Virus record (IMG/VR): IMGVR_UViG_3300038829_000108 | Coordinates: 1-43,053 of that record | Origin: a virus | Length of the DNA stretch: 43,053 nucleotides | Strand: one strand, 5' to 3' | Made by a program: the position numbers and the translations under genes | In this document: positions 1-43,053 of the stretch, in pieces | How the letters are laid out: each line of letters starts with the position of its first letter | Position numbering within the stretch: position 1 is the stretch's first letter | Notes under the pieces: model-generated | What the model was told of the DNA's origin: nothing | Database searches by the model: none | The model's input: the letters and a program-made list of their open reading frames with translations, nothing else

Positions 1-127
1 CCGCGGCAGTGATCCCCGCCGCAAGCAACAGACCGCCCACGCGCCCCAAATCACTGAGCGCGCCGAGCGCCTTCGGTCTTGCGCTGTTGATGTCCCCGAT
101 CAGCCCAGCGCTATCCGCCGCCAGATC
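1..127. repeat. Terminal direct repeat, left copy (circular assembly overlap)
   Basis: 127 nt identical to 42927-43053. It lies inside the tape measure reading frame. Confidence 0.95.
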
Positions 128-157
128 AAGAACAGCCTCGCCTAAACTACCTGACAT
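1..157 (-). CDS. Tape measure protein, 5' end (wraps the junction; 1-127 duplicates 42927-43053)
   Basis: ATG at 157-155 follows directly after the TAA of the G-T ORF (158-160) and is preceded by AAGGAG. It reads MSGSLGEAVLDLAADSAGLIGDINSARPKALGALSDLGRVGG, in frame with ORF 40858..42975. The joined ORF is 741 aa. Confidence 0.8.
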   Translation of the reverse strand, partial: MSGSLGEAVLDLAADSAGLIGDINSARPKALGALSDLGRVGGLLLAAGITAA

Positions 158-906
158 TTATTCTCCTTGTTCACTCTCCCCTAAATGCGGAGCATTTGGG
201 GGAGATGCCGCTTTAGCGGCAGAGGGGGTCGCAGAGGGGGTATTGAGACCAGGGGACGGGGGTGGAGTCATAACCACACCAACGCCCAACAACCTCAACA
301 CCGCTGGGCTGGCAATCTCCGCTTCCATCTCCTGCAGGCGGGCTTGCCCTTTCCACAGGTCCAACAGGTCGCTTCGATCATCATCTTTCAAATGCGGGAA
401 GGAGACCGCTTCCGAGATCGCCAGCTTCATCTCGGCCAGACGCACGGGCAGCCTCTCTAAATATGCTCCGATGGCGCTCATGGGCATCTCGCTTACATCC
501 GCGAAACCCAGGCCATACCAGAAACTTATTTTCGAGAACCCTTCCGCCCAGTCATATTCTTCAAGGCGGTCTCCATCGCTTTTTTTCCTTGCGTCTGTTC
601 CATGTAGAACGTCAATATCCGCATCTTCATCAGGAACGTGATCTCGCCGATCGGGAAGTCGGGGCACAGCATTCGGATCATGTCGTCGAACGTGCTCTCC
701 ATATCAAGAGCCTGCTGATCGGTCATCTCCTCATTCAACAGCTTCAACCCATCGGCCTTCTTTTGCATCTTCTGCAATTGCACGGCCTGCTTCGGTCCCA
801 GCGCCTCGATCCTCATCAACTCATAATCGCGCCCGCCCTGCGTCACCTTCACGCTATTCGATTGCCCAAACAGCTCATCCAGATTTAGTTTCTTTACCTC
901 AGCCAT
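158..906 (-). CDS. Tail assembly chaperone G-T fusion made by -1 programmed frameshift
   Basis: The zero frame reads CAA GGA AAA AAA GCG. After a -1 slip on A AAA AAA the reading continues SDGDRLEEYDW, which matches ORF 158..667. Confidence 0.8.
175..241 (-). repeat. Stem-loop + mirror-repeat element, copy A
   Basis: Hairpin 1 at 175-205 (TCTCCCCTAAATGC/GCATTTGGGGGAGA). Hairpin 2 at 207-220 (GCCGC-TTTA-GCGGC). AGAGGGGGT at 221-229, with a second copy at 233-241. Confidence 0.85.
526..906 (-). CDS. Tail assembly chaperone (gpG-like)
   Basis: 126-aa ORF between the major tail protein and the tape measure. It contains the slippery site and is overlapped by a -1 frame ORF. Confidence 0.85.
   Translation of the reverse strand: MAEVKKLNLDELFGQSNSVKVTQGGRDYELMRIEALGPKQAVQLQKMQKKADGLKLLNEEMTDQQALDMESTFDDMIRMLCPDFPIGEITFLMKMRILTFYMEQTQGKKAMETALKNMTGRKGSRK
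580..586 (-). promoter_or_regulatory. -1 frameshift slippery heptamer A AAA AAA
   Basis: Seven T on the plus strand at 580-586, inside the overlap of the G and T frames. Confidence 0.8.
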
Positions 907-924
907 AAATCCTCGCTTCCTTTT

Positions 925-986
925 TCTCCCCCAAATACTCCCGAAGGGATATTTGGGGGAGATGTCGCGTCAGCGACAGAGGGGGT
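925..986 (-). repeat. Stem-loop + mirror-repeat element, copy B
   Basis: Hairpin 1 at 925-962. Hairpin 2 at 964-977 (GTCGC-GTCA-GCGAC). AGAGGGGGT at 978-986. The upstream stop is at 989. Confidence 0.85.
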
Positions 987-988
987 GC

Positions 989-1576
989 CTACGGCAGCGC
1001 CGCCGCATCCTGTGCTTCAAAGATGCCAAAGCGCTCCGCCTCGGTTGCCGTATCCAGGTCTTCCAACACTTCGAACTTCGCGGGGATCAATGTCTTCTCG
1101 CCTTTTTTGAACTCGCTTCCGACGTCATCGTCGAAGTATCCGCGCGGCACGTAATACTGCGCGGGCATACTAGCCCCATAAGGCGACTTGCCGCGGAATA
1201 AAAAGGCGAACTCACTCACCTCCGAACCCGTGTACATTCCAACCTTGCGGTAGCCGATCGTTCCCACGCCAGCCGCAATATCCGTCACGGTCAGGCCCAC
1301 CACATCCGCCAGGTTCTCCAGCGTAATATCCTGCAGGTTCGTCTCCAGCATCACGCCTTCCTCTTCCTGCGTAACGCCGATTGGCCCCGTTCGTTGATCC
1401 GCGAATAGTTTGTTGCGTTTGCGCGTCTTTGTGAACTTCACGCCCCCGTCGGTAAATCCAAGCGCGCGCCAGCTTCCCGAAGGGGTCGCGTCCAGCGCGG
1501 GCTTTGCGGTCGCAGAGGGAGCGATGTACAGCGTCCCCGCTCCCACCAGTAATTGATATGGTTTTGTTGATGGCAT
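989..1576 (-). CDS. Major tail protein
   Basis: 195 aa, AAGGAGG RBS, positioned directly upstream of the G/GT chaperones. The sequence resembles a siphovirus tail tube protein. Confidence 0.75.
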   Translation of the reverse strand: MPSTKPYQLLVGAGTLYIAPSATAKPALDATPSGSWRALGFTDGGVKFTKTRKRNKLFADQRTGPIGVTQEEEGVMLETNLQDITLENLADVVGLTVTDIAAGVGTIGYRKVGMYTGSEVSEFAFLFRGKSPYGASMPAQYYVPRGYFDDDVGSEFKKGEKTLIPAKFEVLEDLDTATEAERFGIFEAQDAAALP

Positions 1577-1587
1577 TTCATGCCTCC

Positions 1588-1809
1588 TTATAAAATTTCG
1601 ACATAGCCAATGCGCTCCAGGCGCTTGGCTTCTTTGGGATCGACATCATGCTCGCTTCCAGCCTCGCCCAGGCCTTCCACAGCCCGCCCAGGTTTGATCC
1701 TCACCCGCACAGTTGCTGCGGCTCCTCCTCGAGGAACATGTTCTTTCTCTTTGCTCTTATTCTCGTTTGGCTGAAGAGCTTTATTCTCTAATTCAAAATC
1801 ATCTTTCAT
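1588..1809 (-). CDS. Hypothetical protein (73 aa)
   Basis: ATG overlaps the upstream stop (ATGA coupling) within the neck-tail module. Confidence 0.55.
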   Translation of the reverse strand: MKDDFELENKALQPNENKSKEKEHVPRGGAAATVRVRIKPGRAVEGLGEAGSEHDVDPKEAKRLERIGYVEIL

Positions 1810-2219
1810 AGCACAGCCTCCTCGCTGATCTCGCTTTTGAAAAACACCACGCCCATGTCCATCTTCAGCTCGTCCTCATATAAAAATGACAATCCTGATT
1901 CTGGATAGAAGTAATGCACGAGCGCGTTTCCTTTGCTGGTGGTTACCACAAACCGCTCATTGTCTCGGCTCAAACCGATCAACTCCTGATACACGGTCGT
2001 AATGCCCGCCGTGCTCTGGCCATAGATACTCAGCTCGATTCGCTGGTCCACAACCTCGGCATACAGATCGAACGGCCCGCCGTCCGCATGAACGGTCACG
2101 CCCAAATCATTCACGGTCCAGTCACTGCCATAGCGATGCTTCCCAGCCACGCGGCCATTCGCGCTCGTCAGCGCGGTTTCCAACCATTGGATGATCGTCT
2201 CGATCGGGTCAATGTCCAT
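1806..2219 (-). CDS. Tail terminator / tail completion-like protein
   Basis: 137 aa, GGAGGA RBS, positioned between the gp10-like gene and the tail tube gene. Confidence 0.5.
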   Translation of the reverse strand: MDIDPIETIIQWLETALTSANGRVAGKHRYGSDWTVNDLGVTVHADGGPFDLYAEVVDQRIELSIYGQSTAGITTVYQELIGLSRDNERFVVTTSKGNALVHYFYPESGLSFLYEDELKMDMGVVFFKSEISEEAVL

Positions 2220-2232
2220 AACTTCCTTTTTT

Positions 2233-2293
2233 CCTCCTCCAAATGGCGCTCTCCCGTTTGGGGGAGGTGCCGAAGGCGGAGGGGGTCGGGGGT
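2233..2293 (-). repeat. Stem-loop + mirror-repeat element, copy C
   Basis: Hairpin 1 at 2233-2267 (CCTCCTCCAAATGG/CCGTTTGGGGGAGG). GCC-GAA-GGC hairpin. GGAGGGGGT at 2278-2286. It abuts the stop at 2293. Confidence 0.8.
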
Positions 2294-2727
2294 CATTTCT
2301 TCATCTGATGCTTCTTCAAAATCCCTGGCAGTTCAGGCTTCGCTTTCGCCAGGCCGTTCGTCAGATAGTGATAGCCAGTAAAACTATGGTGTCCCTGATG
2401 CACGGGCAGCGCGTACGTCAACCCGCTTCCAATTTGCAGGGTTGTCTTTACGCCAATGGTCTTGGCCTTCACTCCGCGGCCGCCTCGCTCTGGGCTGGCC
2501 TTGCCTGGCGTCACATCATCGGCGGACCATGCATAGCCAGGCTCAGCCACGTGGATGGATCGCCTCAGGGTGCCAGTCAGCACGCCATGCCCGCGCTTCA
2601 ATTGCTTCTTGGCATGGCGTTCCACGGTCAAGCCGAATTCCATATAGGCTTCCGCCATGTTATCTTGCACAGCTTGCACAACCTTTACGCCGCGCCAGAC
2701 GAGTCGCTTTACTGGATTTCTCGCCAT
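2293..2727 (-). CDS. HK97 gp10-family neck protein
   Basis: 144 aa, conserved position, and a C-terminal motif (YALPVHQG...) like the gp10 family. Confidence 0.65.
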   Translation of the reverse strand: MARNPVKRLVWRGVKVVQAVQDNMAEAYMEFGLTVERHAKKQLKRGHGVLTGTLRRSIHVAEPGYAWSADDVTPGKASPERGGRGVKAKTIGVKTTLQIGSGLTYALPVHQGHHSFTGYHYLTNGLAKAKPELPGILKKHQMKK

Positions 2728-2742
2728 ACCACTTCCTATATC

Positions 2743-2813
2743 TCTCCCCTAAATTGCGACTTTGTCCCCTTCAGGGGTAGCAATTTGGGGGAGATGCCGA
2801 AGGCAGAGGGGGT
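2743..2813 (-). repeat. Stem-loop + mirror-repeat element, copy D
   Basis: Hairpin 1 at 2743-2794 with a nested TCCCC-TTCA-GGGG. TGCC-GAA-GGCA hairpin. AGAGGGGGT at 2805-2813, overlapping the stop codon. Confidence 0.85.
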
Positions 2814-3169
2814 CACGAAACCTTCTCCAGCATGGCTGTCTTGTGATGTGCGACCATCCTTCGTCTCGTAAGGATTTCCGTCACCACAAACATTCCAGCC
2901 ATCACGCTCGCATCTTCCAGCGTTACTTCGGTCACCTCTGCGTGTTCGCGCAAGTCCGCGCCAGCGCCGACAATCAACAAATAAACGGTCTTCACCGTGT
3001 TCTCGCCGCGTTCGTCGCTCCAGATTCGTTCCCGCTTCTCCACCAGCCTGCATCGCGTGCCGCGTATCAACGGGTCGAACGCTGGCGCCTCGTTATTGTG
3101 TGCATCGAGTCCGCCTGGTGCGGCATTCCTGATCGAGCAGGTATGGATCAGCAGGGTGTCGAGGCTCAT
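2813..3169 (-). CDS. Head closure / head-tail adaptor protein
   Basis: 118 aa, start overlaps the upstream stop, SPP1 gp16-like position. Confidence 0.55.
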   Translation of the reverse strand: MSLDTLLIHTCSIRNAAPGGLDAHNNEAPAFDPLIRGTRCRLVEKRERIWSDERGENTVKTVYLLIVGAGADLREHAEVTEVTLEDASVMAGMFVVTEILTRRRMVAHHKTAMLEKVS

Positions 3170-3498
3170 AGTCTGATGACGGCTGCGGTCACACTCGTGC
3201 CTGCTGAAAAATCAACCTGCACCTTGCCATCGGTGTTATAGATGCTTGGCGGGAAAGGCCCGATCAACTTATTCACGCCCGCGCCAACCGCCACCACCAG
3301 GTCAGCCACAGCCAGGCTATCCACCGTGGGCTGGGTGATCGTCGTCACATTGATGGACCCGCCGCTTGCATTCTTCACATACAGGAAGCACGCGCCATCA
3401 TTGACAAACTCATTTCCATTCGGCTGATCCACCGCCGCAAAGGTATGAGTCAAACCAGTTCGCACGATCTGCTGCACACTCAAATTCGTCCTAGCCAT
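3166..3498 (-). CDS. Hypothetical structural protein (110 aa)
   Basis: AAAGGAG RBS, located in the head-neck module. Confidence 0.6.
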   Translation of the reverse strand: MARTNLSVQQIVRTGLTHTFAAVDQPNGNEFVNDGACFLYVKNASGGSINVTTITQPTVDSLAVADLVVAVGAGVNKLIGPFPPSIYNTDGKVQVDFSAGTSVTAAVIRL

Positions 3499-3528
3499 AG
3501 AATCTCCTTTCTAACTATTCACCAGTCG

Positions 3529-4038
3529 CTACAACGCCTGAAACATCAATCGCTTCATCGTCTTGCGAAATTCGGCATCCCAATTGTCAGGAGCCGTGTA
3601 CGAATATTCACCCGCAATGTTCTCGCTTTTCATCGCCGTGCGCTCGAGCACGATCCGTATCAGGTCAATGATTACCTGCTCGCGCTTCAGCCGATCATCC
3701 GCAGGCTGATACGTCACCACGCATACATCGCCCCAGTTTGCATTGATCGGCAATCGCTCGATCACGCCGCCCGCCCATACGTGATAGTCGTCTGCTGTAA
3801 GCGCAGTGTCATCCTCGACAATACTCACAACATCATGGATCTCTGTAGGCAGAAACAGCGACTCACCCTCGCCGCGCATTGTCTTCACGACCTGCGAAGG
3901 CGTAACGCCCGTCCACGGCGCGCCGATCTTCTCGATGATTTGAGCCTCGACACGATCAATGATCTTCTGCAAGTTCACATCCGACATGGATGTATTCACA
4001 AGAGCTTTCACATCAGCGGGCAATATAAGACTGGTCAT
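3529..4038 (-). CDS. Head-tail connector (gp6-like)
   Basis: ATG at 4038 with a GAGGAA RBS was chosen. The upstream ATG at 4065 lies inside repeat element E. The N-terminus is gp6-like (LILPADVKAL...IIDRVEAQIIE). Confidence 0.65.
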   Translation of the reverse strand: MTSLILPADVKALVNTSMSDVNLQKIIDRVEAQIIEKIGAPWTGVTPSQVVKTMRGEGESLFLPTEIHDVVSIVEDDTALTADDYHVWAGGVIERLPINANWGDVCVVTYQPADDRLKREQVIIDLIRIVLERTAMKSENIAGEYSYTAPDNWDAEFRKTMKRLMFQAL

Positions 4039-4054
4039 TAGTTCCTCGGGTTTA

Positions 4055-4101
4055 CCCTCCCCCATTTCAAAGACCGAAATGGGGGAGGGCAGGGTCAGGG
4101 T
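4055..4101 (-). repeat. Stem-loop element, copy E (degenerate tail)
   Basis: CCCTCCCCCATTTC-7nt-GAAATGGGGGAGGG, then CAGGGTCAGGGT. It abuts the stop at 4102. Confidence 0.75.
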
Positions 4102-4533
4102 TTACGCAATCCCCTCATAAGGGCTTGCGTGAATCTCGCCCGCATTACTCTCAGGGCGATTCCGACCGCCATAGAGAATGGCAATCACCGCCACAGGTGT
4201 CGCTGCAACCGCATTCGGCACCGCAACAGACGGACGCACATACTGCTCAGTCGGGCGATAGATGTCCAGCATCGTCGAGCCATCCGCGCCAACAGTTGTG
4301 GCGAAGGCGACTGAAGTATCTTTTAAATCAGCCACAGTGCCATAAGCCGAATCGCTGTCCTGCTGGGCTTTGACAGTGAAATTCAACGCCTCGCCTTTCA
4401 GGGCATAGACATAAAAGGCGACGCCTTCATAGCCAGACATATCCACACCAGCGCCAACCAGCGTCTCGTTATCAGCCGCCTTCAAAACCTGCGGCACAAA
4501 CTTCGTATCCTCAAACATATCTTTGAATAACAT
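4102..4533 (-). CDS. Hypothetical capsid-associated protein (possible decoration protein)
   Basis: ATG at 4533 sits 9 nt after AAGGAG. The track start at 4551 is a TTG. The gene lies directly downstream of the major capsid gene. Confidence 0.6.
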   Translation of the reverse strand: MLFKDMFEDTKFVPQVLKAADNETLVGAGVDMSGYEGVAFYVYALKGEALNFTVKAQQDSDSAYGTVADLKDTSVAFATTVGADGSTMLDIYRPTEQYVRPSVAVPNAVAATPVAVIAILYGGRNRPESNAGEIHASPYEGIA

Positions 4534-4561
4534 GGTTTTTTTCTCCTTCAATCTTCCTCCT

Positions 4562-4608
4562 CCTCCTCCATTTTCGTTTTTTGAAAATGGGGGAGGTCGG
4601 GAGGGGGT
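4562..4608 (-). repeat. Stem-loop + mirror-repeat element, copy F
   Basis: CCTCCTCCATTTTC-7nt-GAAAATGGGGGAGG, TCG linker, GGAGGGGGT. It lies 4 nt from the stop at 4613. Confidence 0.85.
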
Positions 4609-4612
4609 TGGC

Positions 4613-5896
4613 TTACGCCTTCACCTTCAGGTGATAGAACGCCTCATTTGATACGGGCATACCGTCAGTTTCCAAGCGACCGATGAAGCCAGTCTGATCG
4701 GTTTCGGCATACAACTCGTCCAGGCGTTTGATGCTCAGGTTCAGCGAATCAACAATCCAGTAATACTGGAAATCACCGATGGTGGCGATCAACTCGTTGT
4801 CCTTATAAACATCGCTGGTATCCAAACCAGTCGGATACTGATCTGAAAGCTCATACGCCCAATCCAAAATGGTGCTCGGGTGACCACTGCTCAAGCCTGG
4901 CTGCCAAAGATATTGGTTGTTGCTGTCTTTCAGCAAACGCACCTTGCGCAGGAAGGAGCGATTGGTCAGGATGCGAGCCGTTCCCGCGTAAGCCGCGGGC
5001 AGGCTGTATGCCCAGTTGACAATGTCGTCTGGAGCCAAAACATTCGATGCCGCAGTGGTGTACTTCGGAATGCCGCTCCACTGCAAAATACCCATCGGGC
5101 CATTGGCGCTCTTGCCATTGATGAACGCATATTCCGAAGGCACGCCAAAACGCCTGCCCATGCGGTTGGTGATCCAGCTCTCGATGTCGATCAAGCGGCC
5201 AGCGCGCAGTTCTGTATTGCTGATCAGGATGCGCTTCGCCAGTGGCTTCGGGGTTAAGATGCGTCCGCCGAAAGGCTTGATCTCATCCTTCGAGCCTGTC
5301 TTGATCTCGGTTGTCCACTCGGCATCCGAGAGTTCATTCTCTTCGGTCGGTGTGATGGATGAACCGCCAGGGATCGCGGGTAATACACGGCTAATTCGGC
5401 GCATGGCAGAAACAGGTTCCTGCTTCTCGAGCAGCTCTGAACGTTGCGTATCGGTCACCAGGTAACCGCCTGCTGAAGCGGGGCTGGTGGCAAGGTCCTT
5501 GCGCTCCACACCTTCAAAACCATTCTTCCAATACATAATGGTCGCAATGGCTTGCTTGGCTTGCTTCTCATCGAAGAATCGCTCTTCGATTTCAGCGCTC
5601 TTGAAACCAGCCTGCCGCAATGCGCTCTTCGTCTCAGCGGAGATCGCGCCCTTGCCTTCGCCGCCGCCATTCATCGGCAGTTGCGAGTTCGGCTTGTTGA
5701 ACGTCTCATCCATCCCAGCCGCGCGCTCGAGGCGTTTCGCCCCTGCGGTCTTGGCTTCCACCTGGTCAAGCAGGGTATCTACTGCATCCGCCTTGTCCTT
5801 TGGCAGATCCTTGCCCTTGAACTCATCCAGAATGGTTTTCGCATGTACGTGCAATTGATTGGCTTCGTCATAAAGCCGTTTGATATTCGGGTCCAT
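4613..5896 (-). CDS. Major capsid protein, HK97 family
   Basis: 427 aa with an N-terminal coiled-coil delta-like region and an HK97-like core. It follows the prohead protease. Confidence 0.9.
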   Translation of the reverse strand: MDPNIKRLYDEANQLHVHAKTILDEFKGKDLPKDKADAVDTLLDQVEAKTAGAKRLERAAGMDETFNKPNSQLPMNGGGEGKGAISAETKSALRQAGFKSAEIEERFFDEKQAKQAIATIMYWKNGFEGVERKDLATSPASAGGYLVTDTQRSELLEKQEPVSAMRRISRVLPAIPGGSSITPTEENELSDAEWTTEIKTGSKDEIKPFGGRILTPKPLAKRILISNTELRAGRLIDIESWITNRMGRRFGVPSEYAFINGKSANGPMGILQWSGIPKYTTAASNVLAPDDIVNWAYSLPAAYAGTARILTNRSFLRKVRLLKDSNNQYLWQPGLSSGHPSTILDWAYELSDQYPTGLDTSDVYKDNELIATIGDFQYYWIVDSLNLSIKRLDELYAETDQTGFIGRLETDGMPVSNEAFYHLKVKA

Positions 5897-5911
5897 GAAA
5901 ATTCTCCTTGT

Positions 5912-6697
5912 CTAATTTGAAATATGCGCGAGCTGGATTTCCGCCGCTCGCAGGCGTTTCGTCAACAGTGCAGAGTGCATGACCTTCTGCGGCTCTGCGG
6001 CTGTAAGTAGATTATTCAAAGCCTCCATCGCGCCCTCCATCGCGCTTATGGCGTTCGTCACTTTCTCTTTGTTGGCAGTGCTCAACACACGCCCCTCTTT
6101 CATCTCGACGATAAAAGCATTCCACTTTTCAGCGTACGCCTTCACCATCGCCCCGTCCGACTGCGAAGTCCCTGAAAGGGGATCACTATTCACTGGTAAC
6201 TGACCACTACTTTTCATCAACGCCGCCTTCACAGCGCGGATCTCCGTCAACGCATTCATGCCCAAAGGTACAGGGCTGATCTCGTATAGTTTCACTTCAC
6301 GCAAATTGCGGACGTTCATACCGCCAGGCATATTTTCAAAATCGAACTTGACCGCCTCGTAACCAAACGAGCCTTCGGTCAACGCGCCATCCTTCATCAG
6401 CGCCCAGGCTTCCTTGCCCCAGAATGAGTCAAGCGTCAGACGACCGCCCGCAAACAGACCCACCGCATCTTCCTGCAGGACAGTGGGGGGCGGTCCGATC
6501 AGCTTATTCCAATCGTGAGCATAGAAGACCTTCACACGTTTTGCGCGTTCTGTGATCGTCTTCTGAAACATGCCAGGATGAGCAATATCACTGCCATCAT
6601 CCACGTTTCCGAAGATTGAAAAATGTCCTTCGTATTGCCCTTCGTTGCCAATGGCTTTGAACTCCACCGCAGTTGATTTGTATTCCAAGTCGCTCAT
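5912..6697 (-). CDS. Prohead protease (HK97 / S78 type) with a scaffold-like C-terminal tail
   Basis: ATG at 6697 with an AAGGAG RBS. Motifs include GHFSIFGNVDDGSDI and SFGY...EVKLYEISPVPLGMN. The longer track ORF would begin inside repeat element G. Confidence 0.85.
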   Translation of the reverse strand: MSDLEYKSTAVEFKAIGNEGQYEGHFSIFGNVDDGSDIAHPGMFQKTITERAKRVKVFYAHDWNKLIGPPPTVLQEDAVGLFAGGRLTLDSFWGKEAWALMKDGALTEGSFGYEAVKFDFENMPGGMNVRNLREVKLYEISPVPLGMNALTEIRAVKAALMKSSGQLPVNSDPLSGTSQSDGAMVKAYAEKWNAFIVEMKEGRVLSTANKEKVTNAISAMEGAMEALNNLLTAAEPQKVMHSALLTKRLRAAEIQLAHISN

Positions 6698-6723
6698 ATT
6701 GTTCTCCTTACAACAATCTTCCT

Positions 6724-6776
6724 CCTCCCCCAAATGCGCTCTTGTTCTTCGCATTTGGGGGAGGTCGGGAGGGGGT
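6724..6776 (-). repeat. Stem-loop + mirror-repeat element, copy G
   Basis: 15-bp stem CCTCCCCCAAATGCG/CGCATTTGGGGGAGG, TCG linker, GGAGGGGGT. It abuts the portal stop at 6777. Confidence 0.9.
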
Positions 6777-8822
6777 CTATCCTCTATCTCCAAACGCATA
6801 AGACCACGTGGTCTCTGCTTCATCGTCGCCAAAATATGGCGCTGCCGCGCGTGAACAATTCGGATGCTGTAATGTGTTCGCTTCGAACAACTCTACAGTC
6901 CAGATTTGACCGTTTGCCAGATCGCACGCAGGTGCGCTGTCGTCAGCGCCACCATCCAGAATTTCAACCTTCGCCACGCCTGCGCCCTTATAGCGTTCGG
7001 CTGTGGCAGTATTTTGCGCCTGACCCAGTTCAGAGATCGCCACAGCGCGCGAACGGTTCTTGTAGGTTTCCTCAACAATGTCGCGCAATCCTGGGTGGGT
7101 ATCATCACCGCGCACAAGTTGGTCTATGCCCCATCCATTCTCGCTTCCATACTGCAAGGCTTCACGCAGGGCTTGCAATGTTTCACCTTGTATGTCCTCA
7201 GCGTGCTTTCCAGCCATTTTCAACGTGCGGGTTACGGCAGGGTCATTCAGGTCAAATGCCTTCTCCACGCCAAGCGCAACATTCCACGTATCCCAGGACA
7301 AGCGGGCAACCTCAACATAAAAACGTTTGACCAATGTTTCCAATTCCTGCTTGTCGGAATCATTCAACAGATCATCAGCGTCAGGCAGTTTTTTCACTGA
7401 TAACTGATAACTGATCACTGACTTCTTCCCTGCCCGATCAACCACGCGCCCTGCAAGCCCGCTGAAATATGCGCCTACAGACGCGCTCATCTTGGGCGCA
7501 AGTTTTTTACGAATATCCAGCAATGAGCTTGTAACGGATCGTCTTTGTGCTTTTGTCTCTGCGCGCATCCAAGCCTGTTTTTTAGGCTCGTTATTTCGCA
7601 GTACCTCACCGCTCCCATCTGCAGGTAAAAATTCTGTAGCCAATGAAACCTTGTAGACCTTATCGCCTGGCTCGGCTTTCAACCCGAGCATTTGTTTCAT
7701 CATCTCGCGTGTAATCGCCCCACGATCAAATGCCAGGGTCAAACGATCCCAACGCTTGCTTTCTTCTTCCTGCAATGCCCCCACTCGCCGCAGATCAAAC
7801 TGCAATGTGAAATTGCCAGGCAGACCAGGGTATTCATCCTTCAGCCCATTCAATAATTCCGAAGCCAGCGATCTCCACAAGGGTATCAATGTCGTTTCGG
7901 TAAATGCGCGTCTCGCGGCTACGTCACCATAATCGCTGCGCTTGATACCAACGTTCAAGCCAGCCACTGATGGAGGCACGCGGAAATTCGCCGCAATCCG
8001 TGATTCAGGAATATCAGCCAGGGTTTCAGCCGCCAATTTATGAAGGTCATACCCCATCTGTTCCACCTTCATTCCATGCGAAATAAATGCGGGTTCGCCC
8101 TTGCCATGCTTCTGTATCCACTGTCTTCCCATCCGATCAACTTCCTCTTGCGTTGAATCATCGTCTTCCTCTTTCGTGATCACAACCGAAGGCACTGCAT
8201 TATTTTTCAGCAGGGAAAATATATAGGATGATGCTTCGTTGTCCTTATCCACTTCACGCGCAGAAAGTTCAATCGCGCCGATCCCTTTCGCAGGCTGTAA
8301 TGGGTCAATCATCCACTTCCATTGAATGACATCATTCTTTGGAATTTGTATCTTCTTGCTATCGCCAGAATCGTATTCGTAGAAAGCTACAAACCCTTCG
8401 CTTGTGTTATGCCCTGGCGCAGGTGAGATCTGTCCATCATTGAATGGCCACAAATAAACGACCTTGCCGCTCGCCGATCTCTGCTTCCAGAAATAACAAT
8501 TACCTCCTGTGGGGGCATAGGTAATCGCAAACTGCATCATCTCTGCCTCACCCATATCTGGGTTCGGGTTCCTGATCAACTTCATGATCGGGTGGTTATA
8601 GTCTGGTACGAAGCGTCCTTCTTCATCGTATCCAGCCAGCAATGGAGGTTCAGGGAATGAAAATGCCAGCGTCGTTACGCACGCGCTCACAGCAGAATTT
8701 ACCCGATACCCCTCGCGGATTAGCCTGCTGTAAGAGATCAACGAAAAACTATGACGCACCCATTCAGGCACGAAAGAAAATAAAGAAGCCGCTTTGCGGA
8801 ATAAACCAGTGAACCATTTCAT
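6777..8822 (-). CDS. Portal protein fused to a MuF / SPP1 gp7-like minor head domain
   Basis: 681 aa. The N-terminal ~430 aa look like an HK97-type portal. The C-terminus ends with the MuF-like motif QHPNCSRAA. Confidence 0.8.
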   Translation of the reverse strand: MKWFTGLFRKAASLFSFVPEWVRHSFSLISYSRLIREGYRVNSAVSACVTTLAFSFPEPPLLAGYDEEGRFVPDYNHPIMKLIRNPNPDMGEAEMMQFAITYAPTGGNCYFWKQRSASGKVVYLWPFNDGQISPAPGHNTSEGFVAFYEYDSGDSKKIQIPKNDVIQWKWMIDPLQPAKGIGAIELSAREVDKDNEASSYIFSLLKNNAVPSVVITKEEDDDSTQEEVDRMGRQWIQKHGKGEPAFISHGMKVEQMGYDLHKLAAETLADIPESRIAANFRVPPSVAGLNVGIKRSDYGDVAARRAFTETTLIPLWRSLASELLNGLKDEYPGLPGNFTLQFDLRRVGALQEEESKRWDRLTLAFDRGAITREMMKQMLGLKAEPGDKVYKVSLATEFLPADGSGEVLRNNEPKKQAWMRAETKAQRRSVTSSLLDIRKKLAPKMSASVGAYFSGLAGRVVDRAGKKSVISYQLSVKKLPDADDLLNDSDKQELETLVKRFYVEVARLSWDTWNVALGVEKAFDLNDPAVTRTLKMAGKHAEDIQGETLQALREALQYGSENGWGIDQLVRGDDTHPGLRDIVEETYKNRSRAVAISELGQAQNTATAERYKGAGVAKVEILDGGADDSAPACDLANGQIWTVELFEANTLQHPNCSRAAAPYFGDDEAETTWSYAFGDRG

Positions 8823-10360
8823 TGGATTGTGCTCTTCCTACGTTTGCCGATCATTTCCAGCAACTTGTGATACGCGCTCGAAGCTGCATCCACCTGGTCA
8901 TCATTGCGCCCGCGTGGAAACGCAAGACACTCTTCGATGAAGGCCTGATTCCATGCGCCCTGCAATAGAATTGCAAGCCCGCCTTGAAACGCAGATTCAA
9001 GGTCTGACGAACGTGTTTCCTTATCGCCGCTCACAGTCTCAAACTTTGCGGGAAATCCCATCAATAGGCGGTTGGTAGCCTCTGCCGAATCCTTGCCCGC
9101 CGAGCCTGGGTCTTGCTGGTGCCAAATGAAAACCTTGCCGTATTGCTCTCGATCGGTTTCAGACGTCTTCTTCATTTTCTGATCCCGCTCGTATGATGTG
9201 CCGCGTATACGCACGACATCGAGAATATAGAAATATCCGTCTGAGCAATACGCCATCAAAACGCCCGCAGTGAAATCGCCAGTGGATGAGTTCGCCTTGT
9301 CCCAATATCGCAAGACGAAAAGGATATTCACATCTTCAGGCAGTTTGGCAATTTTCCTGAACCATTCACGCTTGTATTTCTGACCCGCTTTCGGGTATGG
9401 CAATTGCTGATAAAGTGCGTTGAAAAAATAATCGTCTGACGTTTCTTTGACCTTCAGCATTTCATCGCGCGTCATAATTGCAGGACAAAGCACGTCTCCT
9501 GGCTCGCGCCCCAACGGGTCCTTCATAGGCAGATAAACGCCATCCAGCATTTTTGCGTGTTGCTCTTCGAGTGATACTGCGTATTCAGATTGATCCAGGG
9601 CAAAGCCAGGCAGGGCAATGATCGTCCATTGCTTGGCTTTACGATTGCTGATCATCAGCTTCATGAATCTGCCCGCTGGGTCGTCTGGGTGCCAGTGGGT
9701 CATGACCAGTACCATCGCCTTTGCGCGCGGCACTACAGATGATCTCAGCCAATCCCAAATATCGTCGCGTGTGGCTTCGCTTTCAGCTTCGCGGTAATCT
9801 TTGATTAAGTCATCCAGAATGACCAGACCCTTTGCCCGTCCTGTGAATGCGCCGCCCACACCCGTTGCGATCATCCCGCCTCGGTTTGGTTTGGCAAGAT
9901 CCCACTTTGAAGTTGCGCGTGAGTCGGAGGACAAACGCACAGGCTCGTCTGAAGCGGAGAATTTTCCAAACACAGCCTGGTATCCCGATGAGGTCACAAT
10001 ATTTCTTACCTCGCGGCTGTTATCGGTGGATAAATCCGCGCCATACGATCCCATCAAAATACGCAGGTTCGGCAGCTTGCCCAAGGCGAACGATGGAAAA
10101 ACATTTGAGACCGTTACAGATTTTCCATGTTGCGGAGGCGTCAAGATCATTAAGTTCTCAATGCCTTCCTTGGTATCGCCTGCAAGGAACTTCAATACCT
10201 GCTCGCAGTAATAGGCAATGTAACGGTGCATGTCGTAGGCGCGATACCAATCAGGATAGATATATTCGCCGAAGGACGCCATATCTTCACTGGCAAGCGT
10301 GCGCCCCGCCGCCTCTTCCAGGAATTGCTGCTGGTCAAATTGCAGGAAGGCATTATTCAT
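8819..10360 (-). CDS. terL: Terminase large subunit
   Basis: Walker A-like PPQHGKS, Walker B LVILDDL, and THWHPDDPAGRF motifs, with a C-terminal nuclease half. Confidence 0.9.
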   Translation of the reverse strand: MNNAFLQFDQQQFLEEAAGRTLASEDMASFGEYIYPDWYRAYDMHRYIAYYCEQVLKFLAGDTKEGIENLMILTPPQHGKSVTVSNVFPSFALGKLPNLRILMGSYGADLSTDNSREVRNIVTSSGYQAVFGKFSASDEPVRLSSDSRATSKWDLAKPNRGGMIATGVGGAFTGRAKGLVILDDLIKDYREAESEATRDDIWDWLRSSVVPRAKAMVLVMTHWHPDDPAGRFMKLMISNRKAKQWTIIALPGFALDQSEYAVSLEEQHAKMLDGVYLPMKDPLGREPGDVLCPAIMTRDEMLKVKETSDDYFFNALYQQLPYPKAGQKYKREWFRKIAKLPEDVNILFVLRYWDKANSSTGDFTAGVLMAYCSDGYFYILDVVRIRGTSYERDQKMKKTSETDREQYGKVFIWHQQDPGSAGKDSAEATNRLLMGFPAKFETVSGDKETRSSDLESAFQGGLAILLQGAWNQAFIEECLAFPRGRNDDQVDAASSAYHKLLEMIGKRRKSTIQ

Positions 10361-11126
10361 TGTCCCCGCCTTCCCGATCCTCTTTTATTTCTTCAGCCAT
10401 GGTTTTTGCGTCTGCAAGTACATCGCTAAATATCTGTGTTGTATCCAGTGCCTGCAATGCTTCCTGTTCTTTGCGATCTTTTTCAATTTTCGCTTTGAAC
10501 TCGGAGATTTTTTCGGGTGTGTCCACGCCAGCCAACGAGAGCAATTTACCAAACGGAATACTTTTCAAAACTTCGTCCAGGTTCCCGCCCTCAGCGGTCA
10601 AATCAATTTCCGAGCGGTCCTTTAATACACCTGCAAGTTTGAAATGTAATTCGCGGTCATACTTGCCTTTGTAGTTGTCTTGCGCCGCCACGGTATACAT
10701 GGCTTCCAAACTATCTGGCAGACGTTCAATCGCGCTTTTCTTCCAGACCTCCCCCACCATCGCATCAATACCAGGGTTTTTTGCGCGCCACACGCTGAAC
10801 TGACGGTCACTGCTCATGCCAAGTAAATTCGCAAGTTGATCCTGTGTCTTCGGCCAACGGTGCTTCTTCGGCGTCCCCAGCCACATGATCAAAGCGGCAA
10901 CACGGAACGGCCATCGTCCAACGCGCAATGACAAATACAACTCAAATAAATAGGGCGCGATCCTTTTGCCCTGCGGATCAAGCTCCCAGATCGCTCCGCT
11001 CTCAAATTCCTTGCGTGCCACCTCTTCTCGAGTACGAACCTCATCCGCGCTTAAAGCAGAATTAGACTCTTCTTCGGGAAGGTCAAGGTTGAGCATGAGT
11101 TGATACGAAGGAACTGTAATAGGCAT
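10353..11126 (-). CDS. terS: Terminase small subunit (HTH)
   Basis: 257 aa directly upstream of and overlapping terL. HTH region KTQDQLANLLGMSSDRQFSVWR. Confidence 0.7.
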   Translation of the reverse strand: MPITVPSYQLMLNLDLPEEESNSALSADEVRTREEVARKEFESGAIWELDPQGKRIAPYLFELYLSLRVGRWPFRVAALIMWLGTPKKHRWPKTQDQLANLLGMSSDRQFSVWRAKNPGIDAMVGEVWKKSAIERLPDSLEAMYTVAAQDNYKGKYDRELHFKLAGVLKDRSEIDLTAEGGNLDEVLKSIPFGKLLSLAGVDTPEKISEFKAKIEKDRKEQEALQALDTTQIFSDVLADAKTMAEEIKEDREGGDNE

Positions 11127-11136
11127 AATAAGCTCC

Positions 11137-11415
11137 TTACACGTTCCTATTACGCTTACTCATGGCGCGTTGACCGCGAACCTCGGCCAGATCTTCGCGC
11201 ATCAACTTGATTTCATCTGCCATTCTGCCGATGGCCGCGTTCATTTGTTCGCGTTGTGTTTGCAAAAACTGGCGATTCACTTCGGATTGCTGACCAATAA
11301 AAGCAACCATCTGCGAATTGGTCTCTTTCAACTGCTTCAAAAATAAAATCACAACGAACACCACAACGCCTGCAAGCGGAATTTGCAAAAGAAGGTTGAT
11401 TACCGAATCACTCAT
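11137..11415 (-). CDS. Membrane-anchored coiled-coil protein (92 aa)
   Basis: N-terminal TM segment LLLQIPLAGVVVFVVILFL followed by a coiled coil. GAGG RBS. Confidence 0.6.
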   Translation of the reverse strand: MSDSVINLLLQIPLAGVVVFVVILFLKQLKETNSQMVAFIGQQSEVNRQFLQTQREQMNAAIGRMADEIKLMREDLAEVRGQRAMSKRNRNV

Positions 11416-11430
11416 AAAACCTCATTCATA

Positions 11431-11466
11431 GGGGACGGCATGTTGTTCAATCAACATGCCATCCCC
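11431..11466 (-). other. 15-bp GC-rich intergenic stem-loop
   Basis: GGGGACGGCATGTTG / CAACATGCCATCCCC. The single mismatch is G:U-compatible on the minus-sense RNA. There is no U-tract. Confidence 0.6.
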
Positions 11467-11471
11467 ATTTG

Positions 11472-11960
11472 TTATTTATTTTTACGAGCCGCAATCGTGC
11501 CGCTGGCTGCATCGGGTAATGTAATCCATCCAGCCTTGATAGCCAGACCGTCAAAGACGCGCTTGAGAAGTACGTTGTAGATGAGTGTTGCGAATGATGT
11601 AGGGACAGCCAATGCAACCAGCAACGAACTGACGAAGCCGAAGAACGCGCTCACGAATGTCACAGGGTCGGTGAATGCAGGAAATGCAGGAATCGCCACG
11701 CCGCCCCAGTACACTGCCAGAATAAGTGACACGCCATACAAAAGCACGGTAAGCCATTCACGCTTCACCTCGATCTGCGGCCAGCGGTCCATCACGATCT
11801 TGAGCGCGTATAGAATCGCCGAGGCAAACAAACCGATCACATACAACTGCACGGCATCGGTTACAGCAACGGGCGGCGCTTCACCCTGCGCGAATGCAGG
11901 CATCACAAAAAATGCCGAAACAAACAGAACAACGAGTAAAACAAAAAAAATCTTTTTCAT
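11472..11960 (-). CDS. Multi-pass membrane protein with signal peptide (holin-like candidate)
   Basis: ATG at 11960 follows AAGGAG. It starts MKKIFFVLLVVLFVSAFFVMPAFA and has at least 3 further TM segments. It is the first gene after the late terminator. Confidence 0.6.
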   Translation of the reverse strand: MKKIFFVLLVVLFVSAFFVMPAFAQGEAPPVAVTDAVQLYVIGLFASAILYALKIVMDRWPQIEVKREWLTVLLYGVSLILAVYWGGVAIPAFPAFTDPVTFVSAFFGFVSSLLVALAVPTSFATLIYNVLLKRVFDGLAIKAGWITLPDAASGTIAARKNK

Positions 11961-11990
11961 CGTACAAATCTCCTTTTTGAAATAGATAAC

Positions 11991-12032
11991 AAAAAAAGCG
12001 CCCGACACCTCCCGAAGGGGAGTGTCGAGCGC
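11991..12032 (-). terminator. Rho-independent terminator between the late promoter and the late genes
   Basis: Minus sense reads GCGCTCGACACTCCC-CTTC-GGGAGGTGTCGGGCGC followed by TTTTTTT. Confidence 0.85.
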
Positions 12033-12048
12033 CTCTCAACCAATTTTT

Positions 12049-12083
12049 TGTGACTGCCAGAATCCTTGCGGATTGCTGTCACA
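12049..12083 (-). other. Structured leader stem-loop with GNRA (GCAA) tetraloop
   Basis: Minus sense reads TGTGACAGC..AATCC-GCAA-GGATT..GGCAGTCACA. It lies between the promoter at 12107-12134 and the terminator. Confidence 0.55.
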
Positions 12084-12106
12084 GCAGAATATTTATTTGT
12101 AGATAA

Positions 12107-12134
12107 ATTTTAACATTAAATGAGTCAATGTCAA
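12107..12134 (-). promoter_or_regulatory. Sigma70-type promoter (late, proximal)
   Basis: TTGACA (12134-12129), 16-nt spacer, TGT-TAAAAT extended -10 (12112-12107). Confidence 0.7.
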
Positions 12135-12150
12135 GATTTTAATTAAAGCA

Positions 12151-12189
12151 CAAACGCCACGGCCTGAGGGGGGCAGGTCATGGCGTTTG
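12151..12189 (-). terminator. Stem-loop with a weak T-rich tail after the distal promoter (possible terminator or attenuator)
   Basis: 9-bp stem CAAACGCCA/TGGCGTTTG enclosing an inner 6-bp stem, followed on the minus sense by TGCTTTAATT. Confidence 0.45.
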
Positions 12190-12197
12190 CAAGTCGA

Positions 12198-12225
12198 ATT
12201 ATAGAATCTTTTCGTAAATTGTCAA
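12198..12225 (-). promoter_or_regulatory. Sigma70 consensus promoter (late, distal)
   Basis: TTGACA (12225-12220), 16-nt spacer, TATAAT (12203-12198). It overlaps the stop codon of the 71-aa gene. Confidence 0.7.
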
Positions 12226-12437
12226 CTGCCAATTCTTAGCAATGCATCTCCAACCATCAAAGCCTCTTCCAATAAAAAGTTGAATTGCCGCAAATACTCG
12301 ATCTGTTTCCACGCCGCGCGTTCAACCTCGCTCATTCCTTCAGCCATCTCCTGCACCCTTGAAAAACAAAGCTGGAGCTTCTCCAGCTCCAGCGCATAAA
12401 CTTCCTTTGGGTTTATATTGTATTGCCCGCTCCGCAT
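12222..12437 (-). CDS. Hypothetical protein (71 aa), last gene before the late control region
   Basis: GGGAGG RBS and a helical sequence. Its position fits a late regulator, but no motif was recognised. Confidence 0.55.
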   Translation of the reverse strand: MRSGQYNINPKEVYALELEKLQLCFSRVQEMAEGMSEVERAAWKQIEYLRQFNFLLEEALMVGDALLRIGS

Positions 12438-12452
12438 GATTGCCTCCCTATT

Positions 12453-12722
12453 CTATTTGGCGTATTCGCCCTTGTGGTTCAATCGGTCACTGATTTCCCG
12501 CAATTCTGCCGCGATGTCTGTCAAATCTCCAACGTGTCCCCAGTGGTGCCCGCCCTGCCCGCTTGCCGCGCGATCATGCGCCTGCAATCCAACCTTGATT
12601 TCCCTCAAAAGTTTCTCAATCTCAGCCTGCTTTTCCTCGTATTTTTCGAGGCTTCCTTCGCGGCTTGCTAAATTGCGCTTCTTTGCGTTTGCCTTTCGAA
12701 TTTGCAAAATGTTCTGTTTCAT
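12453..12722 (-). CDS. Hypothetical coiled-coil protein (89 aa)
   Basis: ATG at 12722 follows AAGGAG. The longer track ORF would overlap the methyltransferase gene end. Confidence 0.55.
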   Translation of the reverse strand: MKQNILQIRKANAKKRNLASREGSLEKYEEKQAEIEKLLREIKVGLQAHDRAASGQGGHHWGHVGDLTDIAAELREISDRLNHKGEYAK

Positions 12723-12774
12723 GTTGATCTCCTTTGTTTGATTTTCATCATTAGGATGTAGTACCCAAAGGAAG

Positions 12775-14025
12775 TCAAGCCATTTGTGTTGATAAAAGAA
12801 CTGGCGTTTGTCCGCTGAACTGCGCCCATCTTTCAATCGTCACTGCCGCGTAGATCGTATCCAACTCCACTGCCCTGCATCGCCTCCCGAGTTGCTCACA
12901 GACAATTAAAGTTGTCCCGCTCCCAACAAATGGGTCAATCACTATATCGCCAGGCAAGCTCGAATTATTCAGCGATCTCTCCACCAGCGGAAGCGGCTTC
13001 ATGGTTGGATGATCGTCACTGCGCTTCGGTCTATCTATTTGCCAAACATCTGATTGTTTGCGGTCTGTAACTTCTCGCACTCGTGAAGCGTCGCTTTTCC
13101 ATCCATACCAGAGCGGCTCGAATTGCGTATGATAGTCTTTGCGTGAAAGCACAAGTTGATCCTTCATCCAAATGATCGTACTTGACCAATGGAAGCCTTT
13201 ATCCCTCAAGACCTTGTCAATCACGGGCCACTCCTGCGCGCTCATTGCCAAATAGATCAACGCGCCTGGCTCGCAAGCATTCCAAATACTATTCACTGCC
13301 GCGCGCATGAACTCAGGAAATTTCTCTCCCAAATTATCGTTTTTCATTGTTCGTTTTTTATAACCCTGAGGGTTATCTTTTTCAATGTGCCCGCCATAAT
13401 CCACATTCCATGGCGGATCAGTCCAGCAAATCTGCGCTTTCTCTCCCTGCATCAATTTATCCATCACGCTTTCATCTGTGCAATCTCCAACAAATAACCG
13501 ATGATTTCCCAACGTCCACAATTGACCTTCTTCCACTTTCCATTTCTGAACCAATTCATCGGCTTGATCCATAAGTTCAGCAGGATCGGCGGTTTCCTCC
13601 TGTATATTTGCATCCGCCTGAAGAAGTAACTTCTGCAATTCCTTGTCCAGAAAACCGAGCGAATCAAAATCCAGACCAAGCGCAGCATCCTGCGCGATCA
13701 CATCCGCGTCCCACTCCAAATCAATTTCAGCCACGCGATTATCAAGGTATGCCAATCGTCGCGCCTCACCTGCAGAGTCTTCAAGATCTAAATCCTGACG
13801 CTGAACGACAACGAGTTCATCCCGATTGGTTGGAATGATCCGCACCTTCATTCCCGCCTTCCTCGCCGCCTCCAACGTCTTATTACCAGCAATCACATGC
13901 CCATCTTTATCCACCAGGATGGATCGCCCTGCTCCCAATTCCTTTATGGATTGCTCAAGCAGTTCTCTTCCGCGCCCTGTGCCTTTATTCGCATTGTGAT
14001 TGTCATATTGTAAATTGTCACTCAT
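12775..14025 (-). CDS. ParB-N domain fused to a beta-class DNA methyltransferase (DPPW, likely N6-adenine)
   Basis: ATG at 14025 overlaps the upstream TGA (ATGA) after GGAGGA. The ParB-like N-domain contains GRSILVDKDGHVIAGNKTLEAARKAG. Motif IV is TDPPW and precedes motif I IDPFVGSGTT. Confidence 0.85.
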   Translation of the reverse strand: MSDNLQYDNHNANKGTGRGRELLEQSIKELGAGRSILVDKDGHVIAGNKTLEAARKAGMKVRIIPTNRDELVVVQRQDLDLEDSAGEARRLAYLDNRVAEIDLEWDADVIAQDAALGLDFDSLGFLDKELQKLLLQADANIQEETADPAELMDQADELVQKWKVEEGQLWTLGNHRLFVGDCTDESVMDKLMQGEKAQICWTDPPWNVDYGGHIEKDNPQGYKKRTMKNDNLGEKFPEFMRAAVNSIWNACEPGALIYLAMSAQEWPVIDKVLRDKGFHWSSTIIWMKDQLVLSRKDYHTQFEPLWYGWKSDASRVREVTDRKQSDVWQIDRPKRSDDHPTMKPLPLVERSLNNSSLPGDIVIDPFVGSGTTLIVCEQLGRRCRAVELDTIYAAVTIERWAQFSGQTPVLLSTQMA

Positions 14026-15416
14026 ACATCCTCCGCTAATATCGGGTTTTTGCCCGTCAATAAATACCACCTCTCTAATGTAGCCGCCACATATTTGGGC
14101 AACAGTTCACTGCCATAACAAATTCTGCCCATCACCTCGCAGGCGATCAACGTTGTCCCGCTTCCGCAGAATGGCTCAAAGACGATCTCGCCGCGCTTTG
14201 TATAAAGCATCAAATGACGGATTGGCAACTCCAACGGAAACGCCGCCTCATGTCCGTTTGACCTGGCATTGCCTTTTATATCGTCCCAATATGCGCGCAG
14301 CGCCCACGTTGTTCCCGTCCATTCCTGCCCGCGTTGTTTTCCTTGTTTATGATAAAAAGTCAAAAGACTCTGCACATCGTCTTCGCGCACAGCATCTTCA
14401 AATTTCATCGTCTGACCTTCAGCGTGTTCGTATGTCCCTAAAAATTCACAATGCTGATCTATCACATCCGCCCTGGGCGATGTACTCATCAATTGTCCCT
14501 CCTTCAGCCAATGACGTACATGCCGCAAATTCCAACCGCGAGATCTCAAATCATTTGTCCACTGGTCAATCAATAGCAATACATGCCGCTTTGCCTTCTT
14601 GTCGAATGCGGTTGTAAATCCAGTGCCCGTATTGATCACAATTCTACTTTCGTCTCTCCGCGTTACTGCGTCAATCACGCCGCATATTTGTTCAATGAAT
14701 TCTGAAATCTGTTCTTCGCTCGTCTGTGTTTCATATCCCTTGCCCACCCAATAAGGCGGACTGGTAAAGGTCAAAGCCGCCTTGTCGCTTCCCATCAGAC
14801 GATCCATGTTCCCCATGTCAGTTGCATCTCCGCAGATCAACCGATGGTTTCCCATCTTCCATACCTGTCCCACCTCCACGCCCCATTTGACGGTCAGCTC
14901 GTCGCCCTTTTCGCTCTGGTCACCTGGGTCTTTTCCTGCTTCATCCCCAATTCCAGCCTGATCCAGCAACTGGCGCAACTCCCCCTCGAGGAAACCAACC
15001 CCATCAAGTTCAAGACCTGCCGCCATATCGTCAGCCAATTGCTCTGCATCCCAATTCAAGTCCAATTCACTCACGCGATTATCCATGTATGCCAGGCGTC
15101 GAGCTTCACCAGATGAATCATTCAGATCCAGATCAGTTCGTTGAACAGCGACCAGCTCATCCCGTCCCGCCTGAACGATACGGACTTTCAACCCTGCCTC
15201 CTGCGCCGCATCGAATGTCTTATTGCCAGCGATCAACTTTCCATTCTTATCCAACAGGACAGAACGTCCGCCTCCCAGCTCGCGCACCGACTGAGTCAAA
15301 AGTTTCTTGCCGCGCTCCGTGCCTTTATTGGCATTATGTTCATCGTGAGTGATTTCCCCCTCTCCATTTGTACTCAAATGGGGAGGGGTCAGGGGTGGGG
15401 TCGGGTTATTCGTCAT
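14022..15416 (-). CDS. ParB-N domain fused to a beta-class DNA methyltransferase (SPPY, likely N4-cytosine)
   Basis: The N-domain is paralogous to the downstream gene. Motif IV is TSPPY and motif I is FEPFCGSGTT. The first ~20 codons are encoded by repeat element H. Confidence 0.8.
   Translation of the reverse strand: MTNNPTPPLTPPHLSTNGEGEITHDEHNANKGTERGKKLLTQSVRELGGGRSVLLDKNGKLIAGNKTFDAAQEAGLKVRIVQAGRDELVAVQRTDLDLNDSSGEARRLAYMDNRVSELDLNWDAEQLADDMAAGLELDGVGFLEGELRQLLDQAGIGDEAGKDPGDQSEKGDELTVKWGVEVGQVWKMGNHRLICGDATDMGNMDRLMGSDKAALTFTSPPYWVGKGYETQTSEEQISEFIEQICGVIDAVTRRDESRIVINTGTGFTTAFDKKAKRHVLLLIDQWTNDLRSRGWNLRHVRHWLKEGQLMSTSPRADVIDQHCEFLGTYEHAEGQTMKFEDAVREDDVQSLLTFYHKQGKQRGQEWTGTTWALRAYWDDIKGNARSNGHEAAFPLELPIRHLMLYTKRGEIVFEPFCGSGTTLIACEVMGRICYGSELLPKYVAATLERWYLLTGKNPILAEDV
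15357..15406 (-). repeat. Stem-loop element, copy H (inside the methyltransferase N-terminal codons)
   Basis: CCCCTCTCCATTTG-TACT-CAAATGGGGAGGGG, then TCAGGGGTGGGGTCGGGT. It abuts the TerS-like stop at 15406. Confidence 0.75.
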
Positions 15417-15903
15417 CGTCTAAATCTCCCATCAACTTCAATGCCATCTTGCGGTCTTGATGACTCTTCGCATCAGGCTTCACAGCCACAGCCACCATCG
15501 CAGTAATGATCTCTGCGCGATGTTTCCACAAAGGACTCCCCTGTAGTTTATGCACCATCTGATCAATCAAAGGATTTTTATTGCGCCATGTGACGATTGC
15601 TCGATCACTTGAAAGTCCCAGGTGAAAGCGCGCAAGCTCATCTTGTGTTTTGGGTTCTCTTCCCCCTTTGGGCGTCGAAGCCCATGCAATGTACGCCGCA
15701 ACCCTCCAGGGCCATCCGCCCTTATACAACTCCAGATAATCTTCCAACCAGCGCGGAGCGCCAGCCCTGCCATACAACAACTCAAGAGCCTTGCGTGCAA
15801 CATTGCTCTTCTCTTTTGCATCCTCAGGTGATTGTGATTCATCTTCTGGTTCTGCAATGTCCAGATTCAACGACAACTGATAAACAGGTTTTACGATTGG
15901 CAT
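15406..15903 (-). CDS. TerS-like HTH protein (paralog of the terminase small subunit)
   Basis: 165 aa. It shares MPI-P-YQL-LNLD, WP-RVAA and PKTQD-LA..LG-SSDR..WR-KNP-ID-MV with ORF 10353..11126. Confidence 0.7.
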   Translation of the reverse strand: MPIVKPVYQLSLNLDIAEPEDESQSPEDAKEKSNVARKALELLYGRAGAPRWLEDYLELYKGGWPWRVAAYIAWASTPKGGREPKTQDELARFHLGLSSDRAIVTWRNKNPLIDQMVHKLQGSPLWKHRAEIITAMVAVAVKPDAKSHQDRKMALKLMGDLDDDE

Positions 15904-15954
15904 TCGATACTCCTATCTCCCCCGCCCGAAGGGATAATGACGCCCGCTTAAATG

Positions 15955-15996
15955 CGAACGTCCAGCGTGGGAGCGGGCCCGCACGCCAGACGTTCG
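15955..15996 (-). other. 5' leader stem-loop of the middle operon
   Basis: Imperfect palindrome CGAACGTC...GACGTTCG starting at about the predicted transcription start. Confidence 0.45.
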
Positions 15997-16003
15997 TAAA
16001 ATG

Positions 16004-16032
16004 ATTTTAGAACGCTCGTTCTATTTTGTCAA
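16004..16032 (-). promoter_or_regulatory. Sigma70 consensus promoter (middle operon) with a palindromic spacer
   Basis: TTGACA (16032-16027), 17-nt spacer containing GAACG-AG-CGTTC, TAAAAT (16009-16004). It shares CTTGACAAAATA with the cro promoter. Confidence 0.75.
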
Positions 16033-16120
16033 GCCTAACGGCTTGCGTGAGCGGCGGACGGAACAACTGTCAGAATAACCGTGTGAGTCATTCCGTCCGC
16101 TCCACGCATTTGTTAGCCGC
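16033..16120. repeat. Long imperfect palindrome abutting the -35 element
   Basis: The core is GCGGACGGAA - 27 nt - TTCCGTCCGC. Further paired blocks GCGTG/CACGC and CTAAC/GTTAG extend it. Confidence 0.7.
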
Positions 16121-16124
16121 GTTA

Positions 16125-16322
16125 TTATTTATGTGGATGAATTACAACATCATCGAATGGGAGTTCTTCGATTGCGACTGATTCGGAAACAACAATCATT
16201 TCAGCCGTTCCCAAAGAAATTGGAATGATCGGGGAAAAATCTTCTGGGTGCATATCTTTGTATTCGCTCAAACTTTCGTAGTGCTCTATTTGTTTGCCTT
16301 CGTCGCTGATGGTTATGTACAT
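16125..16322 (-). CDS. Hypothetical acidic protein (65 aa)
   Basis: ATG at 16322 follows GGAG. The track start at 16334 is a TTG. Confidence 0.5.
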   Translation of the reverse strand: MYITISDEGKQIEHYESLSEYKDMHPEDFSPIIPISLGTAEMIVVSESVAIEELPFDDVVIHPHK

Positions 16323-16372
16323 AATATTCTCCAAGTGCCATTTGAACAGCCAGAGCGGGCTAACGGTTTGCG

Positions 16373-16735
16373 TTACCCGCTAATGACGGCGGGCTTGGAT
16401 TCACTGTCAGATTTGGCGTGCCCGTCATTAGTCGGGTGCACGCTTTGTTGGGCGCTGGCAATGTCTTGCAAAATTACCGCTGCCCGTGTTCGTAGACCTT
16501 CATACAACGAAAGATAATTGCTGTCGCTGTACGGTGTATAACTCACTTCGGTGAGAAACTCGATTAGGGTTGCATTCAAATTAGCAACGCCAACATTCGC
16601 AAGAGCAAGTTCGATTTTGTGTTTGCGAAGCGTTTCAATTTCATCCGCCGCAAATGTCATTGTGTTGCCCCACCCATCATGACCTTCTTCGGCTATCTCT
16701 TGCGCTTGATTTCTTAGCAATACGACAATATCCAT
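16373..16735 (-). CDS. Hypothetical protein (120 aa)
   Basis: ATG at 16735 follows AAGGAG inside a duplicated translation-initiation block. Confidence 0.6.
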   Translation of the reverse strand: MDIVVLLRNQAQEIAEEGHDGWGNTMTFAADEIETLRKHKIELALANVGVANLNATLIEFLTEVSYTPYSDSNYLSLYEGLRTRAAVILQDIASAQQSVHPTNDGHAKSDSESKPAVISG

Positions 16736-16801
16736 GCGATTTACTCCTTGCGCCACGAAACGCCCAACGGCGAGCATTACCTGCGCCGCGATTTTATTAG
16801 A

Positions 16802-17128
16802 CTACTCAATTTCAGCCGCAGACTTAGCGGCGTCAGGTGCATGCAATGTTGGGCGCGTTGATGGTTTCAAATACACATTGCCGCCAAACATTGCGTTTAC
16901 ACGCTCAATATCCCAGCCTTGCGGAATTGGAAATGATCGTTCCCATATCCAATTATCGCATTCCTCATTTGCCCCAAGAACGAAAATAGTATTATCTTCT
17001 TCAAGGCTTGTGCAAATTTCTGGAAATTCGCCAATGTCAAAATCCGCTTCCGCTTGAATGTCATCGAAGAACTTTCCAAAATCATCTTCGTTATAGTCGC
17101 CGTCTGACGGCTCATAATATGTTGCCAT
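16802..17128 (-). CDS. Hypothetical acidic protein (108 aa)
   Basis: ATG at 17128 follows AAAGGAG inside a duplicated translation-initiation block. Confidence 0.6.
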   Translation of the reverse strand: MATYYEPSDGDYNEDDFGKFFDDIQAEADFDIGEFPEICTSLEEDNTIFVLGANEECDNWIWERSFPIPQGWDIERVNAMFGGNVYLKPSTRPTLHAPDAAKSAAEIE

Positions 17129-17161
17129 GCGATTTACTCCTTTGCGCCACGAAGCGCCCAA

Positions 17162-17404
17162 CTATGATTTAACCAGCATGTCCATATCTAGACATGCCTT
17201 CGCCAGCATTGCTGCCACACTACGACAATGAGGCATCCAAAAGCCCTCATCCACGACAATCTCAACAGTCGTTGAGCGTACCCGCCGTGATGGGTTTCCG
17301 CGATAACGCACAACTATCAACTTTTCTCCAAACCTCCTCACTAAATTTTCCGTACCTGCGTCGCCAGGTCGTAGAGTTTTCAAAACATGACCAGTTTTTT
17401 TCAT
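17162..17404 (-). CDS. Hypothetical protein (80 aa)
   Basis: ATG at 17404 lies 1 nt after the upstream TGA, with AAGG upstream. An alternative ATG at 17425 has no RBS. Confidence 0.55.
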   Translation of the reverse strand: MKKTGHVLKTLRPGDAGTENLVRRFGEKLIVVRYRGNPSRRVRSTTVEIVVDEGFWMPHCRSVAAMLAKACLDMDMLVKS

Positions 17405-17405
17405 T

Positions 17406-17729
17406 TCATACCTTGCCGCCTTCATGCAATGGCATAATCAGATTGATAGCGATCTTCTTATCAATCCACCAGGTGCGTTTCGCGCCACAAATCTCACATT
17501 CAATATCATGCACGGTTCCCTCGGCAAGTCCCATTGTTTTTATTAGCGGCAATACAAGGGTCTTGCCTTTAAAATCCCCACCTGGGGCAAACGTCTCGCG
17601 GAACAACAACAAACGCTCCACAGCATCCCCGCGCTCAAGCCCTGACAAGATAATCCCAAGCGCATGGCCATCATGCCTCTTGCACATCCACAACTTCCCA
17701 GCTCGTCCGTCCGTCAAAATTCCGTCCAT
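17406..17729 (-). CDS. Hypothetical protein with a C-terminal CxxC (107 aa)
   Basis: AAAGGAG RBS. Confidence 0.6.
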   Translation of the reverse strand: MDGILTDGRAGKLWMCKRHDGHALGIILSGLERGDAVERLLLFRETFAPGGDFKGKTLVLPLIKTMGLAEGTVHDIECEICGAKRTWWIDKKIAINLIMPLHEGGKV

Positions 17730-17771
17730 TGAAATTCTCCTTTCAACTTTGACAATTATCCAACTCAGTCA

Positions 17772-18626
17772 TCATTGACCACCGTCCCCTTGCGGCATCT
17801 CACTCCACTCACGCCCATCCAGCACACGCCCAGCCATTCCCTTTCCAACACAGCACATCATTGTGCCATCCCAATCAATGGGTTTATGCCGAAATGTAGT
17901 GCTATCGGTAATCCACGGCAAATGATCCATCGGAGCCCAATCTCCCCATTGCTTGAAAAAGAAAGGAATATCATTCGCCGTGCAAAAATCACGCGCAGAT
18001 CTCGCCCAATTCGGGTGCATGATTCGCGCCCGCGCTCCGCTCTCTCCGCCACATACAAGTTGATTCAAAAACTCCCATCCTTTCCAATCAACCTTACTCA
18101 AAGCAGGTTCGTAACTCACCCATGTTTTCCAGCCCATCTCACTGACCTCGCTAAAATCAGCCCAACGTTCTTCTGCGCGTTTGTCGTTCTCGATACTAAC
18201 GCCCAGATAAACATTTTCAAGCGGTTCAATTCGTGAAGTCAAGCCCTGAATAAAACCCATCATTCGCCGCGGTCTCTTTGTCAAAACCTGATAGGTATGC
18301 TTTCTCGTTTCGCGCATGATCTCAAACACCTTGAGCAAATATTCATCTGACACGTCATCGTGAAACAGATCGCCCATATACTCGACCAACACGCGCTGGG
18401 GCTTACGCCACTTCAAAGGTTCGCCCAAACGTTCTGGAATCAATGTAATCTTCCCCGTCCAATGACCGCGAGCATCTACCACATCCTGATATTCAGGTCG
18501 CCCCATCGCCCGCAGCCGCTTTGCCATCGCCGCAGCCCAGCAATTCACGCAACCTTCGCTCTTGATCGCGCATCCCGCCAGCGGATTCCAAGTCCGATCA
18601 CCATATTCAATATTTGTTTTACTCAT
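17772..18626 (-). CDS. Phage Gp37/Gp68-family protein (DUF5131)
   Basis: N-terminal signature TWNPLAGCAIKSEGCVNCWA. Confidence 0.75.
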   Translation of the reverse strand: MSKTNIEYGDRTWNPLAGCAIKSEGCVNCWAAAMAKRLRAMGRPEYQDVVDARGHWTGKITLIPERLGEPLKWRKPQRVLVEYMGDLFHDDVSDEYLLKVFEIMRETRKHTYQVLTKRPRRMMGFIQGLTSRIEPLENVYLGVSIENDKRAEERWADFSEVSEMGWKTWVSYEPALSKVDWKGWEFLNQLVCGGESGARARIMHPNWARSARDFCTANDIPFFFKQWGDWAPMDHLPWITDSTTFRHKPIDWDGTMMCCVGKGMAGRVLDGREWSEMPQGDGGQ

Positions 18627-19017
18627 CGCGCACCTCCATAACAGTCAACTGCTCACGCTTCCACCAAATAATCTCGAAATCATCTAAATACAACTTTCCT
18701 CGATATGTCTTCAGAAAGAAATTGAAAAACTTATCAACGGCGTCATATTCGCTGCCAAAACCGTCACGCTGCGCAAGTCTTCTTATTTCATCCCTGGACA
18801 GCCACTCAGAAAACTCTGGAGACGTGATCGTCATGATCCGCTTCTGTAATGGAAGGATCAAGATTGATACAACACCAATGCACGGAGCCTCAGCAAATTT
18901 GAAAGCCTTTTTCGTTCGCAAACCTATGTACATCTGGAGTACGTCCCCAACTTTTGTTGGATGTTTCCTCCGCCTCCGAATCGTATGTCGCTTTGACCCA
19001 TCTAATATCATTGGCAC
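18619..19017 (-). CDS. ASCH-domain protein
   Basis: ILDGSKRHTIRRRR motif. The track start is a GTG at 19017; an ATG is at 19011. Confidence 0.5.
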   Translation of the reverse strand: MPMILDGSKRHTIRRRRKHPTKVGDVLQMYIGLRTKKAFKFAEAPCIGVVSILILPLQKRIMTITSPEFSEWLSRDEIRRLAQRDGFGSEYDAVDKFFNFFLKTYRGKLYLDDFEIIWWKREQLTVMEVRDE

Positions 19018-19058
19018 AAATTAACTTTGAAAGTTATACGCTGGCATCATGTACCTCA

Positions 19059-19090
19059 TTCATCCTTCATAATTCACAATTCATCATTCG
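19059..19090. repeat. Heptad-spaced TTCAT repeats (5 units)
   Basis: TTCATCC TTCATAA TTCACAA TTCATCA TTCG with period 7. The core is the same as in the 21974-22317 iterons. Confidence 0.7.
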
Positions 19091-19142
19091 CCACGTCCCC
19101 TCCCCTACACATGCCTGATGTCCATTTCCGCGCCCACACCCA

Positions 19143-19164
19143 GCGCACGCACGCACGCACGTAC
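19143..19164. repeat. 22-nt alternating purine-pyrimidine tract, mostly (GCAC)n
   Basis: GCGCACGCACGCACGCACGTAC, a Z-DNA-prone composition. Confidence 0.7.
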
Positions 19165-19178
19165 AAAGCGGGGGATTA

Positions 19179-19207
19179 TTGGCGGTTAAATTCATTTTGG
19201 CGGTTAA
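19179..19207. repeat. Two direct copies of TTGGCGGTTAA spaced 18 bp start to start
   Basis: 19179-19189 and 19197-19207, 5 nt downstream of the RHH gene stop. Confidence 0.75.
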
Positions 19208-19211
19208 GAAT

Positions 19212-19487
19212 TCAACTAATCCATGTATCAATGGCATCTTCCAAAGCCTTCACCGCTTCATCGGAATTCTTCGCGCCAGCTTCAACCGCAGCCTGTACTC
19301 CGCTCCCCAACTCCCCATTCAACGCAGATACCAACAACGCCCAAGCCATCGGAGCAGCTTTCTTTTTTTTATTCATCTCAACTACCCAATCCACAGCTTT
19401 CTGCACACGCGGATCAGTAATCGGTTGCGCTACTCTCACATTCAACTCCATGCGCCGCGACGGAATAATATTTTTATGTCTCGCCAT
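19212..19487 (-). CDS. Ribbon-helix-helix-like protein, ParR-like candidate (91 aa)
   Basis: The N-terminal RRMELNVRV strand followed by the helix DPRVQKAVDWVVEM resembles an RHH fold. It lies directly downstream of the ParM-like gene. Confidence 0.4.
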   Translation of the reverse strand: MARHKNIIPSRRMELNVRVAQPITDPRVQKAVDWVVEMNKKKKAAPMAWALLVSALNGELGSGVQAAVEAGAKNSDEAVKALEDAIDTWIS

Positions 19488-19524
19488 CTGATCTCCAAAT
19501 CAAATCCGTTTCACAATCCGTCGA

Positions 19525-20523
19525 CTACTTCATTCGTAGTGCCGCCTTATACAACCCGCGGCTGATTGGCATAATCGGATCGTCGAAAAACACAGCACGC
19601 CCATTGAATTTCTCGGTCAAATGGTTTCGCAATAAGATCGCGCCGCCGCCAACTACAAAGACTTTTGCAAAACGCTCCCACTCCTCACCGCGCCATTTCT
19701 CATTCAAAAAGCGATCAACCTCAGTCCACCACGCATCGAGAAACGGATTTACGCTGAACTGCTCAGGCAACTCGTCCGATTGTAGTAACTCGCTCCATTC
19801 CCCAAAATAATAGCGGTCATGCGGATCAGAAACAGATTTCAACCAGCGCACCCCAATCGGCTTACCGCCGCAATAACGACGTGTATCAATATCCTTCCAC
19901 GTCACCTGTGTTTCGACAGTTGACGAACCAATTGAAATAGCGCCATTCTCGCGCTTCATTACCTGCGCCCTTGCATCGTCAATTGGGTTCCCATCCATTC
20001 CAAAGACATAATCCGTCTGCACGCCAAAAGCCTGCGGGGCAAGCCCAACCTTCACAATCGTCGCGGACATATTTGTCCCGTCCGCCAGCCACTCATGCAA
20101 CCCGCCAATCCAACCCTTAATCTGGCGATTCCATTTATCAACCTGCCCTTTATCTCCATCCAACAATTGATATGGCAAACCAACTACTACCTCAATCGGC
20201 TCTGAATAATCCACGCCAAATTTGCGCTGATATGCCGTCAATGCCCCCGCTAAAATTGCACGCATCTCAATGGTGGCATTCGTCAATTGATCCATCGAAA
20301 AGTTTTCCAACGGTTGAATTCCCGCGCGGTGTGCATTATGACCAACGAACAATTCATGTCCATCCATCTCAACCAGCATCGGTCGATTTTTCTTCGAGCG
20401 GCTTACCAACTCCGCGCTATTCCCGCCAGGCAGCGCCGCCAGACTTGGAAACAAAATGCTTCCAGCCACGCCTGTTATCTTTACTGACGAACGTCCCATA
20501 TCCACACCAAGTTTTATATTCAT
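19525..20523 (-). CDS. Actin-fold ParM/StbA-like ATPase
   Basis: Actin-fold motif series: GVDMGRSSVK (phosphate 1), VVVGLP, AISIGSSTVE (phosphate 2), VFVVGGGA (adenosine). Confidence 0.6.
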   Translation of the reverse strand: MNIKLGVDMGRSSVKITGVAGSILFPSLAALPGGNSAELVSRSKKNRPMLVEMDGHELFVGHNAHRAGIQPLENFSMDQLTNATIEMRAILAGALTAYQRKFGVDYSEPIEVVVGLPYQLLDGDKGQVDKWNRQIKGWIGGLHEWLADGTNMSATIVKVGLAPQAFGVQTDYVFGMDGNPIDDARAQVMKRENGAISIGSSTVETQVTWKDIDTRRYCGGKPIGVRWLKSVSDPHDRYYFGEWSELLQSDELPEQFSVNPFLDAWWTEVDRFLNEKWRGEEWERFAKVFVVGGGAILLRNHLTEKFNGRAVFFDDPIMPISRGLYKAALRMK

Positions 20524-20553
20524 GTCATTTCTCCTTTTATATGTTTTGAATTT

Positions 20554-21222
20554 TTACTTACTATCCAACGAACCTTCCATCACCGCTCTGCCTTCTTCGG
20601 TCAACTCAAACCCCTGCCTCTGATCCTTCTCGCTTCGCGGCTTGAGCAATCCCCTGGCTAACATAACTGACCTCAACAGCTTTATCTCTGCCACGGAAAA
20701 CGGTTTACCACCTCCAGACCACGCCCCCTCAGTAAAAGGAATCCCGTTCAACAAACCCTCCGCCAATTTCCGCAACTGGCTATCCGTACATGGCAAACTG
20801 ATCAAGTCCACCTGCAAACTGCCTCCTTCTTTGATGTGATTGACCTGCACCTTCACCAGACGCGGCTCTGTTCTGTGCGAAGTTGAAGACTCAACCACTC
20901 CATCCCCATTCAGATCGCGCTGCATAACCTTTTCCGCAGTCAATACCAGCCAGCGCCGTTGCAGGAATAGCCACGAGAAAAAAGGCATCACTCCGAAAAT
21001 AACCAATGCCACCTTCCATCCACTTGACCATTCAAACACCCATGACAGGATCAATACACCGAACGCAAGAAGTCCGCTTGTGATCATGGCTTGTAACAGC
21101 GGCACCACCACCCCTGCATTCTGGGTGTGCAAAAACTGACGGTCTGAATAGTGAAGCGTCTCCTGTGGATAAGCTGGGGCAGATTGCGCTTGTGTAACTT
21201 GTGTTTTCTCAAATGTGCTCAT
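20554..21222 (-). CDS. Membrane protein with a cytoplasmic winged-helix-like C-terminal domain (222 aa)
   Basis: Two or three TM segments, then the GIPFTEGAWSGGGKPFSVAEIKLLRSVMLARGLL region. Its start is coupled to the upstream stop. Confidence 0.6.
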   Translation of the reverse strand: MSTFEKTQVTQAQSAPAYPQETLHYSDRQFLHTQNAGVVVPLLQAMITSGLLAFGVLILSWVFEWSSGWKVALVIFGVMPFFSWLFLQRRWLVLTAEKVMQRDLNGDGVVESSTSHRTEPRLVKVQVNHIKEGGSLQVDLISLPCTDSQLRKLAEGLLNGIPFTEGAWSGGGKPFSVAEIKLLRSVMLARGLLKPRSEKDQRQGFELTEEGRAVMEGSLDSK

Positions 21223-21845
21223 TTCTCCTCCGCATCGATGATCAACGGTTGCACCATCGCCACACCCGTCGGATCATTGCTTTTACTTGCGGCGCTTGCC
21301 AAAACTCCAACGTGCCGAATCGCTCCTGCAGTCTGTATCATCAATCTGTCAGGTTCGTTGCGCGTGTTGAGCAAGAGCGTCGTATTCGTATTCGGGTCCG
21401 TCAGCGAAACGATCCCTTTACCCGCATATTCAAGCACCAACGGATATTGACCAGTTGACTTATCCAAATAAATAAGTTGCGCCTTCACCATCGCCGCGCG
21501 CGCCACCGCTTTCCCACTCCCATAAATGGCAATGCTTCCGCTTGCGCCAACAGACAGGATCACGATCACCAGCGAGATAGTAATGGCGATCCCGCTCCAA
21601 TATGTGACCATCTCCATCGCATGTTTTTTATTCTCAAGCGCCGCATCTTTCACTTCCTGCTCCCGCTCTGCATTCTGGATCGCAATCTCATCCAGCTTGA
21701 TCTGCTGCTCACGCGTGCGGGTCGCATCCATCGCTTGTTGCTCCGCTTCGATATGCATCACATCCGCCTTGGCAACATCCTTCGGGTTTGGCGCACAGCC
21801 AGCCAATGCCAGGGAAACCAATAATACAAATAGAACCTTTTTCAT
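21219..21845 (-). CDS. Lipoprotein with a coiled coil and an internal TM segment (208 aa)
   Basis: ATG at 21845 follows GGAGG. MKKVLFVLLVSLALAGC matches a lipobox. Confidence 0.65.
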   Translation of the reverse strand: MKKVLFVLLVSLALAGCAPNPKDVAKADVMHIEAEQQAMDATRTREQQIKLDEIAIQNAEREQEVKDAALENKKHAMEMVTYWSGIAITISLVIVILSVGASGSIAIYGSGKAVARAAMVKAQLIYLDKSTGQYPLVLEYAGKGIVSLTDPNTNTTLLLNTRNEPDRLMIQTAGAIRHVGVLASAASKSNDPTGVAMVQPLIIDAEEK

Positions 21846-21856
21846 TGTGCCTCCAT

Positions 21857-21952
21857 TCATTGAAAAAATATCAAATACAGAGCCAGTCCGCTAAAAAAAC
21901 ACGCACCAATCATCAACACCAACGTAATCAAATACAATTTTCTATCGTCCAT
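21857..21952 (-). CDS. Small hydrophobic protein (31 aa, below the ORF-track cutoff)
   Basis: AAGGAG lies 8 nt upstream of the ATG. The sequence is MDDRKLYLITLVLMIGACFFSGLALYLIFFQ. Confidence 0.5.
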   Translation of the reverse strand: MDDRKLYLITLVLMIGACFFSGLALYLIFFQ

Positions 21953-21973
21953 CTTATAAAATCTCCTTTCTCG

Positions 21974-22317
21974 ATGAACCAAATGAACCTAGTTAATGAA
22001 CCTGACCGTCATTCCGCTTCATTTTCACTTCATAAACTCACTGCCGTAATAGGCGATGTTTTCAAAAAACGATTAAATATCTTTACTTCATAAAGGTTCA
22101 TAAGGTTCATTAAATATGCGCTCGGATTGGTTTTCACCCCACCCAAAACGCCTCCACGCCAGTCAAAAACCAATTTAATGAAGCAAATGAACCTTTATGA
22201 ACCTAAAAACAGGGTTCCGTACCGTTCATTTGAAAAAAAATCGCGCATATTTTTTCCTAATGCCGTATGCCCCCCTTTTTGCTTCATAAGCTTCATAAGG
22301 TTCATTAATCCATTCAT
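21974..22317. repeat. Iteron array: about 17 copies of ATGAA(C/G)C / G(G/C)TTCAT in alternating oriented triplets
   Basis: Plus-strand ATGAACC at 21974, 21983, 21996, 22187 and 22197; ATGAAGC at 22178. Inverted copies (G/C)(G/C)TTCAT at 22016, 22028, 22086, 22095, 22104, 22223, 22281, 22290, 22299 and 22311. Spacing within clusters is 9-13 bp. Confidence 0.85.
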
Positions 22318-25300
22318 TACTTTTCGTCTCCATCTTGATAATCTTCCATCCATTGCGCGTTGGCAGATGGAACATAATCATCCAATCTCGCCTGCGCTGG
22401 CTCAGACGCAACTGGTTCAGCCTCGTCCTCGCTCTTATAGTTCGGGTTGTAATCATTTTCTAAATCCAACCCCAGCCGCATTCGCGCAATATCCAAACGC
22501 TTCCTTTCCAAAACTACCGCAAACCCGCCCCCTGCGCTTCCAGCACGCTCCACGGGCAGCCGAAATGCCTCGTGACAAACTTTGCCCGCTGTCTGGCTCT
22601 GCGTTTTCTTGCGTCGCTTTTTTTCTTCCTCGGTTTCATCAATACTCTCAAGATCGAAAAACTCATTCAAAATCTTCGCCAGATCTTTATACAAAATGTA
22701 GCGCACTACCCCGTGCTTGCCCAATTTTCCGAACTTCACTAAATTCTTATATCCGCTCACTTTCTGTGCGTAGATCGGGCTTGCCTTCGGCTTGATTCCA
22801 TCCTCCAAATCCTTTGCAATTTCCGCCGCCAGCGCCGCGCGCAAAACCATCGCCTCAAATGAACCCGATAACTCAATCAATTGATCTTCAAAATTTGCCC
22901 GTCCGATCACAAACAGATCGTTGAATAAATCCATATCTTTTTGTTTGATCGCCATCACCTTTACCGCGCGAAATAATTGATTCGTGCGCGCATCCACCAG
23001 CACATCATTTAATTTATGTGTTGCGCGTTCTTCCTTTGTTAACTCAATCCGTGGCATCCATGTTTCCAATCGCCACCGCAGGCATATATTCCGAATCCCC
23101 TCAGCCTCTTCCTCCAACTCAGGCGGATAATATCCAGGCTCATATCCATCTCTATCGAGCGTAATCATGTCAGTCTTTGTCAAATAAAAAGTCATGAAGC
23201 GGCTTTCAAGCCCTTTATCTTTCGTGGGCTTATAACCAGTCGCCATTGTCGGACCATAAATCGGCGTGTTCGCAGGGATAAAAGTTTTTCCGTTTGGCGT
23301 CATCACTTCCATCATCTTGAATGAATGTGCCATGCGACGCATCGGACGCGCCTTCATATAGCCCGCCAGTGTCCCATCGTCCCGCTGAAGCGCGGAGTCA
23401 TACTCATCAATCATGTCAGTCGCGTGATAAATTTTTGCCAGCCCCTCATGTGATTTCGCCGTAGTAGTGGCAGCCGTCACTGCGAACCGATAAGAAGTCA
23501 GTCCCACCAAATACATCAAATCAGATTTACCGCTTCCAGCAGGCCCCAAACAGCGCAGCATATTGATCGTATCGAAACAATCGTACACATGCGTATTGAC
23601 TGACCACACCGCGCTGAATTTGAAAACGCTTTTATCTTCGGCATAAAAGAATTTCTTGTAAAACTCGGCATTCATTTGGATGATCTCAGCCGTTGTGTGC
23701 TTCTCTCCCACCCGTGACGGGAACTTGATCGCGGAAGAGTGGAACTCGATTTCCTCTTGTATCGTCTGGTCGTATGCAGGCGGAATCAAAATCTTATTTT
23801 CCAGCGTCAGAGTCTTCCCCCATCCAATCTCTCGCTCATCATTCTTGATGCTCTTGATATGCGCCCATGCCAGCCGCAATTTCTGCGCCTCGCGGTCGTA
23901 ATACATCTCTACCAAATGCCCGCTGTCTTTATTATCGCGGTTCTGAAACCATCCCCCGTATGTTTCAATTTCAGGAAGCCCATCTTCGCTATCGCCAGCC
24001 TCAGCCGCAACCTTCACCTCAGCCCGCAGCCATTTGTTGTATGCAGTAGCAGCCTCCGCCTTTGAAACATTTGGATAGATCGCAAGCGATAAATCCCGTG
24101 ACAAATTCACCCGTTGCGTTTCTGGGATTGAAAGAATCATCGGGCGCACGATCTTATCTATCATCTGATTCCGCGCATGACCGCCCAACGACCCCGCATG
24201 TCGCGCCGCCAGCACCACAATCCGCTCCGCCCTCATCGGAATTTCATTCACCAGCGCATACCCATCAGTTTTATCTGCCTTTGTATCACGGATAAACTGC
24301 GCGATGTCATTCACGTCCTTGAGGGTTTTCTGCTTTCCGTCTGGACGCATCCATTCTTTTTTCGGTGTCCGACCCACCCACAACATCGCCCCCAGCGCGT
24401 TGGACAATTCGAATTTATTATCGCGTCCCGTTACTACCTTTTCCCCTGCCGCGTCCGCATCGGTCACGTAAATAAATTCCTCATAATCATTCAGCCAATC
24501 ATCCACCTCTCCGTTCTCGACCAAATGTTCCCACGAGGAACCACATAACCCGACAGCAGGCAAACCGAATTGTTCGTATGTTTTCGAATCGCCCTGCCCT
24601 TCCACAACATAAAGCAACGCGCCTTTTTCCTGACCCTCCAAATGATGATGACGATACAACGAATTCCGAAATGCGCGGCGCTTGCCGATCAAACCCTCAT
24701 TCGGGTTGCGACTTTTCCGCTCCTCATCGAACCCAGGCAGAATTCGCCCGCTCAAATACTCGATTCGCCCATCGAACTTATGCGCGTACACCAGCGCAGG
24801 TTTATCCATCAACCCACTGACGTAATTCTTAGAAAAACTATGCGGATCAAGACCCCGCGACGTTGCCCACTCTGCGACATTCCCCTGAAACCCCAATATC
24901 ACTACCGCCTCTGGTGAGAGCAGATCAACTCCGTGCATTTTCAACTCTTCGCGCATTTCCTTCTTTTCAGCAACAGTAGCCCGCCCGCTAAAGCCAAGCG
25001 TCCCGCCGTTTTGAATCGTCCCCAACTCCCACCCACGATCCAGCGCGTAATTCAACGCACCCTCATCGCCAGCGCGAACAACTTTCCCGTCCTTGTCAGT
25101 TGTCCCCAACAGCCAGCGGCGCATGACATCCATTGCCACGCGATACGCGCCCTGTTTTGCCTGCGCTGCCTTTCGTTCAGGCATCGATGCAGTAGCAGGA
25201 AGCAGATCAATTCCAGCCCGTTGCGCTAAATTTCGCAAAGCCTCATCAAAATCCCACCCTGGATTTTTCTTCATCACCCAATCAAACTGACTCCCGCCGT

Positions 25301-25508
25301 CATTGCATGAACCGAAGCATTTCCAACGCCATCCTCCCTTATGGTTCGGAGGATACACAACCAATGACCGATTATTCTTATCGTTGTGAAACGGGCAAAA
25401 TCCAACCCACCCCCGCCCGCTCTTCTTCAACTTAACCGAAGCGATTTCATTCACCAGTTCGGATAAATCCACTTGCGCTTTGATGTCGTCAACAATTGTC
25501 ATTTTCAC
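22317..25508 (-). CDS. DnaG-type primase (CHC2 Zn finger + Toprim) fused to a P-loop helicase
   Basis: CPFHNDKNNRSLVVY...CFGSC zinc finger, VVEGQGD Toprim, GPAGSGKSD Walker A. The GTG at 25508 or the ATG at 25502 could be the start. Confidence 0.85.
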   Translation of the reverse strand: MKMTIVDDIKAQVDLSELVNEIASVKLKKSGRGWVGFCPFHNDKNNRSLVVYPPNHKGGWRWKCFGSCNDGGSQFDWVMKKNPGWDFDEALRNLAQRAGIDLLPATASMPERKAAQAKQGAYRVAMDVMRRWLLGTTDKDGKVVRAGDEGALNYALDRGWELGTIQNGGTLGFSGRATVAEKKEMREELKMHGVDLLSPEAVVILGFQGNVAEWATSRGLDPHSFSKNYVSGLMDKPALVYAHKFDGRIEYLSGRILPGFDEERKSRNPNEGLIGKRRAFRNSLYRHHHLEGQEKGALLYVVEGQGDSKTYEQFGLPAVGLCGSSWEHLVENGEVDDWLNDYEEFIYVTDADAAGEKVVTGRDNKFELSNALGAMLWVGRTPKKEWMRPDGKQKTLKDVNDIAQFIRDTKADKTDGYALVNEIPMRAERIVVLAARHAGSLGGHARNQMIDKIVRPMILSIPETQRVNLSRDLSLAIYPNVSKAEAATAYNKWLRAEVKVAAEAGDSEDGLPEIETYGGWFQNRDNKDSGHLVEMYYDREAQKLRLAWAHIKSIKNDEREIGWGKTLTLENKILIPPAYDQTIQEEIEFHSSAIKFPSRVGEKHTTAEIIQMNAEFYKKFFYAEDKSVFKFSAVWSVNTHVYDCFDTINMLRCLGPAGSGKSDLMYLVGLTSYRFAVTAATTTAKSHEGLAKIYHATDMIDEYDSALQRDDGTLAGYMKARPMRRMAHSFKMMEVMTPNGKTFIPANTPIYGPTMATGYKPTKDKGLESRFMTFYLTKTDMITLDRDGYEPGYYPPELEEEAEGIRNICLRWRLETWMPRIELTKEERATHKLNDVLVDARTNQLFRAVKVMAIKQKDMDLFNDLFVIGRANFEDQLIELSGSFEAMVLRAALAAEIAKDLEDGIKPKASPIYAQKVSGYKNLVKFGKLGKHGVVRYILYKDLAKILNEFFDLESIDETEEEKKRRKKTQSQTAGKVCHEAFRLPVERAGSAGGGFAVVLERKRLDIARMRLGLDLENDYNPNYKSEDEAEPVASEPAQARLDDYVPSANAQWMEDYQDGDEK

Positions 25509-25646
25509 CGCTCACACCATTCAGATTTTTTCAAACCGTCCACACACCATTTCTTACAACATGTTCAGAATTTTCGAGCCGCTTACCGAGCCACCCACCA
25601 TAAAAAAAAAGAAGTGACCGACCCCACCCCCTCCCCTTGCCTGTTC

Positions 25647-25683
25647 ATGCAACATAACCCCATGTTATGTTGCATCCTTTTTT
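25647..25683 (+). terminator. Plus-strand rho-independent terminator-like hairpin preceded by a C-rich tract
   Basis: ATGCAACATAAC-CCCAT-GTTATGTTGCAT followed by CC TTTTTT. The upstream tract ACCGACCCCACCCCCTCCCC resembles an inverted tail of the repeat family. Confidence 0.5.
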
Positions 25684-25791
25684 GACCGCCACGAACCTTT
25701 TCTACACAGCGCACGCGCCCATTGCAAAACGCAAGGGAAAAGGGAAGTTCTCGATTCTTTCTACTACTGCAATAAGAGTGAAGGACTGACA

Positions 25792-26034
25792 TTAACACTG
25801 ACCCAGCCTCTCCAACGCCACGCGGACTTGGTGTCCTATCTCACTCACACACTTGACCACCTCATCCATCTCCACCTGTGCAGGGGACAGTAGCGCATCC
25901 AATCCAGTGCGGTCACGTGCCTGCTGTATCCGTACCTGCGTGAGCGGGACCGTATGCTTGATTACTGCCAACTCAGCGCCTATTGTTTCCAGCGCCGCGC
26001 GGATCTCCGTGTCCCGCTTGTTTGCCCTACTCAT
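25792..26034 (-). CDS. Hypothetical protein (80 aa)
   Basis: ATG with a purine-rich upstream region; helical sequence. Confidence 0.55.
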   Translation of the reverse strand: MSRANKRDTEIRAALETIGAELAVIKHTVPLTQVRIQQARDRTGLDALLSPAQVEMDEVVKCVSEIGHQVRVALERLGQC

Positions 26035-26359
26035 TACCCTTACCCTTCAGCATGTTGGTCATCACCTGTTCGCGTTGACCTGCTTCCACGTCCCGCTTCT
26101 GCAACTCCATGTAATGGTCAAGACCATACAGGGCAAACACGGTCGCCCCCGCCGAAATGACCACGATCCACAGTGCCTGCACAATCTCGACCTCACCTTG
26201 ATCCATAAGCCACAAGCTCAACGGAACCATCATGCCCAATGAACCAAGTACGTAAGCCGCCAGGCGTGGCAGTTCTCTTCCAATCCACAATCGCCACGGC
26301 AGGTAATGGAGCAATCCTTCTGTCAACACCACGATCACGATCAAATCCCTTAGTCTCAT
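26027..26359 (-). CDS. Membrane protein (110 aa)
   Basis: ATG at 26359 lies 6 nt after GAGG. Three hydrophobic segments. Confidence 0.6.
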   Translation of the reverse strand: MRLRDLIVIVVLTEGLLHYLPWRLWIGRELPRLAAYVLGSLGMMVPLSLWLMDQGEVEIVQALWIVVISAGATVFALYGLDHYMELQKRDVEAGQREQVMTNMLKGKGNE

Positions 26360-26507
26360 TTGCAACCTCTGCCCTGTAGATTTCTCTTTCCGCATATAAC
26401 AAATTCAAAAGTAGCAGTAGACCCGCGCGCCAAGCGGACACCCTCTCCACAGGGATGGGTATATATTCGACCGTCAATCTCACTACCAACTCGGCGCGCT
26501 TAGTCAT
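26193..26507 (-). CDS. Uncertain ORF (104 aa) overlapping the membrane protein gene by 167 nt
   Basis: ATG lies 3 nt after the upstream stop. The RBS is weak and the second half overlaps a better-supported frame. Confidence 0.3.
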   Translation of the reverse strand: MTKRAELVVRLTVEYIPIPVERVSAWRAGLLLLLNLLYAEREIYRAEVANETKGFDRDRGVDRRIAPLPAVAIVDWKRTATPGGLRTWFIGHDGSVELVAYGSR

Positions 26508-26510
26508 TCA

Positions 26511-27074
26511 TTACTCGACCTTGCCGTCGTACATGTGCTTGCGCTCTTCCGTGATTTGCGCTTCAAACCATTTCCTGATCTCAGCCATCGGAATAGTGAT
26601 ACCCTTATGAGGAGCCTTGGCAATAAACGCCCACTTGAATTCTTGATGTAATATCCATGCCAATGACCAGCATACGCCATCAAAACAGCCTGTTTTTTGA
26701 CCTGAATAACCAAGGCTGTTCAAATACCACTGACAAACATTGAGAGCCAAATCTGCGGGACCAGAGCCGCCATAGCCAAACTCAAACCCGCCTGGCGAAT
26801 GATGAACGACCAGGTGCGGCACATTCGTGCGAACAATGGCGTGATCGTTATCACCATCTCTCTGCAAAACTAATGCCTGATTGAGAGATATGTGACCTTC
26901 AATATATGTATCCTCGAATTCTTGTTTCTTGCATTCATCTTTCATTGTTCCTCCATGGCCTCTACAAATGAGACCCATACCAGCCTCCACCGATTTTGGA
27001 TTGCTCAATGGCTTTTTACACCGAGAGCAATAACTTATTCGACTCGCGCCGAAAAAAGACAATTGTTGAAGCAT
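26511..27074 (-). CDS. DUF6011-like zinc-ribbon N-terminus plus conserved GYGGSGPADLA domain protein
   Basis: CSRCKKPLSNPKSVEAGMGLIC and HSPGGFEFGYGGSGPADLALN motifs. The ATG overlaps the upstream TGA (TGATG). Confidence 0.6.
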   Translation of the reverse strand: MLQQLSFFGASRISYCSRCKKPLSNPKSVEAGMGLICRGHGGTMKDECKKQEFEDTYIEGHISLNQALVLQRDGDNDHAIVRTNVPHLVVHHSPGGFEFGYGGSGPADLALNVCQWYLNSLGYSGQKTGCFDGVCWSLAWILHQEFKWAFIAKAPHKGITIPMAEIRKWFEAQITEERKHMYDGKVE

Positions 27075-28048
27075 CACTTCCTGCCTTTCTTTTTCATCAC
27101 CTTCTCGATATTGCGCTCTTTCTTCTCGTACTCATCGGCAAAGCCCGTGAGTTCATTTCGCATTCCTTCTTCCGTCAATTTCACTTGCTCCCATTGATAG
27201 GGGTCAATCAACTCTGTAATCCCTTCTCGCACAAGCGTTGCCAACGTGCGCGGCTCAACAGCATCCAATTCCCATGACGATTCGCCGAATTGATCTGCAT
27301 AAGCCTGGTATCGGCTGTCTGTTTCCTTCGCGGGATTTTCGGGCGGATTCCATTGCTCGACCTGGTCATAATTCAAAGCCAGCCGATGGATTTGGATAAA
27401 GTCCTCCACTTCATATCCCCTTTCTTCAATCCAATTCTTCAGCCCCGAAAACATCACCAGACGCTCTGTGATGTCTCGCGTCATATCAATCCCACTCGGA
27501 TCATGGTCGCCAAAATAGAAGATGTGGATTTGATTTACAACCTTATCTTGATCTCGCAAGACTTTATAAAGTCGCTTCCCAGCCTCGTACATTGCCGATG
27601 ATGATGAGTAGCCTTTGTTCGCTGTAAATCGAACATGCAGCTCTCTGCAAACTGGCTCCAAAATGCCGCTCAATGCGTCCTTCTCGACCATCACTTCCGC
27701 GTACATCGTTTGACCCTGCCACCGATCCACGCGGAATTGATTCGCCGCAGCTCGCACGATCTCCGCAGGTGACGTCCACGCCACAGGGATGGTCGTCTCA
27801 CGTCCGCGATCCTCGATCATGCCCCAATCAATCAGACCAGCCAAACGCGCATCGCTGATCAAGTTCCCAACCCGCTTGTACGACTTGACCGTGTTCTCGA
27901 TGTAATCCCTTGCTACCAACTGGTAATACAACTGGCGCAGGCTCAGGCGATAACCCTGCGCTCGATATTCGCTCAGAATGCCATTCGCAGTTTCGATCAG
28001 CTTCATGCTCTCTGCATTGAATCTATGGTCAATAAATTTCTCTTTCAT
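27074..28048 (-). CDS. Topoisomerase VI-A / Spo11-like protein (5Y-CAP + Toprim), Mini-A type
   Basis: LSLRQLYYQLVARDY (candidate catalytic Tyr), MVEKDALSGIL (Toprim Glu), FYFGDHDPSGIDM (DxD). Confidence 0.65.
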   Translation of the reverse strand: MKEKFIDHRFNAESMKLIETANGILSEYRAQGYRLSLRQLYYQLVARDYIENTVKSYKRVGNLISDARLAGLIDWGMIEDRGRETTIPVAWTSPAEIVRAAANQFRVDRWQGQTMYAEVMVEKDALSGILEPVCRELHVRFTANKGYSSSSAMYEAGKRLYKVLRDQDKVVNQIHIFYFGDHDPSGIDMTRDITERLVMFSGLKNWIEERGYEVEDFIQIHRLALNYDQVEQWNPPENPAKETDSRYQAYADQFGESSWELDAVEPRTLATLVREGITELIDPYQWEQVKLTEEGMRNELTGFADEYEKKERNIEKVMKKKGRK

Positions 28049-28356
28049 TGCCCATCTCCCTTGTCATCTAGGAGTTTCAACACGAATTTCAATTCCTGCT
28101 TGCCCGTTTCCAATTTCAATTGAATCAGCGCAAGCGGTGCGTTTTCAAACACAGTCGCAACTGGATAATGCCCGCGTTCGTCCTCTTCATACGCCGCCAG
28201 CCGCTCCGCAATCAGTTTTTTATTGATCGCCAACATACGCTCGCGCCGAAGAATTTCCTCAGCTGCGATTGTTCGCGCTTTCGGGGTGTTCGCTTCTCCG
28301 TCGCGCACTATTTCCAGCAATTTGCTAATCATAAGATTTTGGAGTCTGCCGCTCAT
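28045..28356 (-). CDS. Hypothetical protein (103 aa)
   Basis: ATG at 28356 overlaps the integrase TGA. GGAGG RBS. Confidence 0.6.
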   Translation of the reverse strand: MSGRLQNLMISKLLEIVRDGEANTPKARTIAAEEILRRERMLAINKKLIAERLAAYEEDERGHYPVATVFENAPLALIQLKLETGKQELKFVLKLLDDKGDGQ

Positions 28357-29306
28357 CACATCACCTCCAACGCCGCGCGGACTTGGCTATCCCGCACGCC
28401 GAAATACAAATCTGTCGTCTTCACATCCGCATGGCGCATTTGCCTGCGGACTGCGTTCCTGCGCGCCATCTCTGGCACGCCGATTTTCGACAAAGCATCG
28501 TTATATGCGTAAGCGAACGTATGCCGTAGATCATGCGGCTTCAAATCCACAACGTTTCCAGCCGCGCCAATCATCTTGATTCTGCGCCACACTGTACCGC
28601 GCGTAATACGTTGCCCATTCCAATCAGTGACAACCGCCTGCGCTTCAATCCCCCGCATCGTGAGCCATTCGGAAATTTCATTCATCGCCTCGGCGCTTAT
28701 ATCAATCGTCTCTTTTTTTGCGCCCTTGCCATACACGCTGATTTTGTTCGAGACAAAATCCAGGTCTGAAACATCCAACCCTGCGACCTCGCTCTCGCGC
28801 AACCCCGCGCTATTGAACAAGATCCAAATTGCTCTGTCGCGCAGTCCAAGCCATAAATGATTTTCTGTCTGATATTTCAGATGTGATCCCGCCCCAACGA
28901 CCGCATTCAACTTCTCCATCTCCGTCCCCGACCTATCACGCGGACTCGGCTCCACAGGCTGACGTCTGACCGATATAGTCGGGTCATATTCAAGCATCCC
29001 TGCTTCCACTGCCCAATGCACCAGCACGCGCATACTGGCAAGCCTGCGGTTGCGGCTGGCTGGCTTCACTGCTTTATCTGCATCCTGTCCCGCAAAATAC
29101 TTTTTCACATCCGTCGCATTGAGTTGATCGGGCGAAAATGAACTCGCATTCTCACGGTGAAAGAACTCAGAGAAATGACGCAAATCCTGCATATATGCGC
29201 TGATCGTTATTTCAACGCGGTCATGCTCGCGCAGCCAAAATTTGAAATCATCCATCCAATGAGATGTCGAAACTTCCAACTGGGTAATATCAATTTGAGG
29301 AAACAT
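28356..29306 (-). CDS. Tyrosine recombinase (XerC/D / phage integrase family)
   Basis: GLRESE (Arg), HDLRHT (His-x-x-Arg), RHADVKTTDLYFG (His and catalytic Tyr). Confidence 0.85.
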   Translation of the reverse strand: MFPQIDITQLEVSTSHWMDDFKFWLREHDRVEITISAYMQDLRHFSEFFHRENASSFSPDQLNATDVKKYFAGQDADKAVKPASRNRRLASMRVLVHWAVEAGMLEYDPTISVRRQPVEPSPRDRSGTEMEKLNAVVGAGSHLKYQTENHLWLGLRDRAIWILFNSAGLRESEVAGLDVSDLDFVSNKISVYGKGAKKETIDISAEAMNEISEWLTMRGIEAQAVVTDWNGQRITRGTVWRRIKMIGAAGNVVDLKPHDLRHTFAYAYNDALSKIGVPEMARRNAVRRQMRHADVKTTDLYFGVRDSQVRAALEVM

Positions 29307-29454
29307 TGACCGCCTCCATCACCCCATTATTGATCGCGCAAAAATCACGCGCATCTTCCAACTCGTGAAACGAGCATACATATTCCTGATGCCCGTTCAC
29401 ATCCTTGAAAACATTCCATTGATCGTTCGCATGATCGTGGTGATAGCTAAACAT
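29290..29454 (-). CDS. Small ORF (54 aa, below the track cutoff)
   Basis: The ATG is embedded in the upstream stop (CATGTTTAG). It fills the otherwise unannotated gap and overlaps the recombinase start by 17 nt. Confidence 0.4.
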   Translation of the reverse strand: MFSYHHDHANDQWNVFKDVNGHQEYVCSFHELEDARDFCAINNGVMEAVNVSSN

Positions 29455-29695
29455 GGCTCACCTTCACATGGACGGGGCATTGATCATTGTCCCCGACCTT
29501 CTCAAAACAACAACAGAGCGGTTTTTCAGCAACCCAGCGTTGCACATCCATGCCTTCGCCGATGAAACGGACGCTATAAAGACTTAAACCATCACTACCG
29601 TCCGATACGTGCCTGATTATTTCCGCATTCCCCTCTTTACGCATCATCGTCAGCGGGTCTTCGTACACTTCGACAATCGTTCCTTTTGCAATCAT
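29447..29695 (-). CDS. Hypothetical Cys-rich protein (82 aa)
   Basis: ATG at 29695 lies 6 nt after AAGGAG. The longer track ORF reads through repeat element J. Confidence 0.6.
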   Translation of the reverse strand: MIAKGTIVEVYEDPLTMMRKEGNAEIIRHVSDGSDGLSLYSVRFIGEGMDVQRWVAEKPLCCCFEKVGDNDQCPVHVKVSHV

Positions 29696-29716
29696 TGGTG
29701 ATCTCCTTTTGGTTTC

Positions 29717-29778
29717 TCTCCCCCAAATTCGCGCTCTTCGATTTGGGGGAGATGTCCCGTAATCGGGACAGAGGGGGT
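29717..29778 (-). repeat. Stem-loop + mirror-repeat element, copy J (early operon)
   Basis: Hairpin 1 at 29717-29752. Hairpin 2 at 29754-29769 (GTCCCG-TAAT-CGGGAC). AGAGGGGGT at 29770-29778. Confidence 0.85.
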
Positions 29779-29824
29779 GGTCAAAAATCCCACAAATCAA
29801 AATACCTGCTCTACAATTACCGAT

Positions 29825-29850
29825 AGAAAAAGGCTTGCCCGTCCCAAGCC
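29825..29850 (-). terminator. Rho-independent terminator downstream of the cro-like gene
   Basis: Minus sense reads GGCTTG-GGACGGG-CAAGCC followed by TTTTTCT. Confidence 0.6.
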
Positions 29851-29863
29851 GCACCGTCCATCT

Positions 29864-29890
29864 GAGCGCACAGCCCGTCCCTGTGCGCTC
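29864..29890 (-). promoter_or_regulatory. Perfect 10-bp stem-loop 5 nt after the cro stop, with the same 7-nt loop as the terminator (boxB/nut-like candidate)
   Basis: GAGCGCACAG-GGACGGG-CTGTGCGCTC. Confidence 0.5.
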
Positions 29891-29895
29891 GATCC

Positions 29896-30189
29896 TTATT
29901 CCGCTTTTGGTAATCGAAAAACGATCATCCCGCTGTCAAACACATGCGGCATGATCGCCTTGAGTGAATCAACCGCGAAGTACATCCGCCAGTCTGTATA
30001 AGTTGTGACGCAATTAAGGAAGAGATAAAGGTCGGGCGCGCGGTTCGGGTCGTTTTCCCACTTGGAGATCGTCTCGCCTGATATGCTCACATTGACCAGC
30101 TTTTCGGTCAACTTATCGGCAAACCCGCGCACAGACAACGCCTGCTGGCGGCGATATTCTTTAACTACTTCTTGAAAGGTTATTTCCAT
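29896..30189 (-). CDS. Cro-like XRE-family HTH regulator
   Basis: 97 aa. HTH region LSVRGFADKL...ISGETISKWENDPNR. It is divergent from the CI-like gene. AAGGAAG RBS. Confidence 0.75.
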   Translation of the reverse strand: MEITFQEVVKEYRRQQALSVRGFADKLTEKLVNVSISGETISKWENDPNRAPDLYLFLNCVTTYTDWRMYFAVDSLKAIMPHVFDSGMIVFRLPKAE

Positions 30190-30201
30190 GTGACTTCCTT
30201 A

Positions 30202-30226
30202 TTTGTATTTTACAAATCATTTGTAA
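30202..30226. promoter_or_regulatory. Two overlapping operator-like palindromes in the cro leader
   Basis: TTTGTA-TTT-TACAAA (30202-30216) and TTACAAA-TCA-TTTGTAA (30210-30226) share the central half-site. Confidence 0.6.
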
Positions 30227-30241
30227 TCTCAACGTGACGAG

Positions 30242-30270
30242 ATATTACTCCTCGTTTGTTATTTTGTCAA
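30242..30270 (-). promoter_or_regulatory. PR-like sigma70 promoter for the cro/early operon
   Basis: TTGACA (30270-30265), 17-nt spacer, TAATAT (30247-30242). Confidence 0.75.
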
Positions 30271-30274
30271 GTGT

Positions 30275-30303
30275 ACGTGACAGACAGGTTTTTTAGATAA
30301 AAT
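30275..30303 (+). promoter_or_regulatory. PRM-like promoter candidate giving a near-leaderless repressor mRNA
   Basis: TAAAAT at 30298-30303 lies only 7 nt before the ATG at 30311. There is no SD and the -35 (ACGTGA) is poor. Confidence 0.4.
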
Positions 30304-30310
30304 AGAACTT

Positions 30311-30706
30311 ATGAGCCAGATATTGTTCAAAGATTATTTGTATGAAAAGTTTGTTGAATGGGAAAAAAAGCAAACAAAACGCAGATCATCTTTCAGCGCT
30401 TTTGCTCGTTGGCTTTCCGACAATTCGCTCAACATTGAAGTCAAACAACAAAATGTTGATACATGGATGAATGGAAAAATCCCAAAGGACTATAAATATG
30501 TTGTAGTCCTTGCTGAAAAACTTGGGAATGAAGTTTATGAAATTCTTGGAAAAGATCGCCCCAATATTCTTCACTTATATGCCTCTCGTAATTGGGAAAA
30601 ACTATCTCCAAAAATTCAACTTGAACTCGCCAAAACAATAGCCAAACACACAAAAGAACCCATACCTGATGAAGCCACAGAAACCCAATCCCCCAAATCA
30701 AAATGA
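30311..30706 (+). CDS. CI-like XRE-family HTH repressor (no S24 peptidase domain)
   Basis: 131 aa. HTH region SFSAFARWLSDNSLNIEVKQQNVDTWMNGKIP. It is divergent from the cro-like gene. Confidence 0.7.
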   Translation: MSQILFKDYLYEKFVEWEKKQTKRRSSFSAFARWLSDNSLNIEVKQQNVDTWMNGKIPKDYKYVVVLAEKLGNEVYEILGKDRPNILHLYASRNWEKLSPKIQLELAKTIAKHTKEPIPDEATETQSPKSK

Positions 30707-31004
30707 TTGGGAGCGCCTCCCTTTTGATATGCAGCTCTACATCACTGCGCGAATATTCCTCGCAGTCGAATTTCCGCGCATCGCTGAATCAATTCTAAAA
30801 TTCCTTTATCGTGTGGATCTCTGGTTCTTTCCCCCACTCGCCTTTTTATCGACCTGCCTTGTAACTTCAAAATACTTTCCGCCGCATCCAATCAAAATCT
30901 TTGCGATCCTCTCCACCGCATTTATGTTTTCAACGCTCAACCTCTTTCTCCTTCGCCCTCGTAAATGGAAGCGAACAGCGTATTGGGTAAAAATAAATAA
31001 TTGA
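30669..31004 (+). CDS. Small membrane protein (moron cassette gene 1)
   Basis: Three hydrophobic segments. The ATG at 30669 overlaps the repressor gene end; an alternative ATG is at 30729. Confidence 0.5.
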   Translation: MKPQKPNPPNQNDWERLPFDMQLYITARIFLAVEFPRIAESILKFLYRVDLWFFPPLAFLSTCLVTSKYFPPHPIKIFAILSTAFMFSTLNLFLLRPRKWKRTAYWVKINN

Positions 31005-31032
31005 ATGTCTACTAACGCACAAAAGGATACCT

Positions 31033-31296
31033 ATGTCCACTTCTGATTCGGTTGCAAAATATTCTTCAATGGGAACAACTGTCATTCTTTACGCGAATAG
31101 AATGGAGATACAACTTCCAGGCGGATTTTTTGGAAAAAAAGAAATGATTATTTATCGTAATATCACCAGCATAGAAAAACCGCCGCTCTTGAACTGTATT
31201 GACATCAACACCAGTGATGGTAAAAAACACAGGGTTTCTCTTATGCCGCCTTCCCAAACTGATAAACTCAAACAGCATATTGAATCCCTATTATGA
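31033..31296 (+). CDS. Hypothetical protein, bacterial PH-domain-like (moron cassette gene 2)
   Basis: 87 aa, AAAGGA RBS. The pattern VILYANRMEIQ...GKKEMIIYRNITSIE...INTSDGKKHRV resembles bPH folds. Confidence 0.5.
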   Translation: MSTSDSVAKYSSMGTTVILYANRMEIQLPGGFFGKKEMIIYRNITSIEKPPLLNCIDINTSDGKKHRVSLMPPSQTDKLKQHIESLL

Positions 31297-31324
31297 ACTC
31301 AATAGCCAAAAAGGAGAAAAGCGC

Positions 31325-32149
31325 ATGGCAACCGTCCCCGTAAAAGTACAAGATAGACTGACCACAGGCATCAAACGTTTTTTGCCAGTCCTCACTTCCG
31401 CCAAATCGCGCGACGTAAACGAATCCGACACCGTTACCATCATCACCGACATGCTCGCCGATGTATTTGGCTATGATAAATATTCAGAGATCACCTCCGA
31501 ATATGTCATCCGCAGCACATTCGTCGACCTTGCCATCAAACTCGATGGCAAAGCGCAGTTGCTCATCGAAGTCAAAGCCATTGGGCTTGAACTCAAAGAC
31601 GCTTACGTCAAACAAGCAGTGGACTATGGCGCAAACGAAGGCATTGAATGGGTGGTTCTCACCAACGGTGCGCTCTGGCAGATTTATAAAGTTTCCTTTG
31701 GTAAACCAATAGGCTATGACCTCGTTCTTCAAATAGATTTCCTGAACTCCAACCACAAAAATCAAGAGCACCTTGAGAATCTGTACTTGCTCACGAAAGA
31801 GGGACTGGGAAAATCTGTTCTTGGCGAATACCACACCCAACGCCAGGCGCTCAGCCGTTTTTTCATCGGCGCCGTCATCCTCAGCGAACCCGTCCTCGAT
31901 GCAATCCGCCGCGAACTTCGCAAAATCTCGCCTGATGTCAAAATAGACAACGACCAGATTATGGGTGTATTGACACAAGAAATCATCAAACGCGAAGTCA
32001 TGGAAGGCGATAAGGCCGAAGAAGCGCATCGCAAAGTCGCGCGTTCTACAAAACGGATCGTCAAAAAAGTTGCAAAAGACCCATCCTCTGAAATTGCCTC
32101 ATCGGAAGAGGATGAATCAACCCCTGACGAACCCATCCATGAACCCTAA
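31325..32149 (+). CDS. PD-(D/E)xK nuclease-like protein with an HsdR N-terminal-type domain (moron cassette gene 3)
   Basis: ATG at 31325 follows AAAGGAG. The FVDLAI...LLIEVKA...QAVDY...VVLTNGALWQIY pattern matches the HSDR_N_2 type. Confidence 0.65.
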   Translation: MATVPVKVQDRLTTGIKRFLPVLTSAKSRDVNESDTVTIITDMLADVFGYDKYSEITSEYVIRSTFVDLAIKLDGKAQLLIEVKAIGLELKDAYVKQAVDYGANEGIEWVVLTNGALWQIYKVSFGKPIGYDLVLQIDFLNSNHKNQEHLENLYLLTKEGLGKSVLGEYHTQRQALSRFFIGAVILSEPVLDAIRRELRKISPDVKIDNDQIMGVLTQEIIKREVMEGDKAEEAHRKVARSTKRIVKKVAKDPSSEIASSEEDESTPDEPIHEP

Positions 32150-32185
32150 TTCAAAAATCTCTAATCTCTAATTACCGCCTTCTGA

Positions 32186-33886
32186 ATGCCCCACCTCCCT
32201 CCGCCTTCCACCCTCCCACCAGGCTCCATCGTAGACGCCTACGTCCGCGACTCTGGCGGTCCGCGCCAGGATGCCTCCACCGACCAGCAAATCGCCGAAA
32301 TCGAAAAATACTGCCAAACATACGGCCTCACCCTCCGTCACAAATTTGCAGACGTTGCCAAATCGGGAGGCTCCACATCCACACGCGACGAATTCAACAA
32401 CCTCATAGACTCCACCCGCCGCGTCGAAGATCGCCCTGCAGGTGTGCTCCTCTGGAACTACGCCCGCTTCGCCCGCGACCTCGACGATGCCATCTACTAC
32501 AAAGCCCTCCTCCGCAATCGCAGCATCATCGTCCACTCCCTCACCGACCCAATCCCAGAAGGCCAGTACGGGCGCATCATCGAATTTTTTATAGACATCT
32601 CCAACGAGGAAAAACGCCGCCAAACCTCCACCGATGCCAAACGCGGACTGCGTGATCTCGTCCTCAAACATGGCTGCATCCCTGGCACACCCCCGCGCGG
32701 CTTCAAACGCGAACCCGTTGAGATTGGACTGCGGCGCGACGGCTCACCCCACATCGCCCACCGCTGGGTTCCCGATCCCGATGTTGTCCCCCGCATCCAA
32801 CGTGCTTTCACCATGCGTGCCAGCGGATCAACCCTCGCCCAAGTCCACGCCGAAACAAAAATCTTTACCTCTCTCAATTCCTACAAAACCTTCTTCGCCA
32901 ACCGCATCTTTATCGGTATCCTCGAATTCGGCGACCTGGTCATAGAAAATTATTGTGAACCGCTCGTAGATATGCAGACCTGGAACACCGTCCAAAAAAT
33001 AATCCGCGACTACGCCCAGGCCCGCACATCCGAACGCCACCCGCGCCGCGTCGATTCAGCCTACCTTTTATCTGGTCTTGTTTTCTGTGATTGTTGCGGC
33101 TCCCCAATGTTCGGCAACACCGCCACTCGTCACCACATCACAGGTCGTGACGAAGCCTACCGTTGTTCAGCCGCCCGCCGAAAACGCGAATGCGCCGCCA
33201 GTCGCATCCCCCGCCGTAAACTTGAGGATGCCGTTTTCGCCACCCTGCATGATCACATCCTTCTGCCAGACAGCCTCTCCGCAATGCTCGAAGTCGAACG
33301 TCACGCCACCGATCACCGCGAAACAAAACGTACAGAACGCCTGGCAATTCTTAACGTCGAAAAGAAAAAGCTCTCAACCCAAATCGTCAATATCACCCGC
33401 GCCATAGCCGAACGCGGGCACTCATCCACCCTCCTTGACAAGCTGACCGAACTCGAAGCCCAGCGCGCAATGGTCCTGACCGAATTTACAGAACTCAACA
33501 ACCTGCGCTTTGTAGCTTCCCCGCCGCTCACCGAAGAAGAGATCATCATTGTCTCGAACATGCTCTCTGACATTCTTCACGAAGCCCCCGCCGAGCAAGT
33601 CAAACAAATACTTCAATCCTTCATCCACAAAATACTCGCCAAAAAAACAAACGGACAGATCACAGGCTCCATCACCTACTTCACCCCGCCGCTAGCCGAT
33701 CTGCTGCGTAGCAGTCCGCCCGATTCGCCCCCTTTTGAATCCCCCCCCACGGGTAATACAATGTTGCCTATAAGTTCCCGCTCCGTGGGGGCACACCTCT
33801 ATAGGCAAATATTCAGCCATCCTATTATTTCACCAAAAAAAGCCGCTCAGAAGAGCGGCTTTTTTGATCCCTACTCTCGCTCATAG
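32186..33886 (+). CDS. Large serine recombinase (integrase type)
   Basis: Resolvase catalytic region AYVRDSGGPRQDASTDQQ, recombinase domain, zinc ribbon CDCCGSPMFG...YRCSAARRKRECA, coiled coil. A ~70-aa low-complexity C-terminal tail follows. Confidence 0.85.
   Translation: MPHLPPPSTLPPGSIVDAYVRDSGGPRQDASTDQQIAEIEKYCQTYGLTLRHKFADVAKSGGSTSTRDEFNNLIDSTRRVEDRPAGVLLWNYARFARDLDDAIYYKALLRNRSIIVHSLTDPIPEGQYGRIIEFFIDISNEEKRRQTSTDAKRGLRDLVLKHGCIPGTPPRGFKREPVEIGLRRDGSPHIAHRWVPDPDVVPRIQRAFTMRASGSTLAQVHAETKIFTSLNSYKTFFANRIFIGILEFGDLVIENYCEPLVDMQTWNTVQKIIRDYAQARTSERHPRRVDSAYLLSGLVFCDCCGSPMFGNTATRHHITGRDEAYRCSAARRKRECAASRIPRRKLEDAVFATLHDHILLPDSLSAMLEVERHATDHRETKRTERLAILNVEKKKLSTQIVNITRAIAERGHSSTLLDKLTELEAQRAMVLTEFTELNNLRFVASPPLTEEEIIIVSNMLSDILHEAPAEQVKQILQSFIHKILAKKTNGQITGSITYFTPPLADLLRSSPPDSPPFESPPTGNTMLPISSRSVGAHLYRQIFSHPIISPKKAAQKSGFFDPYSRS
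33744..33808. other. Interleaved 9-bp inverted repeats, candidate attP core
   Basis: CCCCCACGG (33744-52) pairs with CCGTGGGGG (33783-91). TTGCCTATA (33764-72) pairs with TATAGGCAA (33800-08). Confidence 0.4.
33835..33865. terminator. Bidirectional rho-independent terminator
   Basis: AAAAAAA-GCCGCTC-AGAA-GAGCGGC-TTTTTT. It lies 5 nt after the minus-strand gene stop and inside the last 52 nt of the serine recombinase ORF. Confidence 0.85.
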
Positions 33887-34323
33887 GCCAGCATGAGTTG
33901 CGCGGCTCTCATCGCCACTGCCGCCGCCTGAATGGCAGACGGAATATCCGAAAAGATGAACGCTTGCAGTTCTGCCGCCACACGGCCATCTTCAACATAC
34001 CGCGTGAACGTCAGCTTCTTGTTCGGGTCATTCCGATAAATCTGATACGTCACCGTCAAATTCTTCGTCACGTCCCAGGCAGGCTCATCAGGATCAACCT
34101 TCCTGCCTTGCACGCTCACATTCCTGCCAATCACCTTGCCGATATGCCTGCACGCCAGCTTCACCGCCTCCGAAAAATCATTCAAGGTAAGCCGATTGGT
34201 ATTGCTCAATTTTGGCGTATACAAAACAAACGCTCTCCCGCGTCTGTTGATTGTTCCGCTTACCACTCCGCCGCGATACTCCACGGTGACATTGCTATCA
34301 GTCTTGATTTTATATTTTGCCAT
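33871..34323 (-). CDS. Hypothetical protein (150 aa), last gene of the late operon
   Basis: ATG at 34323 lies 7 nt after GGAG. Confidence 0.6.
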   Translation of the reverse strand: MAKYKIKTDSNVTVEYRGGVVSGTINRRGRAFVLYTPKLSNTNRLTLNDFSEAVKLACRHIGKVIGRNVSVQGRKVDPDEPAWDVTKNLTVTYQIYRNDPNKKLTFTRYVEDGRVAAELQAFIFSDIPSAIQAAAVAMRAAQLMLAYERE

Positions 34324-34333
34324 CTCGAATCTC

Positions 34334-35440
34334 CTATGGGCAAAATTGCCCAATCAATGTGCCGCCAACTTCCACCGCATAGCAAATCGCGGGCGTCCTT
34401 GTCGCAGTTGGCGCAGGGGATATAGTCCATGTCACTGTTATCACAGGCGTGGCCGTCCTTGTAGCGGTAGTAGGGACGGGCGTCCTTGTCGCTGTTGCGG
34501 GCAGTGGGGTGGTGGACGGCAAGACATTATTCGCCATCACCGCCCCCGTGCATTTTGTATACACAGGCAATCGCCAAACAATGTTATTCGTGACCACAAT
34601 CCCAGGACACGCCCTAGGCCGATTCAACCCAATGGCAACCGTGTGGATGCCAGTCGGGAAGTTGTTATTATCAATAATGATACTGCCAGCAAAAGGCGAA
34701 GTGAACTCGCCCGCAAAAACACTAACTCCCTCATGGCAGTCAATTCCCGTATTGCCTGTCACCCGAATATCGTTTAGCTGTTGACCCCAACCAGCATAAT
34801 TTTCCTCACCAATGGCGATTGCGAGCGGGCGTTTCCCGTTGCGTAAGACCTCCCCCGTACAGGCGATTTGGTTGCTGTCTACGGTCACACGATAGGCGTT
34901 GTCCACATAGATATTCACTGAAAAATTATCAACGACGCGGTTATTCTCGATCTTTACATCCCACGCCATTGTTGCGGCGATGCCCTCCCCGCAATTGTCG
35001 TACACGTTATTGTTTCGGATGATAATATCGTGCGACCCCTTTTCAGCCTTTATCCCGCTCCCCCATCCGCCGCCGCCCATCGTTCCGCAGGCAGGGTAGA
35101 TGCCGTTTTCAGTGACGGCGTTGTGTACTGTCACATTTTCTACAATCACATGATGCACGTCGGTCGCAGTGGGATACGTCCCGATGCGAATTGCATGGGT
35201 GACGCTCCCCGTCACCTCGCAGTCGTGCAAACGCACGTATGAGCCGCGCACGCGGACGCTTCTTACCGCGCCCGAACAGGTCACATCAAAATAGTCAGTT
35301 GGCGTCCCTGATTGGGTGATGACCACATCTTGCGCCGCAATAATCAAGTCTGGCGTCTGCGTCACGGTCATACCCACATACACGCTTGCGGCGGCTATGG
35401 CAGTGACTATGACACCTGTTAGTATTTGTTTTTTGTTCAT
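34334..35440 (-). CDS. Secreted or membrane-anchored right-handed beta-helix (pectate-lyase-fold) protein with a PT-rich linker
   Basis: N-terminal Gly/Ala/Ser/Thr-rich TM ILTGVIVTAIAAASVYVGM. Repeated xNNxV coils (IIRNNNVYDN, KIENNRVVDN, IIDNNNF, VVTNNIVW). Confidence 0.65.
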   Translation of the reverse strand: MNKKQILTGVIVTAIAAASVYVGMTVTQTPDLIIAAQDVVITQSGTPTDYFDVTCSGAVRSVRVRGSYVRLHDCEVTGSVTHAIRIGTYPTATDVHHVIVENVTVHNAVTENGIYPACGTMGGGGWGSGIKAEKGSHDIIIRNNNVYDNCGEGIAATMAWDVKIENNRVVDNFSVNIYVDNAYRVTVDSNQIACTGEVLRNGKRPLAIAIGEENYAGWGQQLNDIRVTGNTGIDCHEGVSVFAGEFTSPFAGSIIIDNNNFPTGIHTVAIGLNRPRACPGIVVTNNIVWRLPVYTKCTGAVMANNVLPSTTPLPATATRTPVPTTATRTATPVITVTWTISPAPTATRTPAICYAVEVGGTLIGQFCP

Positions 35441-35453
35441 CTTTCACTCCTCA

Positions 35454-35741
35454 TTATTTAATGCAATAGACGCTACGCGGCGCAAGGTACAACACGGTTT
35501 CTGATTGCCACACCACAGCCCGCACGCTTCCGATAACTGTCGGATTCAACGGCACAAGTACTTTCAACATCGTCAATGTTTTCCCGTCCGCTTTTGCGGG
35601 TTGCGTTTTCCACGGCCTGACCCAAAAAGCCGTCCCTGCGCCTATGTAACATAATTGCTCTGCGGGCGCGGCGGAAACAGGAATGACGCTCACCGCCAAT
35701 ACAATCAAAATAATCAACGTAATACAAATTTTCCTTTTCAT
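35454..35741 (-). CDS. Small secreted protein (95 aa)
   Basis: Signal peptide MKRKICITLIILIVLAVSVIPVSA. GAGGTG RBS. Confidence 0.6.
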   Translation of the reverse strand: MKRKICITLIILIVLAVSVIPVSAAPAEQLCYIGAGTAFWVRPWKTQPAKADGKTLTMLKVLVPLNPTVIGSVRAVVWQSETVLYLAPRSVYCIK

Positions 35742-35769
35742 CAAATCACCTCATAACTAAACGTATACA

Positions 35770-35832
35770 TCATGGCTCGGTTCGTAATATCCACGCAATC
35801 CAGAAAAGAGCAATGTCCCTTATACACTTCAT
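35770..35832 (-). CDS. Micro-ORF (20 aa hydrophobic peptide)
   Basis: AAGGAG lies 5 nt upstream and overlaps the receptor-binding protein stop (TAAGGAG). The sequence is MKCIRDIALFWIAWILRTEP. Confidence 0.35.
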   Translation of the reverse strand: MKCIRDIALFWIAWILRTEP

Positions 35833-35841
35833 GCGATCTCC

Positions 35842-37860
35842 TTAGGCTCTGATATAAAAACCCGACACACGCAACGAACCTGCCGCATCCATAGGAAGAA
35901 CGGATGAGGCTCCATTACCAATCTCGTAAATAGAAATCTTCGTTGTGTTAGGCATAACGATTGCCAGTACTTTGTTGCCAACCGCCAGCAGCGTAAGATT
36001 CGACCAATACACAGCGGAAGGCACAAAAATATCATTACTTTTCGAGGTGTAGGGCAATCCCTCAATTCGCATGTTGCCTGTCCCCGTGTGGGCCGTCCAG
36101 ACAAGCTCGATTTCATAAAATACAATTTTTCCCATAACATAAAATTCGCCAAGTTGTGATGTATAGGTGCCTATGCCTGATGTCGTTGTCCCAATAATGG
36201 TGGGCGTGAGTGACCCCGATTTTGCAAGGTCAATAGTGTCTCCTCCCGTTCCGATCACCGCCGAAGTCAACACAGTGGGACCTGCATAGCCTTCAGGATA
36301 GAGGATGTAACTGTAAAAAGGCTCCGTGATGACTGCATTTGCCACCACGAAAGACACGGTGACGGTGGTCAAATTGGTTCCTGCGGCATAGCTCACCGCC
36401 GAAACATAGCCCTGCTTCGCCCCGCTATTGACGCACTTGATCCGCGTCCCCACCCGTAACTTAAGAGTCTTATCGCCTTGGATCGTAAAGGCGCTCGCGC
36501 TGGCATACGTCCATGTGACCACGTCTGGAATCCATCCGCTCCACGAGCGCTGGGCATATAACTCGAGCAAACTCGCCGCGATGTCAAACGCCTCGTTCAG
36601 CGGCTTACACCATTGCGCGATCCCGTTGCACGCAATCGCTCCCACATAATCAAAAATCCCGCCCGCCACTACCGAATTGGAAGGTAAAACAAGCAGTCCA
36701 TTTACTTCCTTGCCCGCCACCGTTGTCACGCCCCCGCCATTGGACAACGCTCCCCACTCCGCCCCGTCCCATATCGCTATGCGTGATGTGCCCTCCACAT
36801 CATCCACATCCCCGAAACTGCCCCCGATCACAACAAAATCATTTGCGTCAATGGCAATCGCATACACAATGCCAGTATCAACTCCAGCCACTCCTACCGC
36901 CGCCCATCCGCTGGAATAGCTTGCGATCCCCGAACAGGTGATCGGGTTGATACCAGGGTCAACGCTCGTAAACGCGCCGCCCACATACAACACGTCATTG
37001 GAATCAACAGCCAGGGCGTATACGCCATCAGATGTGCCGCTGCCCAATCCGCTCCATGCGCCCGCGCTCCATTTGCCGATATAGTCTGCATTCGCCACCC
37101 CTCCAATATTAAGCGTCGTTGTGCCCAAATAAACCTCGTCGGCAGAGTTGATAGCCAAAGCCCGCCCGCCCGCGCTGGCGCCTGTTCCCATTGCCGTCCA
37201 CGCCGCCCCTGTCCATTTTGCGACGCCGCTGGTATTCGCCACCCCGCCCATCAGGGTGAAACTGCCCGCCGCATAATAGTTGTTCGCCGAATCCACGGCA
37301 AGCGCCAACACGGTTGACCCCGCGCTTGCGCCCGTCCCCAGCGCCGCCCAGGTGGACCCTGACGTAATAGCGATCCCGTCGGCGTTGGCAACTCCGCCCG
37401 CATTCGTAAAACTTCCGCCAATCAAAATCGCGCCAGTGTTGGTGATCGCTATGGCATACACAGGCGCGTTCACCCCGCCGTTGACTTCGCTCCAATTGCG
37501 CGTGATGAGTGAGTAGCGGGCAATGTAATTCGCCGCCACCCCGCCGATGCGCGTAAAATCCCCGCCCACATAAACATACTCCACCCCATCGTACACTAGG
37601 GCGCGTACCCGCGTCACCACATCATCCGCCAGGTTCAACGGCACCCACCAGTTGATGTCCACCACATTGGCGTTTGTGTGTACGCCATCGGCGGCAATGT
37701 CGCTTGCGCGAACAATCCCTAAATTTTCCGTCAATGAATCCAAACTCTCCAAAAGCGCCGCAGATGATTTCAGTTCATCCACATCACGGCGCAGCGCCTC
37801 CACTTCTTCAAGCACATTGCCCTCGATGGATTTTTGTACGACCTGGTCTCCTGCGCTCAT
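35842..37860 (-). CDS. Tail fiber / receptor-binding protein with a ~7-blade beta-propeller
   Basis: N-terminal coiled coil, then seven repeats of GGxFTxxGGVxAxxIAxW-like blades, then a C-terminal beta-rich domain. Confidence 0.7.
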   Translation of the reverse strand: MSAGDQVVQKSIEGNVLEEVEALRRDVDELKSSAALLESLDSLTENLGIVRASDIAADGVHTNANVVDINWWVPLNLADDVVTRVRALVYDGVEYVYVGGDFTRIGGVAANYIARYSLITRNWSEVNGGVNAPVYAIAITNTGAILIGGSFTNAGGVANADGIAITSGSTWAALGTGASAGSTVLALAVDSANNYYAAGSFTLMGGVANTSGVAKWTGAAWTAMGTGASAGGRALAINSADEVYLGTTTLNIGGVANADYIGKWSAGAWSGLGSGTSDGVYALAVDSNDVLYVGGAFTSVDPGINPITCSGIASYSSGWAAVGVAGVDTGIVYAIAIDANDFVVIGGSFGDVDDVEGTSRIAIWDGAEWGALSNGGGVTTVAGKEVNGLLVLPSNSVVAGGIFDYVGAIACNGIAQWCKPLNEAFDIAASLLELYAQRSWSGWIPDVVTWTYASASAFTIQGDKTLKLRVGTRIKCVNSGAKQGYVSAVSYAAGTNLTTVTVSFVVANAVITEPFYSYILYPEGYAGPTVLTSAVIGTGGDTIDLAKSGSLTPTIIGTTTSGIGTYTSQLGEFYVMGKIVFYEIELVWTAHTGTGNMRIEGLPYTSKSNDIFVPSAVYWSNLTLLAVGNKVLAIVMPNTTKISIYEIGNGASSVLPMDAAGSLRVSGFYIRA

Positions 37861-38906
37861 GATGTCCTCAATTCATTCACATTTAAATCCAGAATATTGC
37901 GCCTGCCGCGATGTATCATCCCGCGCACGCGCACGCGGGTATCCACGCCCAGCTTGCCGTTCTCGAAATCGATCTTGTACATTTTCAAGTCCACAATATC
38001 CCCGATTCGCAATGTCTTGAAAACCTTGTAGACCTCATCCTCCCTCAGGCGGTTTGGCGAGGCCGTCAGGTTGAAACTGCGTGGTGGCGCTTTATTTGCG
38101 GATAAAAACGCATCCGCCGCCGCCTGCACCGTCACAGGATCATTAGAATTGACCGCCAGCGGATACATTCGCGGGCCATAATCCTCGATGCTGGTCGCGT
38201 CAAAGGCGGTCGCCGTTTCGCGTTCTAGCCAGGTCGATGCGTTGCCGAAGGCAAAGATATAATTCCAGATCGGCCCCTGCTTTTCCATCACATTTTCCTT
38301 GGCCTCGATGTTTACCCCTTCCTCCAGGGCAAAATCCTTGGTCTCGCCGCGCCTCTCATACCAGTGCGCCTCGAAATGCAGCATCCCATTTTCGACGACA
38401 GGCTCGCAATAGAAATCGTTCCTGCTTCGCGCCGAAATTCTCAGCACATCGTCGTACAATTTTTTCGCGCTGATCCGCTCCTGCCTGCTTGCTCCCTCGT
38501 CATAAATGCTTCCAGGGCGGATCAATGTCGGCCACGGCAATATCGTGTTCAGGTTTTCCACAATCATGCGGAAGATACCTCCAGCGGTGCCGTTCAACAC
38601 CAGCTCCCCTGGGTAGGCGCGCCACTCAAATAACTTTTCGGCCGAATAAGCCTGCATCATTACGCTGCCCCTCGATGCCCAACTCTGCGGAGGATCGCAA
38701 TATCCGCCCCAAATTGGCAGCGCCGAATCCGTGATGGCCAGGTAATTTCCAAATTGAAAATCTCCCAGTCGCTCCAGCTCTCGTTTCGCAGAAATGCGAA
38801 ACGTGGCTTGCTCGTATGCGTTCAAGAGCCAGGCGCGGTCGAAGATCCCCACCGCCTCGCCGATGGCCTTGCCTTCCCCGTCGAAAATCGTCGCCTCATA
38901 GCCCAT
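37857..38906 (-). CDS. Tail tip protein (Tal-like N-terminal type)
   Basis: 349 aa, second gene after the tape measure, start coupled to the upstream stop. Confidence 0.5.
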   Translation of the reverse strand: MGYEATIFDGEGKAIGEAVGIFDRAWLLNAYEQATFRISAKRELERLGDFQFGNYLAITDSALPIWGGYCDPPQSWASRGSVMMQAYSAEKLFEWRAYPGELVLNGTAGGIFRMIVENLNTILPWPTLIRPGSIYDEGASRQERISAKKLYDDVLRISARSRNDFYCEPVVENGMLHFEAHWYERRGETKDFALEEGVNIEAKENVMEKQGPIWNYIFAFGNASTWLERETATAFDATSIEDYGPRMYPLAVNSNDPVTVQAAADAFLSANKAPPRSFNLTASPNRLREDEVYKVFKTLRIGDIVDLKMYKIDFENGKLGVDTRVRVRGMIHRGRRNILDLNVNELRTS

Positions 38907-40861
38907 TATCGTTTCCTGCGCAGTTTATATTTGATCCTCAGGTCGAAGTTCGTCGTGCCTGTATCGATGAACCTCAACTGGTTGGTGACCCCAGGCCGAA
39001 ACGCCAGCCATTCCAGCCGCGCCGCATCCAGCCGCTTCGCGCGGTGGCAATTCGTCCCGTCGCTATTTAACACAGTTCGCAACTTTGAATTTGCGGTCAG
39101 CGTTTGATTCAATTCCATCGTCCAGCGCATGAACAGGCTCTCGGTCTTTGTTTCGCCCTGATAGGTGAAGGTGTTTTGAATCTCGCAATTCAAGTCGTAA
39201 TTGCTTTCCTCGGCCATCATCGCCGCAGTGATCGGGTTCGCCAGCGCTACGGTCACCGCGTCGATCTCAAAGTACGCCTGCGCATTGAGCACCGCGCGCA
39301 AGGAGCCTTCCATCAGAAACCGAATATGTTTGTAGGCCGACCCGATCGTTTGCGATCCTGTATTGGTGATCGTAACAAACACGCCTGCGCTGGCGGGCTT
39401 CGCCTCGTTGAACTGTTCTGTATAGTCGATCCCGTTGATCGATTTCTCCAGCCCCACAAAAGCGGGCCACTGACCCGTTGTGCGCTTCTTCTCGCCTATC
39501 GGAGTCACAGATGTAATACCGCCAGGGTGCGAGAATTTACATTCCAGCGCCGCGTTCACCGCAATCGGCAGTCCTCCCCGCGTGAACGTCTTCATCAACA
39601 TCCCCAGCGCCGTGATCGGGTCCGCTGTGTTGTCGCCCGCCTCGCCTGAATACGTGCCCGATCTCGACCGTGCCGTGCGGCTGATGATGGCTTGTTTCCA
39701 CGCGCCAGGCCGCAGCCCAGCTTTATCACCAAAGCTGGTATATACCCTGCTCCCATTGGTCGAAGTGGCAATTTCAAAGGCCGCCGCATGGGTTGAATCC
39801 GTCTCAGGCGCGGCAATGGTTGAATTGCCGTAATATACGTAAATGTCATGCTCGATGTATTTGATGATCGCGCCATCCGCATGGCTGGCCATGCTCGATT
39901 TTCGAGCGGCTCTGCTGGAAAGGATCGGCTCGAAATAGATCGTCAGCAGATTGACATCCCGCCTCAGGTAAATGAACCGTTCGTTATCGATCTCCACGAT
40001 CCCGCGCCTGTTCGGTAGTCGGTTCAGCGCCTGCCTGTTGGTGATCGTATCTTTCGCCTTGATCGACGATACGATCCCCGAGCTGGCAATCGTTCCGCTC
40101 AACGTCATCTCGATCTTCCCTCTGAAGTTGAACGGCCCCGCAAACACCTTCGTGGACGCGGTATCCATATTCACCAGAAACCGATCCACTTCCTGCCCCC
40201 CATCGAACACCCGCAAATCCTGCCCGCCCGCCTGCATCTTGGCGGTCGTCAGTATTGCGGTATCCCATCCGCCGTTGGTCACATCCACCAGCTCGTTTAG
40301 TACTGCCGCATTGTTCGGGTTATATAACCGTATCCATTTGCGGTATCCGAATCCGCCTGTCTTTGCGTTTTTCGGGGTGGCCTCAAAGGTGGGCAATGCC
40401 TCCACAGTTCCGTCTACAAAAATATCCTTCGTCTGGTTGCTCGCCGTAATGTTCCACAGCGTTTCGGTCTCGGTTGTTTTTTCCCACACCCCGTCCGCCG
40501 CCTGCAGGGTGATCTTGCTGGTCATCGCTCTCATCGCATGGTTGATCACCCGCCCCATCACCGACCATTCGCTCTTTGCGTTATCCATCCCAATCAACTG
40601 CTGTGACGAGTTTCTCAGGGAGTCAAATGCCATGCCCAAAGCGTCCAGTTTGGTTTGTTTATCCCTGCCTTTGGGCGTCACGGTCACTACCAGATAATCT
40701 GCCTTGCGTGTCATTCCCGCCTCGGCAGGCGCGGATTCGCCCAGTTCTACAACCTCCAATTCAACAGGCGGCTGCACGTTGGGGTTGTCCGCGTCGTCGA
40801 GATACGCGAAATAATCCGTCATAAGATTTAATGCGCCAATGGATTTGATTCGCCAGATCAT
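38906..40861 (-). CDS. Distal tail protein (Dit-like, extended)
   Basis: 651 aa directly after the tape measure; start overlaps the tape measure stop. Confidence 0.5.
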   Translation of the reverse strand: MIWRIKSIGALNLMTDYFAYLDDADNPNVQPPVELEVVELGESAPAEAGMTRKADYLVVTVTPKGRDKQTKLDALGMAFDSLRNSSQQLIGMDNAKSEWSVMGRVINHAMRAMTSKITLQAADGVWEKTTETETLWNITASNQTKDIFVDGTVEALPTFEATPKNAKTGGFGYRKWIRLYNPNNAAVLNELVDVTNGGWDTAILTTAKMQAGGQDLRVFDGGQEVDRFLVNMDTASTKVFAGPFNFRGKIEMTLSGTIASSGIVSSIKAKDTITNRQALNRLPNRRGIVEIDNERFIYLRRDVNLLTIYFEPILSSRAARKSSMASHADGAIIKYIEHDIYVYYGNSTIAAPETDSTHAAAFEIATSTNGSRVYTSFGDKAGLRPGAWKQAIISRTARSRSGTYSGEAGDNTADPITALGMLMKTFTRGGLPIAVNAALECKFSHPGGITSVTPIGEKKRTTGQWPAFVGLEKSINGIDYTEQFNEAKPASAGVFVTITNTGSQTIGSAYKHIRFLMEGSLRAVLNAQAYFEIDAVTVALANPITAAMMAEESNYDLNCEIQNTFTYQGETKTESLFMRWTMELNQTLTANSKLRTVLNSDGTNCHRAKRLDAARLEWLAFRPGVTNQLRFIDTGTTNFDLRIKYKLRRKR

Positions 40862-43053
40862 GATTTCCTCAAGGTTCTCATTAACTCGTCGAACGATTTT
40901 TTATCCTTCACCTCGAAAGTGACAGGCGCGTAGAATGTATTGGTCACTCCGCCGATTCCCCCGCTGGCTCCCAGCGCAGGGATCGCCCCCAGCGCGGAAA
41001 ATGCCGCGGACCCGCCAAAACCCAGCGCAGGCGCGGGGATGGTCAACCCCGCAAGCGCCTTCAACGTGTCGCCCACAGACGGCGGAGTCAGGGATGGGTC
41101 GCCCGCCCCGCTGATAAGTCCCAAAATAATGCTGATCATGTTTTGCACCAGCTCGGCCAGCGCATCATATAGCCACCCAGCCGCATTCGTAATGCCGTTG
41201 GCCAGCCCCTCGATGATGCTCTCGCCCACCTGTCCCCAATCGGTCTCGGTGAACAACTCGAAGATCCACTCGATCAATCCGAGAAATATGTCCTGCATAT
41301 TTGCCCAGCCGATCTCAAGAATTTTCCCCAGGGCGGCCCAGGTATTGGCCCATATCTTCCCCAAAGACTGTCCGAACCCATACCAGTCGCCTTGCATCGC
41401 CTGCGTGAATGCCTTGTAGATCAATTTCAAATTAATCAATGTCGCATCCAGCCAGATCTTGATGCTGTCCAGGGTATTTTTCCATATCTCGCTTACCCTC
41501 CCCAGCTTGCCGCTCGTCAACGCCTCGAAAAACTCCATGAACCCGCCAATGAGTATCTGTGCCGTTCCAATCGCAGACTGGATCGCAGGCAACAACGTCT
41601 CTGACCACCACCCCGAAAGCGCCTGAATCGCCAGCGGAATATTCACCTGCAGCCAATTCAAGATCGTCTGCAAGATCGGCCCGATCACAGCCCACGCCGC
41701 CGCCGCCTTCTCTCGAATCCCTCCCCAGTTCTCCGTCCATGCCCGATACAACAAATAAGCGGCCAGCCCCACCAGCGCCATGATTGCGATCACAGGCAGT
41801 AACGGAGCCATCGCCGTCCATGCCGCGATGGCCACAGAAATGCCAAACGCCAAAATCGCCACGCCCAGCGCCGCCAAAATTCCAACCACAATCGGCTTGT
41901 TATCCTTCAGCCATTGTACAAACTTGAAGAACCCATTGATCATGCGCGGCACATTCTCCGCAATCCCATCCGCCAGATCCCCGACAAATACTCCGATCTG
42001 CTCGATCCCCTTCTGCACATCGTCCCGCTCGAAGATCTCCGCCAGCGTATCCAGTAACCCGCTGGCTACATCCATCAACTTCTGGCCCGCAGGCTCGAAA
42101 GCGGTCGTGACCCTGTTCTTGAACATCTGCAACCGCTCCCCCCAATCCATCGTCGCCTCGGCATTGTCCATGATCGCCCCCTCTGAATCCCCCAGCATCT
42201 CCACCAGGTCGCCCAGTTCGAAACGTCCCTCGCGGATCGCGGCCGCCATGTCTGGTCCCGCCCGCGCTCCGAATACATCCATGGCAATCGCTAGCGCCGA
42301 GCTTTCGTCCTCCGCGTTCTTGATCGCCTCGAACGTGTCTTGCAATCCATCCCGCAAAGGCACATTAGCCCTGGCAAATTCACCCGCCGCAATTCGCAAA
42401 CTCCCCATTACCAACTCTGTATTGACGCCCTCTTTTTCCCACTTTCCCAACAGCGCAGCGCTCTCCTCGAAAGAGAATCCAAACTGTCGCATCGGCGCGC
42501 CGAACTGCACCATCAACTGCATCAAGCGGTCTGTGCCAATGCCTGTATTTTGGCTCGCTACAAAAACCTTATCCAGCGAGAGCGCCGCTTCATCCAGCGG
42601 GACGCCCCAGTCCCCAATCAACCGTGTAAACGCCTCCGTATTGGCCGCCAAATCCCCGCCCGTGATTCGCACCATCTCCAGCAGTTGCGCCGAGGTGTCC
42701 TGAAGCATCGGCCCCGTCAGCCCCAGTCTGGTATTCAACTCGCCGATGGCATACGCCGCGTCCTCTGCATTCGCAGGCACCGAGGTAAAAACCTCCTTGA
42801 AATCTTCCTTCAAAAGTTCAAGCTCTTCCCCCGTCGCCCCCGTCCGCGTTTGAATCGTGTCATACGCCGCATCCAGCGTATTGGCGGAATTCCACACCAG
42901 CGCAGTGATTCCAACCACGGCGGCCGCCGCGGCAGTGATCCCCGCCGCAAGCAACAGACCGCCCACGCGCCCCAAATCACTGAGCGCGCCGAGCGCCTTC
43001 GGTCTTGCGCTGTTGATGTCCCCGATCAGCCCAGCGCTATCCGCCGCCAGATC
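40858..43053 (-). CDS. Tape measure protein (5' end runs off the window and continues at 157..128 after the junction)
   Basis: It follows the G/GT chaperones and has hydrophobic central segments and Ala/Gly-rich repeats. The track start at 42975 is an internal TTG and the frame stays open to 43053. Confidence 0.85.
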   Translation of the reverse strand, partial: DLAADSAGLIGDINSARPKALGALSDLGRVGGLLLAAGITAAAAAVVGITALVWNSANTLDAAYDTIQTRTGATGEELELLKEDFKEVFTSVPANAEDAAYAIGELNTRLGLTGPMLQDTSAQLLEMVRITGGDLAANTEAFTRLIGDWGVPLDEAALSLDKVFVASQNTGIGTDRLMQLMVQFGAPMRQFGFSFEESAALLGKWEKEGVNTELVMGSLRIAAGEFARANVPLRDGLQDTFEAIKNAEDESSALAIAMDVFGARAGPDMAAAIREGRFELGDLVEMLGDSEGAIMDNAEATMDWGERLQMFKNRVTTAFEPAGQKLMDVASGLLDTLAEIFERDDVQKGIEQIGVFVGDLADGIAENVPRMINGFFKFVQWLKDNKPIVVGILAALGVAILAFGISVAIAAWTAMAPLLPVIAIMALVGLAAYLLYRAWTENWGGIREKAAAAWAVIGPILQTILNWLQVNIPLAIQALSGWWSETLLPAIQSAIGTAQILIGGFMEFFEALTSGKLGRVSEIWKNTLDSIKIWLDATLINLKLIYKAFTQAMQGDWYGFGQSLGKIWANTWAALGKILEIGWANMQDIFLGLIEWIFELFTETDWGQVGESIIEGLANGITNAAGWLYDALAELVQNMISIILGLISGAGDPSLTPPSVGDTLKALAGLTIPAPALGFGGSAAFSALGAIPALGASGGIGGVTNTFYAPVTFEVKDKKSFDELMRTLRKS
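42927..43053. repeat. Terminal direct repeat, right copy (circular assembly overlap)
   Basis: 127 nt identical to 1-127. Confidence 0.95.

Follow-up and report, generated by a model that had tools for sequence, protein, structure and literature searches.

Nine stem-loop elements behind phage genes are probable members of a REP-like repeat family of Anaerolineae chromosomes

What kind of element stands repeatedly between the genes of this virus? The window, i.e., the entire 43,053-nt stretch of IMGVR_UViG_3300038829_000108, holds nine sites (A, B, C, D, E, F, G, H and J; hereafter copies A–J) at which a C-rich box and a stem-loop follow one another on the coding strand. The original prediction presented them as a phage module, possibly triplex-forming, that may set the stoichiometry of structural proteins. 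We consider it probable that the nine elements belong, as single units, to a dispersed family of palindromic repeats that is native to the chromosomes of Anaerolineae (Chloroflexota) and similar to REP/REPIN or MITE elements.

All nine predicted copies were present, in the same orientation, on the coding (minus) strand. Within the window, TTTGGGGGAG (≤1 mismatch) occurred 16 times compared with 3.8 expected, a count reached in 0 of 100 shuffles, and GAGGGGGT occurred nine times compared with 1.05 expected. A covariance model trained on 116 family members and run on the window returned exactly nine sites with scores of 31–61 bits (E 1e-5 to 6e-13), each scoring higher on the minus strand than on the plus strand; the model identified no tenth site. 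Folding in the mRNA sense yielded −18 to −36 kcal/mol for the nine copies, with z values of −3.0 to −6.6 against shuffles. The C-box was unpaired in the minimum-energy fold of eight copies, the exception being copy C, where its 3' part was taken into an alternative pairing. A second hairpin (hairpin 2), whose stem sequences differ, was observed in copies A, B, C, D and J.

Copy A (175–241; 33.5 bits; fold −28.7 kcal/mol, z −5.4) reads on the minus strand as two ACCCCCTCT C-boxes, hairpin 2 (GCCGC/GCGGC) and the main stem TCTCCCCCAAATGC/GCATTTAGGGGAGA, which has one C·A mismatch. It is located within a −1-frame ORF (158–667), likely the gpT extension, and the tape-measure ATG (157) lies 17 nt further on. 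Copy B (925–986; 38.2 bits; −35.7 kcal/mol, z −6.6) consists of a C-box, hairpin 2 (GTCGC/GCGAC) and a mismatch-free main stem; the stop codon of the tail-tube gene (989–1576) is 2 nt before it and the start of chaperone gene G (906) 18 nt after it. Copy C (2233–2293; 43 bits, z −3.1) has two C-boxes, hairpin 2 GCC/GGC and two C·A mismatches in a main stem whose 3' arm is TTTGGAGGAGG, and it shares its first base with the TGA of the gene at 2293–2727. Copy D (2743–2813; 35 bits, z −3.0), directly after the TGA of the gene at 2813–3169, has a C-box and hairpin 2 GCC/GGC; its main stem-loop is long and contains one C·A mismatch.

Copy E (4055–4101; 39.4 bits, z −4.7), immediately behind the TAA of the decoration-like gene (4102–4533), combines a perfect 15-bp stem with a degenerate C-box (ACCCTGACCCTG) without a mirror. 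Hairpin 2 is missing from copies F and G. Copy F (4562–4608; 61 bits, z −5.4) begins 4 nt past the stop of the major capsid gene (4613–5896) and reads ACCCCCTCC-CGA-CCTCCCCC, with the 3' arm AAAATGGAGGAGG and one C·A mismatch, while copy G (6724–6776; 60.5 bits, z −6.4) has a perfect 15-bp stem directly after the portal gene stop (6777–8822), 26 nt ahead of the protease gene start (6697). Copy H (15357–15406; 31 bits, z −4.7) is degenerate: its C-tracts are repeated (ACCCGACCCCACCCCTGACCCC) and its stem is CCCCTCCCCATTTG/CAAATGGAGAGGGG; the TAA of the gene at 15406–15903 overlaps its start, and the start of a likely methyltransferase (15343) follows after 13 nt. Copy J (29717–29778; 48.4 bits, z −4.8), comprising a C-box, hairpin 2 (GTCCCG/CGGGAC) and main stem, lies in an early-region spacer of ~200 nt, 117 nt past the end of the gene at 29896–30189 and 21 nt before an ATG (29695); the TGA adjoining it terminates merely a 9-codon frame. 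The predicted placement of the C-box at the upstream stop codon was observed in seven of the nine copies (B to H, 0–4 nt) but not in A and J, and the distance from purine arm to next start, put at 10–25 nt, was 13–28 nt.

The distribution of the element outside the window bears most directly on its nature. The search of IMG/VR and host MAGs was performed with a hairpin-only pattern from which the box had been left out. It recovered 86 copies on 78 stretches of unrelated contigs in IMG/VR, and at least 129 copies on at least 120 stretches in host MAGs, which among the matches listed were almost all Anaerolineae/Chloroflexota. A box stood on at least one side of 77/86 viral and 107/129 host copies among the matches listed, and the C-box adjoined a stop codon in phages and hosts alike. 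Host copies occurred as single units in both orientations, long palindromes and inverted doublets, and their orientation relative to genes was mixed; copies in phage contigs were oriented '>>' in 55 cases versus '<<' in one. The local density near sampled viral copies was also higher than near sampled host copies.

Scatter of this kind, through Anaerolineae chromosomes and many of their phages, gives the element the look of a mobile REP/MITE-like repeat, not of a triplex switch peculiar to the phage. The original prediction had itself named generic REP/MITE scatter in a host genome as evidence against its reading, and with the element dispersed in such genomes both along and against the direction of the genes, its triplex and stoichiometry headline is unsupported as stated. 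The small mobile palindromic element that it offered as an option agrees with this outcome. Its remark that the element was not recognised as a described family also stands, as no counterpart was found in Rfam or in the searched literature. The repeats are comparable in kind to REP/REPIN and MITE families but lack two REP hallmarks, namely the GTAG/CGTC tag and an associated RAYT gene. We regard the family as a new, undescribed REP-like one, unusually frequent in the sampled phage contigs. In its unit the C-rich box reads (G)ACCCCC[T/A]C[C/T] and is followed by a linker of 2–4 nt or a mini-hairpin, and then by a stem with a conserved [C/T]CTCCCCCA(A/T)(A/T)T and a variable top and loop; in the long host palindromes the box pairs with an inverted box.

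A candidate mobilising enzyme was suggested by the genes beside the host copies. Of the Pfam families represented there, DUF559 ranked first (7 of 140 adjoining genes). In hosts, a DUF559/Vsr-like endonuclease gene that occurs in multiple copies had the inverted doublet as its invariable 5' leader, the doublet preceding the start codon at 6/6 DUF559 sites that were sampled independently of the repeat. We infer from this association that the nuclease may mobilise or home the repeat. DUF559 comprises at least 6,895 clusters, and some chance co-occurrence is therefore expected; no DUF559 gene was found in the window or in the 78 viral loci.

Comparison with related phages showed how the copies may have arrived. 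In the spacer between the major capsid protein (MCP) gene and the next gene of L001–L005 (MCP 54–87% identical), the element was absent where the window has copy F, and 217 kb of capsid relatives gave no pattern sites and a single weak covariance-model match of 22 bits (counted twice, L002/L003). Junction C is a bare ATGA stop/start overlap in relatives, and junction D a bare TAATG overlap in L004. Syntenic relatives (50–69% amino acid identity) carried the element, but at other gene junctions, which points to insertion polymorphism. Given this and the absence in close relatives, the phage lineage would have acquired its copies through insertion. Mobility is deduced from the distribution rather than seen, as there was no sign of a transposase-type enzyme, of a target-site duplication or of an otherwise near-identical sequence with the site empty in one case and filled in the other.

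Inserted copies would persist solely in the short gap that separates a stop codon from the following ribosome-binding site, and with their C-rich strand in the mRNA. In the transcript, each would fold into a stable hairpin right after the cistron (−18 to −36 kcal/mol), which we infer could hold up 3' exonucleases or be a site of processing, favouring the upstream message. Such a 3' hairpin function on the mRNA is a plausible hypothesis for a secondary role. A purely selfish element would predict neither the phage orientation bias of more than 50:1 nor the higher viral local density; both point to selection for a function or to a mechanism specific to one strand.

A stronger version of this role, which we hold as a tentative possibility, is that the element is a selected cis-regulatory RNA, with mobility accounting just for the origin of the sequence; the post-stop hairpin would stabilise or process the upstream message or partially attenuate transcription, thereby tuning structural-protein ratios. 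The near-uniform orientation in phage contigs and the adjacency of C-box and stop codon fit this proposal, and the box-first half of the DUF559 doublets likewise follows the stop of the upstream gene. In favour of an RNA role in either version, viral copies were enriched after major tail protein genes, whose families accounted for 6, 5 and 4 of 70 upstream genes and were absent from the top 25 families among 140 control genes. One orthologous junction has retained the element, with three compensatory stem pairs, in phages whose flanking protein is only 56–71% identical, and the spacers of E, B and possibly F are filled by unrelated hairpins in relatives. However, close relatives function without the element, and its junctions vary among syntenic relatives. 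A U-tract is absent, whereas the same genome has canonical terminators elsewhere. The outer-stem defects are of the kind that destabilises RNA, with 33 C·A against 6 G·T (G·U) in the mRNA sense. These C·A mismatches also strain the preferred reading of an inserted repeat with a hairpin role, as a weakened mRNA hairpin fits poorly with a selected RNA stabiliser.

The mirror symmetry between box and 3' stem arm raises the question of which strand is constrained. An exact 8-nt mirror was confirmed in 7/7 of the copies for which it was predicted (A, B, C, D, F, G and J); E and H have lost it, and across the family it was exact in 135/202 copies. The mirror box is part of the family consensus, and the seven copies are therefore not independent events. 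The predicted covariation was confirmed for hairpin 2 and, family-wide, for the variable position (Y), concordant in 195/200 copies. Where the stem arms disagreed at the variable position (n = 14), the box agreed with the C-rich (pyrimidine) arm in 14/14. In copies A, C, D, F and H the plus-strand fold was more stable by 4.5–9 kcal/mol, and the hairpin 2 triloops were mostly TNC in the mRNA sense, equivalent to GNA in the G-strand reading. It is the G-rich DNA strand, and not the mRNA, that appears to be under constraint.

A fold of that strand as single-stranded DNA (hairpin, GNA mini-hairpin and a purine-motif box folded back antiparallel on the purine arm), serving as a strand-specific enzyme target, is an unlikely alternative, and its purine-motif triplex a candidate structure. 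The predicted plus-sense geometry was compatible with all tests run. The box equals the arm at Y in the 195 concordant copies, position X, read on the G strand, is A in 140 copies and T in 55, each permitted by the purine motif opposite A-T, with the disallowed C in five, and in the 14 discordant copies the box tracks the arm that is purine when read on the G strand. T·G wobbles are retained on the G strand (33 versus 6), and most triloops are GNA with a C-G closing pair, a very stable DNA mini-hairpin motif. Nevertheless, plain conservation of one contiguous G-rich segment with subfamily inheritance explains all of this equally well, and only two box positions are informative because the remainder are G runs. 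The 2–4-nt linkers are short for a turn in the form without hairpin 2, and copies E and H persist after mirror loss.

An unusual transcription terminator, either intrinsic without a U-tract or a Rho loading site (the C-rich box) with a pause hairpin, is very unlikely. A C-rich, G-poor box right after stop codons and then a strong hairpin would suit it, as would host copies with boxes on both sides 12–13 nt from facing stops, a bidirectional-terminator arrangement. As predicted, however, no copy has a T-tract and a terminator scan flagged 0/9, yet the genome has canonical hairpin-plus-U terminators (e.g., 12393–12371). Nine terminators within essential polycistronic structural operons would be costly, and a box of 8–25 nt is short for Rho, whose typical loading sites are far longer.

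We give hardly any credence to the predicted pyrimidine-motif triplex in the mRNA, in which the C-box would lie parallel to the purine arm as a 3'-end stabiliser or translation-coupled switch. Its geometry is correct, with the exact mirror in 7/9 window copies and the box unpaired in predicted folds, but it is contradicted by box position 6 (X), where A or G replaces T in 60/200 copies (A in 27%), by the 14/14 discordant copies in which the box tracks the pyrimidine arm and not the purine arm to be read, and by the C·A mismatches in its duplex. The host copies in either orientation relative to genes also oppose it, as do its 5–6 adjacent C+·G-C triples; five or more contiguous triples of this type are unfavourable at neutral pH and need acidic pH. 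Action through a template-strand G-quadruplex or a coding-strand i-motif, built from the repeated G or C tracts, is just as improbable, since the canonical G4 motif occurs in only 51/202 copies and in 0/71 with hairpin 2, and neither the Y nor the hairpin 2 covariation is predicted by it, although the common form without hairpin 2, GGGGGAGGGCAGGGTGGGGG, is such a motif and the degenerate copies E and H have kept four G tracts.

All nine predicted copies of the element, a dispersed palindromic repeat made up of a C-rich box, a linker or mini-hairpin (hairpin 2), a conserved main stem and a variable loop, were confirmed at their positions between 175-241 (copy A) and 29717-29778 (copy J), on the coding (minus) strand. 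A covariance model of 116 family members recovered exactly these nine sites in the window, scoring 31-61 bits and finding no tenth, and each site scored better on the minus strand. The core words were over-represented in the window (16 occurrences vs 3.8 expected, and 9 vs 1.05). When folded in the mRNA sense, that is as the C-rich minus strand, all nine copies exceeded their shuffles, with z values of -3.0 to -6.6. Eight of the minimum-energy folds left the C-rich box unpaired; the ninth, that of copy C (2233-2293), drew the 3' part of the box into an alternative pairing. The exact 8-nt mirror, in which the box is the mirror image of the 3' stem arm on the plus strand, was kept in copies A, B, C, D, F, G and J. 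An intrinsic terminator with a G+C-rich hairpin and a U-tract was rejected, in agreement with the original prediction: the terminator scan called none of the nine copies, none carried a T-tract, and their tails are purine-rich, running into the ribosome-binding site.

The placement of the copies directly at a stop codon held for seven of the nine, each at a real stop, and failed for copies A and J. Copy A lies inside an ORF at 158-667 (minus strand, 169 codons), which is in the -1 frame relative to the chaperone gene G (526-906), reads straight through the copy and stops 1 nt before the tape-measure ATG. This ORF is likely the gpT extension of the tail chaperone; as a gpT frameshift extension, it would have copy A translated as roughly its last 28 residues. 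Copy J is located 117 nt from the nearest upstream gene end.

The window has a length of 43 kb and a G+C content of 51%. Genes were called with a codon-usage log-odds caller, which reproduced the PHROG-supported gene map. The tape-measure gene (minus strand; PHROG tape-measure matches, E 1.5e-40) starts at 157, runs off coordinate 1 and resumes from 43053 to 40858, so the window probably represents an entire siphovirus genome in circular permutation, without flanking host DNA. It encodes a serine integrase (32186-33886, plus strand) and a late operon on the minus strand with the large terminase subunit, portal, protease, major capsid protein (MCP), adaptor, neck and tail-tube genes. Immediately upstream of this operon, on the minus strand, there is a perfect TTGACA-16-TATAAT promoter (12225-12198) and a second promoter with an 11/12 consensus match and a TG extension (12134-12107), and the terminator scan identified a canonical hairpin-plus-U terminator at 12393-12371 (minus strand). 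The promoters and the terminator demonstrate that this genome uses standard signals, unlike the nine elements. No match to the window among cultured phages was obtained by megablast or blastn, and the tRNA scan found none. Two tandem genes, both with a ParB-like nuclease domain joined to a DNA methyltransferase domain, were located at 12775-14070 and 14022-15343 (minus strand; phrog_498, E 1e-106 and 3e-62), and copy H (15357-15406) is immediately upstream of the first-transcribed of these genes. At 25600-25670 on the plus strand, opposed to the surrounding genes, an unrelated hairpin of 12 bp and then a T-run come after a C-rich box (GACCCCACCCCCTCCCC). The covariance model did not recognise this site, which resembles an element box fused to an ordinary bidirectional terminator.

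The family was searched with a pattern consisting of the two stem arms only, the C-rich box being left out. In IMG/VR the pattern identified 86 copies in 78 stretches from unrelated contigs, and in a species-representative genome collection it identified at least 129 copies in at least 120 stretches. Almost all of the host matches listed were Anaerolineae, Anaerolineales or Chloroflexota MAGs, including Ca. Villigracilis, Brevefilum, Anaerolinea thermophila and Desulfolinea, and one host MAG carried pattern matches on at least 12 contigs. A box was present on at least one side in 77 of the 86 viral copies and 107 of the 129 listed host copies. Given that the box was not part of the pattern, this indicates that the whole module, rather than the hairpin alone, is the repeated unit. 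The covariance model gave 233 both-strand matches in 711 kb of host sequence. Near the seed matches, a density that does not extend to whole genomes, additional pattern copies occurred at 4.6 per 100 kb in host, 8.3 in viral and 0 in capsid-relative sequence; the density across the whole window was about 21 per 100 kb. As the repeat is common to the window and to Anaerolineae genomes, we infer that the host of the phage is a member of the Anaerolineae.

Two architectures recurred: type 1, with box, mini-hairpin and stem, and type 2, with box, 2-4-nt linker and stem. The host genomes also contained long palindromes, formed by pairing of the box with an inverted counterpart beyond the stem. Inverted doublets were observed in L096, L112, L122, L132 and L213 and upstream of every sampled gene of the DUF559 family. 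Stem position 12, just inside the conserved AAAT/ATTT, was very often A·G or G·A across the family (for example in L017, L019, L021 and L029), and the loops in the family alignment often read GAGAGCG, AAGAGCG or AAAGAAC in the box-first sense. The purine-purine mismatch and the recurrent loops look like recognition features rather than a plain helix. The spacers around the copies also held other repeats. A conserved motif of about 28 nt (ttagaatctctgttctgactcttgttaa and variants) lies 10-40 nt from copies in L018, L025, L056, L062, L068 and L093, and heptamer-type tandem repeats (AGCGGTT AGCAATC AGCGGTG…; CAGTGAT CAGTTAT CAGTGAC…) stand beside copies in L026, L028, L053 and L054 or in the equivalent spacers of relatives (L004, ∼14060-14110). 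The intergenic spacers that bear the element appear to accumulate short repeats of various kinds.

In the relatives nearest in capsid protein (L001-L005, 54-87% capsid identity), the homologous spacer following the MCP gene is free of the element; in L001 this spacer holds a ribosome-binding site only. Across 217 kb of capsid relatives, the covariance model gave one weak match, the same site counted twice (L002/L003). Relatives show bare stop/start overlaps at junctions C (ATGA) and D (TAATG), in place of which the window has 75-85 nt of element and a new Shine-Dalgarno (SD) sequence. Syntenic relatives that do carry the element (L033, L087, L058, L043, L060 and L021; amino acid identity of 63-69% for the adaptor, 51-52% for the tube and 50-65% for the portal) always have it box-first on the coding strand. 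Two of these, L033 and L087, are occupied at the adaptor|g3166 and g3166|g2813 junctions, where the window is empty, and are empty at g2813|neck and neck|g1806, where the window is occupied. The junctions tube|chaperone, x|adaptor and portal|protease were repeatedly occupied. Such a mosaic of presence and absence across junctions is as produced by a mobile repeat. With regard to the terminal inverted repeats and target-site duplication that mark a MITE, the doublets have inverted ends (box and stem-loop), and the available empty sites are only 70-80% identical, too divergent to delimit a duplication. ATG(A/G) stands on both sides of copy C; this flanking sequence may be a target duplication or may reflect the need to keep both ORFs intact. 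The suggestion that the element is a small mobile palindromic element is supported by its scatter in hosts and by its varying junction occupancy. These sequence comparisons support the view that the phage copies were gained by insertion, and that mobility is why they are there.

The orientation of the copies differed between phages and hosts. Between co-directional genes, phage copies were box-first on the coding strand in 55 cases vs 1 in the opposite sense; the corresponding host counts were 12 vs 17, in addition to convergent and divergent cases. In both groups the co-directional gene on the box side usually ends 0-5 nt from the box, and the core begins 12-31 nt past the upstream stop. In copies boxed on both sides, the facing stop was often 12-13 nt from the core on the far side. 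A conserved GA precedes the C-run and often serves as the last two bases of TGA. The stop codon was considered as an intrinsic part of the element and rejected, since host copies without an upstream gene mostly lack it.

That nearly all phage copies share one orientation suggests a constraint acting on the RNA or on the strand, and the strongest rival explanation is that the phages select the copies as 3' hairpins acting on the stability or processing of the upstream message. We regard this as possible, with the balance somewhat against it. In relatives without the element, unrelated hairpins take its place in spacers E and B, and possibly F. Among the genes directly upstream of viral copies (n = 70), the major tail protein families were enriched (phrog_88 with six genes, phrog_4971 with five and phrog_807 with four); none of the three ranked among the 25 leading families of 140 control genes taken at these loci. 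At one orthologous junction, between a gene of 138 amino acids and the major tail protein gene, the element was kept in seven contigs whose flanking protein is 56-71% identical, with three compensatory stem pairs and a conserved GAGAGCR loop. However, the element is missing from close relatives, junction occupancy varies, and the stem defects are of a kind that weakens an RNA hairpin. We read an effect of a 3' hairpin on the upstream message as a likely, and possibly a selected, consequence of copies that are present through mobility.

The internal structure of the module was then analysed across the family. The compensatory pairs claimed for hairpin 2 were borne out, as all four Watson-Crick combinations occurred at stem position 2. 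Direct stem counting against shuffled linkers showed at least four contiguous Watson-Crick pairs in 50 of the 71 type-1 linkers vs 4.7% of shuffles. The mirror covariation was likewise genuine and is a property of the family, the exact 8-nt mirror being present in 135 of 202 copies and broken in the remaining 33%. At the variable position (Y), the base equalled that 5' of CTCCCCC in 195 of 200 copies (C/C in 164 and T/T in 31), in both architectures. At box position X, where T is expected, A was found in 55 and G in 5 of 200 copies.

A fold of the G strand (plus strand) with an antiparallel purine-motif third strand is compatible with the sequence data, a fit that falls short of proof. At X, as at Y, 195 of 200 copies accommodate the triples of the purine motif (G·G-C, A·A-T and T·A-T), and no other position is informative. 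The G strand tolerates T·G wobbles in the outer stem, and copies A, C, D, F and H were 4.5-9 kcal/mol more stable on the plus strand. The two-strand fold energies of the pattern-selected family showed only small differences, which can be understood given that the search pattern demanded perfect outer stems. The triloops of hairpin 2 were mostly TNC in the mRNA sense, corresponding to GNA closed by C-G on the G strand, and GNA triloops closed by C-G form DNA mini-hairpins of very high stability. The mirror counts would be explained equally well by simple conservation of a single uninterrupted G-rich stretch together with inheritance within subfamilies.

The interpretation of the element as a triplex switch was not supported for the mRNA, and a pyrimidine-motif triplex in the mRNA sense is very unlikely. 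Position X was A or G in 60 of 200 copies, the box followed the pyrimidine arm in all 14 copies whose arms are discordant at Y (T,T,G in seven and C,C,A in seven), and the outer-stem defects in the mRNA sense, counted in box-oriented copies, were C·A in 33 vs G·T in 6. This defect bias was confined to the outer conserved stem; the inner stem had 10 G·T vs 10 A·C. Five or six adjacent C+·G-C triples are, moreover, unfavourable at neutral pH. The scatter of the element through host genomes in mixed orientation to genes also argues against the switch. A G-quadruplex or i-motif was rejected as a family feature, as 51 of 202 copies had the G4 motif and not one of these was among the 71 type-1 copies. 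A polar DNA motif of the Chi or KOPS kind was rejected, as it leaves the palindrome and the covariation of hairpin 2 unexplained.

The gene neighbourhoods of the host copies pointed to a candidate enzyme for the family. DUF559, which has a Vsr-like PD-(D/E)XK endonuclease fold, was the most frequent Pfam family (7 members) among the 140 genes adjoining host copies. Homologues occurred at 10 of the 120 listed host loci and at none of the 78 viral loci or in the window. The leader preceding these genes is a doublet: a box and stem-loop a, often directly after the TGA of the upstream gene, are followed by a spacer of about 50-110 nt and then by stem-loop b and an inverted G-rich box. The DUF559 start codon (MHKRTTPK...) lies 3-10 nt past the inverted box, which places the G-rich box where an SD sequence would stand. 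All sampled DUF559 genes of Anaerolineae had this leader (L142, L158, L204, L214, L215, L220, L225, L234, L235 and L236); this held for each of the six DUF559 sites that, as a guard against sampling bias, were sampled independently of the repeat and chosen solely for their long contigs. A protein search returned at least 6,895 clusters at E ≤1e-20, mostly on contigs of about 1 kb, as expected of repeats that break assemblies; the repeat explains why Anaerolineae assemblies break into such contigs at DUF559 genes. Against the PDB, the protein matched 3hrl ("endonuclease-like protein", E 2e-26) and, at a weak, marginal level, 3r3p ("mobile intron protein", E 0.009). The latter entry is the Vsr-like homing endonuclease I-Bth0305I, which shows a mobile-element nuclease to be part of the fold family. 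By analogy with the RAYT protein of REP elements, we infer that the DUF559 nuclease may be the cognate mobilising or homing enzyme of the element.

An extended form of this proposal, which we consider unlikely, is that the element is the non-autonomous partner of a new DUF559/Vsr-like nuclease-repeat system. The endonuclease would recognise the folded single-stranded G strand through its T·G-wobble hairpin, GNA mini-hairpin and purine-motif third strand, the last of which would explain the mirror covariation. The repeat would colonise phages and use them to spread across the class Anaerolineae, and phages may have exapted single units as junction modules supplying a stop codon, a hairpin and a ribosome-binding site. 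If the DUF559 link is causal, it gives a function to a very large endonuclease family that is so far uncharacterised and adds a second nuclease-plus-repeat system beside RAYT-REP. The mirror covariation and strand asymmetry together offer a clean test of a natural ssDNA triplex as a recognition structure.

We regard the family as an apparently undescribed variant of REP/MITE repeats. It shares with the REP and REPIN sequences of Enterobacteria, Pseudomonas and others short imperfect palindromes that are dispersed, intergenic and high in copy number, a conserved stem sequence with a variable top, and the occurrence of single units and of inverted doublets able to form a larger hairpin. Both are mostly downstream of ORFs, with a stop codon sometimes supplied or abutted, and both have a dedicated nuclease-type gene flanked by repeats, here DUF559. 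REPs are mostly found 3' of ORFs, at times supplying or abutting the stop codon; GTAG-type REPs supply TAG stops to flanking ORFs, and REPs are defined by a GTAG or CGTC tag of four nucleotides at one palindrome end (PMC3733652). The units described here, in contrast, begin with (G)ACCCCC, and the GTAG/CGTC tag was seen in none of the alignments. An IS200-like Y1 (RAYT) gene was not found near the copies: Y1_Tnp was absent from the 25 Pfam families listed of 132 (140 genes by host copies, 8-kb windows), and a rough screen for the RAYT HUH/Y motifs gave no matches in 1,760 predicted proteins from 8-kb windows. With these two defining features lacking, the element was not filed as a REP sensu stricto. 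It further differs in its partner gene, the PD-(D/E)XK Vsr-like DUF559, itself highly multi-copy, in the additional C-rich mirror box and optional mini-hairpin, and in how often it occurs in phage contigs; in Pseudomonas fluorescens Pf-5, a lack of REPs correlates with predicted phage regions (PMC7416659).

Among phage repeats, the closest analogue is the SAS/ESAS of Cluster K mycobacteriophages. These are multi-copy intergenic inverted repeats in one orientation with a variable spacer, located just upstream of an SD-containing motif and start codon, with the left repeat better conserved than the right; they have been reported only in phages and are confined to the non-structural right halves of the genomes (PMC3203893). 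Our element, unlike these, is host-wide, lies mainly in the structural operon, begins at the upstream stop and carries a mirror box. With H-DNA-type intramolecular triplex motifs it shares a mirror repeat of the homopurine/homopyrimidine type (8-9 nt, short spacer) in which the mirror position covaries. However, its arms are short, one mirror half is already held in a Watson-Crick hairpin, 33% of the copies break the exact mirror, and the pyrimidine-motif prediction fails in the discordant copies. Integron attC sites resemble the element as imperfect palindromes that follow ORFs directly, share one orientation and have conserved outer stems around variable centres; in attC sites, recognition is of the single strand in its folded form, with mismatches that are strand-selective. 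The GTTRRRY/RYYYAAC cores were not seen on reading the element copies, and the neighbours of the element are essential phage structural genes rather than cassettes. No integron integrase was present in the partial annotation, the only integrase found being of the serine type. As for the nuclease, the weak DUF559 match relates it to the Vsr-like "EDxHD" homing endonucleases (I-Bth0305I, PDB 3r3p), from which it differs in that the DUF559 genes are free-standing, not in introns, and the match is marginal.

The original prediction that this is not a described family was upheld: Rfam gave no match at gathering thresholds over the whole window, and a permissive search of positions 1-7000 gave only two chance-level matches at E < 1. 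In the literature searched (core sequence, Anaerolineae/Chloroflexi REP, REPIN/RAYT and DUF559), no description of the element was found, and the core sequence did not occur in a relevant context. REP-type dispersed palindromes have been studied mostly in Proteobacteria, and the present family extends them to a differing architecture that is spread across an under-studied phylum and tied to a different nuclease gene. Three of its features stand out: the mirror covariation, the asymmetry of the G strand and, taken together, the extreme bias in orientation and the frequent occurrence in phage contigs. The family also provides a concrete candidate enzyme. The motif can further serve as a host-prediction marker for uncultured Anaerolineae phages. 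One additional arrangement was observed in the host stretch L220, where tandem units of about 52 nt, each with the stem-loop of the element (…cattcgaaaaacacgaatggggga ggggtcatatatctcggcgcttct…), lie at 1355-1620 directly after the DUF559 stop.

Follow-up and report, generated by a model that had tools for sequence, protein, structure and literature searches.

The region at positions 11991-12225, read on the minus strand of a phage sequence of 43,053 nucleotides (IMG/VR record IMGVR_UViG_3300038829_000108, the whole of which is called the window hereafter), lies ahead of the lysis, packaging and structural genes. When it is set beside about 150 related loci of viruses and prophages, which seem to belong to phages of Chloroflexota/Anaerolineales, two separately conserved RNA modules are seen at the level of sequence, namely a promoter with a C-loop hairpin, hp1 (12225-12141), and a late leader (12134-11991). 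We give an even chance to a reading of this two-module region in which the late leader is a factor-dependent transcription attenuator and a 107-aa zinc-ribbon protein encoded upstream is its likely factor. The phage that carries the region is temperate.

Chance is excluded as the source of the promoter and hairpin elements. The pattern TTGACA-N16-18-TAWAAT occurs three times in the 43 kb window for 0.01 expected, two of these being the promoters of the modules (promoters P1 and P2), and a 208-nt stretch of the region folds at -79.7 kcal/mol (z = -7.0), a value that no shuffle reached. Neither the RNA motifs nor the 107-aa protein found a match in Rfam, Pfam, PHROGs, NCBIfam or PDB. At gathering thresholds, Rfam 15 gave 0 matches in the window and only tRNAs in 12 related loci, and permissive Rfam searches with the window region and a canonical leader returned chance-level matches far below threshold. 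A sensitive blastn of the region against GenBank phages gave no match, a literature search with two conserved sequences retrieved unrelated primer matches only, and in the literature on comparable phage systems we found no description of the present one.

The late leader and its competing hairpins

All features described here and below lie on the minus strand. Promoter P2 is composed of TTGACA (12134-12129), a 16-nt spacer and TGtTAAAAT (12115-12107), corresponding to 11 of the 12 consensus positions plus an extended -10, and a -10 of the TGTTAAAAT type is kept ahead of the leader in relatives. The 5' part of the leader (12100-12049), whose transcription is predicted to start near 12100, contains a conserved GCUG (12085-12082) and hairpin P1 (12083-12049), which contains an internal loop of AGCA/GGCA and, at 12073-12062, an optional insert with a GCAA cap. 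Hairpin P2, a putative anti-terminator, follows at 12040-12024, with GUUGAG and CUCGAC enclosing the loop AGGCG and the 3' strand at 12029-12024. The intrinsic terminator T extends from 12037 to 11991; its GC-rich core stem (12032-11998) is closed by a UUCG-type loop and stands directly 5' of a U7 tract (11997-11991), as is typical of intrinsic terminators, and it was revealed by folding and covariation after being missed by a simple terminator scan. For the 111-nt leader the folding energy is -47.5 kcal/mol (z = -5.8), which no shuffle matched, and its terminated RNA is predicted at about 105-108 nt. A sequence-only reading of this DNA had proposed two tandem promoters, two stem-loops and a strong terminator on this strand, all of which are present, and had estimated short RNAs of roughly 45 and 105 nt, in agreement with our predicted sizes of 45-50 and 105-108 nt. 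As for the GNRA-capped stem-loop that it described, the GCAA cap and the hairpin are there, but the capped tip is a variable insert in the conserved hairpin P1.

The first late gene (11472-11960), preceded by an RBS and starting with the ATG at 11960, encodes a holin-like protein of 162 aa with a signal-peptide-like N-terminus and predicted membrane segments, the homologue of which in locus L152 carries PF09682 (Phage_holin_6_1). It starts 30 nt past the U-tract, no other promoter-like site being found in that interval, and is followed by the TerS-like, TerL and portal genes; the late operon holds many further strong intergenic hairpins. In relatives, the genes 3' of the leader are mostly small membrane or holin-like proteins, then terminase, and the 162-aa family is found directly 3' of the leader in 19 of 41 loci. 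The leader is located directly ahead of the first late gene in nearly all loci, and sometimes occurs twice per phage, each copy preceding an operon. The region was rightly taken for a late control region, a promoter running into a strong terminator ahead of a holin-like gene, TerS and TerL being kept in many related phages. Since the promoter is of consensus type, looks constitutive and runs into a strong terminator before late genes, regulated read-through and short terminated RNAs are to be expected.

A pattern derived from relatives matched 41 IMG/VR contigs, nearly all of which contained the upstream promoter (not forced by the search pattern), GCWG and the hairpin. The covariance model R1 gave 85 matches in 78 related loci, and its sole significant match in the window was 11990-12074 (22.1 bits, E = 1.2e-4). 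The leader of the window is a divergent member of the family (22 bits), with a P2 loop of 5-7 nt rather than 10 nt. GCWG and hairpin P1 are present in essentially all leaders. The interval from the -10 to GCWG ranges from 4 to 20 nt, so that the conserved RNA elements have no set position relative to the promoter, and the family as a whole shares no conserved DNA site. Early in the transcripts of the window's subfamily, at about +6 to +12, there is an A/T-rich motif that resembles a -10 element (TAAATAT). A LexA box (at most 1 mismatch) was detected in 23 of 77 leader upstream regions of relatives.

Hairpin P1 has two unrelated loop types across the family and covaries in the hexaloop subtype (96.7% paired, compensatory changes in 6 of 7 pairs). 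In relatives, hairpin P2 is a covarying helix of 4-7 bp with a conserved purine-rich loop of 5-12 nt that varies by subfamily. In a set of 27 sequences picked without reference to this hairpin, its three loop-proximal pairs form in 25-26 sequences, as GC, CG, AU or UA, and 0 of 500 shuffles were as good; the helix was confirmed on 81 sequences, and a permutation test gave 5.0 bp against 4.30 ± 0.12. The family terminator is 95% paired, with compensatory changes in 8 of 13 pairs. A long-range helix between GCWG and the distal terminator arm was discarded, since 3.81 bp were observed and 4.00 in permutations. As long as the 3' arm of the terminator has yet to be transcribed, the nascent RNA has hairpin P2 in its minimum-energy fold (-6.4 kcal/mol); full-length folds contain T (-32.4 kcal/mol) instead. 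Because the 3' strand of hairpin P2 is part of the 5' arm of T, the two folds are mutually exclusive. As judged from these modelled energies, hairpin P2 may matter only kinetically, being short and far weaker than T.

These features suggest the following sequence of events. Promoter P2, being near consensus, would probably fire without an activator, and the nascent RNA would fold hairpin P1 after GCWG, then the small hairpin P2 with its purine-rich loop. By default, the far more stable T would displace hairpin P2, and transcription would stop at the U7 tract with release of the RNA of about 105 nt. A trans-acting factor holding the loops of hairpins P1 and P2 would allow hairpin P2 to persist, so that T could not form and polymerase would proceed into the holin-like, terminase and structural genes.

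The hp1 module and its gene pair

Promoter P1 agrees with the consensus at 12 of 12 positions, with TTGACA at 12225-12220, a spacer of 16 nt and TATAAT at 12203-12198; its -35 overlaps the stop codon of the gene for a 71-aa protein. The hp1 hairpin (12190-12150) has a stem (12190-12174 with 12166-12150) of 12 bp and 4 bp separated by an A/C mismatch, and a loop, CCCCCCU (12173-12167), embedded in an almost invariant 11-mer, UGCCCCCCUCA (12175-12165). The tail that follows this 16-bp stem, GCUUUAAUU (12149-12141), is weak as the U-tract of an intrinsic terminator (UUUAAUU). A strong promoter with a hairpin at about +7 would yield an RNA predicted at about 45-50 nt, and the hairpin would also terminate the operon upstream.

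In relatives, a consensus promoter is followed at a fixed distance of 7-9 nt by a covarying stem of 14-19 bp. In 39 homologues, 92.8% of the cells of the stem are paired, 14 of 17 pairs have compensatory changes, and covariation reaches 0.90 against 0.22 for shuffled sequences. In the large set, the search pattern itself accounts for part of the loop invariance; an unbiased sample fetched via the 89-aa protein described below, in which the loop is exact in 26 of 39 loci and differs by 1 nt in 3 more, removes most, not all, of this concern. A LexA-type box (GAAC-N4-GTTC, at most 1 mismatch) was found in 20 of 33 hp1 promoters of relatives. No LexA box (Cheo-type) is present in promoters P1 or P2 of the window, where the only exact LexA box is inside a promoter at 16004-16032. 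The module occurs both with and without the late leader, and also apart from late operons; the view that promoter 1 and hairpin 1 belong to one late unit therefore had to give way to that of an independent module.

Upstream of hp1 lie the genes of an 89-aa protein (12453-12722, in an ORF extendable to 12836), which contains an HHWGHVGDL motif and matches phrog_14596, of unknown function, and of the 71-aa protein (12222-12437). Both families are confined to hp1 loci (17 and 12 loci, respectively, against 0 of 86 without hp1), and without exception the pair lies on the strand of hp1 and ends 25-60 nt before its loop. The two proteins had been put forward as antiterminators, but their families are tied to hp1, not to the terminator. 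The TerS-like HTH paralog, suggested for the same role, has its own LexA-box promoter and leader hairpin. None of the three proteins co-occurs with the leader family as a whole.

As a best guess, hp1 would work through its C-rich loop, either as a small regulatory RNA or as a hairpin bound by protein, and in most relatives it would be SOS-induced. Gram-positive bacteria possess regulatory RNAs with C-rich loops, such as RsaE/RoxS, SprX and hairpin 14 of RNAIII, which hp1 resembles by its unpaired loop in a terminator hairpin. DapZ and MicL are sRNAs whose promoter is situated within the 3' part of an ORF and which share the terminator of that ORF; likewise, hp1 has a promoter that lies partly within the end of the upstream ORF, and its hairpin would close that operon too. 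Differing from both groups, hp1 is a bare hairpin of 45-50 nt, with no sequence relation to them. As a target of the hp1 loop in the window, GAGGGGGG was rejected, its sole occurrence being the antisense of hp1 itself. Near-matches to the target in relatives were mostly on the opposite strand of intergenic C-rich elements, which have the same mRNA polarity as hp1, and no clear correlation between hp1 and intergenic elements was seen in the short loci on hand. As judged by eye, no more than 4 bp can form between the hp1 loop and the leader box. In host genomes, targets of hp1 would be UGAGGGGGGCA-like.

A zinc-ribbon protein as candidate factor

The gene of the 107-aa zinc-ribbon protein (17406-17729; C16...H22 and C78-x2-C81) is on the strand of the leader, 5.3 kb upstream of it and near the end of the replication/early gene block. 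When flanking ORFs were compared all against all by BLAST, no upstream family was common to all loci; the zinc-ribbon family was found by an HMM built from small CxxC ORFs spotted by eye. For 41 of 83 leaders a member is encoded upstream in the same orientation, at a distance of 12 nt to 7.2 kb; none lies downstream or on the opposite strand. Reciprocally, a leader is present downstream in 17-18 of 23 loci fetched via the zinc-ribbon protein, and the family occurs in 10 of the 27 loci that have a leader and in 0 of the 24 that lack one (p = 8e-4). In addition, the type of P2 loop follows the zinc-ribbon subfamily: short loops (GAGGCGC, AGAGCG, UAGAGCG) are seen in the window and in L001, L150 and L152, and the loop AGUGAUGCGC in L116 and L120. 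No family member was found in six leader loci with more than 4.5 kb of upstream sequence (L017, L026, L034, L028, L024 and L012), the last of which has only a divergent CxxC...CxxC ORF.

Six family members gave no Pfam match at E <= 1 beyond insignificant zinc-ribbon noise, and the protein has no PHROG or NCBIfam relative. Its structural model is of moderate confidence (pLDDT 77.6), without a recognisable RNA-binding domain; no fold neighbour was found in PDB (best E = 1.4), and one unnamed viral protein in BFVD matches (E = 3e-4). A PDB search by sequence also gave no match, the best being yippee-like 5 (E = 0.92). A resemblance to yippee/beta-tent proteins (E = 0.92; PF24046 at E = 0.23) is not significant and may serve as a lead only. 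Q, Com, Ogr and any solved structure were rejected as relatives, no similarity being detected in Pfam, NCBIfam, PHROGs or PDB. By its association with the leader, the 107-aa protein is the most likely candidate for the factor; this is guilt by association, and conserved gene order among related phages could yield the same pattern.

Known systems, alternative readings and implications

In lambdoid phages, the PR'-qut-tR' unit combines a strong constitutive late promoter, a strong terminator and the Q antiterminator, and produces a short terminated RNA by default. The present region has in common with it a strong promoter and, shortly after it, a strong terminator that precedes the lysis and structural genes, the production of a short terminated RNA by default, and a candidate regulator gene upstream on the same strand in the early/replication block; the place of the zinc-ribbon gene among the last genes of that block would parallel lambda Q. 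It appears to differ from it by conserved RNA hairpins at variable promoter distance, where Q uses a DNA binding element and a pause site, and by a putative anti-terminator hairpin overlapping the terminator, which Q does not need. No Q-family match (Pfam, PHROG, NCBIfam) was found in the examined proteins between 11.1 and 29.3 kb, in line with the absence of a recognisable Q-like protein that had been noted from the sequence. The put RNA of HK022 acts in cis on polymerase, in a processive manner, and is not interlocked with a particular terminator. The leader recalls put in being a phage RNA made close to the promoter, with two stem-loops ahead of terminators; it departs from put in that one of its hairpins has a strand in common with the terminator and in that it co-occurs with a conserved protein gene. 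Of the likeness to lambdoid or put-mediated control claimed earlier, the promoter-terminator-late gene layout holds; a qut or put mechanism is less well supported, since the strand that the covarying hairpin P2 shares with the terminator points to a different kind of switch.

The targets of BglG/SacY/LicT (RAT) and of EutV/AmiR/NasR (ANTAR) are protein-stabilised anti-terminator hairpins. Hairpin P2 resembles them as a weak hairpin with conserved loop residues, the 3' strand of which is the 5' strand of an intrinsic terminator, and ANTAR targets also recall the leader by two tandem hairpins before a terminator and, in one subtype, the hexaloop of hairpin P1. The loop sequences differ (YGYAGN and AGAUGAGCGC here), as does the length of the P2 loop (5-12 nt, not 6), and the operon is a phage late operon instead of a catabolic one. 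No CAT/PRD or ANTAR domain was detected among the neighbouring proteins scanned, and the leader gave no Rfam match to RAT or ANTAR RNAs at any threshold tried. Phage Mu encodes Com, a small zinc-finger protein which activates translation by binding to a hairpin of an mRNA and reshaping it. The zinc-ribbon protein is likewise a small phage zinc-binding protein, proposed to bind an RNA hairpin and change a competing fold; it shares no detectable sequence or fold similarity with Com, which acts on translation, not on read-through, and belongs neither to the P2/P4 Ogr-Delta nor to the Mu Com families by sequence or fold. RNA features at variable promoter distance and the strand shared by hairpin P2 and T argue for a terminator/anti-terminator switch rather than qut or put; by analogy, the leader fits a factor-stabilised anti-terminator of RAT/ANTAR type, Q/qut or put fitting less well.

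Processive antitermination, in which a factor (Q/qut, AlpA or N/boxB-like) or a put-like leader RNA modifies polymerase so that it ignores T and later terminators, would make hairpins P1, P2 or hp1 loading sites and the P2-T overlap incidental. It has in its favour a layout like that of lambda PR'-tR', with a constitutive promoter, a strong terminator, the late genes and, upstream, a regulator gene; the conserved hairpin loops could serve as boxB-like tethering sites, TAAATAT could cause a sigma-dependent pause of Q type in the window's subfamily, and the many strong intergenic hairpins of the late operon are ones that a modified polymerase might have to pass. We nevertheless consider this mechanism unlikely: it requires neither the universal P2-T overlap nor a P2 stem covarying with the terminator arm, the conserved elements stand at variable distance from the promoter (GCWG 4-20 nt past the -10) with no DNA site kept across the family, hp1 and the leader occur independently, and Pfam, PHROGs, NCBIfam or fold searches revealed nothing like Q, N, AlpA, Ogr or NusG among the examined proteins. 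Still less probable is the absence of any regulated read-through, promoter P1-hp1 and promoter P2-leader-T being stand-alone sRNA genes or insulating terminators, with late genes expressed from another promoter or by basal leakage and hairpin P2 serving the free RNA only. Both units do have the form of an sRNA gene (promoter, hairpin, U-tract), hp1 clearly exists apart from late operons, and terminated RNAs of phage late promoters can themselves regulate, as does StxS, a by-product RNA of lambdoid late control (PMC7547250). However, the selection for a terminator-competing helix is hard to explain for a free sRNA, the leader sits directly before the first late gene in nearly all loci, and the interval between T and that gene holds no other promoter-like site. 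A riboswitch, where hairpins P1 and P2 with conserved single-stranded nucleotides would form an aptamer and a small molecule or ion would stabilise hairpin P2 and turn late transcription on, appears very improbable. Conservation is centred on two hairpin loops, not on a multi-helix junction, the two unrelated P1 loop types and a P2 loop of 5-12 nt are unlike a ligand pocket, loop type follows protein subfamily, and no Rfam riboswitch matches; these points outweigh the terminator/anti-terminator layout, the about 25-30 conserved nucleotides, the lack of a universal neighbouring protein gene and the leader loci from which the zinc-ribbon gene is absent within the sequence at hand, all of which a riboswitch would accommodate.

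Beyond the factor-dependent attenuator, we tentatively consider, as possible yet rather doubtful, a new pair of partners by which phages of Chloroflexota would time their lysis and structural genes. A small, beta-rich zinc-ribbon protein would bind two nascent hairpin loops and keep the anti-terminator hairpin closed in the face of the very strong terminator, and an SOS-induced hp1 RNA of 45-50 nt would act in trans by its invariant C-rich loop. On this two-partner reading, the hp1 loop might act on G-rich, Shine-Dalgarno-sequestering hairpins between late genes.

To our knowledge, the timing of late genes is mechanistically understood for a few model phages only (Q, N, put, late activators, phage sigma factors). 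The present system, if true, would be a new class of phage antiterminator, targeting RNA structure and not polymerase. If confirmed, it would provide a new antiterminator family and at least two new RNA families (late leader and C-loop hairpin), as well as a sequence signature for the early/late boundary in metagenomic phage contigs, and would establish, in Chloroflexota, a direct connection of host LexA with the promoters of phage late genes and small RNAs. The set is small and modular, comprising a consensus promoter, an 85-nt switch and a 100-aa protein; its parts can therefore be tested directly in vitro and might find use as orthogonal regulators. A terminator/anti-terminator RNA switch placed before holin and terminase appears to be the different means by which many uncultured temperate phages, forming a large group with Chloroflexota/Anaerolineales as apparent hosts, time their late genes.

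Gene order and elements of the late control region

From about 30 kb down to position 1, the minus strand carries every gene; the window is a temperate phage, and no DNA-level relatives were found among GenBank phages and no Rfam family reached threshold in the window. The upstream block encodes, in order, an integrase, a DnaG-type primase, a ParM-like protein and DUF5131, followed by a 107-aa ORF and then by a TerS-like paralog, two ParB-methyltransferases, an 89-aa ORF and a 71-aa ORF. After the control region come, on the same strand, a 162-aa membrane protein, a 92-aa ORF, a TerS-like protein, TerL and the portal. The TerS-like protein (10353-11126) and its shorter paralog (15406-15903) have a common N-terminal region, MPIxxPxYQLxLNLD...WP(F/W)RVAA. 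The tandem paralogs at 12775-14070 and 14022-15416 are ParB-domain N6/N4 DNA methyltransferases; in the gene order they come after the candidate regulator and before the late control region. A terminator-like hairpin and U-tract, GCUGGAGCUGGAGAAGCUCCAGC UUUGUUUUUC, lies within the 71-aa gene (12393-12367, minus strand), where it coincides with the residues LELEKLQ; it is retained, with changed stem bases, in homologues from the related viral or prophage loci L002, L011, L158 and L164.

On the minus strand, promoter P1 (TTGACA at 12225-12220, 16 nt, TATAAT at 12203-12198) precedes the hp1 hairpin (12190-12150; loop CCCCCCU, tail GCUUUAAUU). Promoter P2 (TTGACA at 12134-12129, 16 nt, TGtTAAAAT at 12115-12107) opens the late leader, which contains hairpin P1 (12083-12049, GCAA cap) and ends in terminator T (GC-rich stem at 12032-11998, U7 at 11997-11991), ahead of the first late gene (ATG at 11960, minus strand, RBS upstream). 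In the promoter scan, promoter P1 matched the consensus at 12/12 positions and promoter P2 at 11/12, with an extended -10. The window has three exact copies of TTGACA-N16-18-TAWAAT vs 0.01 expected, promoters P1 and P2 being two of these, and the control region folds far better than its shuffles (z = -7.0 and -5.8). The sequence-only reading had proposed two tandem consensus promoters, each followed by a stem-loop, and a strong terminator; the minus-strand reading, the promoter scan, the chance estimate and the shuffled folds bore these out, and the predicted RNA sizes agree with its estimate of roughly 45 and 105 nt.

Conservation and folding of the late leader

Upstream regions were strikingly alike among loci encoding the first late protein. 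IMG/VR and genome contigs were searched with a terminator-box pattern, GAGATRAGCGCC...GGCGCTTTTT, which matched 41 IMG/VR contigs, nearly all with features that the pattern did not impose: a sigma-70-type promoter, a GCWG motif and a hairpin. Among the 23 genome contigs matched, those with a complete leader are Chloroflexi or Anaerolineales MAGs (L057, L062, L067, L072), and the remaining matches look like chance terminators. The hp1 search pattern, TATAAT-N16-36-TGCCCCCCTCA, matched 56 viral contigs, about 49 of which form the hairpin. The relatives thus show two conserved modules, hp1 and the late leader.

When 27 leaders were aligned with MAFFT, 95% of the terminator was paired and 8/13 pairs were compensatory. 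A covariance model built from this alignment found 85 sites across 78 related loci and a single significant site in the window (11990-12074, 22.1 bits, E = 1.2e-4), whose leader is a divergent family member with GAGAGGCGCU in place of GAGAUGAGCGCC. Two leader copies, on one strand and each ahead of its own operon or gene block, occur in L034, L047, L111, L112, L120, L004, L072 and L141, often with a gene for the zinc-ribbon protein considered below immediately before the first copy. Hairpin P1 is always preceded by GCWG and comes with two loop types, one with a 7-bp stem and a YGYAGN hexaloop (96.7% paired, 6/7 pairs compensatory), the other, to which the window belongs, with a stem interrupted by an AGCA/GGCG internal loop. 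The GNRA-capped stem-loop noticed earlier is present, but its GNRA tip is an optional insertion in hairpin P1. A test of long-range pairing between GCWG and the terminator arm spoke against it.

The leader has a second helix, in which the 3-6 nt immediately 5' of a conserved purine-rich box pair with the start of the terminator 5' arm, just after the box; this makes the box the loop of a small hairpin, P2 (12040-12024, minus strand, GUUGAG[AGGCG]CUCGAC in the window). Its three loop-proximal pairs are formed in 25-26/27 sequences, via GC, CG, AU and UA. Covariation was 0.84 vs 0.23 when shuffled (0/500 as high), slid controls reached at most 0.24, and the result also holds with 81 sequences. 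Real hairpins have 5.0 bp vs 4.30 ± 0.12 when the upstream and downstream halves were permuted among loci (maximum 4.68, 2000 trials). Hairpin P2 and T are mutually exclusive: transcripts ending before the terminator 3' arm are predicted to fold into hairpins P1 and P2, and full-length ones into T, with energies in the window of -6.4 (hairpin P2) vs -32.4 kcal/mol (T).

The hp1 hairpin and LexA-type boxes

Across 39 in-register homologues, chosen for pairing and with the loop fixed by the search pattern, the hp1 stem is 92.8% paired, with 14/17 pairs compensatory and a covariation of 0.90 vs 0.22; an A/C mismatch recurs at the fifth pair from the loop. Because of these biases an unbiased sample was drawn via the 89-aa protein, in which the exact UGCCCCCCUCA hairpin lies ≤420 nt downstream in 26/39 loci and, with one base different, in 3 more. 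Promoter and stem are always 7-9 nt apart, so the transcript is predicted to start at the hairpin base. The 89-aa and 71-aa families are confined to hp1 loci (17 and 12 loci vs 0/86 without hp1), and their genes invariably stop 25-60 nt short of the hp1 loop, even if no late leader comes next (L017, L047). In the loci read, hp1 and the leader are 100-200 nt apart where both are present, hp1 being the upstream one, and each is found without the other; L159, L160 and L170 have two hp1 modules each. A base-pairing target of hp1 was looked for and none was found. Its strong promoter overlaps an ORF end, its hairpin also closes that operon and its C-rich loop is unpaired, a form that suggests either a small regulator with a C-rich loop or a hairpin bound by protein, in both cases also terminating the upstream gene pair. 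We class hp1 as an RNA family without previous description.

A repeated intergenic element occurs among the late genes, with one copy where the early block begins, on the minus strand of the window (~240-175, 985-925, 2285-2225, 2812-2745, 4607-4550, 6775-6720 and 29777-29715, with a variant near 4087) and also in L007, L015, L078, L082, L110, L111 and L125. Its 5' motif, ACCCCCUC, is similar to the hp1 loop GCCCCCCUCA; a small hairpin (UGCC-UUCG-GGCA) and then (A/C)UCUCCCCCAAAU...AUUUGGGGGAG(A/G) come after it, with the RBS of the next gene directly 3'. Since its G-run arm overlaps the Shine-Dalgarno region, the hairpin would sequester the latter.

Among hp1 promoters of the unbiased set, 20/33 carry GAAC-N4-GTTC (≤1 mismatch) at a fixed spacer position, which is the Gram-positive/Chloroflexi type of LexA operator. 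Promoter P1 of the window is of the minority type without this box, which promoter P2 also lacks. LexA-type boxes (≤1 mismatch) were also seen ≤110 nt upstream of 23/77 leaders (background 0.05 per 115 nt), examples being L003, L007, L015, L022, L033 and L038; the hp1 promoters with boxes are from L156-L193. With boxes near leaders and in hp1 promoter spacers, host LexA may directly repress both the late and the hp1 promoter in many relatives. A third consensus promoter, TTGACAAAATAGAACGAGCGTTCTAAAAT (within 16032-15947, minus strand), holds in its spacer the only exact GAAC-N4-GTTC (LexA/Cheo-type) box of the window. About 7 nt past its -10 lies a long hairpin (15996-15955, loop GCGGGCCCGCUCC, plus CAUUUAAG), then the RBS of the TerS-like paralog (15903-15406), and the module precedes the same gene family in L001, L015, L076, L077, L081, L092, L153 and L154. 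In several relatives, consensus promoters have a palindrome, TAACGCAAACCGTTA (TAACG-N5-CGTTA), immediately 5' of their -35. It was seen in L005, L006, L007, L015, L019 and L082 and, in the window, at 16373-16358, after a 134-aa gene, and at ~16047-16034 (minus strand), where a degenerate copy, ACGCAAGCCGTTAG, adjoins the promoter with the LexA box. The palindrome may be the operator of a phage regulator.

A candidate factor and a proposed mode of late control

BLAST clustering of flanking ORFs gave no universal upstream family. In several diverse loci, a small CxxC/CxxH...CxxC ORF lies directly 5' of the promoter, and an HMM made from these ORFs detected the family in many loci, the window member being the 107-aa ORF at 17406-17729 (minus strand). 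In every fetched locus that has it, this zinc-ribbon family shares the strand of the leader and lies 12 nt to 7.2 kb upstream; it was found for 41/83 leaders, most others having <4 kb of upstream sequence. Conversely, 17-18/23 loci fetched via the protein alone have a same-strand leader downstream. In loci fetched by hp1, a sample independent of both protein and leader, the protein occurs in 10/27 leader-positive vs 0/24 leader-negative loci (p = 8e-4), or 9/24 vs 1/27 under the strict model threshold (p = 0.004). The subfamilies of the protein follow the loop type: the window-like one (window, L001, L150, L152) is found with short hairpin P2 loops (GAGGCGC, AGAGCG, UAGAGCG), the L116/L120 subfamily with AGUGAUGCGC and most remaining members with AGAUGAGCGC. 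The protein and the leader RNA are linked by association, for which common ancestry and a conserved gene order could partly account, and six leader loci with >4.5 kb of upstream sequence have no detectable member. The protein had no match in Pfam, PHROG or NCBIfam and no PDB neighbour by fold or sequence; one unnamed viral neighbour was found. A word-indexed search gave 29 homologues, all unnamed, and 1.84 billion representative proteins, searched with a profile, yielded 151 clusters whose lengths all fall within 75-136 aa. AlphaFold predicts a mostly beta fold that includes a zinc ribbon (pLDDT 77.6).

The control region is real and conserved, and no description of it was found in the libraries and literature searched. 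The sequence-only interpretation has partial support. The layout resembles lambda PR'-qut-tR', as had been proposed from the sequence, but membership in the Q/qut class did not hold, with no Q-like protein found among the proteins examined and no DNA site conserved across the leader family; the subfamily of the window has a -10-like TAAATAT early in the transcribed region, so that a pause-based component is possible there. Q, N and put act on polymerase and need no interlock between a hairpin and a terminator, and the P2/T interlock of the leader is not predicted by put. Factor-stabilised anti-termination, of which RAT and ANTAR systems are examples, is marked by a weak hairpin with a conserved loop that forms first and shares a strand with a very strong terminator. 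These attenuators are closest to the leader in RNA logic, although it differs from them in loop size and sequence and has neither their cognate protein domains nor an Rfam match. The late leader would most likely work by factor-stabilised anti-termination, hairpin P2 being held against T. On comparative evidence, this proposed mechanism is the best-supported reading, and the attenuator model as a whole has about an even chance of being correct; given that model, the zinc-ribbon protein is a plausible though somewhat doubtful candidate for the factor. Genes 3' of the leader mostly encode small membrane or holin-like proteins, then terminase, and the downstream homologue in L152 is a Phage_holin_6_1 protein. 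With such genes downstream, tight default termination would make biological sense.

Follow-up and report, generated by a model that had tools for sequence, protein, structure and literature searches.

The sequence-only reading of this viral DNA took a run of five genes for an actin-based segregation module embedded among three membrane proteins and flanked on both sides by TTCAT/ATGAA repeats. The locus raises the question of whether the five genes form one machine, which DNA site belongs to the actin-like protein (ALP), and what such a protein would do for a phage. We use "window" for the whole 43,053 nt stretch of DNA that was analyzed. It contains a complete 43 kb tailed-phage genome, which assembles as a circle, and we conclude that this is the complete genome of a temperate siphovirus-like phage with a host in the Anaerolineales (Chloroflexota). 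The features discussed below are as follows; relatives are designated by L numbers.

22317..25508, minus strand: 1063-aa primase-helicase (Pfam, NCBIfam, PHROG, Walker motifs)
21974..22317, no strand assigned: iteron region, 16 units with a TTCAT/ATGAA core (enrichment, unit coordinates, inverted sets)
21857..21952, minus strand: 31-aa single-TM peptide, MDDRKLYLITLVLMIGACFFSGLALYLIFFQ (open reading frame, hydrophobic segment, conservation at the same position in L013-L016)
21219..21845, minus strand: lipoprotein of ~208 aa (lipobox LALAGC, TM segment, homologues)
20554..21222, minus strand: 222-aa two-TM protein (TM segments, large family without a Pfam model)
19525..20523, minus strand: 332-aa ParM-like actin-fold protein, the ALP (Pfam, PHROG, AlphaFold, Foldseek, conserved residues)
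19212..19487, minus strand: 91-aa putative adaptor (a small homologue also follows the ALP in almost every related locus examined)
19180..19207, minus strand: TTAACCGCCA direct-repeat pair, candidate centromere-like site or adaptor operator (recurrence next to the ALP cassette)
19055..19179, minus strand: conserved noncoding element (alignment across 11 loci)

All five open reading frames were found on the minus strand where they had been placed, although for the lipoprotein frame (21219-21860) a start at 21845 (MKKVL...LALAGC) is likelier. The packing is as tight as had been described: the lipoprotein gene shares 4 nt with the 222-aa gene, the following two spacers are 30 and 37 nt long, and a GGAG-type ribosome-binding site precedes each of the five starts. 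The ALP cassette belongs to a leftward early operon: from its start at the switch region near 30.2 kb, the gene order passes through the primase and reaches the ALP; early timing of the ALP and the adaptor is judged from this position only. In a scan of 18.9-22.5 kb, sigma-70 promoters and terminators were no commoner than in shuffled sequences, and an Rfam search of the whole window gave no match.

The 332-aa Protein Is a ParM/Alp-Type Actin-Like Protein

The assignment of the 332-aa protein to the ParM/Alp group was borne out. It matched the Pfam family ALP_N (PF17989) with 56.5 bits (cut-off 26.3, E 4.9e-15) and PHROG 691, annotated "partition protein" (1.3e-20). Its AlphaFold model was of high quality (pLDDT 91.9, pTM 0.89), and when this model was compared with the PDB by Foldseek, the best 28 matches were all Ta0583, ParM, Alp12, CorM, Alp7A, or AlfA entries, with MamK and MreB ranked below the ParM-type entries. 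The top matches were Ta0583, pSK41 ParM, pCBH ParM, Dh-cParM1, Alp12, CorM, R1 ParM, Alp7A, and AlfA. Across 49 homologues, residues G10, K15, G199, E204, and G292-294 are invariant and D8 is nearly so; by inspection of the alignment, we assign these residues to the phosphate 1, phosphate 2, and adenosine motifs. The protein is nonetheless distant from its characterized counterparts: identity to solved ParMs is only 12%-19%, a phmmer search of PDB sequences with the ALP found no match, and its score falls far under the NCBIfam ParM cut-offs. Two alignments of the analysis (A1 and A8) had too much sequence diversity to be scanned for patterns.

The TTCAT/ATGAA Repeats Follow the Primase-Helicase

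Upstream of the five genes lies a primase-helicase gene whose product contains a Zn_ribbon_DnaG domain (Pfam, 2.1e-17), a Toprim domain (0.0035), and a P-loop NTPase segment; it also matched an NCBIfam dnaG domain (5e-24) and PHROG DNA primase families, and its translation shows a Walker A motif (GPAGSGKS) and a Walker B-like motif (MIDEYD). The repeat cluster that had been noticed between this gene and the five-gene run is strongly nonrandom: the stretch 21965-22314 contains 16 units, where 1.2 per 350 nt would be expected. Eight of the 16 matches to GGTTCAT in the window lie within the cluster, and none of 100 shuffles reached 16. The units have a consensus of about AGGTTCAT and a 9-10 nt periodicity, start at the primase stop codon, and form five sets of alternating orientation with A/T-rich spacers between them. 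Each of the 17 relatives with a primase gene shows the same architecture immediately 3' of that gene, and a TATATATA tract is often part of the layout.

The repeats had been proposed to flank and serve the actin-like module. We found instead that the repeat unit co-varies with the type of primase in 17 loci, irrespective of ALP similarity. Primases of the window type (36%-65% identity) are followed by ATGAAC, ATGAAG, or ATGAGG units, L009-type primases (24%-27% identity) by TGAACA units, and split primases by GTGAAC or GTGAAG units. Two relatives illustrate this. In L005 the ALP and adaptor are 87% and 90% identical to those of the window, yet the primase is only 24% identical and the units are TGAACA; in L013 the ALP is only 32% identical, yet the primase is 65% identical and the units are the same ATGAAC. 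Because the unit follows the primase-helicase and neither the ALP nor the adaptor, the cluster is most likely an iteron origin of replication that belongs to the primase-helicase, an assignment based on architecture and co-variation. The promoter for the downstream operon probably lies in this region as well.

The pri-rep-ori origins of PICIs likewise contain several iteron sets with A/T-rich DNA between them (PMC6092414). The predicted window origin resembles these PICI/SaPI origins and the P4 alpha origin in that a primase(-helicase) gene is followed by short iteron sets in both directions around A/T-rich DNA, and in that each type of initiator has its own iteron sequence. It differs from them in having five iteron sets and not two. 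The P4 alpha iteron, which we take to be TGTTCACC, resembles the TGAACA/GTGAACA units of L005, L009, L010, and L015.

The second cluster, described at 19059-19090 on the other side of the five genes, amounts to three TTCAT units within the conserved noncoding element at 19055..19179. An alignment of 11 loci defines this element as (CTCCCCCAC)...GTGCGCTSGG...AATGGAYATC...GTGGGGGAGGGGA, followed by two to four GATGAA units. We considered whether 19059-19090 might be a second copy of the upstream array and rejected this idea because the GATGAA units persist in relatives whose origin iterons are TGAACA. A hairpin at the element is stable in some loci (z -4.3 to -6.9), whereas in the window it is not (z +0.4), and RNAalifold found no consensus structure in two alignments of the element.

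A Candidate cis Site Beside the ALP Cassette

Two TTAACCGCCA direct repeats, 18 nt from start to start, lie just 3' of the adaptor gene, and the window has no other exact copy. Among the 21 relatives that were found through their proteins and have room for the pair, 19 have a TAACCGYN pair adjoining the ALP cassette, and no locus has a second one; the position is upstream of the ALP gene in L010 and L109 only. A separate scan of the viral collection with TTAACCGC...TTAACCGC returned mostly chance matches, and the four of 120 that lay next to an ALP gene were excluded from the independent count. The recombination block shared by the window and L005 (19129-20552) corresponds exactly to the ALP gene with its ribosome-binding site, the adaptor gene, and the TTAACCG pair. 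The sequence of the pair also varies with the adaptor: the AACCGCTA variant accounts for 10 of 12 half-sites beside adaptors of the "HLHIDPY" type versus 2 of 26 beside those of the "RLDG" type (Fisher p = 8e-6). These comparisons lead us to regard the pair as a predicted cis site that travels with the ALP cassette and whose variant follows the adaptor subtype. The association could reflect co-inheritance of neighboring DNA rather than recognition, and another protein could be the one that uses the pair, as a promoter or operator element. As natural variants of the pair follow adaptor subtypes, the specificity of the adaptor for DNA is directly testable.

The 91-aa protein had been described as a small RHH-like protein. 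A small partner gene does stand beside the ALP gene, 37 nt after it, and homologues are placed likewise in nearly all related loci examined, which bears out the claim of a ParM/Alp-type gene with a small partner in a phage; the RHH fold, by contrast, could not be demonstrated. In alignment A5 the N terminus is basic, the helical core contains the invariant motif ...LNGELG, and the C-terminal helix is acidic/hydrophobic; the AlphaFold model, which has low confidence (pLDDT 52.8), shows an extended N terminus followed by four helices. Searches with the adaptor against Pfam, NCBIfam, and PDB sequences gave no match, nor did Foldseek with the low-confidence model, and hhalign against an approximate sequence of R1 ParR gave a probability of 0.05%.

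Integration and the Plasmid-Prophage Reading

The same genes could be read as a ParMRC-type locus that keeps the prophage as a low-copy plasmid, with the flanking TTCAT/ATGAA clusters as centromeres. A ParM-like ALP with a small downstream gene and a contig that assembles as a circle would suit such a phage-plasmid, and ParM-like genes are known in plasmid prophages of Bacillus and Clostridioides. The early operon encodes a tyrosine recombinase, which could resolve dimers. The iterons, however, track the primase and neither the ALP nor the adaptor, and a multi-repeat array of the parC type, upstream of the ATPase gene, overlapping the promoter and adaptor specific, was not found in the window. 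A large serine recombinase is encoded beside the lysogeny region. Relatives of the window phage are integrated: the syntenic relative L137 lies inside a 329,566 nt contig of an Anaerolineales MAG, with a serine recombinase at the prophage edge, and the syntenic relative L171 lies inside a 73,247 nt contig. Because these relatives sit within such contigs, the extrachromosomal lifestyle that had been suggested for the prophage is unsupported. In addition, the cassette belongs to a leftward early operon, and going by gene order its expression in lysogens is therefore not obvious. We consider this ParMRC-type reading, with the repeats as centromeres, very unlikely.

The window phage may have an episomal phase, with which the circular contig is compatible, and the tyrosine recombinase would fit multimer resolution of a plasmid-like form. 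Megablast comparison of 17-26 kb of the window with INPHARED phages and with PLSDB plasmids found no match.

The Membrane-Protein Genes Are Exchanged Independently of the ALP Cassette

The 31-aa peptide has one hydrophobic segment, as predicted, and is 71%-74% identical in L013 and L015; because of this conservation, we regard its open reading frame as a real gene. The lipoprotein does have a lipobox and a single internal TM segment. Its lipobox (LALAGC) is followed by a charged helical outer segment, a TM region at ~residues 76-111, and a conserved C-terminal domain that is predicted to be cytoplasmic; the match to LPAM_1 (0.021) is under the cut-off. Lipoprotein homologues with 85%, 61%, and 31% identity are each encoded directly upstream of a gene of the 222-aa family. 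The 222-aa protein itself has TM segments, but they number two, and "polytopic" overstates a two-TM hairpin. It has a conserved C-terminal domain of ~100 aa and belongs to a large family that has no Pfam model and includes 1319 representative clusters at E<=1e-3. The winged-helix-like character proposed for this domain remained below threshold: an EarA-like signal appeared in 4 of 50 members (best E 0.029), and other winged-helix families gave single sub-threshold matches. The domain had no Pfam match at threshold, a PDB profile search was empty, and hhalign found no match between the family and either MarR (an approximate sequence) or the 98-aa protein of L010.

Membrane-protein genes do recur beside the ALP in relatives, and in one subclade the trio is kept there. 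One interpretation is that all five genes form a single machine, in which the lipoprotein and two-TM protein would make a membrane receptor, the C-terminal domain would bind phage DNA or the filament, and the ALP would bring adaptor-bound genomes to a membrane site of replication or packaging. The order lipoprotein, two-TM protein, ALP, adaptor is held at 31%-40% identity (L141, L153), and an ALP gene lies immediately downstream in 9 of the 12 222-aa-family loci with room for it. L005, which lacks the trio, instead encodes a single 341-aa lipoprotein with a TM segment whose C terminus is homologous to the C-terminal domain of the 222-aa protein (hhalign 89%, E 2.3e-6). There are also precedents: AlpC filaments push the DNA of prophage CGP3 toward the membrane (PMC4446434), CorR serves as the membrane anchor of a ParM-like filament (bioRxiv 10.1101/2025.06.27.661541), and the HTH domain of RodZ binds MreB (PDB 2wus).

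The five genes are not, however, co-inherited as the unit that had been proposed; the membrane trio and the ALP cassette are exchanged independently, and each is found without the other. The trio of L013 is 71%-85% identical to that of the window, against 32% for its ALP; the lipoprotein and two-TM pair occurs without an ALP in L147/L149 and L150; and 5 of 13 phages with the primase type of the window lack an ALP yet have membrane proteins after the primase. Other ALP loci have a non-homologous two-TM family ("PRVWKWM"), for which kinship with the 222-aa family was rejected (hhalign 1%-2%). Together with the sub-threshold winged-helix signals, these observations make a single machine unlikely, in our estimate.

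A membrane cassette with no part in DNA positioning would also account for this pattern. The slot is filled by non-homologous membrane proteins in different relatives, as at a hotspot, and the trio could be a superinfection-exclusion or host-envelope-modifying module in a permissive position of the early operon. Phage lipoproteins often act in exclusion, and the lipoprotein has weak PHROG matches to Cor and other lipoprotein families, confined to its signal-peptide region. Exclusion genes, however, usually belong to the lysogeny module, with expression from the prophage, whereas the trio is in a replication operon read in the lytic direction; judged by TM segments and the positive-inside rule, the conserved domains of both proteins would be on the cytoplasmic side; and PADLOC showed no significant match for the membrane proteins. 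This account is rather doubtful.

A Proposed Role in Positioning Phage DNA

The explanation that we favor, and consider probable on balance, is that the early/replication operon consists of three exchangeable cassettes in fixed order. The first would comprise the primase-helicase gene with its own iteron origin (the TTCAT/ATGAA repeats), the second the 31-aa peptide, the lipoprotein with its TM segment, and the two-TM protein with its cytoplasmic C-terminal domain, and the third the ParM-type ALP, the 91-aa adaptor, and the TTAACCGCCA pair 3' of the adaptor gene. On the model of ParMRC and AlpAC, the basic N-terminal part of the adaptor would bind the TTAACCGCCA pair on circular phage DNA, and its C-terminal helix would capture ATP-bound ALP filaments. 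Filament growth would then move or separate replicating phage genomes in long host cells after infection or induction. The cassette would serve to place phage genomes for replication and packaging, as AlpAC does in CGP3, and not to maintain a plasmid over the long term.

To our knowledge, experimental study of phage actin-like systems is essentially confined to CGP3 AlpAC. The cassette described here is AlpAC/ParMRC-like, and the family of the window extends phage actin-like systems to temperate Anaerolineales phages. Like AlpAC of the Corynebacterium glutamicum prophage CGP3 (PMC4446434, PMC5539076), it pairs an actin-like protein with a small adjacent adaptor gene among the early genes of an integrating prophage, a likeness that concerns organization. 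A repeated site lies beside both operons; in CGP3, the co-transcribed adaptor AlpA binds repeats near alpAC (PMC4446434), and in the window the site is a candidate. The role proposed for the window, positioning of replicating phage DNA and not long-term plasmid partition, is also shared. The CGP3 sites, however, are upstream of alpA, whereas in most relatives the candidate site follows the adaptor gene on its 3' side; the host phylum is Chloroflexota and not Actinomycetota; and the window cassette directly follows a primase-helicase origin and a membrane-protein cassette.

With ParMRC (R1, pSK41, pCBH) and Alp7AR/AlfAB, the cassette shares the ParM-like fold (Foldseek E 1e-13 to 1e-17, TM 0.65-0.77), the order of an ATPase gene followed by a small adaptor, and short direct repeats beside the cassette. 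Unlike in those systems, the repeats number two (not 4-10) and are mostly downstream rather than upstream, an RHH fold is not demonstrable for the adaptor, and the element is an integrating phage and not a low-copy plasmid. That two direct repeats are fewer than in a classical parC weighs against the explanation that we favor. The origin iterons and the candidate segregation site are cleanly separable within one 3 kb stretch.

The most attractive function for the membrane cassette is that of a membrane tether for replicating phage DNA, which is possible. CorMR, TubZRC-TubY, phi29 p16.7 with MreB, and MreB-RodZ all tether actin- or tubulin-like filaments or replicating phage DNA to the membrane via a small DNA- or filament-binding protein. 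There the tether is an amphipathic helix or a single protein whose interactions have been shown, whereas the window proteins are integral, include one lipoprotein, belong to uncharacterized families, and have a putative link to the ALP only. A bolder version, which we rate as distinctly unlikely, would make the cassette the missing membrane receptor of phage actin-like systems: filaments would deliver adaptor-bound genomes to the tether, which would form a phage-built, membrane-attached site of replication and segregation in Chloroflexota, and in related phages an FtsK-like translocase would take the place of the ALP on the same platform. Such a receptor would be built from a helical ectodomain that is lipid-anchored and has a TM segment, and from a cytoplasmic C-terminal domain of an unannotated family with >1,300 clusters. 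The recurrent juxtaposition of ALP and integral membrane proteins is a concrete candidate for the handover of DNA from filament to membrane, a step that the CGP3 work did not settle; should the neighbors prove unrelated, the locus is still a clear case of cassette-wise mosaicism in a phage replication module.

A Five-Gene Module Encoding a Divergent ParM-like Protein

The sequence-only reading had described a tightly coupled five-gene operon, and ORF calls recovered all five genes at the same coordinates:

21857–21952, minus strand: 31-aa peptide; one TM segment in a hydropathy scan
21219–21860 (likely start 21845, MKKVLFVLLVSLALAGC), minus strand: lipoprotein; signal/lipobox and one internal TM segment in a hydropathy scan
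20554–21222, minus strand: 222-aa protein; two TM segments in a hydropathy scan
19525–20523, minus strand: 332-aa ParM-like actin-fold protein (ALP); Pfam ALP_N match
19212–19487, minus strand: 91-aa ORF product (adaptor); homologues behind ALP genes in relatives

The lipoprotein gene runs 4 nt into the 222-aa gene, spacers of 30 and 37 nt precede the ALP and adaptor genes, and a GGAG-type ribosome-binding site is present at each start. The 31-aa peptide is 71%–74% identical, though uncalled, at the same position in the related phage loci L013–L016, and we therefore consider it a real gene. We infer the membrane topology of the first three products and the timing of module expression. The earlier description of this region was largely correct; its interpretation was supported in part.

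Assignment of the 332-aa protein to the ParM/actin family was confirmed. ALP scored 56.5 bits against Pfam ALP_N (cut-off 26.3) and matched PHROG 691, “partition protein.” An AlphaFold model built on a 49-sequence alignment had a pLDDT of 91.9, and its best PDB matches were all ParM-group actins (Ta0583, pSK41 ParM, pCBH ParM, Dh-cParM1, Alp12, CorM, R1 ParM, Alp7A, and AlfA; E 1e-17 to 1e-10, TM-score up to 0.77 with either normalization), with MamK and MreB ranking behind. Because its identity to solved ParMs is only 11%–19% and its NCBIfam ParM/PRTRC_D scores fall far under their cut-offs, ALP belongs to a divergent lineage, the members of which are known only from metagenomes.

In nearly every related locus that we examined, the ALP gene is followed by an adaptor homologue. 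Their alignment shows a basic N terminus, an invariant ...LNGELG core, and an acidic/hydrophobic C-terminal helix, and the AlphaFold model (pLDDT 52.8) has an extended N terminus followed by helices. That model had no Foldseek match, the protein had no match in Pfam, NCBIfam, or PDB sequences, and hhalign against R1 ParR returned nothing. The predicted layout is compatible with the RHH fold that had been proposed, but does not demonstrate it.

The Upstream Repeats Follow Primase Type

The TTCAT/ATGAA cluster upstream of the module (21974–22317) is real: there are 16 units in 21965–22314, against 1.2 expected per 350 nt, and elsewhere in the window the count peaks at 6. The array holds 8 of the 16 window copies of GGTTCAT, and 16 was reached in no shuffle. 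The units, spaced 9–10 nt apart, form five sets of 2–4 that alternate in orientation, with A/T-rich DNA between the sets. The array begins at the stop codon of a 1063-aa protein (22317–25508, minus strand) that combines a DnaG zinc ribbon, a Toprim domain, and a Walker A/B segment, and which we call the primase-helicase. All 17 related loci that have a primase-like gene show this architecture at the same place, and a TATATATA tract and a ACAAAACAATTTTGTTTTGT-like palindrome often accompany it.

Iteron units by primase type (percentages are identities to the window primase)
Primase type; unit; where found
Window type, 36%–65%; ATGAAC; window, L013, L141, L138
Window type, 36%–65%; ATGAAG; L012, L137, L144
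Window type, 36%–65%; ATGAGG; L011, L067
L009 type, 24%–27%; TGAACA; L005, L009, L010, L015
Split primase; GTGAAC or GTGAAG; L001, L006, L007, L019

The unit cannot be predicted from ALP similarity. L005 has an ALP 87% and an adaptor 90% identical to those of the window, yet carries TGAACA units, and L013, whose ALP is only 32% identical, has the ATGAAC unit of the window. Because the unit follows the primase type and not ALP, we read the repeats as a probable initiator-specific origin, composed of iterons for the primase-helicase, rather than as the module's own repeats.

Many relatives, but not the window, encode an 80–96-aa zinc-ribbon-like CxxC...CxxC protein (motif “...RQF...ERYCL.C...CR.CG.E”) between the iteron region and the membrane genes (L013 5023–5268; L015 4998–5273; L006 5890–6132; L009 6573–6854; L010 6674–6964).

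A Candidate Centromere-like Site Accompanies ALP and the Adaptor

At the DNA level, the window and L005 match here in one block only (19129–20552; 79% over 1434 nt), which extends from just past the 222-aa stop codon to 83 nt beyond the adaptor gene. Within those 83 nt, an exact-copy search found two direct TTAACCGCCA repeats:

19180–19189: first TTAACCGCCA copy
19198–19207: second TTAACCGCCA copy

There are no other exact copies in the window, and the repeats are identical in L005. Among loci found by protein similarity with enough flanking DNA, 19 of 21 had exactly one such pair (TAACCGYN in relatives), always on the ALP strand and beside the cassette. The pair usually lies right behind the adaptor gene; in L010 and in L109 (a locus found via the DNA pattern itself), it is instead upstream of the ALP gene, where parC classically lies.

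The half-site variant tracks the adaptor subtype. AACCGCTA occurs in 10 of 12 half-sites beside “HLHIDPY”-type adaptors versus 2 of 26 half-sites beside the “RLDG/ELNVRV” type (Fisher p = 8e-6; 6e-5 without L109). This pattern supports binding of the pair by the adaptor without proving it, and linked inheritance could also give the correlation. From these sequence patterns, we infer that the adaptor binds the TTAACCGCCA pair, and it would presumably also contact the ALP filament. In the CGP3 prophage, repeats are bound by AlpA, and filaments of AlpC drive phage DNA to the membrane and increase its copy number (PMC4446434); by analogy, ALP would organize replicating phage genomes. The best-supported reading is that ALP, the adaptor, and the TTAACCGCCA pair form an AlpAC/ParMRC-like DNA-positioning cassette. 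This cassette belongs to the replication operon of a temperate, integrating phage and adjoins the primase-helicase origin but is distinct from it. Besides reassigning the repeats, the analysis yields a candidate centromere-like site that is sharply defined and has natural variants.

In L015 (7819–8401), a frameshifted pair of DNA methyltransferase-like genes (137 and 75 aa) separates ALP from the adaptor, and so the cassette tolerates insertions between its two genes. A short palindromic element, CTTCCCCCAAAT...ATTTGGGGGAAG or TCTCCCCCAAATA...TATTTAGGGGAGA, recurs between genes in several relatives (L006 about 5431–5480 and 5860–5890; L007 about 2870–2920; L009 9181–9260; L015 7704–7815) and resembles a mobile hairpin of the MITE or REP kind. 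In L009 its insertion separates the adaptor gene from the TTAACCG pair, and in L015 the ALP gene from the adaptor gene.

The Downstream Repeats Belong to a Separate Composite Element

The downstream TTCAT cluster, which had been taken as the flanking partner of the upstream repeats, proved to be three units (19059–19084) at the tail of a separate conserved composite of about 190 nt. In this composite, the TTAACCG pair is followed by (CTCCCCCAC)...GTGCGCTSGG...AATGGAYATC...GTGGGGGAGGGGA and then by 2–4 GATGAA units. The part after the pair is a conserved non-coding element:

Window 19055–19179, minus strand
Relatives: L001 11395–11490; L007 5690–5790; L009 9312–9402; L008 2972–3062

We rejected the possibility that the cluster is a second copy of the upstream array, because GATGAA units are also present where the origin iterons are TGAACA. 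Folded as RNA, the middle part of the element forms a long hairpin in L001, L007, and L009 (z -4.3 to -6.9); z was -2.6 in L008, and the window's element has no such hairpin (z +0.4). The hairpins use different stem sequences between loci, and we found no RNAalifold consensus structure and no Rfam family. The element could be an sRNA, an anti-Shine-Dalgarno leader, or a single-stranded DNA hairpin.

Membrane Genes Recur beside ALP but Are Exchanged Independently

The peptide, lipoprotein, and two-TM genes together adjoin the ALP gene in a subclade of relatives (74%, 85%, and 71% identity to the window, respectively, in L013; 71%, 61%, and 65% in L015). The lipoprotein and two-TM pair occurs in L141 (31% and 40%) and, more distantly, in L153. 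The ALPs of these loci are only 32%–34% identical to that of the window. L005, with its 87% identical ALP, lacks the trio. In its place is a single 341-aa protein that combines a lipobox, a long helical ectodomain, and one TM segment with a C-terminal domain homologous to the one in the 222-aa family (hhalign 89%, E 2.3e-6, 98 columns). Many other ALP loci have a nonhomologous two-TM family (hhalign 1%–2% versus the 222-aa family). At E ≤ 1e-3, the large 222-aa family takes in 1319 representative clusters; no Pfam model covers it, and its only winged-helix hints were sub-threshold.

An ALP gene lies immediately downstream in 9 of 12 222-aa-family loci with room, the exceptions being L147 and L149 (same phage) and L150. 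In a second sample, anchored on the primase (n = 13 loci), ALP was present in 8 and absent from 5, and all 5 ALP-less loci had membrane proteins after the primase. L159 retains the two-TM “PRVWKWM” family, and L158 has a Q/A/T-rich single-TM protein beside an FtsK/SpoIIIE-like P-loop ATPase. Because ALP-less loci keep membrane proteins, the membrane slot is tied to the primase-origin neighborhood as much as to ALP. The claim that the five genes form one set holds for recurrence beside ALP and not for co-inheritance. The membrane and ALP cassettes are exchanged independently of each other, a pattern that speaks against a specific, co-evolving interface between their proteins. CorR, which recruits a ParM-like filament to the membrane, is a precedent that such links can exist, but a functional tie between ALP and its membrane neighbors is an attractive extension that our data do not support. 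The recurrent membrane-protein neighborhood is open to testing.

ALP-less relatives with the same primase type have a Q/A/T-rich single-TM protein of 320–365 aa in this slot. The ATPase of L158 is about 430 aa (Walker A “GLPGKGKS”), a 440-aa protein of L010 may be similar, and L003 has both ALP and a Pfam-confirmed FtsK_SpoIIIE ATPase. The slot with the single-TM protein or ATPase lies at L158 9389–13018, L010 7302–9642, and L003 14258–15568, and is also found in L154 and L161.

The Phage Lineage Integrates

The window, a contig of WGS project CXWL01, encodes a tail tube protein, capsid, prohead protease, portal, large terminase, tape-measure protein, and two DNA methylases, and no deposited phage or plasmid matched it closely. 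A large serine recombinase of 566 aa (32186–33886, plus strand) adjoins the divergent switch region, and a XerC/D-like tyrosine recombinase (28356–29306, minus strand) lies within the leftward early operon.

In a scan of one genome per species, a syntenic prophage proved to be embedded in a 329,566-nt contig of an Anaerolineales MAG, with identities to the window of 43% for the serine recombinase N-terminal 116 aa, 50% for the tyrosine recombinase, 39% for the primase, 56% each for ALP and the adaptor, and 57% for the terminase. A second Anaerolineales MAG contig also matched, and a member of the adaptor's 90% cluster lies on a contig of 73,247 nt from the sample that yielded L005. The relatives inside the 329,566-nt and 73,247-nt contigs indicate that the lineage integrates. 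The genome assembles as a circle because the window ends repeat exactly over 127 nt (1–127 = 42927–43053, an overlap at k-mer length). This circular contig is the sole pointer to the extrachromosomal prophage that had been suggested, and the relatives in long contigs do not bear that suggestion out.

The tail genes span the circle junction (tail tube 989–1576, tape measure 40858–42975). The early-operon tyrosine recombinase could resolve replication multimers; the relatives L001, L013, and L171 each have two tyrosine recombinases. Two genes downstream of the module, a DUF5131 protein (17772–18626, minus strand) matches PDC-M41B and PDC-M30B (E about 1e-67), which are PADLOC candidate defence families, and it is kept near the ALP cassette in several relatives.

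Follow-up and report, generated by a model that had tools for sequence, protein, structure and literature searches.

In SaPIs, 6–12 penta- or hexanucleotide iterons are located immediately downstream of rep around a central AT-rich region. These iterons run in opposite directions on each side of the region and are read by the winged helix of the self-loading Rep or PriRep protein (PMC9371898). In the alpha protein of P4, a DnaG-type primase, an SF3 helicase, and a winged helix are combined in a three-domain layout (PMC2777425, PMC4234260). The stretch of viral DNA analyzed in this study (43,053 nt; hereafter, the window) contains a dense array of short iterons located directly downstream of a primase-helicase gene, for which the original prediction had considered two roles, an iteron origin and a parC-type centromere. 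The linkage of the array to the primase-helicase gene, the covariation of the iterons with the predicted winged helix of the encoded protein, and the self-loading-helicase fold of this protein all supported the first role. Based on these results, we consider it likely that the array is a replication origin of the SaPI Rep/P4 alpha type, bound by a self-loading primase-helicase. Such an origin is of a known kind, found here in an uncharacterized phage family, and its fit to the locus is unsurprising for replication specialists.

The window is a complete circular genome of approximately 42.9 kb, with its first 128 nt repeated at 42926–43053. The main gene groups of the genome were as follows.

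4.6–10.4 kb: head and packaging genes.
8819–11126: terminase genes.
12.8–15.4 kb: two ParB-methyltransferase fusions.
~30 kb down to ~17 kb, minus strand: early/replication block.
32186–33886: serine integrase.
34–43 kb, minus strand: large ORFs, one of which has a weak match to a tail spike protein.

A Xer-like tyrosine recombinase is also encoded in the genome. The phage is a temperate tailed phage, probably with a Chloroflexota host; the host was deduced because one relative (L002) lies on a contig of a Chloroflexi MAG and because the closest cellular relatives of the zinc ribbon of the primase-helicase are Chloroflexi DnaG proteins. A DNA similarity search with the region 19000–26000 against phage and plasmid collections returned no match, and no Rfam family matched across the entire window. 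Among cultured phages, a protein search of a phage collection detected N-terminal primase similarity only and no full-length protein. On the minus strand, the primase-helicase gene (25508..22317) is followed by a non-coding gap, three ORFs of 31, 213, and 222 aa, the gene of an actin-like ATPase (ALP; 20523..19525), the p91 gene (19487..19212; 91 aa), a 132-aa ORF, and a DUF5131 gene.

The elements identified in and around the gap are listed below in the direction of transcription, with core positions given for the plus strand.

22279..22321, minus strand: iteron cluster I, four forward copies (TTCAT cores at 22313, 22301, 22292, and 22283).
22232..22257: A-run/T-run inverted repeat GGAAAAAATATGCGCGATTTTTTTTC, between clusters I and II.
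22213..22233: an extra forward iteron (core at 22225) and a degenerate GGTTCC (22213), specific to the window and not conserved in the alignment of the three closest genomes (alignment A1).
22174..22206, minus strand: iteron cluster II, three reverse copies convergent with cluster I (ATGAA cores at 22178, 22187, and 22197).
22115..22173: G+C-richer spacer, unconserved in the window; many relatives carry the palindrome TTGTCTGACAA here.
22083..22114, minus strand: iteron cluster III, three forward copies (TTCAT cores at 22106, 22097, and 22087).
22060..22086, minus strand: conserved AT-rich box GTAAAGATATTTAATCGTTTTTTGAAA.
21970..22037, minus strand: iteron cluster IV, two forward and then three reverse copies (TTCAT cores at 22029 and 22018; ATGAA cores at 21996, 21983, and 21974).
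21857..21968, minus strand: ribosome-binding site AAAGGAG (21962–21968) and a small hydrophobic ORF (31 aa), at the boundary of the array and outside it.

The array was evident from the counts of its repeats. The exact word ATGAACC/GGTTCAT occurred 16 times in the 43-kb window, compared with a shuffle expectation of 5.7, and this number was reached in 0 of 100 shuffles; 9 of the 16 occurrences were within 21974–22305. The 5-nt core ATGAA/TTCAT was present in 16 copies in 21974–22317 (344 bp), where approximately 1.0 copy is expected from a background of 3.4 per kb (Poisson P ~3e-14). No second iteron cluster was found in the whole genome by a PWM made from the copies or by a k-mer cluster scan, both of which pointed only to this locus. 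Together with the degenerate GGTTCC at 22213, the 16 cores agree with the earlier count of about 17 copies. Core-to-core distances inside the clusters were 9, 13, 11, 10, 9, 9, 10, 9, 9, and 12 bp, matching the spacing of 9–13 bp that had been described, and the iteron unit is 9–10 bp long with a core of 5–7 bp occurring in both orientations. TRF detected a 9-bp period in cluster III.

Read along the coding (minus) strand, the first half of the array consists of four forward copies, the A/T inverted repeat, one extra forward copy, three reverse copies, and the spacer. The second half consists of three forward copies, the AT-rich box, two forward copies, and three reverse copies, and is followed by the ribosome-binding site of the next gene, at which cluster IV ends. 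The alternation of orientation between clusters noted in the original prediction is seen on this strand, and so is the overlap with the primase-helicase gene, the TAA stop codon of which (22317–22319) supplies the initial three bases of TAATGAAT, the first iteron copy of cluster I. The non-coding gap, which had been given as 344 bp, extends over 21953–22316 and is 364 bp long when the next gene starts at ATG 21952. This gene, the 31-aa ORF, is the first of the operon downstream of the array and probably encodes a membrane protein. Its start is most likely ATG 21952, with the AAAGGAG ribosome-binding site 9 nt upstream; the start given in the ORF list, TTG 21982, falls within an iteron.

At the position of the A/T inverted repeat, a stronger AT-rich palindrome is present in the relatives, with the form ATTTGTTTTGTA-loop-TACAAAACAAAT in most clades. 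The z-scores of the hairpin against shuffled sequences were −1.95 for the window and −3.8, −5.5, and −3.5 for L004, L009, and L060, respectively. The AT-rich box is the least stable duplex of the gap: the nearest-neighbor dG of 22072–22102 was −31.7 kcal/mol, compared with a window mean of −43.2 (sd 3.7), ranking as the fourth weakest 30-mer genome-wide. The box was kept across subfamilies with different iterons. Its persistence in clades with differing iterons suggests that something besides the winged helix acts on it, for instance RNA polymerase, a host protein, or the helicase body, and the box could be a promoter or host-factor site and not an unwinding element. No DnaA boxes were found in 21953–22316 when up to one mismatch was allowed; this is expected with a self-loading initiator, yet one classical mark of an origin is gone. 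GC skew was monotonic genome-wide with no inflection at the array, a result that is uninformative because nearly all genes lie on one strand.

The protein encoded immediately upstream of the array was examined by profile searches, structure prediction, and fold comparison. The relevant features were as follows.

22317..25508, minus strand: primase-helicase gene, 1063 aa.
22473..22691, minus strand: C-terminal segment with the predicted recognition helix SQTAGKVCHEAF (residues 971–982), examined by AF2, Foldseek, and covariation.
Residues 985–995: beta hairpin and wing PVERAGSAGGG in the AF2 model.
22539–22541: Gly990, which co-varies with the first iteron base.

The predicted domain order was a DnaG-type CHC2 zinc ribbon, a Toprim domain, a beta-rich domain, an AAA+ SF3/MCM-like core, a helical lid, and a C-terminal winged helix. 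The Walker A and Walker B motifs were GPAGSGKS (residues 655–662) and MIDEYD (residues 699–704), respectively. The N-terminal primase matched Pfam PF01807 (2e-17), with a weak Toprim match and a partial match to TIGR01391 dnaG. The AF2 model of residues 500–860 (pLDDT 88) consisted of the beta-rich domain followed by the AAA+ core, and Foldseek with this model retrieved MCM/CMG, NrS-1, E1, SV40 large T antigen, and SaPI PriRep5/PriRep1 with E values of 7e-7 to 3e-4. The core matches had a probability of ~1.0, and the ASFV primase-helicase was also among them. The matched helicases recognize origins and load themselves. The putative initiator can thus be assigned, at the level of the predicted fold only, to the AAA+ SF3-type helicases. 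Phmmer and a PDB profile search returned only DnaG zinc-ribbon/primase chains and otherwise no homology to SaPI Rep or P4 alpha; none of the helicases retrieved by fold was matched by sequence.

In the AF2 model of the last 240 residues (824–1063; pLDDT 86), the helical lid was followed by an H-H-H-beta-wing-beta topology composed of helices 940–954, 960–965, and 971–982, strand 986–988, wing 989–995, and strand 996–999. Foldseek with the C-terminal domain gave no significant match, the best E values being 0.16 in the PDB and 0.024 in BFVD; the weak top matches were mostly winged-helix proteins that bind origins or centromeres (Orc1/Cdc6-DNA, TubR, plasmid Rep, and MarR/SarA). The assignment of this domain as a winged helix is therefore based on the predicted topology and on the covariation described below.

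We compared the locus with the described systems. As in SaPIs/PICIs, short iterons (5–6 nt) start right 3′ of the initiator ORF, with 16 cores in the window, and an AT-rich center has at least two oppositely oriented iterons on each side (four copies in cluster I and three in cluster II; cluster III and the reverse copies of cluster IV). The SaPI initiator, an AAA+ helicase of the SF3 type, forms hexamers, ends in a winged helix, and is fused to a primase in SaPI5; the window protein has a primase, a predicted AAA+ SF3-type fold, and a predicted C-terminal winged helix. The iteron sequence varies between elements and matches the cognate protein in both cases, and Foldseek pairs the helicase core of the window with 7ola and 7pds. 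On the other hand, the window initiator has no detectable sequence homology to SaPI Rep and is about twice as long, with a DnaG-type zinc-ribbon/Toprim primase. Its array is two-lobed, comprising four clusters over ~340 bp and a second AT-rich box, with an extra palindrome in relatives. Furthermore, SaPIs are satellites, whereas the window is a temperate tailed phage.

The P4 alpha protein likewise carries a DnaG/Toprim primase, an SF3-like helicase, and a C-terminal winged helix, which is predicted here, in one polypeptide. In P4, the winged helix binds short repeats at the origin, and these repeats are of octamer scale and in both orientations, as are those of the array. P4 requires two repeat-bearing regions in cis, ori and crr, which are about 4.5 kb apart; in contrast, only ~190 bp separates the two lobes of the window, which share one gap, and a distant crr-like second site is absent. 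The winged helix of P4 alpha (1KA8) was absent from the sequence and fold matches of the window protein, and neither a P4-family nor a D5 helicase domain was found in this protein with Pfam and NCBIfam. The origins of papillomavirus E1 and SV40 large T antigen are similar in that the initiator itself is an AAA+ SF3 helicase with a fold match to the window core, and in that inverted sites of pentanucleotide scale lie on both sides of AT-rich or palindromic DNA, where they direct hexamers head to head, as the clusters of the array would. However, the origin-binding domain of E1 and of large T antigen precedes the helicase in the chain and is not a winged helix, and these proteins belong to eukaryotic viruses and are without a fused primase. 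Classical iteron plasmids (Rep_3/RepA) have direct iterons of 17–22 bp, DnaA boxes, and a dedicated Rep gene, a combination that does not describe this locus; no Rep_3-type family matched among the ORFs searched around the array.

To place the array in its family, we used the 207 database relatives of the primase-helicase, the genomic contexts of which were obtained from scans of genome collections, viral contigs, and metagenomes and from exact-protein look-ups. On approximately 35 distinct contigs (primase-helicase 26–76% identical), an iteron array begins at or in the stop codon of the primase-helicase gene. The same four-cluster order, AT-rich inverted repeat, and conserved box were found on these contigs. 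The conserved order is three direct copies, the AT-rich inverted repeat, three inverted copies, a spacer of ~45–60 bp, three direct copies, the box AGGTAaaTTAArGgTTTTTaTTTG, the last cluster, and the ribosome-binding site of the next gene. In alignment A1, the iterons and the box were invariant and the spacers had diverged. Cluster I was conserved in A1 and in all relatives, and cluster III was the best-conserved block, with TTAATGAACCTTATGAA invariant across the three closest genomes. An apparent array-less exception (L045/L046) was rejected, since the tblastn alignment was a composite of separate pieces; L045 does have an ATGAAG array, at 3210–3700. The 31-, 213-, and 222-aa downstream proteins were considered as iteron readers and were rejected because they are not conserved among the relatives that keep the array.

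Clades differ in their iteron word. The window clade and several further ones use ATGAAC, a clade with 39% identity uses ATGAGG and ATGAAG, L006, L060, L062, and L063 use GTGAAC/GTGAAG, and L007 uses AGTGRYGA. The first base of the word followed the wing of the primase-helicase. The wing motif P-V-x-R-x-[G/S] ended in Gly at 29 loci and in Ser at one, and the iterons started with A at all 30 loci; where the motif ended in Asn, the iterons started with G (5/5 loci). According to a neighbor-joining tree, the Asn state arose four times independently (in L060, in L063, in L007, and in L006 together with L062). The tree was built from the helicase part only and has ~65 branches, and the chance of four coincident switches was put at approximately 1 in 10^5 to 10^6 as a rough estimate, not a formal test. 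Predictions of the iteron start made in advance from the wing motif were GTG for P0045, GTG for P0067, and ATG for P0068, and the DNA agreed in 3 of 3 cases; P0067 and P0068 are close relatives with 69% identity. One locus resembled an exception, as L039 has a Gly wing and yet mixed ATGA and GTGA copies.

From these features, we infer the following course of DNA binding, melting, helicase loading, choice of the AT-rich segment that opens, and origin firing. A single 1063-aa chain would unite the DnaG-type primase, the AAA+ SF3/MCM-like helicase, and the C-terminal winged helix, which would read 5–7 bp iterons, (T)TATGAAC/G, placed about one helical turn apart. The convergent clusters, I facing II and III facing the reverse copies of IV, would place helicase rings on both sides of an AT-rich segment, with the A/T inverted repeat at 22232–22257 and the low-stability box at 22060–22086 as candidates for opening. 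The DNA would then melt, the helicase would load itself around the single strands, and the fused primase would make the first primers. Clusters III and IV around the box, which form the promoter-proximal half, may also let the primase-helicase control the downstream operon. The origin reading would provide an origin and an initiator for a widespread family of ~40-kb temperate phages known only from metagenomes. The compact cassette of initiator and origin is a candidate start for replicating vectors in Chloroflexota, for which, to our knowledge, few genetic tools exist. The most interesting leads are the natural recognition switch, in which Gly or Asn pairs with A or G, and the alternating downstream segregation cassettes; the natural iteron variants and the four Gly/Asn wing changes offer a testable recognition rule for self-loading helicases.

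The same data could accommodate a control hub with two parts. Lobe 1, consisting of clusters I and II and the palindrome, would load the helicase, and lobe 2, consisting of clusters III and IV and the box, would be a promoter or host-factor site occupied by the tail of the primase-helicase. We regard this division of labor as a tentative and rather unlikely elaboration, and the same grade applies to its combination with a recognition code in which the single wing residue, Gly or Asn, would specify the first iteron base. If the hub existed, origin firing would be coupled to the expression of the downstream segregation cassette, which is the actin-like/p91 pair in some relatives and, in others, an FtsK/SpoIIIE-like ATPase accompanied by a membrane HTH protein.

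We also considered that the region could be purely transcriptional. The iterons would then be operators for the promoter of the downstream operon, repressed or activated by the tail of the primase-helicase or by another regulator; the A/T inverted repeat would terminate the primase transcript, and the origin would lie elsewhere. The array does lie between two co-directional operons, and between clusters I and II there is a hairpin with a T-run behind it. In the clade with 39% identity, the box has the form TTTAAA-17 nt-TATAnA and is flanked by clusters III and IV, although its reading as a promoter of the TTTAAA-17-TATAnA type is a visual impression. Against these points, consensus scans of the window and L009 gaps detected neither a sigma-70 promoter nor an intrinsic terminator, in line with the original prediction, which had likewise found no convincing promoter. 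The scan of the L016 gap yielded a single promoter-like site on the opposite strand, no more than in shuffled sequences. The hairpin stems are nearly all A-T, and no other iteron cluster or candidate origin was found in the genome. Moreover, the protein that co-varies with the iterons is an AAA+ SF3/MCM-like helicase-primase, and for all such proteins studied, namely SaPI Rep, P4 alpha, E1, and large T antigen, the binding sites are the origin. We therefore judge a purely transcriptional role to be improbable. This judgment concerns only the version in which the region is not an origin; the array may have a dual role in replication and operon control.

The centromere reading proposed that p91 (19212–19487) binds the iterons and segregates a plasmid-like prophage, with the two blocks flanking the operon promoter as in R1 parC. 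As in the R1 parC/ParR/ParM system, an AT-rich, promoter-like segment lies between two blocks of repeats spaced by ~10 bp, ahead of an operon with an actin-like ATPase. The array heads the operon that holds this gene, the AT-rich box is flanked by clusters III and IV, and the circular genome with its 128-nt terminal overlap and Xer-like tyrosine recombinase would suit a plasmid-like prophage. The ALP (19525–20523) matched ALP_N (PF17989; 5e-15) and phrog_691, annotated as a partition protein. However, p91 and its alignment A5 had no Pfam, NCBIfam, PHROG-function, or PDB family match and no ParR or RHH family match, and the RHH label given earlier to the actin-like partner gained no confirmation from family and structure searches. 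Between the array and the ALP gene downstream of it lie 1.4 kb with three variable ORFs, and the array is independent of the actin-like module, unlike R1 parC.

This independence was visible among the relatives, which were searched with an HMM made from the actin-like proteins; a flank of 6–7 kb was available in each ALP-less locus. This HMM detected the ALP gene 3′ of the array in 17 loci. At least seven relatives (L002, L006, L011–L014, and L047) carry the array with neither ALP nor p91 within 6–7 kb, and one of them, L002, nevertheless has iterons nearly identical to those of the window. In L002, L011, L013, and L047, the ALP slot is occupied by an FtsK/SpoIIIE-like ATPase, in most cases together with a membrane protein having a weak C-terminal HTH match. 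Conversely, L010 has the ALP and p91 closest to those of the window (54–55% identity), with a primase 39% identical and the iteron ATGAAG, indicating that the iterons follow the primase and not ALP or p91.

The ALP-p91 module was instead accompanied by a repeat element of its own.

~19020–19211, plus strand of the window: non-coding element of the ALP-p91 module, ~190 nt, just 3′ of p91.

This element contains two TTAACCGCCAA repeats, C-rich and G-rich boxes able to pair, and a 7-bp tandem repeat. It accompanied the ALP-p91 module in 15 of 15 loci and was undetected in the ALP-less loci that were checked, and its repeats become GGTTGTTA/TAACAACC exactly where p91 is divergent. The element is thus a better candidate than the iteron array for the centromere or operator of p91. 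Since the array is unchanged without the actin-like/p91 module and the module carries its own repeats, the idea that the array is a centromere is corrected to point to this different conserved element for the actin-like system, and we consider a parC-type role of the array very improbable.

A packaging (pac) site is hardly credible: short repeats in two-sided clusters, which in this reading would be the targets of the small terminase, like those of P1 pac, do resemble some pac sites, but the array is ~11 kb away from the terminase genes, invariably accompanies the primase-helicase gene, and co-varies with the encoded protein.

The weak 7-bp ATGAA-like tandem repeat at 19058–19089 was considered as a second iteron site and was instead assigned to the ALP-p91 module, with which it travels. 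The repeat of this type keeps the word ATGAAG in L009, the origin iterons of which are ATGAGG.

The module formed by the actin-like ATPase and its 91-aa partner, p91, was accompanied by a conserved non-coding element in 15 of 15 module-bearing loci, and the element was not found in the loci lacking the ATPase that were checked. Its location in the window is as follows:

19020-19211 (plus-strand coordinates), the conserved element, roughly 190 nt and non-coding, which on the minus strand follows the p91 stop codon (19212)
19058-19089, 7-bp tandem repeat, the last component of this element

The tandem repeat is preceded by two TTAACCGCCAA repeats, a CTCCCC box, GCGTGCGCTSGG, TGGACATC, and GGGGAGGGG, and the C-rich and G-rich boxes are able to pair. 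Where p91 is divergent, the element repeats become GGTTGTTA/TAACAACC. An Rfam search yielded no match for the element. Candidates for its role are a centromere or operator for p91 and a structured RNA.

In several relatives without the actin-like module, the slot after the iteron array was filled by an FtsK/SpoIIIE-like ATPase, with the cassettes at the following positions of related contigs:

L002, 9519-12400
L011, 10899-13018
L013, 12012-14447
L047, 10758-12942

In L011, L013, and L047, the next gene after the ATPase encodes a membrane protein that weakly matches an HTH at its C-terminus. Because this ATPase sits where other relatives have the actin-like module, one position accommodates two alternative DNA-handling cassettes.

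Within the array, a TTGTCTGACAA-type palindrome was kept in the spacer between clusters II and III of many relatives, including these contigs:

L010, 10133-10150
L011, 9104-9118
L012, 3372-3386
L060, two sites, 10271-10283 and 10413-10425

The corresponding spacer of the window (22115-22173) is without a palindrome of this type. The conservation of the palindrome in the relatives hints at binding by a further dimeric protein. In many relatives, the first iteron (ATGAGG) supplies the primase-helicase gene with its TGA stop codon (e.g., 9992-9994 in L008 and 10028-10030 in L009), and the TAA stop of the window gene belongs to TAATGAAT (22317-22324). With the stop codon placed within the first iteron, in the window and many relatives, coding sequence and candidate origin overlap "by design". 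The primase-helicase gene of L014 has an in-frame TGA at 9332-9334, about 190 codons ahead of its end. In L045 and L046, the iteron array splits the primase-helicase protein match (232-4288 in L045), and a large insertion carrying its own inverted repeats lies within the AT-rich palindrome of the array.

The window primase-helicase and its database relative P0002 share a 3-residue insertion (AGSAGGG) in the wing of the predicted C-terminal winged helix (window 22524-22556, residues 985-995). Such an insertion is typical of the clade with about 39% identity to the window protein (there AGSKGGG) and is not present in the closest relatives of the two proteins. The window array mixes ATGAAC and ATGAAG iterons; judging from these sequence features, the C-terminal domain of the window protein may be recombinant.

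Because positions 1-128 of the window recur at 42926-43053, the contig closes into a circle of about 42.9 kb; it is the complete genome of a phage or else a phage-plasmid. Its early region contains two side-by-side ParB-like/DNA-methyltransferase fusion genes (phrog_498; 12775-15416). The interval 27074-29306 contains a gene with a 9e-109 match to phrog_6247 ("DNA topoisomerase") and, close by, a gene for a Xer-like tyrosine recombinase. A 104-aa ORF separates the two, and this pair was kept upstream of the primase-helicase gene in many relatives. Besides this pair, the window encodes a serine integrase (32186-33886).

Follow-up and report, generated by a model that had tools for sequence, protein, structure and literature searches.

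The window (the whole 43,053-nt stretch of viral DNA that was analyzed, IMG/VR record IMGVR_UViG_3300038829_000108) carries a circular phage genome of 42.9 kb, with contig ends that overlap by 127 nt. Capsid, prohead protease, portal, large terminase and tail genes are encoded, as is a large serine recombinase that is available for integration. The phage is temperate, and one relative is integrated in a 4.26-Mb chromosome. The gene under study lies in a long string of minus-strand genes and encodes a stand-alone Top6A/Spo11-like protein (hereafter Mini-A); a ParM-like gene is part of the same operon. The coordinates of the genes, motifs and non-coding features at the locus are collected in Table 1.

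Table 1. Features of the Mini-A locus in the window.
Feature	Position	Strand	Basis or remark
Promoter-like site (TTGACA, 17-nt spacer, TAATAT)	30242..30270	-	Consensus scan 10/12; consensus match only
Xer-like tyrosine recombinase	28356..29306	-	Pfam Phage_integrase + SAM_1
104-aa ORF overlapping recombinase stop and Mini-A start	28045..28359	-	Context, not a conserved partner
Mini-A gene, 324-aa stand-alone Top6A/Spo11-like protein	27074..28048	-	ORF, PHROG 6247, AlphaFold2 model, hhalign
RQLYY (in LRQLYYQLV): R38, Y41 and candidate catalytic Y42; winged-helix (5Y-CAP) part	27923..27937	-	
VEKDA: Toprim glutamate E122, plus K123	27674..27688	-	
GDHDPSG: D181/D183, Toprim DxD metal-binding motif	27491..27511	-	
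WELDA (within SWELDA): Mini-A signature box ("T2BI box"), E260	27260..27274	-	
188-aa DUF6011 zinc-ribbon + DUF6166 protein overlapping Mini-A stop	26511..27077	-	Context, not a conserved partner
Perfect hairpin (12-bp stem) in conserved non-coding element between Mini-A block and primase gene	25647..25675	.	Inverted repeat I5
DnaG-type primase, 1063 aa, Walker-A motif in C-terminal half	22317..25508	-	NCBIfam dnaG, Pfam Zn_ribbon_DnaG, PHROG primase families

The strong promoter-like site heads this gene string in a divergent switch region ~2.2 kb upstream of Mini-A, which agrees with the early-operon position assigned in a first-pass annotation of the sequence. That annotation also correctly placed a tyrosine recombinase upstream and a DUF6011-type protein downstream (Pfam E = 3e-7), to which a DUF6166 match (E = 4e-12) can be added. 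The TGATG overlaps that it described on both sides of Mini-A hold for the downstream junction if the 188-aa ORF starts at ATG 27074 (a start at GTG 27077 gives a GTGA overlap), and the upstream junction, between the stop of the preceding ORF and the start of Mini-A, is ATGA. The neighbor at this junction, reported as a coupled 103-aa protein, does overlap the Mini-A start and is 104 aa long; it matched no family in Pfam, PHROGs, NCBIfam or PADLOC, and the recombinase gene overlaps it likewise. The primase is the only other recognizable replication protein of the window. Copies of a 22-nt direct repeat lie on either side of the Mini-A block in the window and are missing from relatives, and a mobile cassette bounded by direct repeats was rejected as a general feature.

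The 324-aa ORF matched PHROG 6247 ("DNA topoisomerase") with E = 8.8e-109 and has at least 7,998 homologous clusters at 90% identity, and is therefore far beyond chance; the family comprises 12,044 clusters at 50% identity, and 84 sequenced phages carry homologs that are already annotated in this way. The protein is 40-48% identical to "DNA topoisomerase" proteins of Pseudomonas phages NP1/PaMx25, Chi-like Salmonella phages and phages of Xylella, Roseobacter and others, and also matched archaeal virus HCIV-1 (27% identity, whole-protein alignment). The Mini-A subfamily was defined by Takahashi et al. 2019 (PMC7671362), who tied it to type IIB A subunits by PSI-BLAST retrieval and phylogeny and used the xWELDAL motif to separate it from Topo VI and Topo VIII. 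Phage proteins from genera that this study names gave full-length matches, the closest at E = 1e-48 to 1e-73 and the most distant at 1e-8. The window protein has the described features of the subfamily (~300 aa, no B subunit, RxxYY, Toprim E...DxDxxG, xWELDAL, virus or provirus encoded), the box being S258-W-E-L-D-A-V264 near the C-terminus. It differs by a somewhat longer C-terminal helix (324 vs ~298 aa) and by belonging to a metagenomic clade, probably from Chloroflexota-type hosts, in which an Xer-like recombinase always adjoins; nothing essential differs. All three motifs named in the first-pass annotation (LRQLYYQLV, VEKDA and GDHDPSG) could be read in the ORF, with SWELDA in addition, and its assignment to a B-less, Mini-A-type relative of Top6A/Spo11 is borne out by the presence of every family signature. 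Judged by its sequence, the gene is almost certainly a Mini-A. Within the lineage of type IIB topoisomerase A subunits and Spo11, Mini-A forms the viral branch of stand-alone proteins, and the window copy is a well-conserved member of this known family, not a new kind of object. The family is among the most abundant phage gene families of unexplained function, lacks a model in Pfam and NCBIfam, and mostly carries the label "hypothetical" or, without evidence, "DNA topoisomerase".

Conservation of the candidate catalytic residues, on which the first-pass annotation had made its reading depend, was assessed in an alignment of 125 diverse Mini-A homologs (36-94% identity). R38, Y42, E122, K123, D181, D183, G186, E260 and D262 are invariant (125/125), and the position of Y41 is Y or F in 124 of the 125. 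Within the WELDA box, E and D are found in all homologs and W259, L and A in 122/125 each. Between loci, Mini-A is 63-78% identical, whereas the recombinase reaches 24-55% and the primase 25-40%, and Mini-A is alike in phages of very different hosts; this conservation, above that of its neighbors and across hosts, suggests that its substrate is DNA itself and not a host protein. Among longer homologs, only a DUF1643 fusion and an intein were seen, with no pointer to function; the intein, in homolog P0205, is inserted 2-3 residues ahead of the VEKDA Toprim glutamate motif. As far as can be read from sequence, the location of this intein and the invariant residues would argue for an active enzyme.

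In the AlphaFold2 model of Mini-A (mean pLDDT 89.8), a helical part at the N-terminus is followed by a Toprim of four strands and by a C-terminal helix; E122 comes after strand 1 (residues 115-121) and the DxD after strand 3 (residues 173-179), an order that fits Toprim topology. Alignment of the 125-sequence Mini-A profile with full-length Top6A by hhalign gave a modest score of 27.9 (P = 0.0075, 205 columns), compared with ≤20.6 for 21 reversed or shuffled controls. The alignment is colinear over both domains (Mini-A 24-248, Top6A 80-308) and holds RxxYY, the Toprim glutamate and DxDP in register, with RQLYY on STLREAYY, VEKDA on the Toprim glutamate and GDHDPSG on TDGDPW of Top6A; VEKDA also falls on the Toprim glutamate of Spo11. 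This score was obtained only after diverse representatives and full-length Top6A from archaeal genomes were added: earlier alignments to Top6A fragments restricted to the Toprim gave E = 0.11 with a narrow Mini-A profile and E = 0.0033 with a broader one, and a single yeast Spo11 sequence gave E = 0.11 in the same register as Top6A. Pfam models TP6A_N and TOP6A-Spo11_Toprim did not match Mini-A even at E ≤ 0.1, NCBIfam gave no match linking it to Top6A, and searches of PDB sequences by phmmer and with a 55-sequence profile found nothing relevant, neither Top6A nor Spo11. Foldseek of the model against the PDB returned no hit at E ≤ 1e-3 and no Top6A, Spo11 or JetD among its top 50, the best Toprim match being T7 primase (1nui, E ~0.05); we consider Foldseek uninformative rather than negative here because a search of BFVD missed even full-length phage homologs. 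Since these other searches were empty, the link to Top6A rests on the modest hhalign score, the order of the motifs and the published PSI-BLAST retrieval. The profile and structure comparison proposed in the first-pass annotation had a weak outcome, in that only hhalign finds Top6A, and modestly, and Foldseek and HMM searches do not retrieve it. The profile alignment points to homology of Mini-A and Top6A across both domains, with a signal that is modest and not decisive.

Compared with Top6A/Spo11, Mini-A has the catalytic Arg/Tyr motif, Toprim glutamate and DxD in the same order and spacing, and tyrosine transesterification is presumed by analogy. It is ~70-100 residues shorter, the N-terminal Top6B-binding part being missing according to the published description, and contains additional invariant motifs of its own (PPxNPAK-TDSR and GYxSxS). 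Topo VIII, which is plasmid-borne, resembles Mini-A in being specific to mobile elements, in its shortened 5Y-CAP part and in a related C-terminal box (RVELNAM in Topo VIII, WELDA in Mini-A), but is a B-A fusion with a GHKL ATPase and transducer that Mini-A lacks. No Top6B or Top6BL turned up among the scanned ORFs of the window or next to Mini-A in its relatives. In agreement with the earlier claim that the genome has no B-subunit gene, a Pfam scan of 29 window ORFs, including all those of at least 300 aa and all but a few in the 130-180 aa range, detected neither a GHKL/HATPase_c nor a Topo VI-B domain, and no GHKL or B subunit was present among the 25 commonest Pfam families on each side of Mini-A in ~85 related loci.

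Neighbors were surveyed by BLAST clustering within 4 kb in 93 Mini-A loci and by Pfam scans of 205 flanking ORFs. No neighbor family was common to more than 14 of the 93 loci, and a hidden partner ("Mini-B") was rejected, as neither a widely shared family nor a GHKL domain was found in these loci and ORFs. The genes that do occur near Mini-A include primases, helicases, ligases, YqaJ/Cas4 exonucleases, RecT, Sak4, ParB and Endo VII; the primase keeps synteny with Mini-A in 14 loci. Taken over the whole set, Mini-A lies among replication and recombination genes and has no partner common to all loci.

Overall, these observations are best explained, with reasonable probability, by Mini-A taking part in the early replication/recombination program through a tyrosine-linked break in phage DNA. 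Its use of tyrosine-linked cleavage chemistry, by analogy with Top6A/Spo11, is likely, and a role in replication or recombination on phage DNA is probable. The protein would be made up of a short winged-helix part with R38xxY41Y42, a Toprim (E122, D181xD183) and the WELDA box (E260). From what is known of the family, a Mini-A homodimer would bind duplex DNA, the Toprim acidic residues would hold Mg2+, and Y42 would attack the backbone and leave a 5'-phosphotyrosyl-linked break that could in principle be resealed. Top6A has a clasp formed by R102 and E342, and by analogy R38 and E260 may restrain Y42 until a trigger arrives; an Arg-Glu clasp is thus possibly common to both proteins. We infer the equivalence of E260 and E342 from the published alignment of the box, because the hhalign alignment ends just before the Top6A clasp glutamate. 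Mini-A would act early, on the phage's own DNA and with no ATPase partner, and the programmed nick or break would most likely start or restart replication, either by a rolling-circle/sigma mode or by a recombination-dependent one. It would do so beside a primase-helicase-like protein, and the Xer-like recombinase could later tidy multimers. In the literature searched, we found no experiment or cleavage assay on any Mini-A. Top6A without its ATPase subunit does not cleave, which counts against this mechanism in a B-less enzyme. How such an enzyme is switched on bears on the control of cleavage by Spo11/Top6A and on the origin of type IIB topoisomerases; among the living relatives of the enzyme that initiates meiotic recombination, Mini-A is the simplest. 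The window copy offers a compact setting for this question, a 42.9-kb temperate phage with Mini-A between an Xer-like recombinase and a primase and near a conserved hairpin element.

That the break specifically initiates replication is a more tentative proposal, with perhaps one chance in three by our estimate. In its strongest form, which we regard as possible but doubtful, the cutting subunit of topoisomerase VI/Spo11 would have given rise to a new class of replication initiators, represented by Mini-A. Linked to the DNA through its tyrosine, Mini-A would leave a nick or break at a specific, structured site, and the resulting 3'-OH would start sigma-mode or rolling-circle synthesis. We counted in favor of an initiating break the small replicons in which Mini-A is the sole recognizable DNA enzyme, the lack of any other recognizable initiator in the window, the hairpin, and the uniform GC skew. 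Mini-A is the only recognizable DNA enzyme of an 8.8-kb archaeal plasmid and of a 15-kb Zot-encoding, single-strand-oriented element, and Skuldviruses have Mini-A and no recognizable replication genes, for which a role as rolling-circle initiator has been proposed (bioRxiv 10.1101/2021.07.29.453957). If true, the initiator role would explain why Mini-A is the sole recognizable DNA enzyme of several tiny circular viruses and plasmids. HUH Rep and Rep_trans/pT181 RepC provide a functional analogy (tyrosine-linked 5' end, free 3'-OH primer, sole replication enzyme) that is hypothetical and implies no homology, as the folds are unrelated. The argument from small replicons presumes that unannotated ORFs of 519, 427 and 335 aa are not novel Rep proteins. 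IMG/VR contigs of ~5 kb were considered as mini-replicons and rejected as mere fragments for want of terminal repeats.

A possible cut site in this lineage is the conserved hairpin element that lies immediately ahead of the primase gene, at ~25.55-25.77 kb. The core of the hairpin does not vary among 5 loci, the primases of which share only 25-40% identity; one base pair covaries, and a search of Rfam gave no match to the element. We infer that the hairpin may serve as an origin or as a priming signal. The GC skew has one sign round the entire circle, which the dominant gene orientation could largely account for. Many Mini-A phages, NP1 and the Chi-like ones among them, come with full replication modules, and in these an initiator role is not required.

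Among the alternatives to such a break, an unlikely one is that Mini-A manages DNA topology as an ATP-independent nicking-closing or unlinking enzyme, relaxing or decatenating the circular phage genome as it replicates, and that in this lineage it belongs to a module for replicon resolution and segregation, together with its Xer-like neighbor and the ParM-like partition protein. Its ancestry as a type II topoisomerase subunit that has kept the resealing tyrosine, the circularity of the genome and the presence of a ParM-like gene in the operon are all in keeping with this, and integration could be left to the separate large serine recombinase. The survey also newly identified the Xer-like tyrosine recombinase (best NCBIfam matches XerC/XerD/XerA, under equivalog cut-offs) as the neighbor conserved with Mini-A in this lineage: it adjoins in all 12 loci with upstream sequence and a Mini-A at least 63% identical, in variable gene order. 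This adjacency is confined to one clade (~10% of loci), however, and the tiny plasmids and viruses with Mini-A would hardly afford an accessory topoisomerase gene. Strand passage by type II enzymes requires an ATP-operated gate, which is absent here.

An offensive or counter-defense nuclease, which soon after infection would attack the DNA of the host, of plasmids or of competing phages in the manner of JetD/MksG, is improbable. JetD/MksG (of Wadjet/MksBEFG), from the same broad lineage as Mini-A, cuts DNA as a Toprim dimer with no GHKL subunit; Toprim-dimer nucleases are employed by Wadjet and Gabija (PMC13040014), and the early position of the gene would suit such a role. The sole match of the Mini-A protein in Pfam, NCBIfam and PADLOC was a weak 30-residue one to PADLOC JetD around the DxD motif (residues 168-196, E = 0.0038), and no JetABC or SMC-like genes were present among the Pfam-scanned ORFs of the window. 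In contrast to JetD/MksG, Mini-A keeps an invariant tyrosine and is encoded by phages rather than as a host defense gene; as read from the alignment, the strict invariance of Y42 would speak for covalent, resealable chemistry and against hydrolysis. Its conservation across Chloroflexota-like, Pseudomonas, Listeria, Actinobacteria and haloarchaeal hosts is unlike that of fast-evolving, host-specific anti-defense genes, its setting is one of replication and recombination modules, and it is carried by integrated prophages and small plasmids, which must spare their host.

A dedicated DNA-processing complex of Mini-A with the coupled 104-aa and DUF6011/DUF6166 zinc-ribbon proteins, the two serving as a non-canonical "Mini-B", is very improbable, and the complex of this kind suggested in the first-pass annotation finds no support, because the 104-aa protein has homologs in 3/93 Mini-A loci and the DUF6011/DUF6166 protein in 2/93 (the window and locus L013). 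One or both of these proteins are absent from relatives whose Mini-A is 73-78% identical, and no neighbor cluster is widely shared. The start/stop overlaps of 4 nt on both sides of Mini-A, the capacity of a zinc ribbon to bind DNA, and the small ORFs that overlap the Mini-A start also in NP1, a Chi-like phage and Listeria LWP01 speak for such a complex, but overlapping genes are commonplace in phage operons. Most improbable of all is that Mini-A is unrelated to Top6A and that another Toprim lineage acquired a similar tyrosine motif by convergence, as the low hhalign probability values and the lack of a Top6A/Spo11 connection in the Foldseek, Pfam, NCBIfam and HMM-vs-PDB searches would allow, for four motifs share their order and are similarly spaced, hhalign with default settings aligns both domains at a score above every control, and the relationship is backed by the published PSI-BLAST retrieval and phylogeny (PMC7671362).

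Direct reading of the DNA placed the Mini-A ORF (324 aa) where the first-pass annotation had it and recovered the three motifs claimed there (tyrosine, Toprim glutamate and DxD), together with a fourth, SWELDA, that had not been listed. The tight gene overlaps proposed on both sides of Mini-A were also seen, and DUF6011 was detected by Pfam in the protein downstream, along with DUF6166. Takahashi et al. (PMC7671362) named as Mini-A a set of Top6A homologues of ~300 residues from viruses and proviruses, without a B subunit and with conserved Rxx(Y/F)Y and E...DxDxxG; an xWELDAL box sets them apart from Topo VI and Topo VIII. The window protein shows each of these features and matches PHROGs family 6247 ("DNA topoisomerase") over its full length (E = 8.8e-109), so its identification as a Mini-A was right; no model in Pfam or NCBIfam matched, and by family membership the protein falls within Mini-A and outside Pfam Top6A.

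Coordinates of features in the window and of the conserved element in other Mini-A loci
Feature	Position	Strand	Remarks
Two adjacent overlapping N6/N4 DNA methyltransferase genes (431 and 464 aa)	12775-14070 and 14022-15416		
ParM-like actin (partition protein)	19525-20523		
Conserved non-coding element	25509-25791		between Mini-A block and primase gene, upstream of primase gene
Same element, other loci	L008 7820-8125; L011 10070-10380; L013 8086-8301; L014 2275-2585		
Perfect 12-bp-stem hairpin	25647-25675		within the element
22-nt direct repeat, two copies	25810-25831 and 28365-28386		
188-aa ORF	start GTG 27077 or ATG 27074	-	downstream; overlaps Mini-A TGA
Mini-A ORF	27074..28048	-	
SWELDA	27260-27274	-	direct DNA reading
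GDHDPSG (DxD)	27491-27511	-	direct DNA reading
VEKDA (Toprim Glu)	27674-27688	-	direct DNA reading
LRQLYYQLV (tyrosine)	RQLYY 27923-27937	-	direct DNA reading
104-aa ORF	28045..28359	-	upstream; its TGA overlaps Mini-A ATG as ATGA
Tyrosine-recombinase gene	28356..29306	-	overlaps 104-aa ORF likewise; Pfam Phage_integrase and SAM_1
Promoter-like site	30270-30242		
Large serine recombinase	32186-33886	opposite to Mini-A gene string	

A protein database search returned at least 7,998 significant homologues, the best of which, among the matches listed, were 65-94% identical and all unnamed. A profile search, exhaustive over 1.84 billion cluster representatives, gave 12,044 clusters at E ≤ 1e-3 and 7,910 at E ≤ 1e-10. 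Homologues were present in 84 sequenced-phage records, many annotated "DNA topoisomerase"; carriers include Pseudomonas NP1/PaMx25-like, Chi-like Salmonella, Xylella Sano/Salvo, Roseobacter, Brevundimonas, Microbacterium, Listeria and Flavobacterium phages and haloarchaeal virus HCIV-1. The window gene is one more member of a named, widely annotated family and its novelty is low; the interest left lies in the function and size of the family, for which no functional study was found in the literature searched.

To assess conservation, the window protein was aligned with 114 representatives of clusters at 50% identity and 10 further sequences (n = 125; identity to the window protein 36-94%). R38, Y42, R83, E122, K123, G146, S149, D181, D183, G186, K241, D244, E260 and D262 were present in all 125, so the candidate catalytic residues passed the test of conservation that the first-pass annotation had set for itself. 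One metagenomic homologue (P0205, 677 aa) carries a ~368-aa intein 2-3 residues ahead of the Toprim glutamate (RVE, intein, CWVEKDAL), with Cys first, His-Asn last and then Cys, and a weak LAGLIDADG match. Because inteins usually occupy sites critical to important DNA enzymes, this location fits a real catalytic centre. Among ten long homologues the only clear domain fusion was in P0232 (457 aa, metagenomic), where an N-terminal DUF1643 domain (E = 8e-23) is joined to Mini-A.

The evidence for Top6A likeness is thinner here than the literature suggests. An AlphaFold2 model of Mini-A computed from a 55-sequence alignment (mean pLDDT 89.8, pTM 0.81) was searched with Foldseek against PDB, and no structure was returned at E ≤ 1e-3; Top6A (1D3Y, 2ZBK, 2Q2E, 9O0G) and Spo11 (8URQ) were in the library, yet absent from the best 50 matches, and the nearest Toprim match was T7 primase (E ~0.05). 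Searching BFVD with the model did no better, full-length phage homologues not being returned either, and a profile search of PDB sequences gave no match. As modelled, secondary-structure elements follow each other as in a Toprim fold: strand 115-121 leading to E122, helix, strand 140-143, helix, strand 173-179 leading to D181xD183, then helices and strand 218-224. The PADLOC JetD model matched the DxD region weakly. The Mini-A profile was compared by hhalign with Top6A, represented by genuine Top6A fragments together with 69 full-length genes taken from the genomes of archaea. The default local alignment covered 205 columns (Mini-A 24-248 on Top6A 80-308; score 27.9, P = 0.0075) and placed LSLRQLYY on STLREAYY, VEKDA on IETGG and GDHDPSG on TDGDPWS, while controls (1 reversed and 20 column-shuffled) scored 12.1-20.6 with at most 78 columns aligned. 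Yeast Spo11 aligned in the same register, with SWELDA on NSWDIA once the alignment was relaxed. The proposed Top6A/Spo11 likeness stood, modestly, in the hhalign comparison and in the motif register and found no backing in the Foldseek, Pfam and PDB-profile searches; overall, remote homology has modest support, with which published PSI-BLAST and phylogeny (PMC7671362) agree.

The window is a phage genome, with genes for major capsid protein, prohead protease, portal, large terminase, tail tube and tape measure, plus further tail proteins. Also encoded are a DUF5131 protein, a ParM-like actin, a 1063-aa DnaG-type primase and two DNA methyltransferases, the last placed between the replication and packaging modules and probably serving anti-restriction self-methylation. 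Bases 1-127 recur exactly at 42927-43053, so the assembly is circular and 42,926 bp long, and its tail genes at 34.3-43 kb run on into those at 1-1.6 kb. Mini-A lies inside a long minus-strand gene string headed by a strong promoter-like site. This site lies where a small minus-strand ORF and the plus-strand lysogeny block diverge, and for this reason the suggested placement of Mini-A in an early operon appears reasonable. No GHKL or Topo VI-B domain was found in 29 window ORFs scanned by Pfam, which include every ORF of at least 300 aa, and the claim that a B subunit is missing holds. The ParM-like actin, a Xer-like recombinase and a separate serine recombinase suggest that the phage is temperate and has plasmid-like functions for its maintenance; for one relative (L009), integration into a 4.26-Mb chromosome was seen.

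Three modest leads on function were obtained: pairing with the Xer-like recombinase, small replicons with Mini-A as sole enzyme, and a conserved hairpin element. Small replicons need an initiator of their own and can rarely afford accessories, so those carrying Mini-A favour a replication-starting break. LC711082.1 is an 8,776-bp circular, single-strand-oriented archaeal plasmid whose only annotated enzyme is Mini-A (5801-6721). NZ_CP009289.1, a 15,151-bp circular "plasmid" of Paenibacillus durus with every gene on one strand, codes for a Mini-A (9144-10037; 43.7% identical to the window's) and a Zot-domain ATPase of a type typical of filamentous phages; no replication domain or recognisable Rep was found in its ten other largest ORFs, and it may be an inovirus-like element replicating with Mini-A. 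Skuldviruses have Mini-A and no other replication gene, and a rolling-circle initiator role was proposed for it (Medvedeva et al., bioRxiv 10.1101/2021.07.29.453957). Distant homologues (23-30% identity) were found in 34 Streptomyces plasmids (PLSDB matches H43-H70), many within a few to ~30 kb of a record end; at least one such record is linear, and on linear NZ_CP029542.1 (45,805 bp) the homologue lies at 531-1394. Mini-A might conceivably be linked to telomere biology in linear replicons.

We consider it fairly probable that Mini-A has a general role in the breaking and rejoining of phage DNA by which replication is started or restarted early in infection; the narrower version, in which it is the initiator, is tentative. 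Mini-A would act as an Mg2+-dependent homodimer, breaking and rejoining phage DNA through a tyrosine linkage. A replication-start role is consistent with three features of the window: no other recognisable initiator, the hairpin element and a GC skew of one sign. In five loci with primases only 25-40% identical, the DNA sequence of the element is conserved; its blocks GCAGTAGTAGAAAGAATCG and ACATAACATGGGGTTATGT are near-invariant and its hairpin has one covarying pair. The element has no Rfam match, and it might serve as an origin or a priming signal or form a structured RNA. Plus-strand GC skew stays below zero in all 1-kb bins (-0.05 to -0.33), including the stretch with plus-strand genes (especially 32000-34000), and the cumulative curve has no turning point round the whole circle, which is compatible with unidirectional replication, gene strand bias being a confounder. 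In Top6 cryo-EM structures an Arg-Glu "clasp" (R102-E342) keeps the catalytic tyrosine off DNA until the ATPase subunits close (PMC13040014). By the published box alignment, the invariant R38 and E260 would be its counterparts, although the hhalign alignment stops short of the clasp glutamate; if so, Mini-A cleavage would also be gated, by something other than ATP.

Partners were sought in 93 Mini-A loci (the window, 7 annotated phages, 5 metagenomic/genomic contigs and 80 IMG/VR contigs). When all neighbours within 4 kb were clustered, no family was common to more than 14 loci, the primase recurring in 14 and the tyrosine recombinase in 13. Pfam scans of 205 flanking ORFs returned most often Phage_integrase (9), YqaJ exonuclease (4), helicase domains, ParB (3), then RecT, Sak4-type AAA_24 and DNA ligase (2 each), with no GHKL among the matches listed. 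These two analyses place Mini-A, without a universal partner, in replication/recombination modules, as in NP1 (consecutive ligase, Mini-A, Sak4, Cas4 exonuclease and helicase genes) and Microbacterium phage Fizzles (recombinase, Cas4 exonuclease, Mini-A).

A topology or unlinking enzyme acting with the Xer-like recombinase and ParM is an unlikely alternative overall, attractive for the close clade and hard to reconcile with the absent ATP gate and the tiny replicons. Of the loci that have upstream sequence and a Mini-A with ≥63% identity to that of the window, 12/12 have a tyrosine recombinase no more than 1 kb from Mini-A; its best matches are XerC/XerD/XerA models, under equivalog cut-offs. 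Order and spacing vary, with a small ORF between the two genes in the window and L008, direct overlap in L011 and the recombinase downstream in L020. Phages of this clade also carry a large serine recombinase, and Mini-A is far more conserved (63-78% identity to the window) than the recombinase (24-55%) or primase (25-40%). A nuclease aimed at the host or a competitor is improbable, the invariant tyrosine and the conservation across hosts both counting against it. Similarly improbable is the first-pass proposal of a complex with the two coupled neighbours, of which the 104-aa protein recurs in 3/93 loci and the DUF6011/6166 protein in 2/93; neither is conserved with Mini-A. That Mini-A has no true kinship to Top6A is least credible.

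The two copies of the 22-nt direct repeat (21/22 identical) lie at the 3' ends of an 80-aa ORF and the tyrosine-recombinase gene and flank a 2.5-kb block of Mini-A and four small ORFs. No counterpart was found in relatives, and the repeat may be a recombination scar or a chance likeness of two C-terminal peptides (QVRxALE).
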